Assembly: GCA_040007995.1 (NCBI GenBank)
Contig: JBDTUA010000001.1
Location: forward strand, 19,794-83,793
DNA: 64,000 nucleotides
Direction: 5' to 3'
From: Gemmatimonadota bacterium
GTDB taxonomy: Bacteria; Gemmatimonadota; Gemmatimonadetes; Gemmatimonadales; Gemmatimonadaceae
The position numbers and the translations under genes are program-made. This document shows, in pieces, positions 1 to 64,000 of this stretch; positions within the stretch are counted from its first letter, which is position 1, and every line of letters starts with the position of its first letter. A model generated the notes under the pieces. That model was not told the origin of the DNA, ran no database searches, and saw only the letters and a program-made list of their open reading frames with translations.

Positions 1-822
1 CGGGCGTGCCCGCGACCCCGCCAGCGATCGGGCGAGGTGCGGCACCATCAGCCCGACGAAGCCGACCAATCCAGCGACGGCGACCGTGCTGGCCGCCAAG
101 AGCGAGGCGAGCACGAAGAAGAGCCATCCCGCACGGGTGGCGTCGACACCTAACGAATCGGCCGCATCCGCGCCGAGGGCGAGCACGTCGAGCGCCCGCG
201 CGCGGGAGAGGAGTGCCGCCCCCACCACCAGCAACGACACCGCGAGCAAGGTAACGTCGCGCCACCCCGCTGCAGCGACCGACCCCATCATCCACCAGAG
301 CGCGTTACGCGTCACGTCGGGCGAGGCCGCCGCCATGACCACCATGATCGCGGCATTGGCGAAGGCGCCGATTACCACCCCGGCCATAAGAAGGATGCGC
401 GTGTCGCCCGCCCCGCCCGACGCCTGTGCCAGCGCGAGAACCCCAGCGACGGCAAGCAGCGCCCCGCCGAATGCCGCGAGCGCGATCAGCGGAGGCGAGG
501 AGATACCTGACGCGACGGCGAGCACCGCGCCGACCGCCGCGCCGCCCGAGACCCCCAGCAGGTACGGTTCGGCGAGGCCGTTGCGGAGCGTCCCCTGAAG
601 CACCGTCCCGCTGACGCCGAGTGCCGCGCCGACCAGCATCGCCAAGACAACGCGCGGGAGGCGAATACCGCGTACGATGAGGCGGGCCGTCTCGTCGCGC
701 CCGGAGCCGACGAGCGCACCCCACACGGAGCCGGGAGAGAGCGACGTAGCCCCAAGCATGAGCGCCATGATCGATGTCGCGAGGAGTACGACGAGCAGGA
801 TGAACCACGGTCGACGTCGCAT
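1..822 (-). CDS. FecCD-family ABC transporter permease (iron-siderophore/cobalamin type); C-terminal part lies beyond the window edge
   Basis: My own minus-strand translation from ATG 822-820 gives MRRRPWFILLVVLLATSIMALMLGATSLSPGSVWGALVG...RGIRLPRVVLAMLVGAALGVSGTVLQGTLRNGLAEPYLLGVSGGAAVGAVLAV..., a typical FecCD/BtuC permease N-terminus. It is absent from the ORF track because it runs off the window. Its start shares one base with the TGA of the upstream binding-protein gene (TGATG). Confidence 0.8.
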   Translation of the reverse strand, partial: MRRRPWFILLVVLLATSIMALMLGATSLSPGSVWGALVGSGRDETARLIVRGIRLPRVVLAMLVGAALGVSGTVLQGTLRNGLAEPYLLGVSGGAAVGAVLAVASGISSPPLIALAAFGGALLAVAGVLALAQASGGAGDTRILLMAGVVIGAFANAAIMVVMAAASPDVTRNALWWMMGSVAAAGWRDVTLLAVSLLVVGAALLSRARALDVLALGADAADSLGVDATRAGWLFFVLASLLAASTVAVAGLVGFVGLMVPHLARSLAGSRARP

Positions 823-1856
823 CAGGGAATGACGGCGCCGGGGTGGAGGAGCGCGGCAAGCGAACGCGCCGCCTCGCCGAGCCGCATGGAGGGTCGCGCG
901 ACCAGCGTGGTGTCGTAGGCGAGAATGCGGCCGTCGCTCAAGGCGCGCAGCTTCGACCACCGGGGATCGGTCGCGAGGCGCGCCGCGTCGGACGGCCCCG
1001 CGAGGATCACTTCCGGATCGCGACGGACGAGGTCCTCGAACGACACCTGGGGTGACGGTTCCGTGCGGTCCGCATACACGTTGTGTCCTCCGGCGATCTC
1101 GACCAATTCCGACAGGAAGCTGCCGCCGCCGATCGCCATCAGGGGATTGTCCCAGACGTGGATGACGACCCGCGGACGTGTCACGTCCTGCATGGCGCGC
1201 CGCACCACGTCGAGCGACCGGTCCACGCTATCGACGGCAACGGTTGCCGCGTCCTCAAGCCCCGTCAGTCGACCGAGCACGCGCACACAGCGCTCGAAAT
1301 CGGCGATGTGATCCACGCGCAATGCCACCACTTGCAGGCCCGCGGTCCGAAGGGCGTCCGCTGCCGCCCGGTTGTCTCCGCTCGCGTAGAGCACGACGAG
1401 GTCGGGATGCGCGGCCAGGATGCGTTCGACGCTGGGTCGGATCGCGTCGCCGACCTCGGGGACGGCACGGGCCGCGGCCGGCCATTGGTCCCATCGTGAC
1501 CGTCCGATGACCCGATCCCCCGCGCCTAACGCGAACAGGATCTCGGTGGTCGTCGGGTTGACTGAGACGATCCGGTGGGCGGGCGTTGTCGCTACGATCA
1601 GTTGTCCGTAGTCATCGATCGCGTCGACGGCCGCGTCGGGACCACGGTCGGTGCCAGTGCAGCCCGCGAGCATCCCGGCCACGACCCACGCCCCCGCGAG
1701 CCGCACGACAGCGAGCCGTAGGACGGCGAGCCGCGAGAAGCGAAACCGCGTCCGAGCGAGCCCCGCGACCGCGGCTGACTGCCGCGCGCGCTCTCGCCCC
1801 TGACCGGACCGACCGATCCTAGATTGCCTGTGCATGAAAAACGCGGACATCCGCAC
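822..1856 (-). CDS. Periplasmic substrate-binding protein of a BtuF/FhuD-type ABC importer (probable lipoprotein)
   Basis: ORF 822..1856. The segment HRIVSVNPTTTEILFALGAGDRVIGRSRWDQWP and the overall layout match class III binding proteins. A lipobox-like VVAGMLAGC follows a basic N-terminus. The true start (GTG 1856, ATG 1850 or ATG 1835) is unresolved. A cobalamin riboswitch lies immediately upstream. Confidence 0.8.
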   Translation of the reverse strand: MRMSAFFMHRQSRIGRSGQGRERARQSAAVAGLARTRFRFSRLAVLRLAVVRLAGAWVVAGMLAGCTGTDRGPDAAVDAIDDYGQLIVATTPAHRIVSVNPTTTEILFALGAGDRVIGRSRWDQWPAAARAVPEVGDAIRPSVERILAAHPDLVVLYASGDNRAAADALRTAGLQVVALRVDHIADFERCVRVLGRLTGLEDAATVAVDSVDRSLDVVRRAMQDVTRPRVVIHVWDNPLMAIGGGSFLSELVEIAGGHNVYADRTEPSPQVSFEDLVRRDPEVILAGPSDAARLATDPRWSKLRALSDGRILAYDTTLVARPSMRLGEAARSLAALLHPGAVIP

Positions 1857-1859
1857 TCG

Positions 1860-2095
1860 AGGTGGAGGGGAATGCCCGCGACCGCGCGCGCGTCGCTGCC
1901 GACGTCACGCACCCCACGAGCCCTCCCCCGAGGACTCAGTTGTGTGGCGCGGACGGTGGTCGTCTCCTGGCTCCGGGCCGTCCATTCGCCTTCCCGACCG
2001 AGGTCAGTGGCAAAATGAATGGACGTGTGTTCGCCCGTTACAGTGGCGGGGCCGCACCGGCATCAGACCGGTTTCCGTATCCGCCGTCCGCAAAT
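1860..2095 (-). promoter_or_regulatory. Cobalamin (B12) riboswitch in the leader of the BtuF-like/FecCD operon
   Basis: The minus-strand RNA reads ...GGAAACCGGTCTGATGCCGGTGCGGCCCCGCCACTGTAACGGG...TTTGCCACTGACCTCGGTCGGGAAGGCGAATGGACGGCCCGGAGCCAGGAGACGACCACCGTC... It carries the GCCACTG and GGGAAGGC core elements followed by a B12 box (AGCCAGGAGACG, + strand 1961-1972) in canonical order. It sits directly 5' of a B12/siderophore-type importer. Boundaries are approximate. Confidence 0.8.
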
Positions 2096-2111
2096 CGATT
2101 GTAGGGCGAAC

Positions 2112-3494
2112 CTATCGTGACGGGGTCCGCTGCGCAAGCGCGTCCACGAGCTCGCGCTTGAGGCGGGCGCGGTACGCGATCAGTTCGTCGCGCGACATGC
2201 AGTCGCTCCCATCTCCTGTCGCGACACGGTCCGCAATGGCTGCCCCGTCCTTGAGGGGGTGATCGGGCGTGAGACCAGGCGCGTCTGCCCGTGCGGGGTC
2301 TCGCGTCTCGGTGCGCGATGCGACCGCGGCACCATCACGAGCAAGCACCGCATCCACCGCCGCAACCTGCTTCGCTAGCCGAGTAACGGGATCGTCGACC
2401 GAAGACCCAACGGAGGTGAGCAGGCCCGCTCGTGGCGACTCCGTGGTTCGACCGTCGACGGGCTCGGCGAACGCGAGTAAGCGGGCGCCGCGCTCGTGCA
2501 CGACGACGGTCGGCCGCGGTGATCGGCGCCGCGCCAGGACGAGGATCGCGCCTAACGTGATCACGGTCAGTACCAACGGTAGCAACCACGGCGGGACCGT
2601 CATTCCGCCGGTACCTGCCGCGCCGATGATGGTCACGACCGCGTTGTCGGTCGCGGACGCGCCGAGGAACCGGGTGAACGTCTTGCCGTCCACGGTGACC
2701 GCACCCTTGTTCACCAGGCCGGGGGAGGACGCCGACGCGCCCGGCTCTTCCAGCAACACTTCGAGGACCGGCACCGCGTGCTCGAGTGGCACCGCGAGTG
2801 GAAAGGCGCGAGCAGCAACTTCGTACGTGAGCACGACTTGGCGCAGGCCGGGCGACAGGGGCGCAAACAGCTCGGCACGCCCGTTGCGCACCTCCAGCGC
2901 CTTGTCCGAAACCTCCCCCTGCGATGTATGAACCTTGTCGACGCCCGCGGGGAGCAGCAGTGAGTACGTCGGTCGGTTGTCGGGACCTGGCACGCGTGTC
3001 AGGATCGTGTCGTTCTCGATCTCGAGCACGTCGATGACGCTGCGCACCCCCGCGGCATTGGGCGACGACACGACGACGTGGCGCCCTTGCAGCTGGACGC
3101 GCACGTCGGTCGACGTCGTGTCGTAGACGATGATCTGGGACGGACCAACCGACTGCCCCCCCGGCATGGGCGACGAGAAGTAGGCGATCCCGCCGTACCG
3201 CGCCGAGACAAGGTACATCGAGAGCGAGTCGGGAACGCTGACCCGAAAGTTGAACGCGCCACGTGCGTCGGTGAGCACGGAGTCCACCGCGCCCGCGTCG
3301 CGTGCATTCACCCGATGCAGCGTCACGAGTTCACGCGCGACCACGCGCGTCCCGTCGAGCGTTTCACGCGTGACGGTTCCCTGCACCAGGAGCGGAGACT
3401 GCGCCCCCGAGGTCGAGGTCGCGCACGCGATGGCGGCGAGCGCGCACATGGTCCCTCGCGCGACCGCATGCGCGCGCGCCCGATTCTGCATCAC
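2112..3494 (-). CDS. Hypothetical secreted, single-pass membrane protein (N-terminal carboxypeptidase-regulatory-like beta-sandwich, one TM helix, cytoplasmic tail)
   Basis: 460-aa ORF with a signal-like N-terminus (CALAAIACATSTSGAQS). VQGTVTRETLDGTRVVARELVTLHRV...DARGAFNFRV resembles CarboxypepD_reg-type domains. It has a hydrophobic helix (WLLPLVLTVITLGAILVLA followed by RRR). I recognise no functional family. Confidence 0.55.
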   Translation of the reverse strand: MMQNRARAHAVARGTMCALAAIACATSTSGAQSPLLVQGTVTRETLDGTRVVARELVTLHRVNARDAGAVDSVLTDARGAFNFRVSVPDSLSMYLVSARYGGIAYFSSPMPGGQSVGPSQIIVYDTTSTDVRVQLQGRHVVVSSPNAAGVRSVIDVLEIENDTILTRVPGPDNRPTYSLLLPAGVDKVHTSQGEVSDKALEVRNGRAELFAPLSPGLRQVVLTYEVAARAFPLAVPLEHAVPVLEVLLEEPGASASSPGLVNKGAVTVDGKTFTRFLGASATDNAVVTIIGAAGTGGMTVPPWLLPLVLTVITLGAILVLARRRSPRPTVVVHERGARLLAFAEPVDGRTTESPRAGLLTSVGSSVDDPVTRLAKQVAAVDAVLARDGAAVASRTETRDPARADAPGLTPDHPLKDGAAIADRVATGDGSDCMSRDELIAYRARLKRELVDALAQRTPSR

Positions 3495-3510
3495 GTGTGT
3501 AGGGAAGGCG

Positions 3511-4065
3511 TCAGAGATTGAACTTGCCGAAGTCCTCCGGGCGCAGCCCGGAGAGATACTGCTTGAGTTGCTCCGCGGTCATGTCCTCGGTGCTCTGCAC
3601 CGGCGGTTCCTCCGGAAGCACGGCCCCCTCACTCTCCTCCTCCTCCTCCTCCTGCTCGCTCGACGCTTCGCCCGGGATCGCGAGCAACGCCTCGTCGACA
3701 AAGATCGGAGCGGGCACGCGCAGAGCGATGGCGATGCTGTCGGAGGGACGCGCATCGATGCGATAGCTCTCCGTGTCGCGTGCGATGTGCATCTCTGCGA
3801 AGTACGTCCCTTTGCGCACCTTCGTGATCTGGACGCGGGAGAGCGTTCCGCCGAGGCCGAGGATCAGCGCCTTGCACAGATCGTGCGTGAGCGGTCGGTC
3901 CTTCTTGACGTGATTCATCTCGAGCAGGATCGACTCCGCTTCGGCCTGCCCGATCCAGATCGGAAGGACCCGCTCTCCGCCGGACTCGCGCAGGATGACC
4001 ACGTATGTGTTGGTGCTCCCGTCCAATCCAAGCCGGGAAACGCTCACCTCCACCATCGCGCTCAT
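3511..4065 (-). CDS. Bifunctional nuclease (BFN/DUF151) family protein with an acidic linker and C-terminal UVR-like tail
   Basis: VVILRESGGERVLPIWIGQAEAESILLEMNHVKKDRPLTHDLCKALILGLGGTLSRVQITKVRKGTYFAEMHI...IDARPSDSIAIALRVPAPIFV is the BFN-family signature, followed by an EEEEEE run. Confidence 0.75.
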   Translation of the reverse strand: MSAMVEVSVSRLGLDGSTNTYVVILRESGGERVLPIWIGQAEAESILLEMNHVKKDRPLTHDLCKALILGLGGTLSRVQITKVRKGTYFAEMHIARDTESYRIDARPSDSIAIALRVPAPIFVDEALLAIPGEASSEQEEEEEESEGAVLPEEPPVQSTEDMTAEQLKQYLSGLRPEDFGKFNL

Positions 4066-4088
4066 TCGCCCTCCTCGAGATGTACGAC

Positions 4089-5261
4089 CTATCGCACGGC
4101 TCGCTTCAGCTCCGCGACCTTGTCCAGGCGCTCCCAGCTGAACGTCGTCGCCGCGTGCTTCCCCCGCCCGACCTTCTCGGGTGTCCGTCCGAAGTGTCCA
4201 TACGCCGAGGTCGGCGAATAGATCGGCTTGCGCAGGTTGAGCGCCTGGATGATGTCGCGCGGGGTCAGCTTGAATACCTCGCGAACCGCGAGAGTGATCC
4301 GCGCGTCAGACACCATCCCCGTCCCGAATGAATCGACCATGATCGAGACTGGCTCGGCCACGCCAATCGCGTAGGCCAACTGGACCTCGACCCGGCGGGC
4401 GAGCTTCGCCGCCACGATGTTCTTGGCGACCCATCGGGCCGCGTATGCCGCCGAGCGATCGACCTTCGACGGATCCTTCCCGCTGAACGCACCACCACCG
4501 TGACGCCCCATGCCGCCGTACGTGTCGACGATGATCTTGCGGCCCGTGAGTCCGGCATCTCCGTGCGGGCCACCGATAACGAAGCGACCGGTCGGATTGA
4601 TGAACTTCCGCATGCGCTTGGCGCGCAGCTCTACCGGGATCACGGCCTCGATGATGTCCTTCGTGATCCCCGCGTGGATCTTCGTGTTGGAGGCCGAATC
4701 GGCGTGTTGAGTCGAAATCACCACCGTCTCCACCTCGACCGGGCGCCCGTCCTCGTACAGGACGGTGACCTGCGACTTGCCGTCGGGGCGGAGCCAGGGA
4801 AGTGTCCCATCGCGGCGTCGTTCGGCCAGCGCATGCGACAGCGCATGTGCCAGGGTGATCGGGAGCGGCATGAGCGTGTCGGTCTCGTCGCACGCGTAAC
4901 CGAACATCATCCCCTGGTCGCCGGCGCCGCCAGTGTCCACACCCTGCGCAATGTCGCGTGACTGTCGGCCGATCGCATTGAGCACGCCACACGAGTCCGC
5001 GTCGAAGCCGATCCCTGCCTCGGTGTAACCAATGCGCTTGATGGTCTGGCGCACCACCTCTCGCAAGTCGACCCAGGCCGAGGTGGTGATCTCACCGAAG
5101 ATCATCGCGAGTCCTGTTGACACCATCGTCTCGCACGCCACGCGCGACTGCGGATCGCTGCGCAACAGCTCGTCGAGGACCGCGTCCGAGATGGCATCGG
5201 CCACCTTGTCGGGGTGACCTTCGGTGACGGACTCGGAAGAGAACAGGTGACGTTCGGCCAC
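4089..5261 (-). CDS. metK: S-adenosylmethionine synthetase
   Basis: Full-length match to the MetK pattern: [24 protein letters not shown]..., [40 protein letters not shown]. The start is GTG at 5261. Confidence 0.95.
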
Positions 5262-5305
5262 GGATCGACTCAGTGATTCTGGCGGGAGGTCGCAACGTCA
5301 CCGAG

Positions 5306-5393
5306 CGGCGACGATGGGGTGCACAGCGCGTAAACAACGATAACGACCCGAATTGGAGCACGGCAACAGATGGGCTCCCTCACATCGGCGCCG
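5306..5393 (-). promoter_or_regulatory. Structured element in the metK leader (candidate SAM-responsive riboswitch; class unresolved)
   Basis: On the minus-strand RNA, CGGCGCCGAUG (5393-5383) can pair with CAUCGUCGCCG (5316-5306) over 11 bp with 1 mismatch. The helix encloses UGAGGGAGCCCAUCUGUUGCCGUGCUCCAAUUCGGG..., whose GAGGGA and GUGC.CCAAUUC strings recall SAM-I-clan core nucleotides. The architecture does not fit SAM-I as I remember it. Confidence 0.3.
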
Positions 5394-5541
5394 AGACGAC
5401 CGGAACGCGCAACGGCGTCGACGAACGGTACGGCCGCATCATTCCGCGCCGCGCCCGCGGGAGCGCCGCTTCGCGATCGCCGGAGTCGCTCTCATGGCCT
5501 GGGGCCTCGGTCATACTGCAGTCCGCGCCAGGCTCCGATGG

Positions 5542-7305
5542 CTATGAAACGCTGTCGCGAATGAAGGCCGCATCCCCAAAGGCGGCGAGGAGGCGGTACT
5601 TGAGCTGTCGCTCCGCCTCCGCCGCCGTGCGTCCCTGCAGCGCGGCCGCGGCGGCCTCGGTGGCGAAGCCGATGCTCAGCCCCCGCACGAGGCGCTTGAC
5701 CAGCGGGACCGCGCGCGGATTCACGCTGAGCGAGCGAACGCCGAGCCCGATCAGGGCGAACGCCATGAGGGGATGGGAGGCCATCTCGCCGCAGACCGAA
5801 ACGTCGAGCCCGTGCGATGCCCCGACGTCGACGGTGCGCTTCACGAGACGAAGCACCGACGGATGCAACGGCGTGAAGCGCCCGGCCAGGTTCGCATTGC
5901 CGCGGTCCACCGCCAGCGTGTACTGCACCAAGTCGTTGGTACCGATGGAGAAGAAGGCCACGTCGTCGACGAAGGCATCGGCGCCGATAACGGCCGCCGG
6001 TGTCTCGACCATGATGCCGAGGGGGACGTCCCGCTTGAAGGGCACGCCCCGTCGTTCGAGCTCGTCGGCAGCCTCGCCGAGCAGCTTCCGCGCCGCCAGG
6101 ACCTCGTCGAGACTGACGACGAGTGGAAGCATGATGCGCACGTCGCCGTGAAGCGCCACGCGCAGCAGCGCCCGCAACTGCACCTTGAAGATCTCCGGCT
6201 CATCGAGGCACATGCGTATCGCCCGCCAGCCGAGAAACGGGTTGGCCTCGACCGGAAAGCCCCCGACCGGGAGCTTGTCCCCCCCGACATCGAAGGTGCG
6301 GATGACAACCGGACGGCTGCCGAATGCGGTCACAACCCGCTTGTAGGCGCGGTACTGTTCGTCCTCGTCGGGCATGGCCGCACGTCCCACTACGAGGAAC
6401 TCCGTCCGCATCAGTCCCACCCCTTCCGCGCCGCTGTGCGCGGCCTGCTCGGCTTCGTCCGGCAGGTCGACGTTGGCGCGAATCGTGATGCGCACACCGT
6501 CGGTGGTGATGGCATCCTGGTCGGCGGCGCGGATCAGTTCCGCCTCGGTCAGCGCTTCGGCGACCGCGCGGTTGCGGAATGTGTCGATCTCCGCGGCGCT
6601 CGGGTTGACGACGAGAATGCCGCTGGACCCGTCGAGCACGACGTACTCGTCGCCCCGTAGCCGCCCGACGGCATCGCGCAGTCCGACGACCGCCGGCAGG
6701 CCTAACGAGCGGGCGAGGATCGCGACGTGCGAGGTGCGAGTCCCGAGGTCGGTGGCGATGCCGGCGATGGCCTCGCGGTCGAGCTGGACCGTGAGGCTCG
6801 GGGTAAGGTCGTGCGTAACGAGGATCGCATTCGCCCCCTTCGGCACATCCACCGGGTCGTGATCGGGAAGGCCGAGCAGGACCGTCAGCACGCGGATGTG
6901 CACGTCGACGAGGTCGCCCACCCGCTCACGCATCATGGGAACGGCCGACCGGGCGAACGTCTGGCGCCACTCGAGCAGGACAAGATCGAAGGCCTTCTCG
7001 GCGCCGAGGTTCTGCCGGATGTAAGACTCCACGCGCCTGCTGAGCTCCATGTCGTCGAGGATCGAGACCTGCACCTCGAAGATCGCCGCTTCCTCCGGAC
7101 CGGCATGACGCTCGGCTCGGTCGCGCACAGCGTGCAGGCGCTCCTTCGCCCGCGACAGCGCATCGCGCAAACGCTCGATCTCGCGCTCCACCTCCTCGTC
7201 GGCGATGATGCGATGCGGAACGTCCGGCACCTCCCAGCGCAGCAGGTGCACGGGCCCGAGCACGATACCGGGCGAGGCCGAGATCCCGACGATGGCGCGA
7301 TCCAT
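5542..7305 (-). CDS. ptsI: Phosphoenolpyruvate-protein phosphotransferase (PTS Enzyme I)
   Basis: GISASPGIVLGPVHLL N-terminus, the GGRTSHVAILARSLGLPAVVG-type phosphohistidine loop (TRTSHVAILARSLGLPAVVG) and a C-terminal PEP-utilising domain (FSIGTNDLVQYTLAVDR). Confidence 0.95.
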   Translation of the reverse strand: MDRAIVGISASPGIVLGPVHLLRWEVPDVPHRIIADEEVEREIERLRDALSRAKERLHAVRDRAERHAGPEEAAIFEVQVSILDDMELSRRVESYIRQNLGAEKAFDLVLLEWRQTFARSAVPMMRERVGDLVDVHIRVLTVLLGLPDHDPVDVPKGANAILVTHDLTPSLTVQLDREAIAGIATDLGTRTSHVAILARSLGLPAVVGLRDAVGRLRGDEYVVLDGSSGILVVNPSAAEIDTFRNRAVAEALTEAELIRAADQDAITTDGVRITIRANVDLPDEAEQAAHSGAEGVGLMRTEFLVVGRAAMPDEDEQYRAYKRVVTAFGSRPVVIRTFDVGGDKLPVGGFPVEANPFLGWRAIRMCLDEPEIFKVQLRALLRVALHGDVRIMLPLVVSLDEVLAARKLLGEAADELERRGVPFKRDVPLGIMVETPAAVIGADAFVDDVAFFSIGTNDLVQYTLAVDRGNANLAGRFTPLHPSVLRLVKRTVDVGASHGLDVSVCGEMASHPLMAFALIGLGVRSLSVNPRAVPLVKRLVRGLSIGFATEAAAAALQGRTAAEAERQLKYRLLAAFGDAAFIRDSVS

Positions 7306-7310
7306 CGACG

Positions 7311-7577
7311 TCAGGTCTCGCCGAACTTGCCGGCGATCAGGCGCGTCAGCGCCTCGACCGCTTCACCGGCATCGGGGCCGTCGGCCCGCAGTTGCACCTG
7401 CGACCCGTACTCGGCGGCAAGCATCATCACCCCCATGATGCTCTTGCCGTTCACCTCCAGGTCCTCGCGCGCCAGCGTGATGTGGCTCTTGTACTTCCCC
7501 GCCGTCTTGACGATTTCGGCGGCGGGGCGCGCGTGAATCCCGTTCTTGTTGACGATCTCGACGGAGCGTTCGACCAT
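7311..7577 (-). CDS. ptsH: Phosphocarrier protein HPr (retains both His15 and Ser46)
   Basis: The internal start gives an 88-aa protein, MVERSVEIVNKNGIHARPAAEIV...EVNGKSIMGVMML..., with GIH(15)ARP and GKS(46)IMG motifs. Its ATG shares one base with the TGA of the IID gene. The 240-aa track ORF is an Arg-rich upstream extension overlapping IID. Confidence 0.9.
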   Translation of the reverse strand: MVERSVEIVNKNGIHARPAAEIVKTAGKYKSHITLAREDLEVNGKSIMGVMMLAAEYGSQVQLRADGPDAGEAVEALTRLIAGKFGET

Positions 7578-8338
7578 CAGCGGAGCACCGAGTAAAGGGC
7601 AAAAAGCGCGAGCACGCCTAACGACCACTTCCACACCTCGACACGCCCGTGTAACCGCGTGAGGAGGACCCCGCCCACCGCCACCGCCACCAGCACCTCG
7701 ACCTGCACCGACCGTTCCGTCCCGACGAGTCGCTGCACCACGAGCGGGAGCGCGACGCCGGCGACGAGCGTTCCCGCGCGGGCAAGCCAGACTGGCCCGT
7801 GCCGGAGCACGGGTGTGCCGAGGGCGTGCGCGACGTTGAGGCCGTCCCGCCATCCGACATTGATGCCCCAGATACGCAACGCGAGATGTCCGACGTTGTA
7901 CGATATCAGGAAGGTGAGCACCGTGCCCAGCGCGCCTGCCCCGAGTGCGAATACCAGGAGCGCACTGAGCGCGCACAGCGGCAGCCACGCCGCCCAGACC
8001 AGCCGGTCCCCGACGCTCCCCAACGGGCCGCACATCGCCGTCCGAAAGCGCTCGATTTTCGCGGGATCAACACCATCGAGTTCGGCGCGCGCCAGGGCGC
8101 CGACGGCGACCGACGCCGTATACGGATGCGAGTTGAAGTACTGGCTCTGGCGCGCCAGCGCCTCACGATAGGGCTGCCCCCCGACCCCGCCGGGGAGCCG
8201 CCGTAGCGCCGGTTCTACACAGAAGCCGATTCCATTGCCGACGAGCGTCTCATAGTTCCAGGCTCCCTGAATGGCGAGCATCCGGAGCAGGATCGCCACG
8301 CGTGTCTGCAGGGGGAGCGTTGCCTCCGTCGCCGTCAT
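7577..8338 (-). CDS. PTS mannose/fructose/sorbose-family EIID component
   Basis: RVAILLRMLAIQGAWNYETLVGNGIGFCVEPALRRL and FNSHPY are EIID-Man hallmarks. I chose the start MTATEA (ATG 8338), which forms an ATGA overlap with the IIC stop. Confidence 0.85.
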   Translation of the reverse strand: MTATEATLPLQTRVAILLRMLAIQGAWNYETLVGNGIGFCVEPALRRLPGGVGGQPYREALARQSQYFNSHPYTASVAVGALARAELDGVDPAKIERFRTAMCGPLGSVGDRLVWAAWLPLCALSALLVFALGAGALGTVLTFLISYNVGHLALRIWGINVGWRDGLNVAHALGTPVLRHGPVWLARAGTLVAGVALPLVVQRLVGTERSVQVEVLVAVAVGGVLLTRLHGRVEVWKWSLGVLALFALYSVLR

Positions 8339-9021
8339 CCCAGCACCCCCATCAGCGTGCCGCCGATCACCAGCCCGGCGAGCATGTACCACCGAGTGCC
8401 AGAGATCGCGTGGAAGACCTTGTGCGTGGCGCCGGCTGCAACGATTCCCGCCAGCGCCATCAGGATTCCCCGGGTGGGGACCTCGGGGGTGGACCAGCGC
8501 GGCAGCGCGAGTTGCACGAGCGGCACAAAGAGCAATAAACCGAGCGCCGTCATCAACGCGCCGCGCACCAGGTCGGCCGTCATCCCGTAGAGCTGCAGGC
8601 CGATCACCGTACTGCGCGAACCTCGCGCGACGGCCTCGTGTCGCGAACGCGCCCAGACCGCGTTAAGTCGTCGCAGCTGGACCATCGACCATCCGCCGAC
8701 CCATGCCCACGACAGCGTCACGATGACGGCGAGCAGGAGCGCGCCGGCGCCTCGAACGCCGGGGAGGGCTACAAGCGCTCCGCCCACCACCGAGGATGAT
8801 CCCCACTCAGGATATCGCGATGCACCGACCGGCAACGTCTCCAGCGCGAAGCACTCGAGCGTGGCGCCGAGAATGAGCCCCCGCTCGGGCGCACCCATGA
8901 GCGCCCCGGTCAATGTGGCGGCCACCAGCGGCCGAGAGAGCATGGCCTGCGGAAAGCTCACGACATCGAGCCCGAGCACGGCGCCGAGGACTGACAGCAT
9001 CCCCGTTTCCACGGCATTCAT
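8335..9021 (-). CDS. PTS mannose-family EIIC component
   Basis: Polytopic 228-aa protein whose N-terminus, MNAVETGMLSVLGAVLGLDVVSFPQAMLSRPLVAATLTGALMG, is typical of EIIC-Man. ATGA overlap with the IIB stop. Confidence 0.85.
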   Translation of the reverse strand: MNAVETGMLSVLGAVLGLDVVSFPQAMLSRPLVAATLTGALMGAPERGLILGATLECFALETLPVGASRYPEWGSSSVVGGALVALPGVRGAGALLLAVIVTLSWAWVGGWSMVQLRRLNAVWARSRHEAVARGSRSTVIGLQLYGMTADLVRGALMTALGLLLFVPLVQLALPRWSTPEVPTRGILMALAGIVAAGATHKVFHAISGTRWYMLAGLVIGGTLMGVLG

Positions 9022-9497
9022 CGATTCCCCTCGCCCCCAAGCACCTCATCCAGCGGGAGCGGGCGCGCTGCGGGGACGTCCTGCGCACTCACCGCAACGC
9101 CGACTTTCGCGAGCGCGCGCAACGACGCCTCTTCGGCAGGAGTGAGGAAGACGTAGCGCAGACGCTGTACGCGTCCGGGCTTGTGATGGATCCCGCCCAG
9201 ATTGACCGCGCGAATCGTCCCGGTGCGCTCCACGAGTCGGGCCATGGTCTCGATGTCCCCGGTCAGCACGATCCCCGGTCGCGCGTCGGCCTGATAGGCA
9301 GCAAGTCGATTCGACGCGGAAGCCACCGATTCGAAGTAGACCTCCATCTCCGGTGGGACGCCCATGCGGTAGAGCTCCTGCTCCCACTCACTGGAGGCCA
9401 CCTCTTCATCCACCAGGACGATGAACTGCAAGTCGAGCGGCTGTCCCCATCCCACGACCACTTGTCCGTGGATCAGGCGATCGTCGATCCGATACAT
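9018..9497 (-). CDS. PTS mannose-family EIIB component
   Basis: The internal start gives MYRIDDRLIHGQVVVGWG..., the EIIB-Man phosphohistidine motif (RIDDRLIHGQV). The longer track ORF overlaps IIA in an Arg-rich frame. Confidence 0.85.
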   Translation of the reverse strand: MYRIDDRLIHGQVVVGWGQPLDLQFIVLVDEEVASSEWEQELYRMGVPPEMEVYFESVASASNRLAAYQADARPGIVLTGDIETMARLVERTGTIRAVNLGGIHHKPGRVQRLRYVFLTPAEEASLRALAKVGVAVSAQDVPAARPLPLDEVLGGEGNR

Positions 9498-9498
9498 C

Positions 9499-9912
9499 TC
9501 AATGGCCACGGGACCCTCCTCCGCGCGCCGGGTTGGCGACAGCCAACCCGAGCGCCGCCCGCCCCTTCTCGACCGCAGCACCGGCGGCGGCCGCCGCATC
9601 CGCCGCGTCGGAAAAGACGAAGTCGAGGAGCGCAGCCAGGTTCACGCCCGTCACCACCACCAGGTCGGGACGTTCCCGTTGCAGCCGACGAGCAGCCATC
9701 GTGCAGCTGCCGGCGGGGAGATCGGTGAAGATTACGCCGGCGGACGCCCCGTCGACGGCTTCGCGCAGCGTGCGCTCGACGTCCTGCGCGCTGAGGGCAC
9801 GATTGGACAGGCCGACAAAGACATCGTCGCGACCGGTAATCTGGGTCACCGCGGACAACAGTCCTGCGGCCAGGTCACCGTGCCCCGCGACGACCGCGCG
9901 CGCGCTACTCAT
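9499..9912 (-). CDS. PTS mannose-family EIIA component
   Basis: The MSSARAVVAGHGDLAAGLLSAV N-terminus carries the EIIA-Man active-site His, followed by VIFTDLPAGS. It overlaps the hprK stop by 8 nt. Confidence 0.8.
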   Translation of the reverse strand: MSSARAVVAGHGDLAAGLLSAVTQITGRDDVFVGLSNRALSAQDVERTLREAVDGASAGVIFTDLPAGSCTMAARRLQRERPDLVVVTGVNLAALLDFVFSDAADAAAAAGAAVEKGRAALGLAVANPARGGGSRGH

Positions 9913-10879
9913 CGTCCTGGATGAGGTATCGTCGCACTTCCGCCGCCTTCTGCTGCATGTGTCCCATCAGTCGCTGGTTGAAGATCTCGGCCGGATTCAC
10001 GCCGGCATAGCGCAACAAGTGGTTCATCGCGATCACCTCCGCAATGACGGTGATGTTCTTGCCCGGATTCAGGTACACCGTGATGATCGGGAGCTCGACG
10101 CCGAGGATGGTCGTGAGTTCGCCCTCGAGCCCCGTTCGTTCGACAACCGCGTCTTCCGTCCACTCCATCAGCCGAACGACCACCTCGATGCGCTTCTGCT
10201 GCCGCACCGACCGGATTCCGAAGACCGCGGGCACGTCGATCAGCCCGACGCCGCGAATCTCCATGAAGTGCCGCTGCAGGTGGTGCCCGCTCCCGATGAG
10301 AATCTCGTTGCCGCGCCGGCGTGCGACGACGACATCGTCCGCCACGAGCCGATGGCCACGCTCGACCAGGTCGAGCACGCACTCCGACTTGCCGATGCCG
10401 CTGGCGCCCGTGAACAGTACTCCCACGCCGTACACGTCGGCCAGCGAGCCGTGCAAGGTGGCCGTCGGCGCGAACATGTCCTCGACGAGTGGCTTGGCCC
10501 GACGGTAGAACTCGTTGGTCTTGAGCGAGGATCGGAAGATGGGGACGCCGGCAGCCACTGCGACCTCGAGCATGGGCGGGACGAGGTCGAGCCCCTTGGT
10601 CACGAAGACGCACGGGACGGGGAAGGAGAAGAACAGCTCCAACTGCCGGGAGCGATCCGACGGCGCCAACGAGGCGAGGTAGGTCATCTCGGTTTCGCCG
10701 AACACCTGCGGCCGTTCATGCATGAAGCGGGCGACGAAGCCGGCGAGGGCAAGTCCCGGACTCGACAGGTCCGGATTGGCGACGTCACGGTCGAGACTCA
10801 CCGTGTCGCCGAGCTGCTCCAGCTGCAGCGGCTCCTTGAGGCGCTCGAACAGTCGCCCGACGTTGACGGACCGGTTCAC
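9905..10879 (-). CDS. hprK: HPr kinase/phosphorylase
   Basis: Walker A and signature GVLFTGASGIGKSECVLDLVERGHRLVADD, plus EIRGVGLIDV. The GTG start forms a GTGA overlap with the hpf stop. Confidence 0.9.
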   Translation of the reverse strand: MNRSVNVGRLFERLKEPLQLEQLGDTVSLDRDVANPDLSSPGLALAGFVARFMHERPQVFGETEMTYLASLAPSDRSRQLELFFSFPVPCVFVTKGLDLVPPMLEVAVAAGVPIFRSSLKTNEFYRRAKPLVEDMFAPTATLHGSLADVYGVGVLFTGASGIGKSECVLDLVERGHRLVADDVVVARRRGNEILIGSGHHLQRHFMEIRGVGLIDVPAVFGIRSVRQQKRIEVVVRLMEWTEDAVVERTGLEGELTTILGVELPIITVYLNPGKNITVIAEVIAMNHLLRYAGVNPAEIFNQRLMGHMQQKAAEVRRYLIQDDE

Positions 10880-11187
10880 GTGCGCGAGAGTCGCGTTGCC
10901 TTCCCCTTCGGCGCTCGGCGCACACGCGCGACCTGCGACTCCAGGTGGGCAAGCGCGATCTTGAGCGCCGGACCGTAGTAGCGCGACGTTCCCTGGGCGA
11001 TCAGGTCCCGGTGACCCGGTGCATTCACGCGGATCTCGACGCGACGCGTCGGTCCATCCTGCTCAAACCGCACGGTGGCATCCACGGCACGCTCGACCCG
11101 CTGCGCAACGCGCCTCAGGCCGCGTGTGGCCCGCTCCTGCATTCGCTCCGAGATGACCGCATGATGCGCGTGAAAGACGACGTCCAC
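10876..11187 (-). CDS. hpf: Ribosome hibernation promoting factor / sigma-54 modulation protein family (short form)
   Basis: 103 aa from GTG 11187, preceded by GGAGGGTAAGCCC. The sequence VDVVFHAHHAVISERMQERATRGLRRVAQRVERAVDATVRFEQDGPTRRVEIRVNAPGHRDLIAQGTSRYYGPALKIALAHLESQ fits RaiA/HPF. The longer track ORF runs into the upstream glycosyltransferase gene. Confidence 0.8.
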   Translation of the reverse strand: MDVVFHAHHAVISERMQERATRGLRRVAQRVERAVDATVRFEQDGPTRRVEIRVNAPGHRDLIAQGTSRYYGPALKIALAHLESQVARVRRAPKGKATRLSRT

Positions 11188-11191
11188 GGGC

Positions 11192-12301
11192 TTACCCTCC
11201 TGTCGACTGTAACACCCGAACGAGATGCTGCTCGGTCTCGAGCGCCGAGCGCTCCCAAGTGAACTGTTCGGCGAAACGACGCCCGGCCACCCCAAGTGCG
11301 GACACCAGCGTGGGGGTCGTGATGAGGCGAGACATCGCGACGCTGAGTGCGGCCACATCGCCGTGGGGAACGAGGTAGCCCGTCTGCCCGTCGCGCACCG
11401 ACTCCCGGATCCCGGGAGAATTCGACGCGATGACTGGCGTGCCGCACGCCGCCGCCTCGAGATTCGTGATACCCCACCCCTCCTTGGGCGACGTAAACGT
11501 CATCGCCCACGCGCGTCGCATGAGCTCCACCTTCTCGCTCTCGCTGATGCGCCCAAGAAACCGCACCCGCGCGCCAAGGTCAAGCGACTGCGCGAGTTGC
11601 TCAAGGGAGGGGCGCGCGTCGCCGGCCCCGGCAATGTCCAGCCGCGCCGATGGGGCGTTCAGTTGAGCGAAGGCCCGAATGATCAGGTCGACGCGCTTGT
11701 AGCGCTTCAGGCGACCGACGTAGGCAAAGAGCGGCGCTTCAGCGCGCGCCTCACTCGCCGGCGTGTAGTGGGCTGTGTCGATGCCGCAATAGATCACGGT
11801 GATCCGTTCGCGCGCGACGCCACGTCGCACGAGATCATCGGCCGTGCTTTCGCTGATGACCTGGAACGGGACGTCGCGGTACACGACCGGAATCGGGCGT
11901 TCGGCGAGCCACACCATGGCGGCGAGCGGCGCCGAGAGTTCCTGGAATGCCGTGCCGCCGAAGAGGTGCGGGATCACCCCGATGACGGGGCGATCGCTCC
12001 AGCCAGGAGTGTACAGCGGGACCTTGTTGATGTCCTCCACGATCGCGTCGAACGGCTGCCGGGCGAACCGCTGGCGATACGCCCCGCGCGCGAGGAACGG
12101 GAAGGTGTACCGCGTCCCGACGCGCACGATGTGCAGGCCATCGAGCGTGGCGCCGGGCGCACACCCTTCCCAACCGCTGCACAGCAGCGTGACCTCGTGC
12201 CCGCGCGCGGCCAGGCGTCCAAAGATCTCGTGCAGGTGGATCTCGGCACCACCGGCCTGCGGATTTTCGCGGTCCTGCCAGTTCACGACCAGGAGCCGCA
12301 A
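11192..12301 (-). CDS. Glycosyltransferase, GT4 (GT-B fold) family
   Basis: N-terminal MRLLVVNWQD...GGAEIHLHEIFGRLAARGHEVTLL and a C-terminal EGWGITNLEAAACGTPVIASNSPGIRESV (E-x7-E region) are typical of GT4 enzymes. Confidence 0.8.
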   Translation of the reverse strand: MRLLVVNWQDRENPQAGGAEIHLHEIFGRLAARGHEVTLLCSGWEGCAPGATLDGLHIVRVGTRYTFPFLARGAYRQRFARQPFDAIVEDINKVPLYTPGWSDRPVIGVIPHLFGGTAFQELSAPLAAMVWLAERPIPVVYRDVPFQVISESTADDLVRRGVARERITVIYCGIDTAHYTPASEARAEAPLFAYVGRLKRYKRVDLIIRAFAQLNAPSARLDIAGAGDARPSLEQLAQSLDLGARVRFLGRISESEKVELMRRAWAMTFTSPKEGWGITNLEAAACGTPVIASNSPGIRESVRDGQTGYLVPHGDVAALSVAMSRLITTPTLVSALGVAGRRFAEQFTWERSALETEQHLVRVLQSTGG

Positions 12302-12751
12302 CTAGATCCTCCCCAGCTTCCTGGCGAGGGCGTCGAGCACGCCATTCACGAAGCGCGCGCTCTCCTCGCTGCCGAAACGCTCGGCCAGCAACACCGCCTC
12401 CTGGATGGCCACGCGCGGCGGCGTGGCGGCGCGTAACTCGCTTCCGTTCCACATCAGTTCGGCCGCGCCGAGACGGAGCACCGCGCGCTCGATCGCCCCC
12501 ACGCGCTCCATTCGCCAGTTGGTCGTCAGCTCGGCGATCGACCCGTCGATCGTCGCGCCATGCAATTCGAGCATTCGGATGATCGGCGTGGCGAAGGCAC
12601 GCTCCTCGGCCCCGAGGGCGAGGTCGTCCCAGAGACGCTGCGTCATCCCGACAATGCTGCCACGGTGCACCACGTCCCACGCGTACACTGCCTGCATCGC
12701 GCGCGCGCGCGCGCGGCGGCGCAGGCGCTGCTCAACCCTCGTCAGCCGCAT
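12302..12751 (-). CDS. nusB: Transcription antitermination factor NusB
   Basis: RRRARARAMQAVYAWDV... and ...AIQEAVLLAERFGSEESARFVNGVLDALARK are NusB signatures. I chose ATG 12751 (overlaps the ribH end by 20 nt); the upstream ATG 12826 is possible. Confidence 0.85.
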   Translation of the reverse strand: MRLTRVEQRLRRRARARAMQAVYAWDVVHRGSIVGMTQRLWDDLALGAEERAFATPIIRMLELHGATIDGSIAELTTNWRMERVGAIERAVLRLGAAELMWNGSELRAATPPRVAIQEAVLLAERFGSEESARFVNGVLDALARKLGRI

Positions 12752-13211
12752 CCAGTCGCCCGAAGAGATCGGCCATCTCGAGTGCCGCGAGTGCGGCATC
12801 CCATCCCTTGTTGCCGTGTGCGCCACCCGCGCGCGCCTCGGCCTGTTCCATGGTGTCGCAGGTCAGCACGCCGAAGGCGATGGGAATGTCGAGTTCCGCG
12901 CTTGCCTGCGACAACGACCGCGCGCACTCGCCGGCGACGAAATCGAAGTGCGGTGTGTCGCCACGAATCACTGCGCCTAACGCGATCAGGGCGTCGTAGC
13001 GGTCGCTGGCGAGGGCGCGGCGCGCCGCGAAGGGGAGCTCCCACGCCCCGGGCACCCACAACGTGTCGATGTCGTCGAAGGCGGCGCCGTGGCGCGTGAG
13101 GGCGTCGAGCGCCCCGTCGAGGAGCTTCTGGGTGATGGTCTCGTTGAAGCGGGCGACGACAATCGCGATGCGCCGTCCTGCCCCCGCCGCCGAGCCGCTG
13201 TATTCTGGCAT
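12732..13211 (-). CDS. ribH: 6,7-dimethyl-8-ribityllumazine synthase
   Basis: RIAIVVARFNETITQKLLDGALDAL...LWVPGAWELP...ALGAVIRGDTPHFDFVAGE. The start MPEYSG at 13211 shares one base with the ribBA stop. The track ORF (292 aa) is an upstream extension. Confidence 0.9.
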   Translation of the reverse strand: MPEYSGSAAGAGRRIAIVVARFNETITQKLLDGALDALTRHGAAFDDIDTLWVPGAWELPFAARRALASDRYDALIALGAVIRGDTPHFDFVAGECARSLSQASAELDIPIAFGVLTCDTMEQAEARAGGAHGNKGWDAALAALEMADLFGRLDAADEG

Positions 13212-14419
13212 CAGGTGTTGAGCAGGTGGCCCATCTTCGTGCGCTTGGTCTCGAGGTACGAGGCGTTCTCCTCGTTCGTCGGCGCGGCGATGCGTACCCG
13301 GTCGACGATCTCGAGTCCGTAGCCCTTGAGTCCGACCAGTTTCGTGGGATTGTTCGTCAGGATCCGAATGGACTTGAGCCCGAGGTCGAGCAGGATCTGC
13401 GCGCCGACCCCATAATTCCGCAGGTCGGACTTGAATCCAAGCTTCTCGTTGGCCTCGACCGTGTCGTGCCCCTGATCCTGCAGCTCGTACGCCCGGAGCT
13501 TGTTCACGAGGCCGATCCCGCGCCCCTCCTGATCCAGATACACGATCGCGCCCTTCCCTTCCTCGGCGATCATCTCCATCGCCTTGTGCAGCTGCCAGCC
13601 GCAATCGCAACGGCGCGAGTGGAAGACGTCACCGGTGAGGCACTTCGAGTGCATCCGCACCAGCACGTTCTGCCCATCGCCAATATCACCGTAGAGCAGG
13701 GCAACATGCTCGCGCTCGTCCACATCGTTCCGGTACCCGATGATGCGCCAGCCGTCGCCCCCGATGTCGTTGGGGAGACGAGCTTCCGCCGCGCGGTGCA
13801 CCAGGCGCTCGTTGGCGAGGCGATGGGCTACGAGATCGGCAACGGTGATGAACGTGAGCGAGTGGACGTCGGCGAAGGCGGCGAGTTCGTCGCGCTTCAT
13901 GGTGCGCCCGTCATCGTTGAGAATCTCGCAGATGACGCCCGCGGGCTGTACGCTGGCCAGCCGACAGAGATCGATGGCCGCCTCGGTATGTCCGACGCGC
14001 TGGAGTACCCCGCCGTGGCGCCCGCGCAGCGGATGCACGTGTCCCGGCGTCCGCACATCGGCGGCGCCCTTGCTCGGATCGGCGGCGACGCGAATCGTCG
14101 CCGCGCGGTCGGAGGCGGAGATTCCCGTCGTGACACCATACGAGGGGGCCGCATCGATCGTGACCGTGAAGGCGGTTTTCATCGACTCGGTGTTCTCCCG
14201 GACCTGCATGGGAAGGCCCAGCTGCGCCACCCGCTCCGGCGGAAGCGCCAGGCAGATCATCCCCTTCGCCTTGAGCATGAAGTTGACCATCTCCGGCGTA
14301 ACGAGCTCCGCCGCGCAGACCAGGTCTCCCTCGTTCTCGCGATCTTCATCATCGGCGACGACGACGAACTTGCCGTTGCGAATGTCGTCAATTGCCTGGA
14401 GTACGGTGCCGAAAGCCAT
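13211..14419 (-). CDS. ribBA: Bifunctional 3,4-dihydroxy-2-butanone-4-phosphate synthase / GTP cyclohydrolase II
   Basis: DHBP synthase motifs (VVADDEDRENEGDLV, HTEAAIDL) are followed by GCH-II motifs (RMHSKCLTGDVFHSRRCDCG, LDQEGRGIGL). The start is probably MAFGTV (14419). Confidence 0.9.
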   Translation of the reverse strand: MAFGTVLQAIDDIRNGKFVVVADDEDRENEGDLVCAAELVTPEMVNFMLKAKGMICLALPPERVAQLGLPMQVRENTESMKTAFTVTIDAAPSYGVTTGISASDRAATIRVAADPSKGAADVRTPGHVHPLRGRHGGVLQRVGHTEAAIDLCRLASVQPAGVICEILNDDGRTMKRDELAAFADVHSLTFITVADLVAHRLANERLVHRAAEARLPNDIGGDGWRIIGYRNDVDEREHVALLYGDIGDGQNVLVRMHSKCLTGDVFHSRRCDCGWQLHKAMEMIAEEGKGAIVYLDQEGRGIGLVNKLRAYELQDQGHDTVEANEKLGFKSDLRNYGVGAQILLDLGLKSIRILTNNPTKLVGLKGYGLEIVDRVRIAAPTNEENASYLETKRTKMGHLLNT

Positions 14420-14514
14420 AGGGGAAACGTAACCCGTTGAGGGGCATGGACACAGCAGAGCATTCACCCTGCTGTACGCGCTGACGCCCGAGACGCGGAC
14501 CGCCGATCGCGCGG

Positions 14515-15123
14515 TCAGGAGGACTTGTCGTCGGGGAGGTACGGCCCCACCAGCGATCGGACGTATTTCCCCACCACATCACCCTCGAGGTGGACCCGGT
14601 CCCCAGTTCCGAGATCGCCGAGCGTCGTGTGACGCAGGGTGAATTCGATGATCGACACCTGAAGAATGCGTCCAGGTGAAATCGCGTTCACGGTCAGGCT
14701 GACGCCATCGACGCAAATCGAGCCGTGGGGAACGAGCAGCGCTGCGATTTCGGGCGGGACGGCGATGTCGAGAATCCACGCATCGTCCCGGCGCGTGGCG
14801 CTGACCACCTCCCCCACGGCGTCGACGTGCCCCTGTACCAGGTGACCCCCTAGGCGATCGCCGAGTCGCATCGCGCGCTCCAGGTTCAGCCGGCGACCGA
14901 CGTTCCAGCTCGCCACCGTCGTTCGGTCGAGCGTCGTGACCACGGCCGCGACGCCGAACCACCCCTCCCCAGACTCCCGCACCGTCAGGCACGCGCCCTG
15001 ACAAGCGATGCTTTCCCCCAACACCAGGTCGTCGTACCGGCAGGCGACGCGGAATTCACGGCCGGCTTCGCCATCGCGGAGAGCGGTGATCGTCCCGACA
15101 TCGTCGATGAGTCCGGTGAACAT
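14515..15123 (-). CDS. ribE: Riboflavin synthase (alpha chain)
   Basis: MFTGLIDDVGTI...GESIACQGACLTV...GGHLVQGHVD...GSICVDGVSLTV shows the duplicated lumazine-binding repeats. Confidence 0.9.
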   Translation of the reverse strand: MFTGLIDDVGTITALRDGEAGREFRVACRYDDLVLGESIACQGACLTVRESGEGWFGVAAVVTTLDRTTVASWNVGRRLNLERAMRLGDRLGGHLVQGHVDAVGEVVSATRRDDAWILDIAVPPEIAALLVPHGSICVDGVSLTVNAISPGRILQVSIIEFTLRHTTLGDLGTGDRVHLEGDVVGKYVRSLVGPYLPDDKSS

Positions 15124-16247
15124 CAGCGTTCCAGTGGGGCGTCGTTGAGCGCGTACACCGTCATGAGATCGTCGCCAAACGTGTGACGAGAGATGATCCG
15201 CAAACGCCGAGCCTCGGCGGTGCGCTGCGGCGGCGCCAGTGGAAACGCATGCAAAGCGCCCTCGCCCAGCAGGACGGGCGCCGAGAAGACGATGAGTCGA
15301 TCGACCAGCGCTTCGTGCAGCAGGGCCCCGGCAAGGCGCGCGCCCCCCTCGACAAGGATCGAACGGATCCCGCGCGTACGAAGCGAGCGTAGCGCCTCGC
15401 TCAGCGAGGATGCCGCGATGAGGTCGACGCCCATTTCATTGAGCGTGACTTCGTAGGCCGGGTCGGACGCATCGGCCATGACAAGAACCGGGGTCTCTCT
15501 CGCCGTCGCGGCCAGGACGCTGGTCACCGGAAGGCGCCCAGATCGGGAGAATACAACCCGTCGCGGGGAGATTCGCGGTGCCTTGGCATCGCGCACCGTC
15601 AGGGCCGGGTCGTCGGCCAGGACCGTCCCCATCCCGACGCCGACGGCGTCGCTCTGCGCCCGCCAGCGGTGCACCTCTGCACGCGCCCCCGGGCCCGAAA
15701 GCCATCCCGTTTTACGGGTGCGATCGGCCAGCGCCCCGTCGATCGAAATCGCCAGCTTGAGCGTCACCCACGGGCGATCAGAGGTCAACGCGTGGAAGAA
15801 GTCCGCGTTCAGGTCGCGCGCCTCCTGTTCACAGCGCCCGATTTCGACCGCTACGCCGTTTTCGCGCAGCCGACCGGCTCCACCTGCCGCCTCGGCGTTG
15901 GGGTCGGGCGTCGCGATCACCACCCGGGACACTCCGGCATCGATCAGTGCATCGGCGCATGGAGGGGTCTTGCCGTGATGCGCGCACGGTTCGAGCGTGA
16001 GGTAGGCGGTGCTGCCGCGGGCCCGCGTCCCGGCGCGGGAGAGCGCCATGACTTCCGCGTGCTCGCGTCCGTAGGTGGCGTGGTAGCCCTCGCCGACGAT
16101 CCGTCCGTCACGCACGAGCACCGCGCCCACCATGGGGTTCGGCGAGACCTGCCCCCAACCACGCTCGGCCAGTGCGAGGGCGCGGCGCATGTAGCGCGCG
16201 TCGAGGTCCTCCGGTCCCACGCCGGCCGAGCGCGCGCGTCCCGCCAT
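15123..16247 (-). CDS. ribD: Bifunctional diaminohydroxyphosphoribosylaminopyrimidine deaminase / 5-amino-6-(5-phosphoribosylamino)uracil reductase
   Basis: Deaminase zinc motifs (HAEVMAL, TLEPCAHHGKTPPC) are followed by a RibD_C reductase domain. The start lies 3 nt after the stop of the upstream OMP gene. Confidence 0.9.
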   Translation of the reverse strand: MAGRARSAGVGPEDLDARYMRRALALAERGWGQVSPNPMVGAVLVRDGRIVGEGYHATYGREHAEVMALSRAGTRARGSTAYLTLEPCAHHGKTPPCADALIDAGVSRVVIATPDPNAEAAGGAGRLRENGVAVEIGRCEQEARDLNADFFHALTSDRPWVTLKLAISIDGALADRTRKTGWLSGPGARAEVHRWRAQSDAVGVGMGTVLADDPALTVRDAKAPRISPRRVVFSRSGRLPVTSVLAATARETPVLVMADASDPAYEVTLNEMGVDLIAASSLSEALRSLRTRGIRSILVEGGARLAGALLHEALVDRLIVFSAPVLLGEGALHAFPLAPPQRTAEARRLRIISRHTFGDDLMTVYALNDAPLER

Positions 16248-16250
16248 CCG

Positions 16251-17369
16251 CTACCAGGTCACGCGCAGGCCCAACGATGCGTAGTTCCTCGCATCGTCGG
16301 CCCGGTGTCCGGCAAAGGTGTTGTAGGTGGCGAGCGTTCCGCCGCTCGCCCGGCCTACTTCGGCGACCACGCGCAGCGCCGGCAGGTTGAGCGCCACGTT
16401 TCCGAACACGTTGTGGCGCGTCAGTTCCTGCCGGGCCGCGACCACACTCGACGTCACCGCCGGCACGACGCGATTGATCGTGACCTGGGCGTCCGCGCGC
16501 GTGTCGTAGCGATCCTGCCCGCCGCCGACGGCCAGGCCGAAGACCGAAAAGTTCTTCCCGGCGACAATGCGCCACGCGGTCGTGGACACGCGCACATCGC
16601 GCACGTTCAGTTCGTCGCCGGACACCCGTCCCTGCACGTCGACCGTCGGCAGGTCGCGTTGCAGCCAGGTTACCGAGATGCCGGGCGTCACAAAGGTCTC
16701 GGCGAGCAGCCCGAGGCGTCCGCCGAAGCCGAACTTGAGCGAACCGTCGGGGACGTCGAGCGTGAGGTCGCCCTCGTCTACCGACGGAATGTAAGCGACA
16801 TTGACGAGCACATCGACACCAAGGGCGTAGCTGCCGGCGAATGGAATACCTCGGAAGATGCCGATTGCCGCATCCAGGACCGGGGCGGCAATCCACTGCT
16901 TCTTGACCGCGTAGTCGTTCGACACGGCGCCGGTCGTGGCGGGTGTGCGCTGATCCACCCGCGGCAGGGTTGACGCGAGCACGTTCGCCTTGAGTCCGAG
17001 CGAGAAGTGTCCAAGTCCGCGCAACGAAGAGTGTTCACCAAGGACGGCATTGCCGCCGGTGAGCGTCGCCCCGAGTTGCGGCGCCATGAATTGCAGGAGA
17101 TCGATCGCCTTCTGACAGGCATCCTGCGTGATTCGCTCGTTCGTTGTTCCGGCGCGACATTGCGCATCGATCGCCCCGCCCTGCGCGCGACTCATACCGG
17201 GCGCCGCGAGGAGAGAGAGCACGCACGCCAGACGGGCGGCCCCCACGAGGCGGGGCCCGATGGGGCGAGGGCGAGCGAGTGCCGCTGCCGAGCCGTGCAA
17301 GGTGACTCTGCACGTGCTTCTATCTGTGTGGCCGTGGTCGCGCTGGTCCGTGACTTTCGTTTCCGTCAT
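16251..17369 (-). CDS. Putative outer-membrane beta-barrel protein of unknown function
   Basis: The start MTETKV (ATG 17369) is preceded by AGGAG. A signal-like ARLACVLSLLAAPGMSRAQG is followed by alternating beta-strand-like composition and a C-terminal ...YASLGLRVTW ending in an aromatic residue. I recognise no family. Confidence 0.55.
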   Translation of the reverse strand: MTETKVTDQRDHGHTDRSTCRVTLHGSAAALARPRPIGPRLVGAARLACVLSLLAAPGMSRAQGGAIDAQCRAGTTNERITQDACQKAIDLLQFMAPQLGATLTGGNAVLGEHSSLRGLGHFSLGLKANVLASTLPRVDQRTPATTGAVSNDYAVKKQWIAAPVLDAAIGIFRGIPFAGSYALGVDVLVNVAYIPSVDEGDLTLDVPDGSLKFGFGGRLGLLAETFVTPGISVTWLQRDLPTVDVQGRVSGDELNVRDVRVSTTAWRIVAGKNFSVFGLAVGGGQDRYDTRADAQVTINRVVPAVTSSVVAARQELTRHNVFGNVALNLPALRVVAEVGRASGGTLATYNTFAGHRADDARNYASLGLRVTW

Positions 17370-17400
17370 CTCCAACTCCTGCGCAGGGGAGGCGCCGCGC

Positions 17401-18450
17401 CTAACGGGGAACGAAGCGCACCTGCCCGGTCCCCGGGGCGACCCGGCCGAGCGTCCAGGCACGCACCCCCGCTGCCGACGCCGACGTCAGGATCGACGAC
17501 GCGTCGGCCGGGTCGGCAACGACGACGATTCCTACCCCCATGTTGAAGGCACGATACATCTCCTGCCGATCTACCTGCCCCGCCGCCTCCAGCACACGGA
17601 AGACGTTCGGGATCTCCCACGTGGACGTGTCCACGAGGGCGTCCAGCGTCGCGGGCAGGGCCCGGTTGAGGTTGCCCGGGAGTCCGCCGCCGGTGATGTG
17701 CGCCAGTGCGTGTACGCGTCCGAGCATCGGACGGATCGCAGCGAGGTAAGAGCGGTGCACCCGCAGCAGGACGTCGGCCACGGAGGCCCCGTCTTCGCCG
17801 GGGAACGGGTCGCCGACCGAAAGCCGCATCCGCTCGCTGACGATGCGTCGCGCTAGCGAGTAGCCGTTCGTGTGCAACCCCGAACTCTCCAGGGCGAACA
17901 GGACGTCGCCGTCCGACACTCGGTCGGCGCCTAACGTCTCGCCCTCCTGCACTGTCCCGACGATGAAGCCGGCGAGGTCGTAGTCGGGCGGGGTGTACAG
18001 TCCGGGCATTTCCGCCGTCTCGCCGCCGATGAGGGCGCACTGGTTCTCGCGGCAGCCGGCTGCCACGCCGGCGACCACCGCCTCGACGACGGCCGGGACG
18101 AGGGCGCCGAACGCGACGTAATCGAGGAAGAAGAGCGGCGTCGCCCCCTGCGCCAGGATGTCGTTCACGCAGTGGTTCACCAGGCAGTGGCCGACCGTGT
18201 CGTGCCGATCCGCCTCGATCGCGACCTTGATCTTCGTCCCCACCCCGTCGGCGCTACCGACCAGGATCGGGCTCCCCGCGGTCGGCGCGCGGAACATCCC
18301 GCCGAACGAACCGAACTCTCCGATGCATCCCGCCGTCCTGGTCGACTCCACCAGCTTCCCGATGCGCGTCTTTGCGTCGTCGGCGGCTTCGATGTCGACG
18401 CCCGCACTGCGATAGCTGAGACCCGCTCCCTCGTCTCGTGGCGCACTCAC
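17401..18450 (-). CDS. purM: Phosphoribosylformylglycinamidine cyclo-ligase (AIR synthetase)
   Basis: YRSAGVDIEAADD..., DGVGTKIKVA, HCLVNHCVNDILAQGATPLFFLDY and GGETAEMPGLY are PurM motifs. Confidence 0.95.
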   Translation of the reverse strand: MSAPRDEGAGLSYRSAGVDIEAADDAKTRIGKLVESTRTAGCIGEFGSFGGMFRAPTAGSPILVGSADGVGTKIKVAIEADRHDTVGHCLVNHCVNDILAQGATPLFFLDYVAFGALVPAVVEAVVAGVAAGCRENQCALIGGETAEMPGLYTPPDYDLAGFIVGTVQEGETLGADRVSDGDVLFALESSGLHTNGYSLARRIVSERMRLSVGDPFPGEDGASVADVLLRVHRSYLAAIRPMLGRVHALAHITGGGLPGNLNRALPATLDALVDTSTWEIPNVFRVLEAAGQVDRQEMYRAFNMGVGIVVVADPADASSILTSASAAGVRAWTLGRVAPGTGQVRFVPR

Positions 18451-19364
18451 GCGGGCAACTCCTCCTCGAAGGCGACCAGCCGCCGGAACTCCGCAAGCCG
18501 GGCGCGAATCGTTGCGTCGTCAATCTCCATCAGGCGATCGATGGAAAACTTCTCCACGGCGAACGATCCCATGGTCGAGCCGTACACAACGGCGCGGCGC
18601 ATGTGCGCCTCATCGAGTTTGCCGGCGCGCGCCAGGTACCCCATGAACCCGCCGGCAAAGCTGTCGCCCGCGCCAGTGGGATCGAAGACGTCCTCGAGCG
18701 GATAGGCCGGGGCGAAGAAGACCGACGAGGCGGTGAACATGAAGGCGCCGTGCTCTCCCTTCTTGATGATGACGATCCGCGGGCCGCGGGCAATGATCCA
18801 GCGCGCCGCCTTCACCAGGTTCGACTCTTCCGTCAGCTGCCGCGCCTCGGAGTCGTTCAGGAGAATCGCATCGACGTGTCCCAACAGCTCGAGCACATCG
18901 CTCCGCCGGCTCTCGATCCAGAAGTTCATGGTGTCGCAGGCGACCAGTTTCGGGCGCTCCACTTGCCGAAGCACATCCAGTTGCAGACGCGGGTCGATGT
19001 TGGCGAGGAAGACAAAGGGGGCGCGGCGAAACTGCTCGGGGATCTTCGGGCGGAAATGCGAGAAGACGCCGAGGCGCGTCTCGAGCGTCTCGGCCGAGTT
19101 GAGGTCGTGCCGGTAGCGTCCCCGCCAGCGGAAGGACTCGCCTTCCCCATGCTCCACGCCGCTCAAGTCGACGCCGCGTGCGGCTAACGGTGCCAGCTTC
19201 TTCACCGGGAAGTCGCTCCCGACCACGCCAACCAGTTGCACCGAGGTCAGATGGCTTGCCGACGCCGAAAAGAAGGTCCCGGACCCTCCGAGCACCTCTT
19301 CTGCCTTGCCAAACGGTGTCTCGACGGAATCGAGGGCGACGGAACCTACGACGAGGACGGACAT
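18447..19364 (-). CDS. PfkB/ribokinase-family carbohydrate or nucleoside kinase
   Basis: N-terminal VVGSVALDSV...GGSG and C-terminal DPTGAGDSFAGGFMGYL (PfkB signature 2). ATGA overlap with purM. Substrate cannot be determined. Confidence 0.8.
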   Translation of the reverse strand: MSVLVVGSVALDSVETPFGKAEEVLGGSGTFFSASASHLTSVQLVGVVGSDFPVKKLAPLAARGVDLSGVEHGEGESFRWRGRYRHDLNSAETLETRLGVFSHFRPKIPEQFRRAPFVFLANIDPRLQLDVLRQVERPKLVACDTMNFWIESRRSDVLELLGHVDAILLNDSEARQLTEESNLVKAARWIIARGPRIVIIKKGEHGAFMFTASSVFFAPAYPLEDVFDPTGAGDSFAGGFMGYLARAGKLDEAHMRRAVVYGSTMGSFAVEKFSIDRLMEIDDATIRARLAEFRRLVAFEEELPA

Positions 19365-19373
19365 GGGAGGGCG

Positions 19374-19405
19374 GAAGACGAGAAGACGAGAAGACGAGAA
19401 GACGA
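19374..19405 (-). repeat. Four perfect tandem copies of an 8-bp unit (GAAGACGA on +, UCGUCUUC in the transcript) in the pfkB-purM leader
   Basis: Read directly: gGAAGACGAGAAGACGAGAAGACGAGAAGACGAgg. It ends 9 nt upstream of the pfkB ATG (19364). The leader reads ...(UCGUCUUC)x4 CGCCCUCCC AUG with no purine-rich SD. Confidence 0.9.
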
Positions 19406-19497
19406 GGAACGTGCAGGTGCAACGCGGGATGTCGTGCGCGAGGGACGCTTCGACGTGCGGCGCGGGGGACGCGCGCGCGCGGTTCGGTGGGGGGCGC

Positions 19498-21141
19498 CTA
19501 CATCCGTTCGGGGGCGGAGATGCCGAGGATCCCCAGGCCGTTCGATATCACCAGGTGCGCGGCGCGCGCGAGTGCGAGACGGGCGGATAGAATCGGTTCC
19601 GGCTCTCCAAGTACGTGACACTTGTGATACCAGGTGTGCACGAGACGCGCGGTGTCGAGCAGGTACGACGCGACGAGATGCGGCGCGAGCGTCCGGGCCG
19701 CCGCCGCGACAAGCGCCGGATAGCCGAGCAGCGCCTTCACGAGCTCGCGCTCATCCGGCTCGGCCAGGGCGCTCCAGTCGACCCCGACGCCGGTAATGGC
19801 TGCGACGTCGATCTCTCCCACCCGAAAGATCCCGGAGACGCGCGCATGCGCCATCTGGATGTAGTACACCGGGTTTTCCTCACTCTGTGCGCGCGCCACG
19901 TCGACATCAAAGACGAGTTGCGAATCCGACTTCCGCATGAGGAGGAAGTAGCGCACCGCATCGCGCCCAACCTCGTCGACCAGGTCGCGCACCGTCACGT
20001 AACTCCCGGCACGCTTCGAGATCTTGACCTCCTCGCCGGCGCGCATGACGGTGACCATCTGGTGCAGCTCGTATTCGGGGTAGCCGGCGGGAATCCCTTC
20101 GCCTAACGCCTGGAGCCCGGCGCGCACGCGCGTGACGGTGCTGTGGTGGTCGGCCCCCTGTACGTCGATCGCGCGCGCGAAGCCGCGCCGCCACTTGGCG
20201 AGATGATACGCGACATCGGGAACGAAGTAGGTGTACGTCCCGTCCGACTTGCGCATCACCCGGTCCTTGTCGTCACCGTACTCGGTCGTGCGCAGCCAGA
20301 GCGCGCCGTCCTGCACGAACGTGTGCCCTTTCTCGACGAGCATCCGCACCGCTTCGTCGACCTTGCCGTCCGTGTACAGCGACGACTCGAGGTAGTACAC
20401 GTCGAACTTGACGCCGAACGTCTGGAGATCCTTGTCCTGCTCGGCGCGCAAGGCAGCGACGGCGAACTGCCGGATCGCCTCGAGAGCGTCGCCCGCCGTG
20501 TCCTCGAGATTGGCGGCCACGTAGTCGCGCGCGATCTCGCGGATGTACTCGCCGTGGTAGCCCCCTTCAGGAATCTCCTCGTGCCCCGTGGACAGTTCGC
20601 GCACTCTCGCCTGCACGGAGCGCGCCAGGTTGGCGATCTGCACCCCGCCGTCGTTGTAGTAGAACTCACGCGTCACCTTCCAGCCCGATGAGGTCAGCAA
20701 GGTCGCGATAGCATCGCCGAGCGCGGCCTGTCGCCCGTGCCCGACGTGCAGGGGGCCGGTCGGGTTGGCCGAGACGAATTCGATGTTCACCACCCGCCCG
20801 TCGCCGTCGTGCGATCGGCCATACATCGGGCCGGCCGCGAGCAAGGGGACGAGTCCTTGCGCCTCCGCACCCGCCGCCAGGCGGAAGTTGATGAAGCCCG
20901 CACCGGCGACGTAGGCGTCCGACACCCCGGCGCGCGCCACATCGAGGTGAGAGACCAGTTCTTGCGCGATGTCCAGCGGCTTTCGCTTGAGGTGACGCGC
21001 GAGAACCATCGCGGCATTGCTCGCCCAATCACCAAACGACGGATCGCGTGGCCGTTCAAGCAACGGAAGGAAGTCGGTCGGGGCGCCGATCGCCGCCGCC
21101 GCCGCGCCGAGCGCATCCTTGAGCAACTGCTCCGGCGTCAT
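19498..21141 (-). CDS. argS: Arginine--tRNA ligase
   Basis: 547 aa with SANPTGPLHVGHGR (HIGH region), a class I core and a C-terminal anticodon-binding domain ending ...GISAPERM. Confidence 0.95.
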   Translation of the reverse strand: MTPEQLLKDALGAAAAAIGAPTDFLPLLERPRDPSFGDWASNAAMVLARHLKRKPLDIAQELVSHLDVARAGVSDAYVAGAGFINFRLAAGAEAQGLVPLLAAGPMYGRSHDGDGRVVNIEFVSANPTGPLHVGHGRQAALGDAIATLLTSSGWKVTREFYYNDGGVQIANLARSVQARVRELSTGHEEIPEGGYHGEYIREIARDYVAANLEDTAGDALEAIRQFAVAALRAEQDKDLQTFGVKFDVYYLESSLYTDGKVDEAVRMLVEKGHTFVQDGALWLRTTEYGDDKDRVMRKSDGTYTYFVPDVAYHLAKWRRGFARAIDVQGADHHSTVTRVRAGLQALGEGIPAGYPEYELHQMVTVMRAGEEVKISKRAGSYVTVRDLVDEVGRDAVRYFLLMRKSDSQLVFDVDVARAQSEENPVYYIQMAHARVSGIFRVGEIDVAAITGVGVDWSALAEPDERELVKALLGYPALVAAAARTLAPHLVASYLLDTARLVHTWYHKCHVLGEPEPILSARLALARAAHLVISNGLGILGISAPERM

Positions 21142-21782
21142 TCCTTATTGCCCGACTTCTTGGGCGAGGACCTGCCAGCGGACGACGAGTCGCCAGACTT
21201 CGACGAGTCTCCAGACCGTCCCGAGTTACCCGAGTTACCCGAGTTACCCGAGCTGCCCGAGCTGCCCGAGCTGCCCGAGCTGCCGGAGCTGCCGGAGCCA
21301 CCCGAGCCACCCGAGCTACCCGAGCTACCCGAGCTACCCGAGCTACCCGAGCTACCCGAGCTACCCGAGCTGCCGGAGCTGCCGGAGCTGCCGGAGCTGC
21401 CTGACCCGCCGGAGCCGCTCCCTCCGGCAGACCCGCCAGAACCCGACCCGCCTCCGGACTTTCCGCTCTCGCCTGAGCCGCCTGAACTCTCCGACGTACC
21501 ACTCCCGCCGCCGGACTCTCCCGAGGACGACTTTCCTTCGCCCTTCGACGACGACTCGCCCCCTCCGCTCCCGCTGGCGGCCCGCGCGTCCTTCTTCCCG
21601 TCCTTCCCGTAGTCCGTGATGTAGAACCCTGATCCCTTGAAGATCAGCGCCGCACCACCGGAAATCATGCGAACGGCCATCCCTGAGCCGTCGGGAGCGG
21701 GGATCTCGGAAGGAACTTCGGAGATCTTGAAGATGCGCTCGATGATCGAGCCATCGGGACAGCGAAACTCGTAAGTCGGCAT
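21138..21782 (-). CDS. FmdB-family (putative regulatory, zinc-ribbon-derived) protein with degenerate Cys ligands and a long Ser/Gly low-complexity tail
   Basis: The N-terminus MPTYEFRCPDGSIIERIF...IPAPDGSGMAVRMISGGAALIFKGSGFYITDYGK matches the FmdB pattern (MPxYEYxCxxCG...CPxCG...KGSGFYxTDY), but only 1 of the 4 Cys is present. The C-terminal ~140 aa are (G/S)-rich and encoded by 9-bp repeats. ATGA overlap with argS. Confidence 0.7.
   Translation of the reverse strand: MPTYEFRCPDGSIIERIFKISEVPSEIPAPDGSGMAVRMISGGAALIFKGSGFYITDYGKDGKKDARAASGSGGGESSSKGEGKSSSGESGGGSGTSESSGGSGESGKSGGGSGSGGSAGGSGSGGSGSSGSSGSSGSSGSSGSSGSSGSSGSSGSSGGSGGSGSSGSSGSSGSSGSSGNSGNSGNSGRSGDSSKSGDSSSAGRSSPKKSGNKE
21220..21399 (-). 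repeat. About 20 tandem copies of a 9-bp unit (CCSGAGYYR on +; GSS/GNS in protein) inside the FmdB-like gene
   Basis: Read directly as consecutive blocks: 3x CCCGAGTTA, 4x CCCGAGCTG, CCGGAGCTG, CCGGAGCCA, CCCGAGCCA, 6x CCCGAGCTA, CCCGAGCTG, 3x CCGGAGCTG. The blocks of identical units suggest recent slippage. Confidence 0.95.
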
Positions 21783-21863
21783 GCGTGGGTTCTGGTATGC
21801 AAGCGTTCCCGCTTCAAGAACTTAGCCGCGCGGTAGGCGACCCTCAACCGGCGTATCCCCGGA

Positions 21864-23519
21864 CTATACCGGTCGGTAGCTGCTCCAGCACGACTGGAGC
21901 GTGTCGCTGATCTCGCCAACCGACGCGCGCGCCCGCACCGCCTCGAGAATGAGCGGCATCAGCGGCGGGAGCGAATCCGGGTCGGCCGTGTGCGCTGCGC
22001 GTGCGGCGTCCGACTCCGTTTGGGGATCCGGATCGACGTCGGCATACGATGTCGCCGCCTCCGCGAGTGCCTCCAGCGCGCGCGATACGCGTGTCGCGTC
22101 GCGCGAGGCTCGCACGCGTTCCACCCGTTCGACCTGCTCGCGTTCGAGCTGGGAAAAGTCGGGTGACGGAATGATCGGCGGATCCTCGTCATCTCCGTAC
22201 CGATTGACGCCGACCACGACGATCTCCCCCGACTCGACGCGCAGCTGATGCGCATATGCACTGCGCGCGATCTCGTCCTGGAAGAAGCCGGCGGCGATCG
22301 CGCGCTCGGCCCCTCCAAGCGCGTCGACCTTCTCGAGTAGCGCCACCGCCTCCGCCTCGAGTGCGTCGGTGAGCGCCTCGACGAAGTACGAACCCGCCAG
22401 CGGATCGACCGTGCCGGCGATGCCCGACTCGAAGGCTACGATCTGCTGGGTGCGCAACGCCAGCGTTGCCGCCTCGGCGGTGGGGAGGGCGAGTGCCTCG
22501 TCGTATCCGTTCGTGTGCAGCGACTGCGTGCCGCCTAACGTGGCCGCGAGCGTCTGTACGGTCACGCGCACGACGTTATTGAGCGGTTGTTGCGCGGTCA
22601 GTGTCACCCCGCCGGTCTGGGTGTGAAACCGCAGGCGGCAGCTTGTATCACTCGCGCCGAAGCGATCACGCATGAGCCGCGCGTAGAGGCGTCGCGCGGC
22701 GCGGAACTTGGCCACTTCCTCGAACAGGTCGTTGTGCGCCGCAAAGAAGAAGGAGAGGCGCGGCGCAAAACTGTCGATCGCAAGTCCGGCAGCGATCGCA
22801 CGCTGCACGTACTCGACCGTGTTGGCGAAGGTGAAAGCCAGTTCCTGCACCGCGGTCGCGCCGGCTTCCCGGATGTGGTACCCCGAGATCGAAATGGGAT
22901 TCCAGTTGGGGACGGAAGTTGCGCAGTACCGGAAGATATCGGCGATCAGGCGCAACGACGGCCCGGGCGGGTAGATGTATGTCCCTCGGGCGATGTATTC
23001 CTTGAGCAAGTCGTTCTGGATCGTCCCGCTGACGCGGCTGGCGTCGATGCCGCGCTCTTCGGCCACGACGAGATACATGGCCAGGAGCGTCGCCGCGGTG
23101 GCGTTGATCGTCATCGACGTCGATATCTGGTCGAGCGGCAGGTCGCGCAGGAGGGCGTGCATGTCCTCCACGGTGTCGATGGCCACCCCGACGCGACCCA
23201 CCTCGCCCAGCGCGCGCGGCGCATCGCTGTCGATCCCCATTTGCGTCGGCAGGTCGAAGGCCACCGACAAGCCGGTCTGTCCCGCGTCGAGCAGGTGCCG
23301 GAAGCGGGCATTGGTCTCAGTGGCAGTTCCGAAGCCGGCGTATTGTCGCATGGTCCAGGTGCGACCGCGATACATGTTCGGCTGCACGCCGCGCGTATAG
23401 GGAAAGTGTCCCGGTTCGCCTAACGACTCCTCATACGACCCGTGGACGTCGGCGGGGCGATAGACCGCCTGGAGCGGAATCCCCGAAGGGGTGTGGCGTT
23501 CATCGGAGGGCTTGGCCAT
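21864..23519 (-). CDS. Methylmalonyl-CoA mutase-family (acyl-CoA mutase) catalytic subunit, without a B12-binding domain
   Basis: [24 protein letters not shown]..., [27 protein letters not shown] and [13 protein letters not shown] are MCM large-subunit (TIM-barrel) motifs. The protein ends after about 551 aa with no DxHxxG cobalamin domain. Confidence 0.85.
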
Positions 23520-23611
23520 GGCTCCAAGTTAGTCAACGGCGCGAAGCGACCGCAGCGGAGACGATCCCGGCGCGCCTCGCCCGCCGGGCACGCTGACGGC
23601 CGACAAACGCC

Positions 23612-23642
23612 GACGGGACGCGCCCAAGCGGCACGTCCCGTC
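23612..23642 (-). terminator. Possible intrinsic terminator downstream of fbp
   Basis: Minus-strand hairpin GACGGGACG-N13-CGUCCCGUC (9-bp perfect stem), followed by GGCGUUUGUC. The U-tract is weak. Confidence 0.35.
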
Positions 23643-23678
23643 GTCCAGCCTCCCGCGCGAGCGGCGAAACGACTCGCG

Positions 23679-24704
23679 CTATCCGACTGCCGCCAGCTGA
23701 CGGGAGAGCATCTCGCGCGCGACCTCGATGTCGTCGCGGCTTCCGATGTACAGCGGCGTGCGCTGGTGCAACTCCGTGGGCTGCACATCCAGGATTTCGT
23801 GCGTTCCGTCGTACGCGGCCCCACCGGCTTCCTTCGCGATGAAGGCGAGCGGATTCGCCTCGTAGAGGAGGCGCAGCTTTCCCCTGATCGACTGGCGGTT
23901 GGCGGGATACGCGAAGATGCCGCCGCCGAGCAGGTTCCGGTGGAAGTCCGCGACGAGCGATCCCACGTAGCGAACGCTCATCGCCTTCTGCTGCCCGTCA
24001 AGCCCGCGATAGCGCCGCATGAGCGCCTTCACGTTCTCATCCCAGAATTGCTCGTACGAATCGTTCACCGAGAGATATCGCCCGCGCACGGGGATCCGGA
24101 TGTCGGGGTGCGAGAGCAGGAACTCACCGATCGATGGATCGAGCGTGAAGCCGTGTACACCCTGTCCGGTGGTGTAGACCAGCATCGTGCTTGAACCGTA
24201 GATGATGTAGCCGGCCGCCACCTGGCGCCGACCCGGCTGGAGCATGTCCTCCATCTCTCCGTGCGCCCCGCGAGTAATCTTCCGCATCACCGAGAAGATC
24301 GTTCCAACCGGCACGTTCACGTCGATGTTCGACGACCCATCGAGCGGGTCGAAGAGCAATACGTAGTTCCCGCACTTGAACGGGTCGGGGATCGGGATGA
24401 TGTCGGGCTCTTCTTCTGACGCCATCGCGCAGAGGCGCCCGGTATGGTCCATCGCCTTGATGATGGTTTCGTTGGCGAAGACGTCGAGCTTCTGCTGGAT
24501 CTCACCCTGGACGTTTTCGGTGTCCATGGATCCCAGGATGTCGACCAGACCGGCGCGTCGCACCTTGCTGGCGATCATCTTGGCGGCGAGCGCGATGTCA
24601 TACAGGATCGACGAGAGCGCCCCGGTGGCATCCGGAAAGAGGCGTTCCTGCTCGATGATGAACCGCTCGATGGTAACGACGGAGGTGGCGGTGTGCTTGA
24701 CCAC
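23679..24704 (-). CDS. fbp: Fructose-1,6-bisphosphatase, class 1
   Basis: [35 protein letters not shown]..., [15 protein letters not shown] and [21 protein letters not shown] are class I FBPase motifs. Confidence 0.9.
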
Positions 24705-24706
24705 GT

Positions 24707-25105
24707 CTACGCGCCCTCGTTGAAAGAGTCTTCGGGTGGGATCCGCACGCGCTCGGCGGCAAAGCGTCGCGCGTCCACTTCGAAGCGATTGTGAAAGTAG
24801 CCGCGCCGCAGAGACTCCCAGACGTAGCGCAGCGGGAACGCTCGTACCGACTCAAACTGATGAACGTGTCGAAGCTCGTGCAAGAGTAATTCCGCGGTCG
24901 GCGCTGCGCTGGTGCCGAGCCAGACGGTGCGACCGTACGTGATCCCCGCCACCGACGATCGTCCCAGACACCAGCCGCCGAGGCGCGGCAGGAGGCCGCC
25001 GCGACGTAAGCGCATCTGCGCAAGTTCCGGAAAGTTGGCGAGAAGTGCCCGCGGATGTTCTTCGCGCACCCCTGCAATCGTTTTCAGCGCCCCTGCAAGC
25101 AGCAT
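24707..25105 (-). CDS. Small HExxH protein, DUF4157-like putative zinc metallopeptidase domain
   Basis: [11 protein letters not shown]...[15 protein letters not shown] resembles the DUF4157 core (GxTxGxxIxx...HELxHVxQ). It is wedged between comEC (12-nt gap) and fbp (2-nt gap). Confidence 0.5.
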
Positions 25106-25117
25106 AGTCTCCGCAAT

Positions 25118-27361
25118 TCATCGGCGAGGCACTCCCGCGGGGACCGAATCCCCTGCCCCGCCCGCTCGGCGGGTCCAGCGTTCGTCATTTGCCCGCACCT
25201 CGAGATCGTGCCCATCGGTGGAGACGACGATGGTCCCGTCGTCGTCGGTGCGCAACAGGTGCACACCTCGCTCGTCGAGCGCCTGCAACACTTCTCGAGA
25301 GGGATGATGATAGCTGTTGCCCGTACCAACCGAGACCAGCGCGACCCTCGGCCGCACGGCGTTGAGAAAGTCCGGAGTGGAACTGGTAGAGCTGCCATGG
25401 TGCCCGACCTTGAGAATGTCCGAGCGCAGCCCGTCACCGTATCGGGTGAGCAACCAGCGCTCTTCTCGCGCCTCCGCGTCCCCCATCAATAGCACACGGA
25501 CAGCCCCATACGAAAGCTGCAGGACGACGCTCGCCTCGTTCGGATTGTCGAGTCCCGCCATCCACGCGGAGTCGGGCGCCAATACCCGAACCGCGACGTT
25601 GTCGAACGAGATACTGTCGCCAGCCGCAACATGTCGCCACGCCCGCCGGTGCGCGCGGACCGACTCCAATACTCCACGATAGACCGCGCTTCCCGAGACG
25701 TAGGCGCCATCCCACACGGTGTCCGGCGCCGCTCGGTCAATCAGTGTAGCAACGCCGCCGATGTGATCGAGGTGCGGGTGCGACATGGTCAGGTACACCA
25801 CGTCTCCACCGAAGCGCCGCAGGTATGGCCACACGATGGAGGCCGCGGCGTCGCCTCCGCGCCACCCTCCGCCCGCGTCGACGAGCAGCCAGCGACCGCG
25901 CGGCGACCGGACGGCCACGGCGTCTCCCTGTCCCACGTCGAGCATGTGCAGCTCCAATCGACCCGGACCGGGTCGCAGGGACGGCCACCACGATGCCACC
26001 GCGAGCGCGCCTAACGACACGGTCGCCGGCCGGCGCCACCAGGTGGCGACAAGCGCCACCAGTCCTGCGGACGCTGCCACGCCGAGGAGCGCGGCAGTCG
26101 TGGCGTCCGGCTCGAAGCGCAGTACCGCCCAGGGGAGCGCCCCGCCGATGCGGGCAACGAGGTCGATCAGGGCGAGCGCCGCTCGCGCCCCCTCGGAGAG
26201 CACCCGCGATAGGGGTGCAATCGGAAGCGCCACGAGCGATGCGAAGAGGAGCGGCTGCGCGACCTCGAAGAGCGGTGCCGCAGCGACGTTCGTCAGGACG
26301 GCGGCGAGGCTGATGCGCCCGAACACCCACGCCACCAGCGGTGCCGTCGTGAGCGACGCCACTGTTGTTGCCACCATGGATCCCAGCACCGCGCGCCGCC
26401 AGCCACGGCGTCGCCCCACCACATGACGCGCCACGCGAGCGCTGGCCAGCAACCCGGCCATGCCCGTCACGCTCAGCTGCCACCCCAAATCGAGCACGAC
26501 GTGCGGGTCGAGCAGGGGGACGGCGCACGACGCCGCCCACACCCCCCACGGCATCGTCGGTCGTTGCCGTGTGCGGGCGACCAGCACCAGCAGGAGCATG
26601 AGCGCGGAGCGCACGGCAGGCGGCGGCGCCCCGATGAACAGCACGAAGGCGAAGGTCACGCCTAACGCGAACGCGTCAGCCAGCGCGATGCCGGCGCCGG
26701 CGACCACCGCGATCCCCCTCACCGAGTTGGCGATGATCCCGACGTGCAGTCCCGACACCGACAGCATGTGCACGATGCCGGCGTCGGCGAAGCGATCGCG
26801 CACGGTCCGGTCGACGTCGTCCGCATCCGCCAGCAGCAGCGCTCGCGCCAGCGGTGCGTCCTTGCCATAGAGCGCATCGATGCGCCCTCCGGTCCAGCGG
26901 CGCCAGCGCGCCAGCCGCCCCGCCGTCCGAATGACGCGGACCTGCGCGTCGCCGATGTCGAGCGCGGTGCCCCGTCGGGCGAACAGGCCCGTCACGCGAA
27001 CGGTCGTCCCGGACGGATACTCCCCTGAGCGGACGCGCACCCGCACGCGAACACCACACGCACCGCGCTCAACGACACCTCGACCCGTCTGCCCTGGCGC
27101 CAGGTCGGAGACCAACCGCACGACGGCCACCGACTCGGCACGCACGGCGCCAAGGCAGCGCGCGTCGCCGGCCCGGGTCCACTCTCCTTCCGCCGCGCCG
27201 GCGCCGAGCGACGCTGCGGCAGCGACAATGTCCCATCGACCGCACCCGCCGCCGACGAGCGCGACCCCGACCGCCAACGCCCCCCCCCAAACAACCACGC
27301 CGCCGAATCCCATCAGGAGCCCGGCGGCGTATGCGACGAACGCGATGGCCACGAGTGGCAT
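25118..27361 (-). CDS. comEC: DNA internalization-related competence protein ComEC/Rec2 (with C-terminal metallo-beta-lactamase domain)
   Basis: Polytopic N-terminal part with the ComEC core (GIVHMLSVSGLHVGII). C-terminal MBL motifs are HMLDVGQGDAVAV, LTMSHPHLDHIGG and LKVGHHGS. The start MPLVAIAF (ATG 27361) is preceded by GGAGG. Confidence 0.85.
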   Translation of the reverse strand: MPLVAIAFVAYAAGLLMGFGGVVVWGGALAVGVALVGGGCGRWDIVAAAASLGAGAAEGEWTRAGDARCLGAVRAESVAVVRLVSDLAPGQTGRGVVERGACGVRVRVRVRSGEYPSGTTVRVTGLFARRGTALDIGDAQVRVIRTAGRLARWRRWTGGRIDALYGKDAPLARALLLADADDVDRTVRDRFADAGIVHMLSVSGLHVGIIANSVRGIAVVAGAGIALADAFALGVTFAFVLFIGAPPPAVRSALMLLLVLVARTRQRPTMPWGVWAASCAVPLLDPHVVLDLGWQLSVTGMAGLLASARVARHVVGRRRGWRRAVLGSMVATTVASLTTAPLVAWVFGRISLAAVLTNVAAAPLFEVAQPLLFASLVALPIAPLSRVLSEGARAALALIDLVARIGGALPWAVLRFEPDATTAALLGVAASAGLVALVATWWRRPATVSLGALAVASWWPSLRPGPGRLELHMLDVGQGDAVAVRSPRGRWLLVDAGGGWRGGDAAASIVWPYLRRFGGDVVYLTMSHPHLDHIGGVATLIDRAAPDTVWDGAYVSGSAVYRGVLESVRAHRRAWRHVAAGDSISFDNVAVRVLAPDSAWMAGLDNPNEASVVLQLSYGAVRVLLMGDAEAREERWLLTRYGDGLRSDILKVGHHGSSTSSTPDFLNAVRPRVALVSVGTGNSYHHPSREVLQALDERGVHLLRTDDDGTIVVSTDGHDLEVRANDERWTRRAGGAGDSVPAGVPRR

Positions 27362-27383
27362 CGCCCCTCCCTGCGGCGCGCGT

Positions 27384-27680
27384 TTAGCCCGGCGCCGACC
27401 CCCGCGACGTGTCTGGACGGGGATGGCGCGGACGCGCGGCCACCCGGCGCATGGCGTCGAGAACGAGCACGACCAGTTCGGCCCGTGCCTGTCCGTGCGA
27501 CAGCGCCACACGCGTGACCGCTGACCCGATCAGCGAACCGCTGACGTATCGGGGACGAGCTTGATTCAGCGCGTGAGTGATGACGTCATCCCGGCATTGC
27601 GCACAGTCGCAAAAGCGCGCATGGCCGCTCGACACCTGGTCGTACACCTCGCCGATCACTTCTTCGAGCGCGTTGTGCAT
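27384..27680 (-). CDS. comFB: ComFB-family (late competence development) protein
   Basis: MHNALEEVIGEVYDQV...FCDCAQCRDDVITHALNQARPRYV matches the ComFB Cys cluster CxCxxCxxD...ALNxxxPxY. Confidence 0.75.
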   Translation of the reverse strand: MHNALEEVIGEVYDQVSSGHARFCDCAQCRDDVITHALNQARPRYVSGSLIGSAVTRVALSHGQARAELVVLVLDAMRRVAARPRHPRPDTSRGSAPG

Positions 27681-27752
27681 CGGGGCGAAAGGACGCGGGA
27701 AGGCGGCCGGGATCGGGTATCGATCGGGGAGCCGCCACCACTCTGACGATTC

Positions 27753-27771
27753 GTGACGCCCCGCGCGTCAC
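27753..27771. promoter_or_regulatory. Perfect 7-bp inverted repeat (GTGACGC-N5-GCGTCAC) upstream of comFB; possible operator
   Basis: Read directly in the 235-bp miaB-comFB spacer. No U-tract follows on the minus strand, so it is not terminator-like. Function unknown. Confidence 0.25.
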
Positions 27772-27915
27772 ACCGACCACAAAAGTTTGCGCCGTTCGTG
27801 CGCCAGGACACAATTCTCGTCCACCCATCCGCCACGGCGAGGCGGTTCTCCGGGGGCACCGCGAACGCCTACGGCCGCTCGCTTCGCCCTCGCGACCGAA
27901 CGCGCACCGCGACGT

Positions 27916-29256
27916 CTATCCGGCCACCGGAAGGGGGCGACGCTGCTGAACAACGGTCCCGGTGAACGTGGATCCGGTTGTCCCGGTCAGTTCGACGGTC
28001 ACGTACTGGCCGATCATCGTCGGGTCGCCGGCGATGAGCACGGTTTTGTAGTCGCGCGACCGCGCCTGCAGCAGGTCGCCACGCCGCGCCAACTTCTCCA
28101 CCAGCACCTCGCGCCGCGCGCCGAGCAACGTCAGGTTGCGCTCGCGAGCACCCGAGCGCACGGTCTCGATCAGGCGACCCAACCGCTCAGACGCGACGTC
28201 GTCGGAGACCGTCCACTCGGCGGGCATTCGAGTCGCGGGCGTGCCGTCTCGCGGCGAGAACTTGAACGTGAACGCATCGTCGAAGCCGACCGCCCGGACC
28301 GCCGACAACGTGTCCTCGAACTCCTCGTCCGTCTCGCCCGGAAAGCCGACGATGACGTCGGTCGTGAGGCCGATGCCTGGAACGCGAGTCCGCAAACGGT
28401 CGACGCAAGCGAGGTAGTCCTCGCGCGAGTATCGCCGCAGCATGCGCTTGAGCATGCTCGTGGACCCGGACTGCATCGGCAGGTGCACATGCTCGCAGAC
28501 GGCGGCGACGTCGCCCATCGCCTCGATGACGGCGTCGCTGAAGTCGTTCGGATGGGGTGAGGTGAAACGCAATCGCCGCAAGCCGGGGACCGCTCCAACC
28601 GCACGCAGCAACTCGGCGAAGTCGTGCAACCCATCGTTGTACGAGTTGACCGTCTGTCCCAGCAGCGTGACCTCGCTGATCCCCTCCTCCACCGCCTGAC
28701 GCGCCTCGCGCACCACGTCGGCCAGTGCGCGACTGCGCTCGGATCCGCGCGTGAACGGCACGATGCAGTAGGTGCATCGGTAGTCGCATCCCCGTTGCAC
28801 CGGGATCCACGCCTTGACCTTGTCGAACCGACGCGGCGCGAAATCCTCGTAGTGCTCCTCGAGATCAAAGGCCGTCTGCACCGGGCGCTCGCCTCCCCTG
28901 GCGCGCGCCACCAGTTCGGGGAGCGCGCGGTAGCCGTCGGGGCCAACGACAAGGCTGACGTGACGAGCCTTCGTCAGGAGTTCGGGGCCGAGTCGTTGTG
29001 CCATGCACCCGGCCACCCCCATCACGCTCCCCGCCCGCATCGACCTCTTCAACTCCCCGAGCCGCCCGATCACCCGCTGCTCCGCGTGGTCGCGAATGGC
29101 GCAGGTGTTGAGCAGGATGACGTCCGCCTCGTTCGGCGTGTCCACCGGGCGGTAGCCTTCGGCCGCGAGCTTGCCGAGTATCAGCTCGGAGTCGCTCACG
29201 TTCATCTGGCATCCGTAGGTCTCGATATAGACCGTGGCGCGTGTGTCGAGCGTCAT
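27916..29256 (-). CDS. miaB: tRNA-2-methylthio-N6-dimethylallyladenosine synthase
   Basis: YIETYGCQMNVSDSE, the radical-SAM CDYRCTYCIVP motif and a C-terminal TRAM domain, in 446 aa. Confidence 0.9.
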   Translation of the reverse strand: MTLDTRATVYIETYGCQMNVSDSELILGKLAAEGYRPVDTPNEADVILLNTCAIRDHAEQRVIGRLGELKRSMRAGSVMGVAGCMAQRLGPELLTKARHVSLVVGPDGYRALPELVARARGGERPVQTAFDLEEHYEDFAPRRFDKVKAWIPVQRGCDYRCTYCIVPFTRGSERSRALADVVREARQAVEEGISEVTLLGQTVNSYNDGLHDFAELLRAVGAVPGLRRLRFTSPHPNDFSDAVIEAMGDVAAVCEHVHLPMQSGSTSMLKRMLRRYSREDYLACVDRLRTRVPGIGLTTDVIVGFPGETDEEFEDTLSAVRAVGFDDAFTFKFSPRDGTPATRMPAEWTVSDDVASERLGRLIETVRSGARERNLTLLGARREVLVEKLARRGDLLQARSRDYKTVLIAGDPTMIGQYVTVELTGTTGSTFTGTVVQQRRPLPVAG

Positions 29257-30480
29257 GCCGAAGCGACGGGAACGAGGGGAGTAGCGACCAACCGATCAGC
29301 GTCGCCCTGGAGCCGCATGCGATGCCGCGTGCCGCGTGGAGGCGCCGGTTCGGCGATGGCGACCGAAAGATAGTCCTCCGTCATCCCCTCGCGGGTATCG
29401 CCCCGCAGCACCACGAGATCTGCCTCCCCTCCGAGGCGCCGCGCTCGATGCTGTCGTGCCTTCGCGTCACCGCGCGCGCGCAGTTCGCGCGCGCGTCTGC
29501 ACCACGGCGCCGTGGAGATGGCCTGGGAGGCGCTCGGCCGCGGTTCCCGGACGGCGCGAGAAGGGAAAGACGTGCAGATAGGTGAACGGCAACGCCTCGA
29601 TCATGTCGATCGTGGCACGGTGATCGGTGTCGCTTTCACCAGGGAATCCGGCGATGACGTCGGCCCCCAGGCCGAAGACGGGGAGGTCGCGAGCGATGCG
29701 CTCCACGGCGAGCGCATAGTCGCGCGCCGTGTACCAGTGTCGACCCATGCGTCGCAGCACCCGGTCGCTCCCCGACTGCAGCGGCGCGTGCAGGTGCGGC
29801 ACGAGGTGCGCGGGCTCGCTGAGCCGCTGGTCCACCTCCGTCGCCTCCACCGATGACAAGCGGAAGCGCGCAGTCGGCACATCGCGCACCAGGCGCTCGA
29901 CGAGCTCTCCCAGCGAAGTCCCCGTGTCCGCTCCGTAGGTTCCGATGTGAATGCCTGTCAGCACGATTTCGGAGTGGCGCTCCGCCAACCGTTCTGCCTC
30001 CTCGACCAGACTCTCGATCGGCCGCGCGCGATTGACGCCGCGCGCCAGTGTCGTCGCGCAGAAGGTGCAGTGTTCATCGCATCCGTCCTGGATGCGGAGC
30101 AGCGCGCGCGTTGCGTGCTGCTGTCGAGCCGGGCCTAACGCGGACGCCGGCAAGGCGAGCGCGCGCGCCACGTCGGCGACGTCGCCGCCCGGCACCACAT
30201 GCGAGACCGAGGGGAGCGTGCGCAGCGTCCCGTCGTCGCGCGCCGCAGCACATCCCATCACCACGGATACCACACCTGGCGCGTCGCGTGCCACCCGGCG
30301 CACGCTCTTGCGCAGTTCAGCCTCGGCATCGGCGGTCACCGCGCAGGAGTTGAAGATGGCGACGTCGGCCTGGTCGGGGCGCTCCACCACCTCGCCTCCC
30401 GAACGCTCGATCATCGCGCGCACCGTCTCCGAATCGTACTGGTTGGCGCGACAGCCGAACGTACGCAGGAAGACCTTCAC
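29253..30480 (-). pseudogene. mtaB: MtaB-like radical-SAM methylthiotransferase with its reading frame interrupted at a (CG)5 tract (frameshift or sequencing error)
   Basis: The track ORF 29467..30480 (FGCRANQYDSE, NSCAVT, CDEHCTFC) stops at ...AVVQTRARTARAR*. In the other frame the sequence continues (R)ARELRARGDAKARQHRARRLGGEADLVVLRGDTREGMTEDYLSVAIAEPAPPRGTRHRMRLQGDADRLVATPLVPVASA*, a TRAM-like tail. The tail's TGA (29255-29253) forms an ATGA overlap with the miaB start. The total length of 1228 nt is not a multiple of 3. Confidence 0.65.
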
Positions 30481-31658
30481 CGCCCCGTCCCTGACGGGCC
30501 CGCTCCAGGAACACCCGTCAGCGGTAGGATGAAGTGGAAGGCACTTCCCACACCTTCGGTGCTCTGTACCCAGATACGCCCGCCGTGCGCCTCGACGACG
30601 AGTCGACAGAAGGTGAGCCCGAGTCCTGACGTACGCACGCGCGGCGCGTGCACCACGCGCACCTGCTCGAACTTCTGGAAGATGACATCGTGGTATTCCG
30701 GCGGGATTCCCGGGCCGGTGTCGACGACGGTGAAGCGGATGCCGTTCGGATCCGGGCGGGCGACGAGCGTGAGCTCGATGGGCGCCCCTGAGTGGATCAA
30801 CGCATTCTGGATGAGATTCCCGAAGACACGCTTCAGCATGCCGCGGTCGCCACGAAAGGTCGGCGAGTCGCTCGCGACGTCTGCCGCCGCGACGGTCCGC
30901 TCCTGTTGGAAGCGGAGCGCCCAGTCGCGCAGCATCTCCTCGAGCAGCCCGGCCGCGTCGATCTCCTCCAGGTGCAACGCAATCGACGTCTCCTCGATAC
31001 GCCGCACCTCGAGCAGGTCGTTTATGAGGGAGAGCAGTTCCTCCGACTTGAGCTGTGTGTCGGCCACGGCGCTACGCTGTCGGTCGCCGAGCGGGCCGAG
31101 ATCACCATCGATGAGCAGCTCCATCGTGGCGAGAATCGACGTCAGCGGCGTCTTCAGGTCGTGCACGATCATCTTCATCAGGTCGTCCCGCACGCGCTCG
31201 AGCTCGCGCAACCGTCGATAGGACTCCTCGAGCGCGTCGGTGGCCGCCTTGAGCTTGAGCAACGAGCGAACGCGCGCGCCGAGCAGGAGTCGATTGTGCG
31301 GCTTCGCGAGGAAGTCATCGCCCCCCGCCTCCACGGCGCGCAGGCGATCGTCGGTGTCGTTGAGCGCGGTGATGAAGATGACCGGCACGCTGGCGGTGCG
31401 CGGATCGCGCTTCAGGCGCCGGCAGACTTCGAAACCCGTCGCCCCGTCATCGACGTTCAGGTCACCCGCCGGCATGTGCACGTCGAGGATGACGAGTTGG
31501 GGACGCTGCACGAGGGTGGCTTCAAGCACCGCCGGACCGTCATGCGCCACGACGGTCCGGAATCCTAACGAGTGAAGCTGGTCGCGCAGGAGTTCGCAGT
31601 TGGCGTCCGAGTCATCGGCCACCAGGATGAGCGGAGCGTCGGAGGCCAGCGCGGTCAT
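30477..31658 (-). CDS. Response-regulator receiver domain fused to a histidine kinase (REC-HisKA-HATPase_c)
   Basis: The N-terminal REC domain (LILVADDSDANCELL...VILDVHMP) is followed by an H-box (VHDLKTPLTSI) and G-boxes (DTGPGIP, GLGLTFCRLVVEAHGG). ATGA overlap with mtaB. Confidence 0.85.
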   Translation of the reverse strand: MTALASDAPLILVADDSDANCELLRDQLHSLGFRTVVAHDGPAVLEATLVQRPQLVILDVHMPAGDLNVDDGATGFEVCRRLKRDPRTASVPVIFITALNDTDDRLRAVEAGGDDFLAKPHNRLLLGARVRSLLKLKAATDALEESYRRLRELERVRDDLMKMIVHDLKTPLTSILATMELLIDGDLGPLGDRQRSAVADTQLKSEELLSLINDLLEVRRIEETSIALHLEEIDAAGLLEEMLRDWALRFQQERTVAAADVASDSPTFRGDRGMLKRVFGNLIQNALIHSGAPIELTLVARPDPNGIRFTVVDTGPGIPPEYHDVIFQKFEQVRVVHAPRVRTSGLGLTFCRLVVEAHGGRIWVQSTEGVGSAFHFILPLTGVPGAGPSGTGR

Positions 31659-31664
31659 CCCATC

Positions 31665-32807
31665 TCATGGACGGACGGTGAATCCAACGCTCAGGAGCCA
31701 CGCGCGCTCCTTGGTCGGTACGGTCGCCTGACGCAATGCGCGTTGGACGGCCAGGTCGAGCGTCCCGCGCGGACCGGCGATGGGGATCGCGACGCCGCCC
31801 GAGACGATCTTCTCATGGACCAGCGCCCCGGCCGCCTCGAACGGCAGGTCGCGCTGGCGATACCCGAGGGCGTACATCCAGGCCGTGTTCCGCGTGCGTT
31901 GTCCGGCAAACTGTGCCCCGGCCGAGTATTCCCACGCGTCCTGCGCCGACGCGTCGGTCGAGCCCAGTCCGTTCAGCTTCGACCACGCGTTGTGATCGGC
32001 GCCCGCCAGGAGGGTGAGCCCGTCCACCGGCTCGAGTCGGGCCGCGAAGCCAAAGCGCGTGGGCACCTTGGCCTCGGTGCGAAGCGTATCGACGACGCGA
32101 AGCTTCATGGTGCCGCCTTGCCGGAATGATCCCGCCAGGGCGAGCCACTTGGTCGGCGAGAGCACGACGCCGGCCGACGCGGCTGTTCCGCTGTAGGTCA
32201 GCGTGATGTCGCGGGCCAACGTTCCGAAGCGCACGCTGTCGTCGAACTGCCGCACCAGGTTCAAGCGATTCTCGCCGGAGAAGAGGTGCACTCCTGCCCC
32301 GATCACCATGCGGGGAAAGAGGCGGTACGCTACGCCGATCCGGTTGTCGTTGATTCCGCCGCGCGAGACGAAGCTCTCCGTGTAGGAAACGCTGTCGTCA
32401 CCCAGGCGCTGCCCGGAACGGATGGTGGTCGACCACGAGCGGTCGAGGAACGCGTGGCTCGACAGCCCCACGGCCCAGCGCTGCCCGATGGTGAAACCGG
32501 CGGCGATGGTTCCGAAGCGTGCGGTCGTGGTGTGATCGGTCGCACTCGCACTCTCGACCGTTCGAAGTTCGGGATCGTACTGCACGTACAGGCCGGAGCG
32601 TCCCCACCCGGTGAGCGCCGACGGGTTTCGCGAGGAGAGCGGATCGAACTCGCTCAGCGCGCCGCCGGTGGCGGCCGCACGCGTGCTGAGCCCTCCGAGC
32701 GGATACCCAAATCCCTGTGTGCTGAGCGTCCCCTGCGCGCGCGCCGACGCTGCCCCCCCGACGAACAGGGCGACGGCAATGGCGAACGGACCAATGCGAG
32801 CACGCAT
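31665..32807 (-). CDS. Putative outer-membrane beta-barrel protein (FadL/OMPP1-like by appearance only)
   Basis: The start MRARIGPFAIAVALFVGGAASARAQG gives a signal peptide. It is followed by Gly/aromatic-rich alternating strands and a C-terminus ...WLLSVGFTVRP. The start shares one base with the stop of the upstream lipoprotein gene. Confidence 0.55.
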   Translation of the reverse strand: MRARIGPFAIAVALFVGGAASARAQGTLSTQGFGYPLGGLSTRAAATGGALSEFDPLSSRNPSALTGWGRSGLYVQYDPELRTVESASATDHTTTARFGTIAAGFTIGQRWAVGLSSHAFLDRSWSTTIRSGQRLGDDSVSYTESFVSRGGINDNRIGVAYRLFPRMVIGAGVHLFSGENRLNLVRQFDDSVRFGTLARDITLTYSGTAASAGVVLSPTKWLALAGSFRQGGTMKLRVVDTLRTEAKVPTRFGFAARLEPVDGLTLLAGADHNAWSKLNGLGSTDASAQDAWEYSAGAQFAGQRTRNTAWMYALGYRQRDLPFEAAGALVHEKIVSGGVAIPIAGPRGTLDLAVQRALRQATVPTKERAWLLSVGFTVRP

Positions 32808-34084
32808 CACGGGATCCCGAAGCTGGTGCGCAGCGCGTAACTCACGCGCAGGCGCGGGCGCAGCGCCGTCGGCGCCTCCCGCGAGGAAAGATGGAACTCG
32901 AACGGGCTGGTCCCTTCGCGCGTGGAGCGCAGGACGAGCACCTTCTGCTGCGGAATCGTGGCGGCGTTCGCCGAGGCCCACTGGCGCACCGCCGTCGCCA
33001 CCTCGAGCACTCGCGCCCCGCTATCGCCAGGCGCAACGCGTAGCGTGTCGAAGGCGAAGCCGGCCAGCAGCAACGCCGATCGCGTCACGTCGGTGACCTC
33101 CTCAGTCGCCAGCGAGATCTCGGGTACGATCGCGATAGAGTCGCGCGGGTCGATGGTGCGATTGGGCTGCTGCGTGAACATCAGTGTCGCCCGCAGCACG
33201 GTCGACGAGTCGAGGATGCGCGACGGGATGACGAAACGAAGGAAGGCGCGCTTGTTCGGAATGCCGCCGACGGCCAGGATGGCGCCCGTGGGCGGCGCCG
33301 GCGCAGCAGCAACGATGGTGTAGTCGAGATAGTCGCCCGAGACCACCGTGTTGAACGGCGGCGTATTCGAGACGGGAAAGACACCAATGGCCTTGATGGC
33401 GGTGTCCTCCGGCGCCGGGTCGAAGCGCAGGATCGGGCTCCCCCCGCCCTCGATCGACGCGAGGTCGAGTTCAGCGCCCGCGGCCGCGGTCACCTTGATG
33501 CCGACGCGAAGCCGCTTTTGTCCGGTGATCTTGCCGAGCAGCTTCGCGTTGTTGAAGAACACCTTGATCGAATCCTTCACCTGCGCCGAGTCAAACGTCG
33601 TGCCGCCGATGAGCCGATCGGGTCGAAACAGCGACAGCACGACGGCGTTCACCGTGTCGGCTTCCGCCGTGTCCACATCGAAGAGGTCGACTCGAACGCT
33701 CCCTCGGATATGTGTCGAGGTCGCGTTCACGAGGAGGGCGAGGTACGCGCTGTCCAACCGCGTGATCGCCGAGTCGGCGCCCCCCGAGAGAAACGTGGTG
33801 GGTAGCGAGTCGAATCGCACCACCGCTCGCACGTCGAGGGTGTCGCCCCGACTCGCAAGGTAGAGCGATCCCTCGGTCCCGAAGCCGGGAATCCCCAGCA
33901 CGGTGGTGTCGAACGACACCGCATCGAGCGTGGTGTCGAAGACCGCGAGGTTCTGGCCCGAACACAGAATCGGACAGGCGGCCCCGCTCTCCAGGTCTTC
34001 TCCGCACGCCACCACCCCCGCCACCATCGCGGCGCCGAGCAGCAAAGGGCGCGCGCGCTTAAGCCAATCTCGTAACACGAGCAT
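32807..34084 (-). CDS. Hypothetical lipoprotein (425 aa), no recognised domain
   Basis: A signal with a lipobox (LLLGAAMVAGVVAC) and a beta-rich body. Coupled to the downstream OMP gene. Its start overlaps the eutN-like gene by 26 nt. Confidence 0.5.
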   Translation of the reverse strand: MLVLRDWLKRARPLLLGAAMVAGVVACGEDLESGAACPILCSGQNLAVFDTTLDAVSFDTTVLGIPGFGTEGSLYLASRGDTLDVRAVVRFDSLPTTFLSGGADSAITRLDSAYLALLVNATSTHIRGSVRVDLFDVDTAEADTVNAVVLSLFRPDRLIGGTTFDSAQVKDSIKVFFNNAKLLGKITGQKRLRVGIKVTAAAGAELDLASIEGGGSPILRFDPAPEDTAIKAIGVFPVSNTPPFNTVVSGDYLDYTIVAAAPAPPTGAILAVGGIPNKRAFLRFVIPSRILDSSTVLRATLMFTQQPNRTIDPRDSIAIVPEISLATEEVTDVTRSALLLAGFAFDTLRVAPGDSGARVLEVATAVRQWASANAATIPQQKVLVLRSTREGTSPFEFHLSSREAPTALRPRLRVSYALRTSFGIP

Positions 34085-34346
34085 CTATGTCGAAGCTGTC
34101 CACAATGGCCATGATCACGGCGTCCACCGGGCGGTCCTTGGTGACCGCGGTCAGGCGCGCCGAGCTTCCCGTCGCATACAACACCACTTCTCCACGTCCT
34201 GCGCCGACACTGTCGACCGATACAACGTATCCCCCTTCGCGCTCCAACGTCGTGGAGAGATTCTCCACGATGAGCAGGGCGAGCGACTGCAGCGACGGAT
34301 CCTTACGCGTCGACACCACGCTCCCGATCACTCGCCCCATCTTCAT
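34059..34346 (-). CDS. EutN/CcmL-family bacterial microcompartment vertex protein (BMC-P), orphan
   Basis: [27 protein letters not shown]...[22 protein letters not shown]...[15 protein letters not shown] matches the EutN/CcmL pattern over the whole 95 aa. ATGA overlap with cdd. Confidence 0.85.
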
Positions 34347-34762
34347 TCGTGCGCCAGCGTCGCCGGGGTGAAAGGCGCCGGGAGCAGCTCACGCAACGAC
34401 CAGCGCGCCGTCGCACCACCGGCGGTCACACTCACTACGACGAGTTCCGGGGCAAATTCCATCAGCACCTGCCGACAGATGCCACAGGGAGGCGTCGGAT
34501 GCTGGGCTTCGGTCGCGACGACAATCGTCGAGAATTCGCGCACGCCGGCCACGACAGCACTCGCGACGGCGCTCCGCTCCGCGCAGAGGCCGGCGGGATA
34601 CGACGAGTTCTCCACGTTGCAGCCGCCAAAGACGCGGCCATCCTCAGTCCGGAGCGCGGCGCCGACCCGGAAGCCGGAGTAGGGCGCGTACGCCTGCGAC
34701 ATGGCCGCCTGCGCCGTCGCCACGAGCCCCGCGATGTCGTCGCGTCCCTCGGGAACGCTCAC
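34343..34762 (-). CDS. cdd: Cytidine deaminase
   Basis: [14 protein letters not shown]...[19 protein letters not shown]...PCGICRQVL are the zinc-ligand motifs. I chose GTG 34762, which forms a GTGA overlap with the deoB stop. Confidence 0.9.
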
Positions 34763-35940
34763 GCGATAATCTCCGGGAGGAACGAGCTCCCTGGACCTCG
34801 AAACGAAAGGCCGAACCACTCCGACACGGTCGCCCCGACATCCGCAAACGACTGGCGCTCGGGGAGCCGCACCGGACGCACCGACGATCCCGCGATCAGC
34901 ACCGGGACCCGCTCGCGCGCGTGGTCGGTCGACGGTGTCGTCGGGTCGTTGCCGTGGTCGGCGGTGATGAACAGGAGATCGTCCTCGCGGAGGGCGGAAA
35001 GCAGGGATGGCAGCGCACGATCAAACTGCCGCAGAGCTCCGTAGAACCCCGCGACATCGTTTCTGTGCCCGTAGAGCTGGTCGAAATCTACTAGGTTGGC
35101 GAAGAGGAACCCACTCTCCTCCCCCACCATCCACTCGCGAATGTGGGCGATGCCGTCGGCATTGTCCGCAGTGTGCTGCGATGTGATGGCTCGTCCGGCG
35201 AAGAGGTCGTCCACCTTTCCCACCCCCTCGCGCCGAATCCCGGCCTGCGCCAGTGCGTCGAGCAGCGTTTCGCCGACCGGCGCGATGGAGAAGTCGCGAC
35301 GTCGGGGGGTGCGCCGAAACCCCTCAACGACAGTGCCCTCGAACGGCCGCGCGATGACCCGCGAGACGTCGTTCGGCGCCACCAGCATCGCCCGCGCCGC
35401 CTCACAGGCACGATACAGCTCGTCGAGCGGGACGACCGCCTCGTGCGCCGCCACCTGGAAGACCGAATCGGCCGAGGTGTACACGATCAGCCCGCCGCCA
35501 CGAACCTGCTCGGCGCCGAACCTCTCGATGATCGCGGTACCGCTCCCGACGACGTTGCCGATCACCGGGCGCCCCGTTAGGCGTGCAAACTCCGCGATCG
35601 CATCGGGCGGGAATCCCTGCGGAAACGTCGGGAACGGGCGATCCAGCACCACCCCGCAGAGTTCCCAGTGCCCGGTGGTGCTGTCCTTGCCGGCCGACAC
35701 CGGCTGCAGGCTCGTGCGCGCCGCCGCGCCGACCACGTCGGCGCTCAACCCCTGGATGGGGGCCAGCGTGCCCAGGCCTAACGACTCGAGATGCGGGAGA
35801 TCGAAGCCGCCGACTGCACGCGCGGTGTTGCCTAGGGTATCGCTCCCCGCGTCGCCGTAGGCGGAGGCGTCGCGCGCCCCGCCGATGCCGACGCCGTCGA
35901 GGATGAGCAGGACCGCCCGGCGACCGGTCGTGCCGCTCAT
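34759..35940 (-). CDS. deoB: Phosphopentomutase
   Basis: [14 protein letters not shown]..., TTGHWEL and ...[10 protein letters not shown] are DeoB metal-binding motifs. The start MSGTTG (35940) forms an ATGA overlap with alr. Confidence 0.9.
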
Positions 35941-37019
35941 ATCGTCCCGCCGGCATAGCGGCGTGGGACTCGTAGCCGCAGGCCGACCAGCAGTTCGTAG
36001 GGAGACAACTCCGCGCAACGCGCCACGCTATTCATGTCGAGCAGTTCGTCACCGTCACCCCCGATGAGCGTTGCCACATCGCCGACCGCGCACGGCACGT
36101 CAGTAACGTCCAGCATGGTCATGTCCATCGTCACCATGCCGGCAACCGACACACGTCGCCCATTCACCAGCGCCTCCCCGCGATTCCCTAGCGAGCGCCG
36201 GTAACCGTCTGCGTACCCGCAGGCGATCGTCGCAATGCGTCGCGGACCGTCGGCGCGATAGGTCGCCGAGTAGCTGACCGTATCGCCCGGGTGAATCGTG
36301 CGCAGCTCGACAATACGGGCACGCAAGGACGCCACGTGCACCGGTTGCACCGTCGAGCCCTCCTCGCCGCCGACCCCGTAGAGAAATACACCCGGCCGCA
36401 CGGCGCTCCACGGCGAGGGCGACTGGCGCTCGATGCTCGGACTGTTTTCGGCGTGCAGGAAAGCGATCTTGGCGCCAAGCGCGTCCAACGCCCCGCGAAA
36501 GCGACCTTGCTGCTCTTCCATCGACCCGTCGTTCCGCTCCGCGCTGTGGAAATGCGTGAAGGCGCCCGACGGTGGATGCGCCCGCACCAGCGCAGCGACG
36601 GTCGCGACCTCACGCCATGGAATCCCCGCCCGGTTCATCCCCGTGTCGATCGCCAGGTGCCAATCGCCCCCTCCACCCTCGATCCACGCCTGAATTGCGG
36701 CAGGATCGCCAAACGTCGGGACCAGTCCCAGACGACGAACCTCGCCGAATTCGTTCTGGAGCAAGGGCGTGAAGACGAGGATCGGGCGTCTGATCCCCGA
36801 CGCGCGCAGCGCCTCACCCTCGCGAACCGCCGCGATGCCGAAACCCCAGACATCGAGCGACTCGAGCGCGCGCGCTACCTCCACTGCGCCGAGTCCGTAG
36901 GCATCGGCCTTGACCATCGGGAGCAGGGGTCGGCCGGCGCGAGCGGCCATCGTACGGGCGTTCTGTCGTAACGCGCCGAGGTCGATGTCGAGCCAGGCGC
37001 GTCGCGTATCGGCTTCCAT
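35937..37019 (-). CDS. alr: Alanine racemase
   Basis: AWLDIDLGALRQNARTM...LPMVKADAYGLGA carries the PLP-lysine motif VKADAYG, followed by a C-terminal beta domain. Confidence 0.9.
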   Translation of the reverse strand: MEADTRRAWLDIDLGALRQNARTMAARAGRPLLPMVKADAYGLGAVEVARALESLDVWGFGIAAVREGEALRASGIRRPILVFTPLLQNEFGEVRRLGLVPTFGDPAAIQAWIEGGGGDWHLAIDTGMNRAGIPWREVATVAALVRAHPPSGAFTHFHSAERNDGSMEEQQGRFRGALDALGAKIAFLHAENSPSIERQSPSPWSAVRPGVFLYGVGGEEGSTVQPVHVASLRARIVELRTIHPGDTVSYSATYRADGPRRIATIACGYADGYRRSLGNRGEALVNGRRVSVAGMVTMDMTMLDVTDVPCAVGDVATLIGGDGDELLDMNSVARCAELSPYELLVGLRLRVPRRYAGGTI

Positions 37020-37066
37020 TGACCGTGGGCGGGCGGGGCGGGTAGTATAGACCGTCGGAGGACACT

Positions 37067-37864
37067 ATGCAAGCCAAAGCCACGCTTGAAGATACGCTCA
37101 CTCTCATGCGCGATCTGCGCGCCCGATGCGAGTGGGATGCCGCCCAGACTCACGAGTCGCTGCGCCCCTATCTCATCGAGGAAGCGCAGGAACTCGACGA
37201 CGCGATTCGTGAAGGCGACGTCCCCCACATGCGTGAGGAATTGGGCGACGTCCTGCTTCAGGTCCTCTTCCACTCCGTCGTCGCCGACGAGCGTGGCGAG
37301 TTCGACATTGGGGACGTGGCAAGCGGCTTGATCGCCAAGATGCACGCGCGACATCCCCATCTCTACGGCGACGGCGAGCATGTCGCGTGGGAATCGTTCA
37401 AGGCGCGCAAGCGCAGCTCGATCGAGGAGGGTCTTCCGGTGGGGCTCCCCGCCCTGCACCGCGCGCATCGACTGCAGGATCGCGCGGCGGGGGTCGGATT
37501 CGACTGGGACGACATCGACGGCCCCGCTGAAAAGGTTGCGGAAGAATTGCTCGAGGTTCGCGAGCAGATCGCCGCCACTCCGGTCCGTCGCTCCGAACAT
37601 GGCGCCCCGCAATACGACGCCTGGCACGCCGCCGTGGAAGAAGAGCTGGGCGACCTGCTCTTCTCGGTCGTGAATCTGTGTCGCAAGGCCGGCGTGCACG
37701 CGTCGCTCGCCCTCGACCAGGCGAATGCGAAGTTCTCACGTCGCTTCAGCGCGGTGGAACGGTTGGCCGCGGCGCGCGGCATCGTCGTCGCCACGGCCGG
37801 ACTGGCGGCGCTAGACGTCTTGTGGGACGAAGTGAAGGCGTCGGAGCGCGCGACCCCGGGATAG
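37067..37864 (+). CDS. mazG: Nucleoside triphosphate pyrophosphohydrolase MazG
   Basis: Tandem MazG domains: CEWDAAQTHESLRPYLIEEAQELDDAI...EELGDVLLQV and EELGDLLFSVVNL. The SD GGAGG lies 6 nt upstream of the ATG. The 274-aa minus-strand ORF 36875..37699 is its antisense shadow. Confidence 0.9.
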   Translation: MQAKATLEDTLTLMRDLRARCEWDAAQTHESLRPYLIEEAQELDDAIREGDVPHMREELGDVLLQVLFHSVVADERGEFDIGDVASGLIAKMHARHPHLYGDGEHVAWESFKARKRSSIEEGLPVGLPALHRAHRLQDRAAGVGFDWDDIDGPAEKVAEELLEVREQIAATPVRRSEHGAPQYDAWHAAVEEELGDLLFSVVNLCRKAGVHASLALDQANAKFSRRFSAVERLAAARGIVVATAGLAALDVLWDEVKASERATPG

Positions 37865-37917
37865 CACGCCCCGCGCGGCACTCGGCATCTCGCGGAGCGG
37901 TGCGCCCTCCGGAGCAC

Positions 37918-38460
37918 CTACTCGACGTCGCTGCGCCCGTCGCCGAGGAATGTCGGTCGTGCGAGTCCGCCAAGATCTTCGTAGAAGCGGACCTCGCCGG
38001 GCGCGTGCAGTTTTGCCAGCAGGATGATCTGTCCGACGTGGCCCGAGAAGTGTTCCACCACGTGGAAGATCGCCGATAGTACGGTGGTGTCGCGTCCCTG
38101 GATGCGTCGGGATTCGCCTAACGACTCCGGCGTGAGGCGCGCCAGCACGGCATCCACCTCGCTGAGCGCCTTCTCCAGGTGCTCGAGCAGGTCGGCGGCA
38201 TCCATCCCCCCCGACGCGGCGAATTCAGTGTCGCGCTCGCGGGTGTCGGCGGCACCGCCGATCCCGCTCACGACCCACTGCCGGACATTTCCGACCAGGT
38301 GCAGGACGAGATTTCCCGCGCTGTTCGACTCGGAGTTGGCGCGCCACCAGATCCGGTCGGCGGGAAAGGCGAGGATTGCCGACCGGACCTTCGCCGGATA
38401 CTCGAGGCCGAGGTAGTAGCGGGAACGTTCGATGAAGCGCGCGGCGGGATCGAAGCTCAC
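37918..38460 (-). CDS. DinB-superfamily protein
   Basis: NLVLHLVGNVRQWV... and ...IFHVVEHFSGHVGQIILL are the metal-binding His motifs of DinB/YfiT-like four-helix bundles. GTG 38460 forms a GTGA overlap with the asnS stop. Confidence 0.75.
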   Translation of the reverse strand: MSFDPAARFIERSRYYLGLEYPAKVRSAILAFPADRIWWRANSESNSAGNLVLHLVGNVRQWVVSGIGGAADTRERDTEFAASGGMDAADLLEHLEKALSEVDAVLARLTPESLGESRRIQGRDTTVLSAIFHVVEHFSGHVGQIILLAKLHAPGEVRFYEDLGGLARPTFLGDGRSDVE

Positions 38461-39758
38461 GGATAGAGTCGGTGCATCATGCGTGGGAAGGCAATGCACT
38501 CGCGAATGTGCGGAGTGCCGCAGATCCACGCGACCGTACGCTCGAGCCCGATGCCGAAGCCGGAGTGCACAAAGGTCCCATATTTCCGAAGATCGAGGTA
38601 CCAGCCGTACGCGTCGACCGGAAGGCCCTCCTCGTGAATGCGCTGCAGGAGCTTGTCGTAGTCGTCCTCGCGCTGCGACCCGCCGATGATCTCACCGTAG
38701 CCTTCCGGGGCAAGACAATCGTCACACAGCACCGTCCGCGGGTCGTCGGGATTTTCCTTCATGTAGAACGCTTTCGCCCCCTTCGGGTAGTTGCAGACGA
38801 AGATCGGCGATGCGCCGTCGCCCACCAACAGCGCCTCGTCCTCGGCGCCCAGGTCATCGCCCCACACGATCGCGCTTCCGAGAGACTGCAGCGTGGTGAC
38901 GGCATCTCCGTAGTCGATGCGGGGGAATGGTGAGACGACCTGCTGCAGCTTCGTCACATCGCGCTCCAGCTCCGCCAGCTCGGCGGAGCGGCGCGCCAGG
39001 ACCCGCTGCACGATGTAGCTGACCAGCTCTTCCTGCAGCCGCATGTTATCGTGCGTATCGTAGAATGCCATCTCAGGCTCGATCATCCAGAACTCGGTCA
39101 AGTGGCGCCGCGTCTTGGACTTCTCCGCGCGGAATGTCGGTCCGAAGGTGTAAATCCGCCCGAGCGCCGCCGCCGCGGCCTCACCATACAGCTGACCCGT
39201 TTGCGCCAGATACGCACTGCCTTCGTCGAAATACTCCGTGGAGAACAGTCCCGACCGCTCGCCAATCGCCGCGGTCAGAATTGGTGTATCGACGTGGATA
39301 AAGTCGCGCTCGTAGAAGAAGTCGTGGATGGACTGCTCGACCTCGTGACGGATGCGAAGAATGGCGACCTGACGCGGGGCCCGCAGCCAGAGGTGCCGCC
39401 GGTCGAGGAGGAAATCGATCCCGTGTTCCTTGGGCTGGATCGGATAGTCTACCGGGGACGCCCCGAGAATCTCGACATTGGTGACCCCCATCTCATGTCC
39501 GCCCGGGGCGCGCGCTTCGGCACGAACTTCGCCGGTCACGGCTACGCTGGTCTCTTGCGTGAGGTCGGCAAAACGGGCCCACACGACGGGATCCAGCTGG
39601 TTCTTCACCAGGACGCATTGCAGGATGCCCGTACCATCGCGCAGCACGATGAACGCGACCTTGCCGGACGATCGCAGGTGAGTCACCCATCCGCGCACGG
39701 TGACCTGCTGTCCCACGTGCTGTGGGAGCGACGAAATGATAGCGTTCAGTGTGGACAC
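38457..39758 (-). CDS. asnS: Asparagine--tRNA ligase
   Basis: An OB anticodon domain (VTVRGWVTHLRSSGKVAFIVLRDGTG) and class II motifs (FGPTFRAEKSKTRRHLTEFWMIEPEMAF, GGSQRE, GFGIGLERTV). I chose GTG 39758 (VSTLNAII), giving 433 aa. The 590-aa track ORF has an Arg-rich extension. Confidence 0.85.
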   Translation of the reverse strand: MSTLNAIISSLPQHVGQQVTVRGWVTHLRSSGKVAFIVLRDGTGILQCVLVKNQLDPVVWARFADLTQETSVAVTGEVRAEARAPGGHEMGVTNVEILGASPVDYPIQPKEHGIDFLLDRRHLWLRAPRQVAILRIRHEVEQSIHDFFYERDFIHVDTPILTAAIGERSGLFSTEYFDEGSAYLAQTGQLYGEAAAAALGRIYTFGPTFRAEKSKTRRHLTEFWMIEPEMAFYDTHDNMRLQEELVSYIVQRVLARRSAELAELERDVTKLQQVVSPFPRIDYGDAVTTLQSLGSAIVWGDDLGAEDEALLVGDGASPIFVCNYPKGAKAFYMKENPDDPRTVLCDDCLAPEGYGEIIGGSQREDDYDKLLQRIHEEGLPVDAYGWYLDLRKYGTFVHSGFGIGLERTVAWICGTPHIRECIAFPRMMHRLYP

Positions 39759-40006
39759 GAGACGGGGCAAGGGGATACGATGAGCGGCGAAAGCTACGAA
39801 CGCTCCAGAAGGCGTGCAACGGACGCAACCGGCGGCGGGAACATTCCGTCGTGTGGTTGCGCGTCTTTGTGTGCTCGAATCCCCGTCGAGGCCTCCCATC
39901 ATGTCGCGCACGCCGTTCGACTCGCCGGGCCGATGATCGCGGCGCGAGCGCCGCATTCCGTGACATCGCGCGACACGCTCGGTCGCGTCCGGGAGACGGG
40001 CCTGTG

Positions 40007-41497
40007 ATGCTGCGCACGCGCCTGGCGCTCGGCATCGGCGGGATCGTGGCGCTGATGCTCGTGCCGGTGATCCTGTCGATCGCGTCGATGCTCGAGGTCC
40101 GGGACGACACCGTGAGCATCCGAGACGTTGAGTTCCGCGCGGCTGTGGTCCTCGGCAAGGTGCGCGCGGCCGTGCAGGAGCTCGACCAGACCAAGGACTA
40201 CTTGTCGATCCTTCCGGAGGAGACGACACGGACGCAGTTCAACCAGCGATTGGCAACGGTTCGCGCCCTCGTCGACTCGCTCGGCGCGGTGCGCGGCATG
40301 ACGGCGATCAGCCGGGTCCGAGGCTCGCTCGACATCATCGGCGAGGAGTCGGAGCGTGCACACCAACTTGCGGCAGCGGGTCGCGCGTCGATCGCCGACT
40401 CGGTCATCGATCGCATGATCACGCCGGCCATCGACAACATCGAGCGTATCATCATCCTCTCGGAGCAGTCGTTGCAGGACCGCACGCGCGAGCGGGTCAA
40501 TGACATCGCCGAGGCCTCCGTCCACTCGCGGAACACGTCGATCGAGCTGCTCGGGGCAGCCGCGATCCTTGCCGTCCTGATCGGCCTCTGGCTCACGCAA
40601 TCCGTTTCGCGACCGATCAATGAGCTGGACGCCGGCATGCGCGCGGTCGCCGAGGGCGACTTCGGGCACCCGTTGCAGCTCGCGCCCCAGCGGCGGGACG
40701 AATTTGGACGGCTGGCCAAGTCCTACAACTCGATGGCCACCCAGTTACGTGAACTCGATCGGCTCAAGGCGGAATTCATCTCGGTCGCCTCGCACGAACT
40801 CAAGACGCCGATCAACGTCGTCATGGGATACCTGCAGCTCCTTCAGGACAACGTCTACGGCGAGCTCAACACGCGGCAGCGAGAGATCATCGGGACGCTG
40901 ACGGCGCAGAGCAAGTCGCTCTCCCGACTCGTCCGTCAGCTGCTCGACGTCTCGCGCTTCGAGGCAGGTGGCGGCAAGGTCGAGCCGCGCGCCTTCCCGC
41001 TCCCCGCCTTCCTCGGCGACTTGGAGCGCACGTTCCGGGTGCTGGCCATCCAGCGGAACGTCGCCCTCGTGGTGACGCGCGGACCCGAACTCCCCGCGGA
41101 AGTGCGATGGGATCCCGAGCGGATCAACGAGGTGCTCGGTAACCTCCTGTCCAACGCCTTCAAGTTCACGCCGAGCGGCGGGCGCGTCTCGCTCGAGGTC
41201 GATCGTCAGCGAGACGGGGTCACGATGCGCGTGAAGGACACCGGCGCAGGGATCCCGGCAACCGAAGTGGCGTATGTGTTCGAGAAGTTCTACCAGGCCG
41301 ACAACCAGACGACCGGCATCAAGGGGACCGGGCTTGGTCTCGCGATCGCCAAGGGGATCGTCACTGCGCACGGCGGAACGATCGGCGTCGAGAGCGTCGT
41401 GGGAATCGGGACGACGTTTACGCTGCACCTGCCGGTGCAATCGTCGGCCACACGGCTCGCACCCTTTCACCCGCCCGAGGAGGCGACGGTCGCATGA
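40007..41497 (+). CDS. Sensor histidine kinase (two TM helices, periplasmic helical domain, HAMP, HisKA, HATPase_c)
   Basis: The start is MLRTRLALGIGGIVALMLVPV. It has a HAMP domain (SRPINELDAGMRAVAEGDFG), an H-box (SHELKTPIN), an N-box (LGNLLSNAFKFT) and G-boxes (DTGAGIP, GTGLGLAI). Confidence 0.85.
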   Translation: MLRTRLALGIGGIVALMLVPVILSIASMLEVRDDTVSIRDVEFRAAVVLGKVRAAVQELDQTKDYLSILPEETTRTQFNQRLATVRALVDSLGAVRGMTAISRVRGSLDIIGEESERAHQLAAAGRASIADSVIDRMITPAIDNIERIIILSEQSLQDRTRERVNDIAEASVHSRNTSIELLGAAAILAVLIGLWLTQSVSRPINELDAGMRAVAEGDFGHPLQLAPQRRDEFGRLAKSYNSMATQLRELDRLKAEFISVASHELKTPINVVMGYLQLLQDNVYGELNTRQREIIGTLTAQSKSLSRLVRQLLDVSRFEAGGGKVEPRAFPLPAFLGDLERTFRVLAIQRNVALVVTRGPELPAEVRWDPERINEVLGNLLSNAFKFTPSGGRVSLEVDRQRDGVTMRVKDTGAGIPATEVAYVFEKFYQADNQTTGIKGTGLGLAIAKGIVTAHGGTIGVESVVGIGTTFTLHLPVQSSATRLAPFHPPEEATVA

Positions 41498-42087
41498 AGC
41501 AAGTCACTCTCCGCCGCCGCGCCCATCGCTGGCGACGAGCAGCGACACTGCTGGGACTCGTAGCGGGCCCGCTCGCGGTCGGCTGCCGACGCGCGCCGCC
41601 CGCTCCTCTCCCCGCCCCGATCGTACAGCTTATTGCCGCTCCCCCCGCACCGATTTCGCCGTGGCCCGGCACCCTGGCCACCGCGTTGCGCGCCGCCGAG
41701 AGCGGGCGGTTCGCCGAATCGGAGCGAATTCTCACCGACTTCGGGCTTGCCAACCCAGCGACGCCGGAAGGGGCGGAAAGCGATTTCTGGCGCGCCTTGT
41801 TGAAGACGGATCCCGCCAACCGCGCGGTGACGCCGCGCGAATCGATGGCGCTGTACGACTCCTATCTCAGTGGCGGTACGTCGCAGCCACGCTACGCCGA
41901 AGCGTTGATCCTGCGACGAGTCGTGGAGTCGATGGACTCGACGCGCGCGCTGCTGGCAACGGTGCGTGCCTCAGCCGACGCGCGCGAGAAATCGCGCGAC
42001 GAGGAGATCCGCCGACTGAACGATGTCGTCGACCGGACGACGGCCGAGCTGGAACGCATCAAGCGCCGGCTGATTCCGAAGCCGTAG
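41494..42087 (+). CDS. Hypothetical lipoprotein with a C-terminal coiled-coil, translationally coupled to the kinase
   Basis: ATGA overlap with the kinase stop. It has a lipobox-like LVAGPLAVGC and a C-terminal ...REKSRDEEIRRLNDVVDRTTAELERIKRRL. I recognise no family. Confidence 0.5.
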   Translation: MKQVTLRRRAHRWRRAATLLGLVAGPLAVGCRRAPPAPLPAPIVQLIAAPPAPISPWPGTLATALRAAESGRFAESERILTDFGLANPATPEGAESDFWRALLKTDPANRAVTPRESMALYDSYLSGGTSQPRYAEALILRRVVESMDSTRALLATVRASADAREKSRDEEIRRLNDVVDRTTAELERIKRRLIPKP

Positions 42088-42240
42088 CCGCCAGCACGCC
42101 GCAGCTAGCCTGGCGCCGTTCCGCGTGACGCCGTTCCATGGCGCGGCGCACCTCGTGCCACCTCGTACGAACTCCCCCGCATCTGCCGCCGATCGATGGC
42201 CAGACACGACGTCGCAAATCCAGTGCGTGTCGCCGACCCA

Positions 42241-44343
42241 CTAGCCGACCCGAAAAAGCTCGAGGGCGCGTGCATAACGCGAGCGAAGCACGGTGCGGAT
42301 GCCGGCGTGCTCCGGGTGCGTGAGGTCTGCGTCGTTGTCGAGGAGTCGTTGTGCGACGTCGCGGGCGCGCTCGTTGAGTGCCTCGTCGCGCAGCGGATCG
42401 GCGATCGTGAACGTCGGCTCGCCGCTCTGCTTCTGCCCGAAGAGGTCTCCCATGCCCCGCAGGCGCAGGTCGGCGCGTGCGATCTCGAATCCATCCTCGG
42501 TCGACGTGAAGAGGACGAGGCGCTCGTGCGACTCCTGGCCCACGTCGCCCAGCAGGATGCAGAACGACTCCTCCGCCCCGCGTCCGACACGTCCACGGAG
42601 CTGGTGCAGCTGCGATAGGCCAAAGCGTTCCGGGTGTTCGATCAGCATGACGGTCGCGTTCGCGACGTCGATCCCCACCTCGATCACCGTGGTCGCGACG
42701 AGGACGTCGATCGTGCCGTCGCGGAACTGCCGCATGATCTGGTCGCGCTCGTCCGTCGGCAGTCGCCCATGCAGTAGCGCGACCCGCCGCTCGGCGAAGA
42801 CGCTCCCGGCAAGCTCGGCGTGCATCGTGGTCGCCGCCTTGAGGTCGGTCTTCTCCGATTCCTCGATGACGGGATAGACAATATACGCCTGGCGCCCCTT
42901 CGCGACCTGCGCATCGACGAACTGCAGCACTCGCTCGCGCGCCGAGTCCGGGCGCAGCGCACTGGTGATCGGCTTGCGTCCAGGCGGCCGCTCGTCGAGG
43001 ATCGAAACGTCGAGGTCGCCGTAGGCGGTGAGGGCCAACGAGCGCGGGATCGGCGTCGCGCTCATGAGCAGGACGTCCGGGCCATCGCCCTTCGCGCCTA
43101 ACGCCGCGCGCTGCTCGACCCCGAATCGGTGCTGCTCGTCGATCGCCACGAAGCCCAGGCGCCCGAACTGCGTTCGCTCCTGCACGAGCGCATGAGTGCC
43201 CACCGCCACGAGCGGCGCGGTGGAGGAAAGGCGCTCGTCGATCCGACGACGGTCGGCCGCCCCCAAGCTCCCCGTGACCAGGATCGGACGCATGCCTAAC
43301 GGCTCGAGCAGCGTGTCGAGCGTGCGGCCGTGTTGTTCCGCCAGCAGCTCGGTCGGGGCCATGATCGCCGCCTGGTACCCGTTCTCCACCGCCAGGAGCG
43401 CCGCGAAGAGCGCAACGACTGTCTTGCCGCTCCCCACGTCGCCTTGCAGCAGTCGGTGCATGCGATGCGGCGAGCACATGTCGGCGGCGATCTCGCGAAG
43501 CGCTCGCGCCTGTGCCCCGGTCAGCGCGAACGGGAGCGTGGTCTTCAGCCGCGTCGTGAGGGTCCGCCGCGCCGTGAAGATGATGCCGCGACGGGGCGCG
43601 CGGGCCAGCGCGTTCGCGCGGCGGTGCAGCAGCTGGACGAACAGCAGCTCGTCAAACGCCAGCCGGTCGCGCCCCTGCTCTGCCTCCTGCACCGACGACG
43701 GCCGATGCACCATGCGTAGCGCCTCATCGATGGGCGCCACGCCGGCCTCGGCGAGGACGCGCGCTGGGAGGTACTCCTGTACCAGCGCGATCAACGCGTT
43801 CAGGTGCTGCTCGATGATCGCGCGCAGCTGCCGGGCAGTCATCCCCTCGGTGGCGGGATAGACCGACAGGACCCGCCCTTGCGCACTGCCAGAGTCCTCG
43901 GCACCGAGGTTCACGAACTCGCGGGGTTGCAGCTGCCGGCCGTGATAGAAGCGCACCGGCCCGGTCAGCAGGAGGACGTCCCCCTTCTCGATCGAGCGGT
44001 CGAGGAAGGGCTGGCCTGGCCACGACACCTCGATCATTCCACTGCTATCCTGCACGACCGCTTGGAAGATCCGCAGTCCTTTCCGCGTGGGGATCACGCC
44101 CTTGGAGATCACCCGCCCCATCACCGTCACGTCCATCCCCGGCGCGAGCACGACAATCGCCGTGATCGTGCTCGCGTCCTCGTACCGGTGCGGCACGTGG
44201 CGCAGCAGGTCACCCGCGGTCTCGACGCCCAGCTTGCGCAGCAGCTGTGCGCGCCGCTCCCCGACACCCTTGAGGAACTGCACGGGCATCTCGAGCGTAA
44301 TGCGTGGCGCGGTGGCGAATCGGTCATCGCGGCGCACGGCCAC
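42241..44343 (-). CDS. recG: ATP-dependent DNA helicase RecG
   Basis: The wedge/OB N-terminus is followed by helicase motifs (LLQGDVGSGKTVVA, DEQHRFG, LMSATPIPRS, QLHQLRGRVGRG). Confidence 0.95.
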   Translation of the reverse strand: MAVRRDDRFATAPRITLEMPVQFLKGVGERRAQLLRKLGVETAGDLLRHVPHRYEDASTITAIVVLAPGMDVTVMGRVISKGVIPTRKGLRIFQAVVQDSSGMIEVSWPGQPFLDRSIEKGDVLLLTGPVRFYHGRQLQPREFVNLGAEDSGSAQGRVLSVYPATEGMTARQLRAIIEQHLNALIALVQEYLPARVLAEAGVAPIDEALRMVHRPSSVQEAEQGRDRLAFDELLFVQLLHRRANALARAPRRGIIFTARRTLTTRLKTTLPFALTGAQARALREIAADMCSPHRMHRLLQGDVGSGKTVVALFAALLAVENGYQAAIMAPTELLAEQHGRTLDTLLEPLGMRPILVTGSLGAADRRRIDERLSSTAPLVAVGTHALVQERTQFGRLGFVAIDEQHRFGVEQRAALGAKGDGPDVLLMSATPIPRSLALTAYGDLDVSILDERPPGRKPITSALRPDSARERVLQFVDAQVAKGRQAYIVYPVIEESEKTDLKAATTMHAELAGSVFAERRVALLHGRLPTDERDQIMRQFRDGTIDVLVATTVIEVGIDVANATVMLIEHPERFGLSQLHQLRGRVGRGAEESFCILLGDVGQESHERLVLFTSTEDGFEIARADLRLRGMGDLFGQKQSGEPTFTIADPLRDEALNERARDVAQRLLDNDADLTHPEHAGIRTVLRSRYARALELFRVG

Positions 44344-44412
44344 GGAATCCTCCGCAGTGATGGACAGCGCGACGGCGCGCCTCCCGGGCGATGGCGCGTG
44401 CCCGTTGGTCTC

Positions 44413-45345
44413 CTACTCTTCCAGCAATTGCCGCGCGAAGACGCTCGCGTCGAAGGGCTCGAGGTCCCCCACCTGCTCGCCCACACCAATGAACTTGACC
44501 GGCACGTCGAGGGCTTCGTGGACGGCCACCACGATCCCGCCACGGGCCGTCCCGTCGAGCTTCGTCACCACGAGGCCAGTCACCGGCACCGCCGCGGAGA
44601 AAGTGCGTGCCTGCGCGACGGCGTTCTGGCCGATCGTCCCGTCGAGCACGAGGAGTGTCTCGTGGGGCGCCTCGGGCATTCGACGCTTGATGACACGCGC
44701 CACCTTCTTCAGCTCCTCCATGAGGCTCTCGCTCGTGTGAAGCCGTCCGGCCGTGTCCACAATCACAACATCGACGCCCCGCGTCACGCCCGCGTCAATT
44801 GCGTCAAAGGCGACCGCCGCGGGATCGCCCCCGGCCTTGCCACCGACAAACTCCGCCCCCGTCCGCTCGGCCCAGATGCGCAGCTGGTCGATCGCCGCCG
44901 CGCGAAACGTGTCGCCCGCGGCCACGACCACCCGCTTGCCCTGGTCGCGAAAGCGCGCGGCGAGTTTGCCGATAAACGTCGTCTTTCCCGCCCCATTCAC
45001 GCCGATGATCAGGATGACGGTCGGGCCGCTGTGCGCGGTGAGGAGAGCAGGGTCGGAGTTGCCCTGCCGCAGCGCCGACTCGACCCCCGTGCGCAGCGAT
45101 TCGAGAAACTCATCATGCGACTTCACCTTGCCGCGCTGAGCCAGACGGTCGACGTCGGCCACCAGCCGTAACGTAGTGGCGACGCCGAAGTCCGCCTCGA
45201 GCAGCAGTTCCTCGATCTGCTCCAGCGACCCCTCGCGCGACCCCTTGCGCACCAGCGCGCCGACGTCCGTGAGGGCGATATCCTTGATGCGCTGCCAGAG
45301 CGACCGCTTGGGGAGGTCGTCGGAGCGCTTGAAAAGCCTGGCCAT
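44413..45345 (-). CDS. ftsY: Signal recognition particle receptor FtsY
   Basis: The NG domain has [36 protein letters not shown] and [10 protein letters not shown]. The start is MARLFKRS (45345). Confidence 0.9.
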
Positions 45346-45418
45346 GCGTGAAACTAGCGCCTCGTCGCGCCCCTCGGCGCTTCTCCTCTGAGAGCGGCGC
45401 GGCGCGACCGAGCGTCTC

Positions 45419-47227
45419 CTACCGGAGACCGATCCGTCGACGCAGCAGCCACTCCGCACAAAGGGAGAGCAGCGCGATCGTGAAGAGCCACGACATCTCC
45501 CGGGCACGCGGCGCTTCCCCAAGTGTCACGCCATTCCCGAGTGCCCCTTCGCGCACCGTGCGCCGGCGCGGAAGCAACTCGGCCGAGGGATTCACGACGA
45601 GGAGGGAGACGCCGCCGGCCGTCTGCACGTCATACACGCCGGGCACCGGCGCGGGCGTCGAGGTGGAGTTGTTCCCGGCGCCGAATCGCAGGACGAGCGA
45701 GTCGCGCGTCCCCCCGCCGCGCCTAACGACCGACGCGCGGACGACGCTGTCGCGGCCGACGCCGCGGCGCCAATGCACGGCGTCACCCGCGCGAACCGCG
45801 GCGGCCACCGGGTATGCCGCGCGCGCATCGGCGCGGTCGCCTGCGAGCCAATCGAGGATGCTCCCCCAGACGGCAGTGAAGGCATCGCTTCCTACCCCAC
45901 CGCGAAAGCGCCATCGCCAGAATCCCGACGCTGCGGCGACCACGACACGGCGGGGCTGCTCCCAGCCGACAATCGCCACGCGCTGGTCAAGACGTCGCGA
46001 GCGGCGCGTCTCGAGGATCGAGAATTCCGCGTTGCTCGGGAGCGTCGCGCTCACGTCGAGCGGCGGCAGCGAGTCCCACGCCGTGCCACTGAGCGGCGTG
46101 CTGACCGGCGAAAGCGGCGCGCCAGTGGCGAACCATTCGCCCTGTGACGTCTGCGGCGGCGCAATGAGCGCAAGTGCACCGCGCGTGACCTGTCGCGGTG
46201 CCCCAAAGAGCGCCGTATCACCATGAAGGACGACGATCGGTGACTCGCGGACGGCGCGTCGCACGACGTCCTCGCTCACCGGACGCAGCGTCACGTCCTC
46301 GCGCCACTGTCCCGGCGCGACGCGAAAATAAGCGCGCGTCGGAAGCATGACCGTTCCGCGAAGCAGCGCGGCCAGTTCTCGCGAGTCGAGGTCGGGGGAC
46401 GTCGACACCAGCACCGCCGCAGCGCCCGCAGTCAGCTCGAGCACCGCGGCCGCCGAATTGTTCTCCGGCTCGGTGTCGTCGGCCGTCTTCACGCTGGCGC
46501 GAAGCTCGCTCGGCGCGCTCCCCGAGGGAGCCACGAATTTGAGCGTGACCGTCCGCTCCCCGTCGGCAGGGAGCGCGTCGAAGGGAACGCGCGCGACTGA
46601 TCGTCCCGCGAGCTCGAGCTCGAGCGTCCCGGTGGACGCCCCCCCTTCTCCAGCACCGACGGTCACCCGAACGTCGACGGTATCGCCGGCGGCGGCCACC
46701 CGCGGGGCGCTGACGTCAAGAATGGCAGCATCGCGTGTCGTAGCCGCGCCACTGAGTACTACGCGCGACCCGGCGGGAAGCGACTGCAGCGCCTCCGGGT
46801 CGTCGATCTCACCGTCGGTGTACAGCACGAGCGGGCGACCAGCCGCCATCGCTCGCTCCGCCGCCGGCCGCACCCGTGATGCGCGGTCCATATCGGTTAC
46901 CGATGTGTTGGCCAGTCGAAGCGAGTCGCCGAAGACGAAGAGTGAATCGCCTGCGTCCTTGCGCGCGGCGGCACGCGCCGCGGCACGTGCCGAGACAAAG
47001 GCCGAGGAGTCACGACCACGTCCCCACGACGCCGACGCGTCGAGCGCGACGAGCGGACTCGGCACGCGCCGCGCGCCGAGCACGGCGTTCAGGGCCAACG
47101 CCACCAGACTGGTAACCGACAAGGCACGGAGCGCGGCGGTGAAGATGCGACCAGGTGCGCGCGCACGCGCATACGACGCCAGTGCGCTCGCAATGCCGGC
47201 GGTGAGAGCGATGAGCCAGGAGATCAT
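45419..47227 (-). CDS. Hypothetical membrane protein (N-terminal double-TM, large extracytoplasmic region, C-terminal TM anchor)
   Basis: MISWLIALTAGIASALASY...LSVTSLVALALNAVLG at the N-terminus and ...WLFTIALLSLCAEWLLRRR at the C-terminus. It looks Bat/aerotolerance-like, but I cannot confirm that. Confidence 0.5.
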   Translation of the reverse strand: MISWLIALTAGIASALASYARARAPGRIFTAALRALSVTSLVALALNAVLGARRVPSPLVALDASASWGRGRDSSAFVSARAAARAAARKDAGDSLFVFGDSLRLANTSVTDMDRASRVRPAAERAMAAGRPLVLYTDGEIDDPEALQSLPAGSRVVLSGAATTRDAAILDVSAPRVAAAGDTVDVRVTVGAGEGGASTGTLELELAGRSVARVPFDALPADGERTVTLKFVAPSGSAPSELRASVKTADDTEPENNSAAAVLELTAGAAAVLVSTSPDLDSRELAALLRGTVMLPTRAYFRVAPGQWREDVTLRPVSEDVVRRAVRESPIVVLHGDTALFGAPRQVTRGALALIAPPQTSQGEWFATGAPLSPVSTPLSGTAWDSLPPLDVSATLPSNAEFSILETRRSRRLDQRVAIVGWEQPRRVVVAAASGFWRWRFRGGVGSDAFTAVWGSILDWLAGDRADARAAYPVAAAVRAGDAVHWRRGVGRDSVVRASVVRRGGGTRDSLVLRFGAGNNSTSTPAPVPGVYDVQTAGGVSLLVVNPSAELLPRRRTVREGALGNGVTLGEAPRAREMSWLFTIALLSLCAEWLLRRRIGLR

Positions 47228-47270
47228 GTGTCGAATCTACGCCCAGCCACGTGCAGGCGCTGCAGACTCG

Positions 47271-48515
47271 TCAGTTGGAGTCGGCAACCTGTGTTGAAGC
47301 GCGTTGGAGGAGGGCGAGTAGTTCGTCGCGCGTCCGCTCGAAGGCGGGACGATCGGCTGACGCGAGGGGTTCGCCGGCGACGCTCGCCAGTGCCGTCCGC
47401 GGGTCGCGCTGCTTGCCGCCAACGAGCATCTCGAAATGAAGGTGCGGTGCGGTGGCGAGTCCCGTCATTCCTACGAGCCCGATGGTCTGGCCGATCGAGA
47501 CGCGCGTACCGCTGCGCACTCCGCGTGCGAACGCCCGCAGGTGACCGTAGCGGGAGACGAAACCGTTGGCGTGCCGCACGTCCACCACGTTGCCGTAGCC
47601 GTTCATGCGCCCCGCACGTACCACGATGCCATCACCGATGCTCCGCACGGGCGTTCCCGACGATGCGGCGTAGTCGGTGCCGCGATGCGCGCGCCAGATC
47701 CCGAGGATGGGATGGCGGCGCAGGCCGAAGCCCGAGGAGATCCGCCGGAATTCGAGCGGCGCCCGTAGGAAGGCTGACCGCAGCGACTTGCCGCCGTCGT
47801 CGTAGTAACGTGCGCGATTGTCACCCGTCTCGAAACGAATCGCCTCGATAGAGGCGGCGCCTGACGAGTAGTTGGTTGCGAGGACTCGTCCGATGCGCAC
47901 GGTGCCCTCAGGTCCTTGCTTCCGCTCGAAGAGGACGCGGAACTCGTCACCCGGCTGCAGGTCGCGGCTCATGTCGATGCGGTATTCGAAGATGTCGGCG
48001 ACGTTCCAGGCCAGTTCGGCGCGGGCCGACGCCGGGAGCGTAGAGGCGCCGGCGTCGAAGGCGTCGTAGAGCGTGCGGGCAATCTCGCCGCGCACGACGA
48101 GGGTATCGGTCTTCCACGGCAGCCGCTCTTCGCGCCCGACCCAACCGCTGTCGGTCTTCGTCAGGTGCAAGAGGCGATCGATCGCGAGCCGAAAGCTGAT
48201 GCGACTGGGCGTTCCCCCGATCGGCCCTGCAAGGGTAATGCGCATGCCGGCAGGAAGTCGCTTGGGGTCAAGCGCCGTCGCGGCTTGCAGGGCGTTGGTC
48301 GCCTCCTGCTGCGAGAGCCCGCCGCGGGACAGGACGCCGCCTACGGTCTCGCCACGCCGCAGCGAATCCACGCGCTCATTCCAGGTGGGGACGCGCTCCC
48401 CGGTGATCACCGCACCAGGCCGGCGCTCGGGAATCGGGCGCATGACCGCGATGGCGCCCCAGGCAAGGAGCGCCACCACGACGTAGAGCCCGGCCCGCGC
48501 GCGCCAGCCGCTCAA
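47271..48515 (-). CDS. M23-family (LytM) peptidoglycan endopeptidase
   Basis: [22 protein letters not shown]...[21 protein letters not shown]...[14 protein letters not shown] are the M23 zinc motifs. The TTG start at 48515 forms a TTGA overlap with the ftsZ stop. Confidence 0.85.
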
Positions 48516-49819
48516 TCCATCTGCCTCCGAATAAACGTCGGGATGTCCATCTCGTCGATCTCTTCCTGTCCCTTGTTCGTCGGCGGGGCGAACCGCCGGC
48601 TGGTGTCGTTAGGTGCGACGGTGCGCATGCCGTTCCCCCCCTGCACGCTACGCACCGCGCTCCCCGGCCGTTGCGTGATCGGGATGACGTTGGGCTGCGA
48701 CACTGGCGGTGCGGTCACCGGCGTCGGCTTTGCCGCCGGGCTGGGCCGTCCTGCTGGGGTCGCCCCCGTGCCGGCCGCGCTCATCGGCTCGTGGTGCGCG
48801 GCCCCACGATCGCGGTTGACCGAGAACGTACTGGTGGACGGGATCGCCGCCTGGCCGAGCGCCTTGTCGAAGCCCGTCGCGATCACGGTCACCCGGATCT
48901 CACCCTGCATGGCCGGCTCGCACACGGCGCCGAAAATGATCTCGGCGTCGTCCCCGGCCGCGTCGTGCACGATGTCCGAAATCTGTGTCACTTCGCCCAG
49001 CGTCAGGTCGCCGCCACCGGTGATGTTCAGGAGGACTCCCGTCGAGCCACCGATCGAGATGTTGTCGAGCAGGGGCGAGGAGATCGCCTGCTGCGCGGCC
49101 TCCATTGCCCGGTTCTCGCCACGTCCGATGCCGGTGCCCATCAGCGCGGACCCCCCGTTCTCCATCACGGTACGCACGTCGGCGAAGTCGACATTCACCA
49201 GCCCCATCTTGGAGATCAGCGTCGAGATTCCCTGCGTGGCGTGCAGCAGCACCTCGTCGGCCTTCTTGAGCGCGTCCTGAAACGGGATGCCCTTTCCGAC
49301 GACCGCGAGCAGTCGTTCGTTAGGCACGATGATCATCGTGTCGACATGCTTGCGCATCTCGGCGATGCCGGCGTCGGCCTGACGCATGCGCTTCCGTCCC
49401 TCGAAGAGGAACGGCTTCGTCACGATCCCGACGGTGAGCGCTCCGGCCTCCTTCGCCAGCTCGGCGACGATCGGTGCCGCACCTGTCCCTGTGCCGCCAC
49501 CCATGCCGCACGTCACGAAGACGAGGTCCGCGCTCTGCAGCACGCGCCCGACCTCGTCGCGATTCTCCTCGATCGCCTGGCGTCCGATGTCGGGGCGCGC
49601 CCCGGCGCCGAGCCCGCGCGTCAGCTTCTTCCCGATCTGGATCTTCACGTCGGACTTCGAGGCGAGCAATGCCTGCGAGTCCGTGTTGATGGAGATGAAC
49701 TCAATGCTCTCGAGCTGCTCCTCGATCATCCGGTTCACGGCGTTGCCGCCGCCACCGCCGACGCCCACGACCTTCATCCGGGCGTTCTGTGACGCGTTCT
49801 CCTCGAATTCGAACATCAT
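48512..49819 (-). CDS. ftsZ: Cell division GTPase FtsZ
   Basis: [29 protein letters not shown] and the C-terminal DIPTFIRRQ peptide. Confidence 0.97.
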
Positions 49820-50063
49820 GGCGGGCGCAGCTCCTCTCGTGGCGAGGCAGATCCAAGCAGGAAACGGGGACGAGTCGCGGAATCGACGCGGCGCGACTGC
49901 AGAACGTCACACCGCGGAGCCCATCGAATTGCGGTCGAATATAACGCCTTTGTGCGAACAGGCTACGTGTGACCCAAAGCAAAGTTCTGCGCCGCGTTCG
50001 CGTCGCGAGAGCGACCAATGTTTCTCCACATTTGCTAGGAGAAGATCATCTTTGTAACAAGAC

Positions 50064-50091
50064 GGGCGGCGTCCCATTCCGGTCGCCGCCC
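50064..50091 (-). terminator. Possible attenuating hairpin downstream of ftsA
   Basis: Minus-strand GGGCGGCG-N12-CGCCGCCC (8-bp GC stem), followed by GUCUUGUUAC. It lies 53 nt after the ftsA stop, inside the 324-bp ftsA-ftsZ spacer. Confidence 0.4.
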
Positions 50092-50143
50092 GCTGCACCC
50101 TAACGATGTGTCGCGCCGCACGGCGCCAGCACGGTGAGTAGGA

Positions 50144-51403
50144 TCAGAAGAAGTCCTGCAGCCACGCCTTCACCTTCTGTGTCAGCTTATCCACATTAGG
50201 GGCATTGAACTGCATCCGCTTGCCACTCGGCGTCTCGCGCCCTAACGCGACCCGGCTCGCGGCATACAGTGCGAGCCCGACCGCCGTCGCGAACCGGGGG
50301 GCATCCACCGCGTCGACAAGGCCGCTGATGTTCTCAGACGGTACGCCGACCCGCACTCCCGTGCCGAATACTTCCGCCGCCAGCTCCGCCACGCCCGGCA
50401 GTGTCGCCGCGCCGCCCGTCAGCACCACGCCCGCGCTGAGCTTCCCTGCGTACCCGGCGGCATCGATATCCCGCATCACCAGGTCGTAGATCTCGTCGGT
50501 CCGCTGATGGATGATGTGAGCCAGCAGCTCACGGGGAATCTGTCGGTCCCCCTGCGCCACGGTGCTCGGCAGCGTAATCACTTCCGACGGGTCGACCATC
50601 GGCTCGTACGCACAGCCGTAACGCTCCTTCAGCCGCTCGGCGTCCGCCTGTGTCACCCCGAGTCCATGTACGAGGTCGTTGGTGACGTTGTTGCCACCGA
50701 AGGGCACCGTGCCCAGGTGACGGATCTTCGCTTCGTGGAAGACAGCGATGTCGGTCGTCCCGGCGCCCATCTCGATCAGCGCGACGCCTAGCTCCTTTTC
50801 GTCCTCCGTCAGCACGGCCAGCGCGCTGGCGAGCGGCTCAAGGACCAGCTGCAGCGGCTTGTAGCCCGCCTTCTCGACCGCCTTACGCAGGTTGAGCGAC
50901 GGCGAGCTGCCGATCGTCACCAGGTACATCTCGGTCTCCAGCCGAGTTCCCACCATCCCGACGGGATCGCGAATCCCCTCGTTCTTGTCGACGGTGTACT
51001 CCTGCGGGATGGCGTGCAGCAGCTCACGTTCGGGGGGCATCGCCTGCGCCCGGGCGACCGCATTGGCGCGCTCGACGTCGCTGCGCGAGATCTCGTCACC
51101 GCTGACAGCGACGATCCCCTTCGAGATCATGGCCTGCACATGCTCGCCGGCGATCCCGACGTAACAGGCATCCACCTTCACCCCGGCCATCTGCTCCGCG
51201 TCGCTCACCGCCTTGCGGATCGACTGGGTGGTCTCCTCGATATCCGCCACGACGCCGCGCCGCAGGCCGGTGGTGCGTGCCTGACCGACCCCGAGCACCT
51301 TGATACCAGGATGGCGGGGGAGATCACCGACGACCTCGGCGATGATGGCCGTCGTCTTGGCGGATCCGATGTCGAGTCCGGCGACCAAGCGTTCAACGTT
51401 CAT
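50144..51403 (-). CDS. ftsA: Cell division protein FtsA
   Basis: An actin-fold protein with VAGLDIGSAKTTAIIAE, GAGTTDIAVF and VLTGGAATLPGV, plus a C-terminal amphipathic helix KLTQKVKAWLQDFF. Confidence 0.95.
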   Translation of the reverse strand: MNVERLVAGLDIGSAKTTAIIAEVVGDLPRHPGIKVLGVGQARTTGLRRGVVADIEETTQSIRKAVSDAEQMAGVKVDACYVGIAGEHVQAMISKGIVAVSGDEISRSDVERANAVARAQAMPPERELLHAIPQEYTVDKNEGIRDPVGMVGTRLETEMYLVTIGSSPSLNLRKAVEKAGYKPLQLVLEPLASALAVLTEDEKELGVALIEMGAGTTDIAVFHEAKIRHLGTVPFGGNNVTNDLVHGLGVTQADAERLKERYGCAYEPMVDPSEVITLPSTVAQGDRQIPRELLAHIIHQRTDEIYDLVMRDIDAAGYAGKLSAGVVLTGGAATLPGVAELAAEVFGTGVRVGVPSENISGLVDAVDAPRFATAVGLALYAASRVALGRETPSGKRMQFNAPNVDKLTQKVKAWLQDFF

Positions 51404-52125
51404 GGAAGGCGGGCGATGACGAGGTCCTTGTAGCGCAAGTCGAGCTCCACTGGTCGAAGGTGACGCTTCGCGAGATCGGCCTCGACGGAAGATAGCTGCA
51501 GAAAGCGATCGGCGCGCATGTCGATCATCGCGCGGACCGAAACGTCCATGAGTTGCAGCATCACCTCATTCTTCGCGATGCGGCGCGCTTCACTCACGCG
51601 GGCGTAGTATTCGGGCATCTCCGCCTTGATGTCGCCCAGGAGGCGAAAGAGCGCGGTATCGGGACGCGGGACAATCGGCAGGTCGACACCCCACCGCGCG
51701 GGATCGAGAGGAAGGACGCGGCCGCTGTCGTCGTACGCCTTGAATCCCCCAGCCGCCGGGACGAGGGCTATGGGAAGATTCTCATCGACGATGACGACCA
51801 GGGTGCTCGGCAGCCGGCGCGACAGGCGCGCGCGATGGACCTGCGGGTGTCCCTCGGCGCGAATCTCCAGCGAGTCGAGCGCGTTCCAGATCGAGTACGT
51901 CGTGCCCAGCCGCAGCCGAGCGGCGATGTCCGACGAGCGCGCGAAGCGCGTGCCGCGCACCTCGACTTGCTGCACCCTAAAGAAGGCCAGATCGTGCCCC
52001 CACCAAGGCACCGTGACGATCCCGATGAGGAGAAGCACGATGCCCGCCGCATACCAGCGCAGGCGACGGCGCGAGTGGCCGGTGGCGCCCACGACGACCG
52101 GATCGGGGGTACGAGGCCCGGTCAC
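51400..52125 (-). CDS. ftsQ: Cell division protein FtsQ (POTRA domain)
   Basis: A single TM helix (WYAAGIVLLLIGIVTV) is followed by a POTRA-like FRVQQVEVRGTRF... Position between murC and ftsA, with ATGA overlaps on both sides. Confidence 0.8.
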   Translation of the reverse strand: MTGPRTPDPVVVGATGHSRRRLRWYAAGIVLLLIGIVTVPWWGHDLAFFRVQQVEVRGTRFARSSDIAARLRLGTTYSIWNALDSLEIRAEGHPQVHRARLSRRLPSTLVVIVDENLPIALVPAAGGFKAYDDSGRVLPLDPARWGVDLPIVPRPDTALFRLLGDIKAEMPEYYARVSEARRIAKNEVMLQLMDVSVRAMIDMRADRFLQLSSVEADLAKRHLRPVELDLRYKDLVIARLP

Positions 52126-53537
52126 GCCGCCCCTCCCGTCGCGAGCAGCGCAAGCAACTCCGGTCCGGTGCGGGTGATGTCGCCGGCCCCCATGGTAAGC
52201 ACGACGTCGCCCTCCCGCACGAACTCCGCGAGAGCTTCGGCTACGGCGTCACGCGTTCCCGTCCATGCGATCGTGCTTCCCGCTCGCAGCATGCGATCGG
52301 CAATCAGCGCCGAGGAGACACCAGCGATCGGCTGCTCGCGTGACGGATAGAGTGCGGTCAGGAAGAGCGCGTCGCCCGCCGCCAGCGCGTCGGCGAAGCC
52401 GTCGGCGAAGTCGCGCGTGCGCGAATACAGATGTGGCTGGAACGCCACCACGATCCGACGACCAGGGTAGGCTTCGCGAGCGGCCGAGATGGTGGCCGCG
52501 ACCTCGGTGGGATGATGCGCGTAGTCGTCTACGACATCGACTCCGGCCGCCTGGCCGAGCCGCTGGAAGCGCCGCTCGACGCCGTGAAAACCCTCCAGGC
52601 CGGGTCGCAAGCGTTCGAACGTCGCGCCTAACGCAAGACCGCACGCGAGCGCTGCGAGAGCATTCCGCACGTTGTGAAGACCCGGGACTCGCAGCGCAAG
52701 CTCGCCCAGCGCCTCGCCGTCGAATCGCACCGCCACGGCGGTGCGCCCATCGCCGTGGGACGTGGGCGTGCCGACAAGTCGCGCGTCGGCCGAGTCGATG
52801 CCGTATCGGATGACCTTAGCGCCCGTCGCGACGTGGAGCGACGCCGCGCCCGCGTCGTCGGCACAGAGGACAATCGTGCGCGCGGGGGCGAGAAAGGCGG
52901 CGAAGGTATTCCGGATGTCCTCGAGGTCGCGATAGATGTCGAGGTGATCCGCCTCGACGTTCGTGACCACGGCGATCGTCGGGGTAAGCGCGAGGAAGGA
53001 TCGATCGTACTCGTCTGCCTCGACGACGAAGAGGCGATCGCCGTCGTAGCGCAAGTTTGCCCCCCACTGGCCGACCCGGCCCCCGACGACCCCCGTCGGG
53101 TGCAATCCCGCCGACGACAGCGCCTCGGTGGTCATGACGGTCGTGGTGGTCTTGCCGTGAGTACCGGCAACCGCGATGAGCGTTCCGCCGCTGACCGCCT
53201 CGCCTAACGCCTCGGCGCGCCTTACGACGGGCAGGCCCCCCGCCCGTGCGGCCGCGAGCTCCGGAAGGTCGCGCGGCACCGCAGACGACACCACGACTGC
53301 CCGGGCGTCCGCGACGTGACGCGCCGCGTGCCCCTCCTCGAGCGCCACACCGAGCGCCTGCAGGTCGCCCGCATCGCCAAGGGCGGCATCACACCCCGTG
53401 ACCGCCACGCCGCGCCGCACGACGAGCTCGGCGAGCGCGCGCATGCCGGCGCCGGCAATGCCGACGAAGTGAACCGGCCGCGGGTCGGTGGCGTCGAGAA
53501 GTGACATCGTCAGTCTAAATCTAGCGGCGCGCGACAA
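52122..53537 (-). CDS. murC: UDP-N-acetylmuramate--L-alanine ligase
   Basis: HFVGIAGAGMRALAE, VAGTHGKTTTT and Mur ligase middle and C-terminal domains. An alternative start at 53507 is possible. Confidence 0.95.
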   Translation of the reverse strand: MSRAARFRLTMSLLDATDPRPVHFVGIAGAGMRALAELVVRRGVAVTGCDAALGDAGDLQALGVALEEGHAARHVADARAVVVSSAVPRDLPELAAARAGGLPVVRRAEALGEAVSGGTLIAVAGTHGKTTTTVMTTEALSSAGLHPTGVVGGRVGQWGANLRYDGDRLFVVEADEYDRSFLALTPTIAVVTNVEADHLDIYRDLEDIRNTFAAFLAPARTIVLCADDAGAASLHVATGAKVIRYGIDSADARLVGTPTSHGDGRTAVAVRFDGEALGELALRVPGLHNVRNALAALACGLALGATFERLRPGLEGFHGVERRFQRLGQAAGVDVVDDYAHHPTEVAATISAAREAYPGRRIVVAFQPHLYSRTRDFADGFADALAAGDALFLTALYPSREQPIAGVSSALIADRMLRAGSTIAWTGTRDAVAEALAEFVREGDVVLTMGAGDITRTGPELLALLATGGAA

Positions 53538-53543
53538 GCGCCG

Positions 53544-54653
53544 TCACGACGATTCGACCGTTCGATCCAACAGCGCAACGAGACGCGACGCAATGACCGC
53601 CGAGGCTTCGGGTCGTCCCCGCGCCATCGCCGCCGCCGACCACGCGGCGCGCAGCGACGGATCGCGCGCGACCTCGGCCACGACCTGCGCGAGGTGCGTC
53701 GGTGTGGCGTCGCGCTGCGGCATCCAGCGCGCAGCTCCCACGTGCTCGAGCGCACGCGCATTCGCCGTTTGATGATCGGCCGCCGCTGTGGGTAGCGGCA
53801 CCAGGAACATGGGAATGCCCCACGCACACAGTTCGGCCGTGGTCATCGCGCCAGCCCGGGCGATTGCCAGGTCGGCCACCGCATAGGCATCCACTATCGG
53901 GGAGAGGTAGGGACGCACGATGATGCACCCCGACGCACGCGAGGCGTGGCGCGTGAAGTGATCGCGCCCCGTCCCCCAGATCACCCCCACCCCCGGCGGG
54001 AGCCCGTGTGCGACCCAACCGTCCACGAGCGCGTTCAGCGCCGCCGATCCCTGGCTCCCGCCAAACGCCAGCACGACAAGTCGCACCGAGGAATCGAACT
54101 CCCAAACTCTGCGTAGCACTTCCCGGTCCGGCCGAATCGCGGGCGGGGGCTCAATCGGGTTTCCGGTGTCGACGACCCGCCCGCGGACGCTCGCCGGCAG
54201 TCGCTCGGCCGCCTCGGGAAAGCCGAGATACACCTCGCGCGCCGAACGGGAGAAGAGCGCGACCGTCCGGCCCGGAAAAGAGTTCTGCTCCTGCAGCACG
54301 TAGGGAAGCGATCGGGCTGCCGCAAATGCGAGCGCTCCCGAGGCCGCGTAGCCGCCGGTCGCCACCACGAGGCGCGGCGCTTCTTCCTCCGCCAGCGCGG
54401 AGAGGCGGCGCCAGGCCTTGGCCAGCCCGACTAGCGTACGCCAGTTTCGCCAAGGCGCGCTCCGATAGATTGGATGGAGGTCGAGCAGCGTATGGGGAAA
54501 TTCGGTATCGGGGAGGATCACGCGTTCGATACCGCGCGCCGCGCCAACGAAATGCGGTCGCACCTCAGGCCGTACCCGCACCAGCGCGCGCGCAATCGCG
54601 AGCGCCGGGTACAGGTGCCCGCCCGTCCCACCTCCGGTGAAGAGGACGCGCAT
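53544..54653 (-). CDS. murG: UDP-N-acetylglucosamine--N-acetylmuramyl-(pentapeptide) pyrophosphoryl-undecaprenol N-acetylglucosamine transferase
   Basis: MRVLFTGGGTGGHLYPALAIA..., ...GGSQGSAALN and ...RAGAMTTAELCAWGIPMFLVP. Confidence 0.95.
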   Translation of the reverse strand: MRVLFTGGGTGGHLYPALAIARALVRVRPEVRPHFVGAARGIERVILPDTEFPHTLLDLHPIYRSAPWRNWRTLVGLAKAWRRLSALAEEEAPRLVVATGGYAASGALAFAAARSLPYVLQEQNSFPGRTVALFSRSAREVYLGFPEAAERLPASVRGRVVDTGNPIEPPPAIRPDREVLRRVWEFDSSVRLVVLAFGGSQGSAALNALVDGWVAHGLPPGVGVIWGTGRDHFTRHASRASGCIIVRPYLSPIVDAYAVADLAIARAGAMTTAELCAWGIPMFLVPLPTAAADHQTANARALEHVGAARWMPQRDATPTHLAQVVAEVARDPSLRAAWSAAAMARGRPEASAVIASRLVALLDRTVESS

Positions 54654-54663
54654 GCCGATCCCC

Positions 54664-55821
54664 CTAACCGGGGTCAGTGGCCGCGGCGCCGAGGGCCCGC
54701 TCCCTGCTGCTTCCGATGTTCACGAGGATACCGGTCAGCACGAAGCTCAGGACGAGGTTGGAGCGACCGAAGGAGATGAACGGGAGCGTAAGTCCGGTAG
54801 TCGGGAGGAGTCCGATAACCACCCCGATATGCAGGTACGCGGTGATCGACATCGTGCAGGTGACACCGATAGCGACCAACTGGAGAAAGCGAGAGCGCGC
54901 CTGCTTTGCGATGCGGAAGCCGAGCCACGTGTAGAGTGCGTACACCAGCACGATCATCGTCATGCCGAGGAAGCCCCATTCTTCGCCGATGTTGCTGCCG
55001 ATGAAGTCGTTGTATCCGAAGGGGATCCACCCGTACTGCTGCAGCCCCTGACTGAACCCCTTTCCGGTCACGCCACCGGAGCCGACGGCGATCAGCGACT
55101 GTCGCAACTGGAAGTTGATCGTCTCGGGCGCATCGCCCGACCCCATGAACGAAAGCAGGCGTGACATGGCGTACTGCCGCTTCGCCACCTCGTGCCACAG
55201 AAGCGGCGCGGCAAGGATGCCAAGGAGGATGAAGTGCCCGATGCGCACGTCGGCCGAGAAGAGGATAATTCCCATCAGCAGCGTGTAGAGCATCGCCACC
55301 GAGAGGTCGGGCTGGAAGAAGGCAATCACGTCGAGGATCCCGACCACCACCAGGAACGGCAACAGTCCCTTCGTGAGCCGGCGCATCTGCTCACCCTTCT
55401 TGAGGACGAGCATCGCCGTCCAGACGATCACCGCGAGCTTACCGAACTCCGATGGCTGCACCGACGCTCCGAAGATGAAACGTCGCGATCCGTTGACGGA
55501 TGGCGCGATCGAGTGGGTGAACGGCAGAACGGTGATGAGCATCAGCACGATCGTGACGATCATCAACGGCCACGCGAGCTTCTCGTAGCGGGCCGCGTCG
55601 AACTTGGCTGCGACGGCGAACCCGACGATTCCGACCCCGACACCCACCAGCTGCTTCAGGAAGTAGTACGTGGAGTTGTGGTTCGCCTGCATGGCCACGA
55701 AGGCACTCGCGCTATAGAGGGTGGCCAACCCGAACGCCGTCAGCACCATCGCGACAAGGACGAGCGCCCGTCCCTCGGCGCTCACGGACCAGCGTTCGCG
55801 CTCCCGGTCGGGATCGTGCAT
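54664..55821 (-). CDS. ftsW: Peptidoglycan glycosyltransferase FtsW (SEDS family)
   Basis: A polytopic SEDS pattern (QPSEFGKLAVIVW, PDLSVAML, LPTTGLTLPFISFG). The start MHDPDRE (55821) shares one base with the murD stop. Confidence 0.9.
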   Translation of the reverse strand: MHDPDRERERWSVSAEGRALVLVAMVLTAFGLATLYSASAFVAMQANHNSTYYFLKQLVGVGVGIVGFAVAAKFDAARYEKLAWPLMIVTIVLMLITVLPFTHSIAPSVNGSRRFIFGASVQPSEFGKLAVIVWTAMLVLKKGEQMRRLTKGLLPFLVVVGILDVIAFFQPDLSVAMLYTLLMGIILFSADVRIGHFILLGILAAPLLWHEVAKRQYAMSRLLSFMGSGDAPETINFQLRQSLIAVGSGGVTGKGFSQGLQQYGWIPFGYNDFIGSNIGEEWGFLGMTMIVLVYALYTWLGFRIAKQARSRFLQLVAIGVTCTMSITAYLHIGVVIGLLPTTGLTLPFISFGRSNLVLSFVLTGILVNIGSSRERALGAAATDPG

Positions 55822-57200
55822 CAGGACGCTCCTCGGGCAGCCGCCGCGAAGGCGCGCCCTCGCTCTTCGTAATTGTTGAACATGTCGAAACTCGAGCACG
55901 CGGGCGCGAGAAGCACCGCGTCACCTGGGCGCGCCAGCGCGCGGGCGCGCGCGATCACCAACGCGAAATCCCCATCGACGCGGTGCACGGCCGCCCGTCC
56001 TGCGAGGTCCGCCTCGATCCGAGCCGCCGCCTCGCCATAGGCGATGACGTGCCGGCAGTGGCGAGCCACCGAGTCGCCGAGCGCTGTGTACGGTTCTCCC
56101 TTGTGACGTCCGCCGAGCAACAGGACCGTCGGGCGCGTCATGCTCTCGATCACCACGCGCGACGCCGCGATATTCGTGGCCTTCGAGTCGTTGATCCAGA
56201 CTACGCCTCCGACATCGGCGACCGTCTCCAACCGATGTGGCGGGGGGTGGAAACCGCGCAAGGCAGTTGCCAGTCGGTCCCGGTCATCGAGGCTTTCGTG
56301 CGCCGAGTCCGCGGTCATCACGGCCAGCACGGCCGCCAGCGCATTGGCGACATTGTGGTCGCCGAGCAGTGGGAGTTCGTGACGTGGCAGCAGTTCCTTG
56401 TCGCGTACGATCAGCCGGCGCGTCCCCGCTCCACCGAGAAAGGCATCAGCCAGTCGCCCCGAGACGGCGAAGCGGTGCTGCACGCCACGAACGGGCCGAA
56501 CCATTGCCATGACCGCGGGGTCGTCGGCGTTCACGACCCACCGCGAGGCGTTGGTGGCGTGACGCAAGAGCAGCGCCTTGTCGGCATAGTAGTCCTCGAC
56601 ACGGTCGTATCGATCGAGGTGGTCGGGGGACAAGTTCGTGATCACCCCGACGGCCGGGTTGATCGAGGGCGTGTCATGAAGCTGAAAAGACGAGAGTTCA
56701 AGCGCCACCCACGCTGGAGGAGTGCGTCGCAACGCCACCTCACTCAGCGGCATGCCGATATTTCCGGCGGCCACGGCGTCCTCACCAACGCCTCGCAGCA
56801 GGTGCGCGATCAGCGCGGTGACGGTCGTTTTCCCGTTCGTCCCCGTGACGGCGATGTAGCGCAGTCCGGGCATGACCGCGAGCCCCAGTTCGATCTCGCT
56901 GATGACCGGTACGCCGGCCGCGTGCGCGGCGGTGAGCGGGGCAGCGTCGGGCGGAACGCCCGGGCTGGCGACGACGAGCGACGCGTCGGCGATGCGTCGG
57001 ATGTCGTGGCCGCCGACCTGGGCATCGACGCCGAGCGCTGCCACCACTGCCCCCTGCGCCGCAACGGAGGCGCCCCTGCCGGCATCGGACGCGTAGACGC
57101 GCGACCCGAGACGACGCAGCAGGGTGCTGGCGGCCGTCCCGCTGCGCCCGAGTCCGACGACGGCTATTTCGCCCCGCGTCCACTCGTAAGGCGGCGTCAT
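55821..57200 (-). CDS. murD: UDP-N-acetylmuramoylalanine--D-glutamate ligase
   Basis: VVGLGRSGTAA, VTGTNGKTTVT and Mur ligase domains. The start MTPPYEW (57200) forms an ATGA overlap with mraY. Confidence 0.9.
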   Translation of the reverse strand: MTPPYEWTRGEIAVVGLGRSGTAASTLLRRLGSRVYASDAGRGASVAAQGAVVAALGVDAQVGGHDIRRIADASLVVASPGVPPDAAPLTAAHAAGVPVISEIELGLAVMPGLRYIAVTGTNGKTTVTALIAHLLRGVGEDAVAAGNIGMPLSEVALRRTPPAWVALELSSFQLHDTPSINPAVGVITNLSPDHLDRYDRVEDYYADKALLLRHATNASRWVVNADDPAVMAMVRPVRGVQHRFAVSGRLADAFLGGAGTRRLIVRDKELLPRHELPLLGDHNVANALAAVLAVMTADSAHESLDDRDRLATALRGFHPPPHRLETVADVGGVVWINDSKATNIAASRVVIESMTRPTVLLLGGRHKGEPYTALGDSVARHCRHVIAYGEAAARIEADLAGRAAVHRVDGDFALVIARARALARPGDAVLLAPACSSFDMFNNYEERGRAFAAAARGAS

Positions 57201-58339
57201 CGCAATTTCAGCGTCGTGAAGGCGATGAATGCACAGAGGATCCCCAGGATCCAGAATCGGACCACCACCTGTGTCTCTTTCCATCCCTTCAGCTCGAAGT
57301 GATGATGGAGCGGTGCCCGGAGGAAGACACGATGCTGTCTCGCGTATTCGAGGCCGTGGCGACGACGCCGGATCTTGAAGACAGCGCGTTGGATGATCAC
57401 CGAGGTGGTTTCCGCAGCGAACACGCCTCCGACGAACAGGAGGAGAAACTCGCTCTTGAGCAGGATCGCAATCGCTCCAAGCGCGCCACCGAGCGCGAGC
57501 GAGCCGGTGTCGCCCATGAAGACCTGCGCGGGATGCGCGTTGTACCAGAGGAAGCCGATGCAGGCCCCGGCCAGCGCGAGACAGTAGACGGTGAGCTCCC
57601 CCGCACCGCGCAGGTAGAACAGCTGCAGGTAGGCGCTCGCGTCAACCCGCCCCATGACGTAGGCGAAGAGCGCGAAGGTGACGATGGCGATCGCCGTGAG
57701 CCCCGCCGCCAGGCCGTCCAGCCCATCGGTGAGATTCACCGAGTTGCTAACGCCCGTGAGAATGAACGTGGTGAACGGGACATAGAGCCAGGAGAGCGCA
57801 GCCGACGCGGGGACGATCAGCACGTATTTGAGGAACGGAACGGTCGTCGATGCACCGGGAAGGGTGGACACCGGATACTGCCAGAGGATGTAGCCGAAGA
57901 TCAACCCGATCGACACCTGTCCGGCGAGCTTATAGCGCTCCACGAGCCCCTCGTTCTTCCGCCCTTCCCGCTTTTGCTTCAGCTTGAGATAATCGTCCAC
58001 GAATCCGATCCCACCCATCCACACCGTCACCAGGAGCGCCAGCAGCACGTACCGGTTGTCGAGCCGTGTCCAGAGCAACGTCGGGATGATCGCACACACG
58101 AGGATGATCAACCCACCCATCGTCGGCGTCTCGCCCTTCGATTGGTGCGAGTCCGGCGTTCCTTCCCGAATCCCCTGCCGCACGCTCAACGCCTGCAGGC
58201 GCCTGACGATGGCCGGACCGATCAGGAACGACAGGAGCACGGCCGTGACCGCGGCCGCGGCCGCACGGACCGAGATGTAGTTGATCAGTCGGAGCGGCGG
58301 AAAGTCGGAGATGTAGCGCGATAGAAGGAAGTGGAGCAC
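57197..58339 (-). CDS. mraY: Phospho-N-acetylmuramoyl-pentapeptide transferase
   Basis: KGETPTMGG, NSVNLTDGLDGLAAG, VFMGDTGSLALGGALG and HHHFE. The start is GTG at 58339. Confidence 0.95.
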   Translation of the reverse strand: MLHFLLSRYISDFPPLRLINYISVRAAAAAVTAVLLSFLIGPAIVRRLQALSVRQGIREGTPDSHQSKGETPTMGGLIILVCAIIPTLLWTRLDNRYVLLALLVTVWMGGIGFVDDYLKLKQKREGRKNEGLVERYKLAGQVSIGLIFGYILWQYPVSTLPGASTTVPFLKYVLIVPASAALSWLYVPFTTFILTGVSNSVNLTDGLDGLAAGLTAIAIVTFALFAYVMGRVDASAYLQLFYLRGAGELTVYCLALAGACIGFLWYNAHPAQVFMGDTGSLALGGALGAIAILLKSEFLLLFVGGVFAAETTSVIIQRAVFKIRRRRHGLEYARQHRVFLRAPLHHHFELKGWKETQVVVRFWILGILCAFIAFTTLKLR

Positions 58340-58351
58340 AGAATGGTTTTA

Positions 58352-58367
58352 GAAGACGAGAAGACGA
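58352..58367 (-). repeat. Two tandem copies of the same 8-bp unit (GAAGACGA / UCGUCUUC) in the murF-mraY spacer
   Basis: Read directly: agaagacgagaagacgatcg. The minus-strand leader reads ...UCGUCUUCUCGUCUUCUAAAACCAUUCU GUG (mraY start). Confidence 0.8.
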
Positions 58368-58380
58368 TCGCGCTGCGCGA

Positions 58381-59760
58381 CTACGATGCGGGGAGCGGAG
58401 GTTCGAGCCCGGCGAAGCGACGCAGGTGGGGAAGGAGGCGTTCCAGTCGCATGCCGCGGGAGCCCTTGAGCAACACGACGGCATCGGCGGGAAGGCGGGG
58501 TGAGAGGAGTGGCCAGAGGGCGTCGGCATCCGGCGCCGTCAGCACCCGGGGGTCGTTCGGTGCAAGGCGCGCGAACGACGCTTCAAACTCGCCGACGCCA
58601 GCGATGACCTGCGCGTCGGAGGTGAGCGCCCGACGGGCGATCTCCTCGTGAAGTGCGGTGCCCTGCCCCCCCAGTTCCAGCATCGAGCCGAGGATCGCGA
58701 CCTGAGGCCGCCCGGCGCCGACCGCCGCGAGGAGGCTTAACGCCTCTCGTGCGGAGGCAGGATTGGCATTGTAGGCGTCATTCAGCACGAGGAGCGAGCC
58801 GTAGGACTCGAGCGTGCTCCGCATCGAGAGCTGTGCCAGCGACGCCATCGCATCCGCCGCCTCCACGTCCGGCACACCGCAGGCCCGGGCAACCGCCAGC
58901 GCGAGTAACGCATTTCGCAGGTTGTGTGCGCCCAGCAGCGGGACGGTGAGGGTGACCGCGCCGAAGGTAGCCCATCCGCGACCATCCATCCCGATTCCGA
59001 ACCGATCCGGGACGACGTCCCCGGCGCTCGTGCCCGCCTCGACAAGTCGACGCCCCGTCGCGCGAGCCTCCCGGCCGATTTCCGGCTGCTCTGCCGGCGA
59101 AATCGCGAGCGACACTCCTTCGAAGACGGCGCATTCCTCGCGCAGCACGCCGGCGAGGTCGCCCAGCCCTTCGAGATGCTCCTCGCCGACCGACGTGACG
59201 ACGGCGATGTCGGGGTCGACGAGGGCGCGCAACGCGCTCACCTCACCGGGATGATTGGTCCCGATTTCGACGACCGCGATCGCCGCCTCGTCCGGGATGG
59301 CGAGGAGGGTGAGCGGGACGCCGATGTGATTGTTCAGGTTCCCGCGCGTAGCGTGTACCTCGAAGCGCGCTGACAGTGCGGCCGCGATCAACTCCTTCGT
59401 GCTCGTCTTGCCATTGGAACCGGCCACGGCCACGATTGTCCCGCCCCACGCCCGTCGCCGGAAGGTGCCTAACGCTCCAAGCGCGTGGGTAGTGTCGTCC
59501 ACTACGAAGGCTGGTACCCCGAGCCCGACCACCCGCCTCGCGTCGGACGCGACAACCGCCGTGGCGCCACGACGCACCGCCTCGGCCATGAAGTCGTGCG
59601 CGTCGTATCGCTCGCCGATAAGGGCGACAAAGAGGTCGCCGGTGGCGACGGTTCTCGTGTCGGTCGCGACGCGCGTCAGAGGTTGCGGCCCCGAGGGCCG
59701 CGCCCCCGTCAGCTGGGACCTGAGCGCCTGCGTCACGCGATCGAGCGTCCAGAAACTCAC
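58381..59760 (-). CDS. murF: UDP-N-acetylmuramoyl-tripeptide--D-alanyl-D-alanine ligase
   Basis: VAGSNGKTSTKE and Mur ligase middle and C-terminal domains (DAYNANP). Position between murE and mraY. Confidence 0.9.
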   Translation of the reverse strand: MSFWTLDRVTQALRSQLTGARPSGPQPLTRVATDTRTVATGDLFVALIGERYDAHDFMAEAVRRGATAVVASDARRVVGLGVPAFVVDDTTHALGALGTFRRRAWGGTIVAVAGSNGKTSTKELIAAALSARFEVHATRGNLNNHIGVPLTLLAIPDEAAIAVVEIGTNHPGEVSALRALVDPDIAVVTSVGEEHLEGLGDLAGVLREECAVFEGVSLAISPAEQPEIGREARATGRRLVEAGTSAGDVVPDRFGIGMDGRGWATFGAVTLTVPLLGAHNLRNALLALAVARACGVPDVEAADAMASLAQLSMRSTLESYGSLLVLNDAYNANPASAREALSLLAAVGAGRPQVAILGSMLELGGQGTALHEEIARRALTSDAQVIAGVGEFEASFARLAPNDPRVLTAPDADALWPLLSPRLPADAVVLLKGSRGMRLERLLPHLRRFAGLEPPLPAS

Positions 59761-61250
59761 GGCCGCCCCCGGACCGACGTCGCGGCCAATTCGTGGACGA
59801 TCGCCTTCTCATCAAACGGATACGAGGTCGTCCCCCGGATCTGGTATGTCTCGTGTCCCTTGCCCGCCAGCACCACGACGTCGTCTTCCGTTGCCAGCGC
59901 CAGCGCTCGGGCGATGGCCGTACGCCGGTCCTCGATGCGCTCGTGTGCGTCATGCATCCCGGATTCGATCTCGTCGAGAATGCGCTCGGGATTCTCCGTG
60001 CGCGGATTGTCGCTCGTCAGGATGACGGTATCGGCGAGTCGCTCGGCGATCGCGCCCATGATCGGTCGCTTGCCGCGGTCACGATCGCCGCCGCATCCGA
60101 CGACGAGGATGAGGCGCCCCACCGAAAACGGACGCACCGCGACGAGCGCGCGCTGCAGCGCGTCCGGCTTGTGCGCGTAGTCTCGCAGGACGACAGGCTG
60201 CTCAAGGATACGCTCCAGCCGCCCCGGCACCTGGGGGAGCGTCGACAGGCGCTCGGCGACCTGCGTCGGGGAGTGGCCGAGCGCCCACGCGACCGCCGCC
60301 GAGCCTAACGCGTTCGAGATGTTGAAGTCACCGATCAACGGGAGGGACACGGACGCCGACCCGTCCGGCGTTTCGAGCGTCCACCGGCTGCCACTCGGCG
60401 ACAGCTGCACGTCGCGCGCGCGCACCTCGGCGGAGCGGCTCTCCAGCCCGTAGCGGACGATCCGCCTCGACGAGGGAAGCGCGCGCCACGTCTCCACGTC
60501 ATCGTTGATCACCACGACACCATCGGGCGCGACCAGGTCGACGAGCCGCGCCTTGGCGGTGAAGTATGCTTCCATCGTGCCGTGATAGTCCAGATGATCG
60601 CGCGACAGGTTGGAGAAAGTCGCCGCGGCGAATCGGAGCCCCTCGACCCGCTCCTGGTCGAGCGCGTGCGACGACACTTCCATGGCGACCGTCCGAACCC
60701 CGCTCTCGACCAACAAGCGTAGCACGCGCTGCAGCTCGACCGGCCCGGGAGTGGTCAGTCCGGCCCCACCCGGTAGCGTGCGTCCCTCGCTCCCCACGAG
60801 CACGCCGAGCGTGCCGAGGGATGCCGCCGCCGCTCCCGGCCCATCGAGGAGATGGCGCAACATCGACGCGGTCGTCGTCTTGCCGCTCGTGCCGGTCACA
60901 CCAACCATCGATAGCGAGCGTGCAGGAAAGTCGTGGAACGCCGACGCCGCGACGGCGGCGGCACGCCGACCCTCGCGGACGACGAGCGACGGGAGTGTCG
61001 TTCGTGCGTCGTCCTCGACGAGAGCGACCGCAGCGCCCGCGTGGGCCGCCGCATCGAGGAAGTCATGCCCATCGCGCTCGCTTCCGCGCACGGCGATGAA
61101 TGCCCCTCCCGCCCGCACCTGACGCGAGTCATCGGTGATCGCCGAGATGCGGGCCGGCAGCGTACCGACGACGCGCTCGAGCAGTTCCTCGTCGCGCAGT
61201 GCGCGCACGATCTGGTCGATCGCCACCGATCGATCGGTGAGAGCGGTCAC
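59757..61250 (-). CDS. murE: UDP-N-acetylmuramoyl-L-alanyl-D-glutamate--2,6-diaminopimelate ligase
   Basis: VTGTSGKTTT, and a C-terminal ...GCGGDRDRGKRPIMG...SDNPRTE consistent with the DNPR motif of DAP-adding MurE. Confidence 0.93.
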   Translation of the reverse strand: MTALTDRSVAIDQIVRALRDEELLERVVGTLPARISAITDDSRQVRAGGAFIAVRGSERDGHDFLDAAAHAGAAVALVEDDARTTLPSLVVREGRRAAAVAASAFHDFPARSLSMVGVTGTSGKTTTASMLRHLLDGPGAAAASLGTLGVLVGSEGRTLPGGAGLTTPGPVELQRVLRLLVESGVRTVAMEVSSHALDQERVEGLRFAAATFSNLSRDHLDYHGTMEAYFTAKARLVDLVAPDGVVVINDDVETWRALPSSRRIVRYGLESRSAEVRARDVQLSPSGSRWTLETPDGSASVSLPLIGDFNISNALGSAAVAWALGHSPTQVAERLSTLPQVPGRLERILEQPVVLRDYAHKPDALQRALVAVRPFSVGRLILVVGCGGDRDRGKRPIMGAIAERLADTVILTSDNPRTENPERILDEIESGMHDAHERIEDRRTAIARALALATEDDVVVLAGKGHETYQIRGTTSYPFDEKAIVHELAATSVRGRP

Positions 61251-63301
61251 GGACGCGCGAGTCGGACGAGGGCACCGGTGCGTGAGGGCGCACCGGCGGC
61301 AGGCGACGTAACGCCGCCACCAGTCGCCGTCAGCTGCACGCGGAATCCTGCGCGGTGAAGCTCTCGCACCGCCACCCGTAGCGGCAACCCGCGCACGTCA
61401 GGCACATGAACCACACGGGTGAGCCGTGGTTGCTCACGGAGTGGACGCGAGATGTCGAAGCGCGCCGGTTCCTGCATCTCGGGATCGGGGGTGGAATCGA
61501 CCCACGCCGCACGCGGGGTGGGCGGCGCCGATTGCGGATCACCCGTGGAATCGGTCGCCACCGCTCCGGCGGCAACCTGTCGAACAGCGGCGGAGGCGGG
61601 CGCGCCGACGATCGCCGGCGGCGGCACGAGGTAGGACTCGCGACGCCCGGTCAGCTTGCCCCAGTCGAGCGATGCATTGCGCGCGGCAACTGCGGCGGTG
61701 ATGATCGCCTTCGCCACGGGCGCCGCCGTCTTGCCGCCGAAGTATGAGCCGCGCGGATTGTCGATCTTGATGAGGACCACATACTGCGGTTTGGCGGCCG
61801 GGAAGAGGGCGACAAACGACGACGTGTAGGTCTGCGTGCCCCCGCGGCCGTAGCGCCCACCAACGGTTCGGCGCGCGGTGCCGCTCTTGCCCGCCACGTC
61901 GAACGTTGCCAGTCCCGCGTCCTGCGCAGTGCCGCTGTCCACCACGCTCTCCAACATCCGCATTACCGTCCGCGTCGTCTTCTCGTCGTAGACCCGTCGC
62001 ACGGCGCGCGGCTGGTGCTGGTACGTCACGTGTCCGTCCGCGTCGCGGATTTCCTTGATGAGCGCCGGTGCCATGAGTTCCCCGCCGTTGGCGAGCGTTC
62101 CGTACGCCAGTGCGAGTTGAAGCGGCGTCACGGCGACCTCGTAGCCGATCGCGAGCGAGTGATGCGACTGGATCGACCAGCGCTTCGGGATGTTGAGCGT
62201 CCCGCCGGACTCCTGCGGGAAGGAAATGCCCGTCGGCGTCCCGAAGCCGATGTCGCGATAGAGCGAGAAGAGTTCGCCGTCTTTGAGCCGCTCGCTGAGG
62301 CGCGCGATGCCCACGTTACTCGAATAGCGGATCACGTCGGTCACCGACATCGACGCGGCCTTGTGGAGGTCGGTGATGCGTCGGCCGAAGACTTCGTACA
62401 CGCCGTTCGAGGTATTGATGATTTCGGTCGGGGTGGTCTTCCCCATCTCGAGGAGTCGGCCCACGAGGAAGGGCTTGAGCGTCGAACCCGGCTCGAACGG
62501 TTCCACGATCGTCATCGGGGCGGCGAGGCGGATCCGACGGCGATTGCTCGACAGGCAGCGAATCTCCCCGGAATGCGGATCGAGGATCACCACGTCGCCG
62601 CCATCCGCATTGAGGCGACCGACCGCATCGTCGAGCGCCTGGTCGCAGATATCCTGCAGTACCTGGTTGATCGTGAGGCGTACCGAGTGCCCGGGACGGG
62701 GCGGCTCCGTCAGCATGTCGGGGGTTGCGAAGCGATTGCCGTTGGCGGCACGGAGCGTCTGCGCGCGACCCGGCTCGCCTCGCAGGAGCGAGTCGAGTAG
62801 GAGCTCGATCCCCTCCGAGTTGCTGCCGTCAAGGTCGGCCCTCCCCACGAGCTGCCGAGTACCGGCCGACTGCACGTAGACGCGATCGCCAGCCGGCGCC
62901 GACCGGACCCCCGGCACCTTCATCAGGTCCGCAACCTTGGAGGGCTGGAACCGCTCGCGCAGGTCGTACCACTTGCGCTTCTTGTCGAGGACCGGGCGCG
63001 CACGGCTCGCCGGGACGCCCAACTTGAGCAGCGTGCGAAACAGTCCCTGTCGGTCCTTCATGTCGTCGAGCTTGAAGCTGAGCTTGACCAACTCACGGCT
63101 GCGGGCGAGCGACACCCCGGTCGCATCCTCGATCTCGCCGCGTGGCGCCGGCAGCGACGCCTCGGCGGTATGCTGGTTGACCGCGCGACGCGCCCACGCC
63201 TCGTGCTCGAATAGCTGCACCTGTGCGGCCCGTGCGACGAGCGCAATCGAGAAGACGGCCAGAACGCCGTGTACGATCGACAGTCGGCTGGGTGTGATCA
63301 T
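61247..63301 (-). CDS. ftsI: Penicillin-binding protein (FtsI/PBP3-type transpeptidase) with a C-terminal PASTA-like domain
   Basis: An N-terminal TM helix, a dimerisation domain, and the transpeptidase motifs SxxK (EPGSTLKPF), SxN (YSSNVG) and KSG (GKSGTA). The C-terminal VHVPDVRGLPLRVAVRELHRAGFRVQL...GALVRL resembles a PASTA repeat. Confidence 0.9.
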   Translation of the reverse strand: MITPSRLSIVHGVLAVFSIALVARAAQVQLFEHEAWARRAVNQHTAEASLPAPRGEIEDATGVSLARSRELVKLSFKLDDMKDRQGLFRTLLKLGVPASRARPVLDKKRKWYDLRERFQPSKVADLMKVPGVRSAPAGDRVYVQSAGTRQLVGRADLDGSNSEGIELLLDSLLRGEPGRAQTLRAANGNRFATPDMLTEPPRPGHSVRLTINQVLQDICDQALDDAVGRLNADGGDVVILDPHSGEIRCLSSNRRRIRLAAPMTIVEPFEPGSTLKPFLVGRLLEMGKTTPTEIINTSNGVYEVFGRRITDLHKAASMSVTDVIRYSSNVGIARLSERLKDGELFSLYRDIGFGTPTGISFPQESGGTLNIPKRWSIQSHHSLAIGYEVAVTPLQLALAYGTLANGGELMAPALIKEIRDADGHVTYQHQPRAVRRVYDEKTTRTVMRMLESVVDSGTAQDAGLATFDVAGKSGTARRTVGGRYGRGGTQTYTSSFVALFPAAKPQYVVLIKIDNPRGSYFGGKTAAPVAKAIITAAVAARNASLDWGKLTGRRESYLVPPPAIVGAPASAAVRQVAAGAVATDSTGDPQSAPPTPRAAWVDSTPDPEMQEPARFDISRPLREQPRLTRVVHVPDVRGLPLRVAVRELHRAGFRVQLTATGGGVTSPAAGAPSRTGALVRLARP

Positions 63302-63319
63302 GAGATCTCTGCCGTCTCC

Positions 63320-63628
63320 TCAGTTCCTGGCGCGCGGCACCGGCATCGGCAGCCGGATGCTCTGCGAGTCGCTGGCGTACTTCAATCCCAGCCGTGCGAC
63401 GGCGATCGGCCCCAGACGGCCGATGCTGGTGGCGCTGCGAATGTCGTTCACAAGGCGCGACCGCTCAGCCTCGAGTTCCTTGTACTGGCTCTCGAGCTTT
63501 CGCATCTCCACCGCCTTTTCGTAGCCGATCGTGCGTCGCCATACCACGCCCGCCATAACTATGACGAACGCGCCAAGCGCGAGGGCGATCTTGACGCGAC
63601 CGCGCGCGGCTACGCGGCGCTTTGCCAT
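63320..63628 (-). CDS. ftsL: Cell division protein FtsL-like (single TM plus coiled coil)
   Basis: MAKRRVAARGRVKIALALGAFVIVMAGVVWRR has a TM helix and is followed by a heptad-rich KAVEMRKLESQYKELEAERSRL. Position between rsmH and ftsI. The start is uncertain. Confidence 0.6.
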   Translation of the reverse strand: MAKRRVAARGRVKIALALGAFVIVMAGVVWRRTIGYEKAVEMRKLESQYKELEAERSRLVNDIRSATSIGRLGPIAVARLGLKYASDSQSIRLPMPVPRARN

Positions 63629-64000
63629 GCTCGGAGTCTCGCGCTGCGCGCGCGAGCGTTGGCCGCCACCTCGTCGGCGGCTGCAGTGATGGACCGTCGC
63701 GTCAGCTGGCTCCCCAACGCGCTCCCGCGACATGTGCACATCGGCTGGCGCGGCGGACAGATGCAGGCCGTGCTCCACTCGCGAAACGCATGCTTCACCA
63801 GACGATCCTCGCCCGAGTGATAGGCAATCACGGCAAGCGTCCCGCCCGGACGCAGGTGGTCACGCAGCACGGGCAGGGCGCGCGCGAGCCCCGCGAGTTC
63901 ATCGTTGATCGCAATGCGGACGGCCTGAAAGAGACGTGCGAAGTCCGCTGCGCCAGAGGTGGCCCCGAGGACGGCGCGGATCGCGCCCACGAAATCGTCG
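63610..64000 (-). CDS. rsmH: 16S rRNA (cytosine1402-N4)-methyltransferase RsmH (MraW); C-terminal part only, N-terminus beyond the window
   Basis: ...FQAVRIAINDELAGL...GGTLAVIAYHSGEDRLVKHAF... are RsmH motifs. The frame stays open to the window edge. Confidence 0.85.
   Translation of the reverse strand, partial: DDFVGAIRAVLGATSGAADFARLFQAVRIAINDELAGLARALPVLRDHLRPGGTLAVIAYHSGEDRLVKHAFREWSTACICPPRQPMCTCRGSALGSQLTRRSITAAADEVAANARARSARLRAWQSAA

Follow-up and report, generated by a model that had tools for sequence, protein, structure and literature searches.

Of the literature that we searched on orphan EutN/CcmL (BMC-P, PF03319) vertex proteins, on EutN together with cytidine deaminase and on Gemmatimonadota microcompartments (BMCs), two catalogs of BMC loci from the Kerfeld laboratory are relevant, and no shell-independent PF03319 function came to light in it. 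In the text and the available supplement parts of Sutter et al. 2021 (Nat Commun, PMC8217296), the BMC-P fold is called unique to BMCs, only 7 loci are assigned to the fragmented type FRAG8, and a 95-aa 'paleGreen' BMC-P of Gemmatimonadetes GWC2_71_9 stands alone as 'FRAG8 (sat)'. The defining parts of FRAG8 are BMC-H, grey and orange BMC-P that form a triplet with the green one, an SPU-type DeoC enzyme and sometimes AldDh. SPU loci are compact, with DeoC, RpiB, AldDh, PduL, BMC-H and three BMC-P together; in a Gemmatimonadetes single cell, the PduL, AldDh, DeoC and shell genes of such a locus are accompanied by cdd and a nucleoside ABC transporter (Axen 2014). Overall, Gemmatimonadetes BMC loci are few in the catalogs. 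Two further systems come close, namely the BMC-P pairs of Ignavibacteria/Melioribacteraceae (FRAG1/PVM-like satellites) and the Haliangium ochraceum (HO) shell. Melioribacter roseus is on record with 5 BMC-H and 7 BMC-P over five loci.

Here we analyze a 64-kb stretch of Gemmatimonadota DNA (the window) that carries one gene of the BMC-P clade to which SPU and HO loci also turn. The likeliest explanation for this gene is a dispersed piece of a fragmented microcompartment type that the catalogs already contain, and not a new kind of system.

A full-length BMC-P gene without other shell genes in the window

The gene lies at 34059..34346 on the minus strand and encodes a 95-aa protein that matched PF03319 at 100.8 bits (cut-off 25) over profile positions 1-83 of 83, which confirms it as a genuine, full-length BMC-P gene of the 'green' clade. 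Its best solved relative is the H. ochraceum BMC-P (PDB 5V74, a shell structure, and 6MZX), at 87 bits and 58% identity over 83 residues, with the blocks VGAGxGEVVLYA.GSSARQT and RPVDA.IMAIVD identical in both. What sets the HO protein apart from the window protein is that its genome has a defined set of shell genes and that it has been observed within an assembled shell. The edge motif GAGxGE, according to a 2026 review (PMC13370225) the equivalent of the CsoS4A motif that contacts Arg and Lys of BMC-H, reads GAGRGE here, and the pattern G[AS]Gxx[ED] is found in 55/55 Gemmatimonadota sequences. The top NCBIfam match was the CcmL model (NF053795; 83.2 bits, under the equivalog cut-off of 125), and the scores also fell under the equivalog cut-offs for EutN (NF011992; 53.8 against 118) and CsoS4 (TIGR02703; 42.4 against 120). 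No signal peptide was seen in the protein sequence. An AlphaFold2 monomer built from a shallow alignment (19 near-identical sequences) had a mean pLDDT of 40.9, and we infer the fold solely from the 58% identity to 5V74.

Scans of the window returned no further shell gene. tblastn with PduA, CcmK2 and EutM gave nothing under E = 0.3, a BMC-H HMM run on every six-frame segment of 30 aa or more reached a best E of 2.1, and a BMC-P HMM matched this ORF alone; BMC-H, BMC-T and a second BMC-P are absent from the 64 kb. A Pfam survey of 46 window genes (for the genes at 57197-63778, coverage came from the shell-domain HMM scans alone) returned housekeeping families only, and among the genes surveyed PF00171 (aldehyde dehydrogenase), PF06130 (phosphotransacylase/PduL), PF01791 (DeoC-type aldolase), PF00936 and the RuBisCO and carbonic-anhydrase families were all missing. 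PF01791 was likewise absent from the gene tables of loci L001-L006. The window differs from FRAG8 in lacking its other defining parts, and of the BMC-P triplet the green-type member alone was seen. A satellite BMC locus is defined by contiguous shell genes of a single class and by a main locus with BMC-H and BMC-P elsewhere in the genome (Axen 2014; Sutter 2021); the single class is seen here, as one BMC-P with no PF00936 in 64 kb, and 54 related loci show the same. A homolog search with an HO-type BMC-H was uninformative, not negative, because BMC-H is too conserved: the best 120 matches came from Myxococcota, Deltaproteobacteria, Eiseniibacteriota or unnamed sources, with no Gemmatimonadota-named protein among them.

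Overlapping neighbors upstream and downstream

The vertex gene is embedded in a run of overlapping minus-strand genes. This run begins with an alanine racemase gene (alr, 35937..37019; TIGR00492 at 236 bits, PF01168 and PF00842), followed by a phosphopentomutase gene (deoB, 34759..35940, 393 aa, ATG at 35940; NF003766 at 460.8 bits, cut-off 256) and a cytidine deaminase gene (cdd, 34343..34762, 139 aa, GTG at 34762; TIGR01354 at 144.6 bits, cut-off 113.65). Read from the sequence, the junctions are an ATGA overlap of the alr stop with the deoB start, a GTGA overlap at deoB/cdd, an ATGA overlap of the cdd stop with the eutN start, and a 26-nt overlap of the eutN 3' end with the start of a lipoprotein gene. 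The preliminary description had placed a whole-length EutN/CcmL gene at these coordinates, with its overlaps with cdd and the lipoprotein gene, in the order alr-deoB-cdd-eutN-lipoprotein-OMP, and had seen no other shell genes, aldehyde dehydrogenase or phosphotransacylase; all of this is borne out, for the two enzymes among the 46 Pfam-scanned genes. An internal terminator between eutN and its neighbors was considered and rejected, with a single weak hairpin in 6.6 kb, below the shuffled-sequence count.

The downstream lipoprotein gene (32807..34084, minus strand, 425 aa) encodes a putative BamH-like surface lipoprotein with the lipobox VVAC followed by an acidic GEDLES. Its sequence had no match in Pfam, NCBIfam or PDB, its family profile retrieved nothing meaningful from the PDB even up to E 10, the DNRLRE-domain matched weakly in two orthologs, and an AlphaFold2 model from single-sequence input had a pLDDT of 31. 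The next gene (31665..32810, minus strand, ~381 aa) is joined to it at GTGATG, an overlap of 4 or 1 nt set by the choice of start codon, and encodes a FadL-family outer-membrane beta-barrel (OMP). The family profile of this OMP matched BamG chains of BAM complexes (9hiv_F, 4e-23; 9n2d_B 'Bam G', 2e-18) and then FadL-type TbuX, and the protein scored 79 bits against the NCBIfam BamG model (NF053685, cut-off 250). In Gemmatimonadota loci the BamG-like gene always comes next after the lipoprotein gene, overlapping it by 1-4 nt. In G. aurantiaca bamH adjoins bamG (GAU_1452/1453; PMC12611786 Suppl. Table 1), and the two are also adjacent in Salinibacter, Fibrobacter and Caldithrix. The downstream 'envelope' genes seem to encode BamH/BamG-like components of the outer-membrane assembly machinery, and would therefore be housekeeping neighbors.

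One strongly conserved copy in each of 54 Gemmatimonadota genomes

The eutN ortholog is widespread in Gemmatimonadales. In 54 species-level genomes of Gemmatimonadota it is found once per genome and always at the same position, alr-(deoB)-(cdd)-eutN-lipoprotein-OMP, and the cdd-eutN-lipoprotein synteny proposed earlier as a check thus extends to relatives. alr lies upstream in every locus long enough to show it, and alr and the BamH/BamG-like pair are never missing as neighbors; 3 loci lack deoB as well as cdd, and 6 more lack deoB only. The 4-nt cdd/eutN overlap is kept in 45/50 cdd-containing loci. Within 10 kb of eutN, a BMC-H or a second BMC-P was found in 0/54 genomes (~0.8 Mb in total). 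G. aurantiaca is missing from a 2014 list of genomes with PF00936 or PF03319, which suggests that it has neither and fits both going together.

No genome has a disrupted eutN ORF, identities across the order-level clade are 62-98% with short branches, and among the operon's proteins BMC-P ranks first in conservation in 34/34 genomes; the gene is under strong purifying selection and is clearly not the decaying duplicate that the preliminary description had named as a refutation. No position that is at least 60% conserved in shell-locus green BMC-P has been swapped for another conserved residue in the Gemmatimonadota clade. The clade also has an invariant stretch of its own, E-N-L..L..E-G-G-Y, in a region that is variable in other BMC-P.

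Relatives in shell loci and a catalogued precedent

Beyond Gemmatimonadota, the nearest relatives are 55-66% identical and all belong to shell-gene loci, with further shell genes within 10 kb in 26/26 loci. In the tree, the Gemmatimonadota BMC-P form a single clade nested among BMC-P of shell loci, from which they have descended. deoB and cdd are linked to BMC-P in other phyla as well: several of the relatives' shell loci carry deoB, cdd and nucleoside phosphorylases, a Lentisphaerae locus (L082) runs BMC-H, BMC-P, AldDh, BMC-T, two BMC-P, deoB, pyrimidine-nucleoside phosphorylase (pdp), PNP and cdd, and deoB lies just upstream of the BMC-P pair in eight Ignavibacteria/Bacteroidota loci. Such nucleoside-salvage genes beside shell genes, in L082 and in the Gemmatimonadetes SPU locus, are what the window has in common with SPU, whereas its single BMC-P sets it apart from the compact SPU loci.

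The Ignavibacteria/Melioribacteraceae pairs resemble the window in that deoB immediately precedes a green-clade BMC-P and that BMC-H is absent within 10 kb. They differ by their second BMC-P and by neighborhoods that lack cdd, alr and bamH/bamG. One locus of this type (L069) carries an inserted PIN toxin pair. The ratio of BMC-P to deoB conservation is similar in the two groups: median identities are 77% and 69% in the Ignavibacteria relatives and 77% and 63% in Gemmatimonadota, and at equal deoB divergence BMC-P identity is slightly higher in Gemmatimonadota (82%) than in the Ignavibacteria satellites (77%).

The closest precedent lies within the phylum. A 95-aa protein of Gemmatimonadetes GWC2_71_9 (P0244, OGT93351.1) shares 74% identity with the window protein and is encoded in deoB-cdd-eutN with the same overlap. 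From its genome, length and clade, it is almost certainly the 'FRAG8 (sat)' entry of the catalog (UniProt A0A1G0L335), a label that implies a main locus elsewhere in that genome. The alr...bamH/bamG-like operon context did not appear in the catalog text or supplement parts, nor did the deoB, cdd and alr Pfam names or a GWC2_71_9 locus table in the supplement parts.

A probable satellite of a fragmented microcompartment

Taken together, we lean towards reading the window gene as a satellite that supplies a vertex protein to a fragmented microcompartment of the deoxyribose-phosphate type (FRAG8 or SPU-like). The ORF would then give a functional BMC-P pentamer that assembles into such a shell and caps its vertices, and this green-clade protein would act with two other BMC-P paralogs and with BMC-H hexamers encoded at other sites of the source genome, as in related types; the cargo genes would also lie elsewhere. 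The cargo chemistry would be that of deoxyribose-5-phosphate aldolase (DeoC), yielding acetaldehyde, followed by aldehyde dehydrogenase. In the cytosol, Cdd converts (deoxy)cytidine to (deoxy)uridine and DeoB converts deoxyribose-1-P to deoxyribose-5-P. The vertex gene would thus have stayed attached to the enzymes that act just before the DeoC step, and through the ATGA overlap its translation would keep pace with that of cdd. The SPU-type DeoC of FRAG8 fits the deoB and cdd neighbors.

The preliminary description had offered a satellite gene tied to nucleoside and deoxyribose breakdown as one of two readings, and it is the better supported of the two. The tie gains from the homologs in shell loci, from the deoB, phosphorylases and cdd of L082 and from the GWC2_71_9 satellite, and the selective regime, as judged from BMC-P and deoB conservation, is similar to that of the Ignavibacteria satellites. 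Against it stands the window itself, in which no BMC-H, BMC-T, second BMC-P, DeoC, AldDh or PduL was found. The operon also looks constitutive and housekeeping, not inducible and catabolic, its constant neighbors are alr and the BamH/BamG-like pair whereas deoB and cdd are sometimes missing, and 7 catalogued FRAG8 loci contrast with the wide spread of the gene in Gemmatimonadales.

Several of these points would suit a pentamer that works without a shell, the strongest of the alternatives and in our view an unlikely one. Most Gemmatimonadales carriers would have lost BMC-H or never had it, and BMC-P would have its own cytosolic role, e.g., that of a scaffold or a regulator. Its production would be constitutive, along with that of Alr, DeoB, Cdd and the BAM subunits, and it would have kept the consensus residues of its family. 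The lone BMC-P with no BMC-H within 10 kb in 54/54 genomes, the overlapping reading frames that embed eutN among essential-type genes, its top rank in conservation (34/34 loci), the excess over the Ignavibacteria satellites at matched deoB divergence, the clade-specific invariant stretch and the scarcity of catalogued Gemmatimonadetes BMC loci all point in this direction. On the other side, every family-consensus position is unsubstituted, including an edge motif that has no known role beyond hexamer contact, and selection resembles that on satellite BMC-P of lineages that do have BMC-H. Furthermore, the catalog assigns a FRAG8 shell to at least one genome that carries the ortholog, and a PF03319 function of this kind is without precedent in the literature searched.

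The second reading in the preliminary description, a pentamer that physically partners the downstream lipoprotein and OMP in an envelope function, gains little and is very improbable. The eutN-lipoprotein-OMP order is invariant and the reading frames overlap, but the EutN-type protein lacks a signal peptide, whereas the supposed partners have a lipobox or signal peptide and belong to the outer membrane or surface. Moreover, the match of the OMP family is to BamG from the BAM complex of Bacteroidota, bamH adjoins bamG in G. aurantiaca, Salinibacter, Fibrobacter and Caldithrix, G. aurantiaca is not on the 2014 PF03319 list, the solved BAM complexes are described without a PF03319 subunit, and the pair resembles essential BamH/BamG. 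Least credible of all is a non-functional relic, decaying duplicate or carboxysomal CcmL, for which the isolation of the gene and the top-ranking CcmL model might speak: the ORF is intact and the most conserved of its operon, every equivalog cut-off was missed, and the carboxysome was rejected because the CcmL and CsoS4 cut-offs were missed and the Pfam survey showed no RuBisCO-type family.

If the satellite reading is true, translational coupling is how a fragmented microcompartment keeps one vertex gene tied to the enzymes that provide its substrate, and the range of the little-studied FRAG8/SPU-like organelles would grow to include much of the Gemmatimonadales of soil and water. This would also be useful for annotation, because databases now name such genes CcmL, EutN or even CcmK. 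Should BMC-H instead be absent from the carrier genomes, the working assumption of a PF03319 fold confined to microcompartments would be overturned, and the operon would be a clean and conserved setting in which to learn the function of a lone pentamer; a shell-independent role, if true, would be the first use of the fold outside BMCs to be documented.

An intact vertex gene within an overlapping operon

The ORF of 95 codons at 34059-34346 (minus strand) had been described as a full-length EutN/CcmL-type vertex pentamer (BMC-P) gene, eutN, lying alone in an alr-deoB-cdd-eutN-lipoprotein-outer membrane protein (OMP) context. This observation as a whole was confirmed by the family match, the gene junctions, and scans of the window. 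The ORF is intact and scores 100.8 bits against PF03319 (EutN_CcmL; cut-off 25) with the entire profile covered. Among solved structures it comes closest to 5V74, the intact Haliangium ochraceum shell, whose BMC-P scores 87 bits and shares 58% identity over 83 residues. In JGI entries (P0004, P0015, and others), this BMC-P family is often labelled 'microcompartment protein CcmK/EutM', a hexamer name, and BMC-H entries carry the name 'CcmL/EutN', the two labels being apparently swapped in the source.

Read from the window sequence, ATGA overlaps join alr to deoB and cdd to eutN, deoB and cdd overlap at GTGA, eutN overlaps the lipoprotein gene by 26 nt, and the lipoprotein gene runs into the OMP gene with an overlap at GTGATG. 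A 6-nt gap separates the OMP gene from a hybrid histidine-kinase/receiver gene. The overlapping run thus contains both junctions claimed for eutN in the preliminary description and extends beyond them. These 6.6 kb hold only one weak terminator-like hairpin, fewer than shuffled sequence. About 50 of the 54 called ORFs of the 64 kb lie on the minus strand and 4-nt overlaps are frequent between neighbours, so co-direction alone is weak operon evidence here.

The claimed lack of other shell genes in the window held in every search. tblastn of PduA, CcmK2, and EutM gave no match below E = 0.3, a BMC-H HMM run with filters off on all six-frame segments of at least 30 aa reached a best E of 2.1, and the BMC-P HMM matched the eutN ORF only, with no second BMC-P in the window. 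Across 46 window genes, Pfam scans turned up no aldehyde dehydrogenase, PduL, DeoC, or RpiB; for the genes at 57197-63778, coverage came from the shell-domain HMM scans alone. The Pfam-scanned genes are housekeeping: the dcw cell-division cluster, ftsY, recG, asnS, mazG, the riboflavin operon, nusB, argS, methylmalonyl-CoA mutase, FBPase, comEC, and metK. They also include a complete mannose-family PTS (IIA, IIB, IIC, IID) with HPr kinase (HprK) and Enzyme I (PtsI) at 5542-10879 (minus), and two adjacent MiaB/RimO-like radical-SAM methylthiotransferase genes at 27916-30480 (minus; UPF0004 and Radical_SAM). The latter pair lies 3' of the hybrid kinase gene, has a TRAM domain in the first member only, and is kept in loci L001 and L002. 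A cobalamin riboswitch (1962-2076, minus; RF00174, 73 bits) precedes a periplasmic-binding-protein gene (822-1856; PF01497) that is probably a B12-regulated uptake component. Four ORFs with high third-position GC have no Pfam match: 460, 403, and 602 aa on the minus strand (2112-3494, 16251-17462, 45419-47227) and 197 aa on the plus strand (41494-42087).

Conserved synteny and an old link to nucleoside genes

A protein identical to the window EutN is annotated in a Gemmatimonadota MAG, and the best 120 database matches are all 95 aa long (78-100% identity), the named ones mostly from Gemmatimonadaceae. Scanning one genome per GTDB species yielded at least 54 Gemmatimonadota loci (L007-L059 and L061; 62-90% identity). 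Each of these 54 listed loci has the window's one-strand order of alr, (deoB), (cdd), eutN, lipoprotein, and OMP genes, usually with the kinase gene next. Six lack deoB alone, and L036, L039, and L048 lack both deoB and cdd, with eutN about 108 nt after alr. The 4-nt cdd/eutN overlap recurs in 45 of the 50 cdd-bearing listed loci (of the other five, two show gaps of 1 or 7 nt and three gave no reading). The 54 loci (about 0.8 Mb in all) hold a single BMC-P apiece, and no BMC-H was found in them.

A neighbour-joining tree placed the Gemmatimonadota proteins as one short-branched clade within the "green" BMC-P group, with the 5V74 protein, and the second and third BMC-P paralogs of other loci in separate clades. 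All 26 non-Gemmatimonadota loci among the matches listed (55-66% identity) have more shell genes within 10 kb, 15 with BMC-H and the others with two or three BMC-P. The Lentisphaerae MAG locus L082 (5562-13323, plus strand), with BMC-H, BMC-P, aldehyde dehydrogenase, BMC-T, and two BMC-P running into deoB, pyrimidine-nucleoside phosphorylase, purine-nucleoside (PNP/UDP-type) phosphorylase, and cdd, is a compact nucleoside-to-acetyl-CoA microcompartment locus. Eight Ignavibacteria/Melioribacteraceae/Bacteroidota loci carry a BMC-P pair directly 3' of deoB, without BMC-H nearby. In a Gemmatimonadetes single-cell sugar-phosphate-utilisation (SPU) locus, cdd and a nucleoside ABC transporter stand beside PduL, AldDh, RpiB, DeoC, BMC-H, and three BMC-P (Axen et al. 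2014). Recurring in three places, the nucleoside-gene link indicates an old linkage of deoB/cdd to the green BMC-P clade, as a trait of deoxyribose-phosphate (SPU-like) microcompartments. In the Melioribacteraceae MAG locus L069 (8163-11429, plus), a 98-aa ORF and a PIN-domain gene, likely a toxin-antitoxin pair, lie between deoB and the BMC-P pair, and a sigma-70 gene follows the latter.

A probable counterpart in the microcompartment catalog

FRAG8, a fragmented microcompartment type of 7 loci, mostly Gemmatimonadetes, combines an enzyme of the DeoC type with a standard BMC-H and a green/grey/orange triplet of BMC-P, spread over several genomic places (Sutter et al. 2021, PMC8217296). In the BMC-P tree of that catalog, the 95-aa "paleGreen" protein A0A1G0L335 of Gemmatimonadetes GWC2_71_9 is marked "FRAG8 (sat)". 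Searching with a profile built on high-GC orthologs from Gemmatimonadales brought up the GWC2_71_9 EutN (P0244, OGT93351.1), also 95 aa long and 74% identical to the window protein. Like the window gene, it lies in a deoB-cdd-eutN run with the same 4-nt overlap, and groundwater contigs with identical copies read alr-deoB-cdd-eutN-lipoprotein. From genome, length, and clade rather than sequence, we infer that A0A1G0L335 is OGT93351.1; in that case, the catalog already counts this locus type as a fragmented-BMC satellite in at least one genome with BMC-H elsewhere. The portions of the literature searched hold no description of the alr-to-OMP context.

We lean slightly towards the window eutN being a satellite vertex gene, apart from the main locus of a FRAG8/SPU-like fragmented microcompartment and still coupled to cdd and deoB. 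GWC2_71_9 has both eutN and BMC-H according to the catalog, which fits co-occurrence. Weaker hints are the absence of G. aurantiaca T-27 from the 2014 table of PF00936/PF03319 genomes (Axen) and of cultured Gemmatimonas from the 80 loci in the matches listed. Against it, the operon context is housekeeping and apparently constitutive, and few Gemmatimonadetes BMC loci have been catalogued to date. A BMC-H homolog search was uninformative on Gemmatimonadota BMC-H, since phyla share about 90% identity in this protein.

Residue conservation and alternative roles

A shell-independent role for the protein is possible but doubtful. No residue conserved across 27 green BMC-P of shell loci has been swapped for another conserved one in the 55 Gemmatimonadota sequences. 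Both groups share the blocks VGAGxGEVVLYA.GSSARQT and [12 protein letters not shown]. The GAGxGE motif has been equated with that of CsoS4A, whose acidic residue and glycine touch Arg and Lys of BMC-H where pentamer and hexamer meet (2026 review, PMC13370225). The only clade-specific feature is an invariant E-N-L..L..E-G-G-Y at residues 27-39 (34230-34266, minus; alignments A1/A2), a region variable in shell-locus BMC-P. With deoB as a clock, Ignavibacteria satellite BMC-P stand at 77% against 69% for deoB; Gemmatimonadota BMC-P, at 82% over an equal range of deoB divergence, are slightly above them.

That EutN acts physically with the envelope proteins encoded 3' of it is unlikely: EutN has no signal peptide, and the lipoprotein and OMP genes (31665-34084, minus) probably have an identity of their own. 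By profile match, lipobox, and gene overlap, we infer that they are the bamH/bamG pair of an FCB-type BAM complex, which would explain their invariant presence and order without a link to EutN. The FadL-family OMP profile matches BamG chains of recently solved Bacteroidota BAM complexes (9hiv_F, 4e-23; 9n2d_B 'Bam G', 2e-18), followed by FadL-type TbuX; the NCBIfam BamG model gives 79 bits, under its cut-off of 250. Apart from weak DNRLRE-domain matches in two orthologs, searches of Pfam, NCBIfam, and PDB gave no sequence match for the lipoprotein. Its lipobox is followed by acidic residues (C-GEDLES), a mark of Bacteroidota surface lipoproteins when right after the lipid-anchor cysteine (Nature Microbiology paper). 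Where their junction is readable in related loci, the lipoprotein and OMP genes nearly always overlap, by 1-4 nt. In Flavobacterium johnsoniae, BamG and BamH are reportedly essential; most FCB superphylum phyla conserve both, and their genes adjoin in Gemmatimonas aurantiaca (GAU_1453 and GAU_1452), Salinibacter, Fibrobacter, and Caldithrix (PMC12611786 Suppl. Table 1).

That eutN is a relic is also unlikely, and a decaying duplicate is excluded, since EutN is better conserved than the other five operon proteins in 34/34 complete loci (median identities, taken against the window proteins: EutN 76%, deoB 64%, cdd 57%, alr 56%, lipoprotein and OMP 35% each). A carboxysome protein is unlikely too, as the ORF falls under all four NCBIfam equivalog cut-offs (CcmL 83 against 125 bits, CsoS4A 42 against 120, CsoS4B 37 against 89, and EutN 54 against 118), making its product a BMC-P outside the named ones. 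On the satellite reading, the window eutN is a new, well-conserved example of an already known kind of gene; a shell-independent role, if true, would be of real interest.
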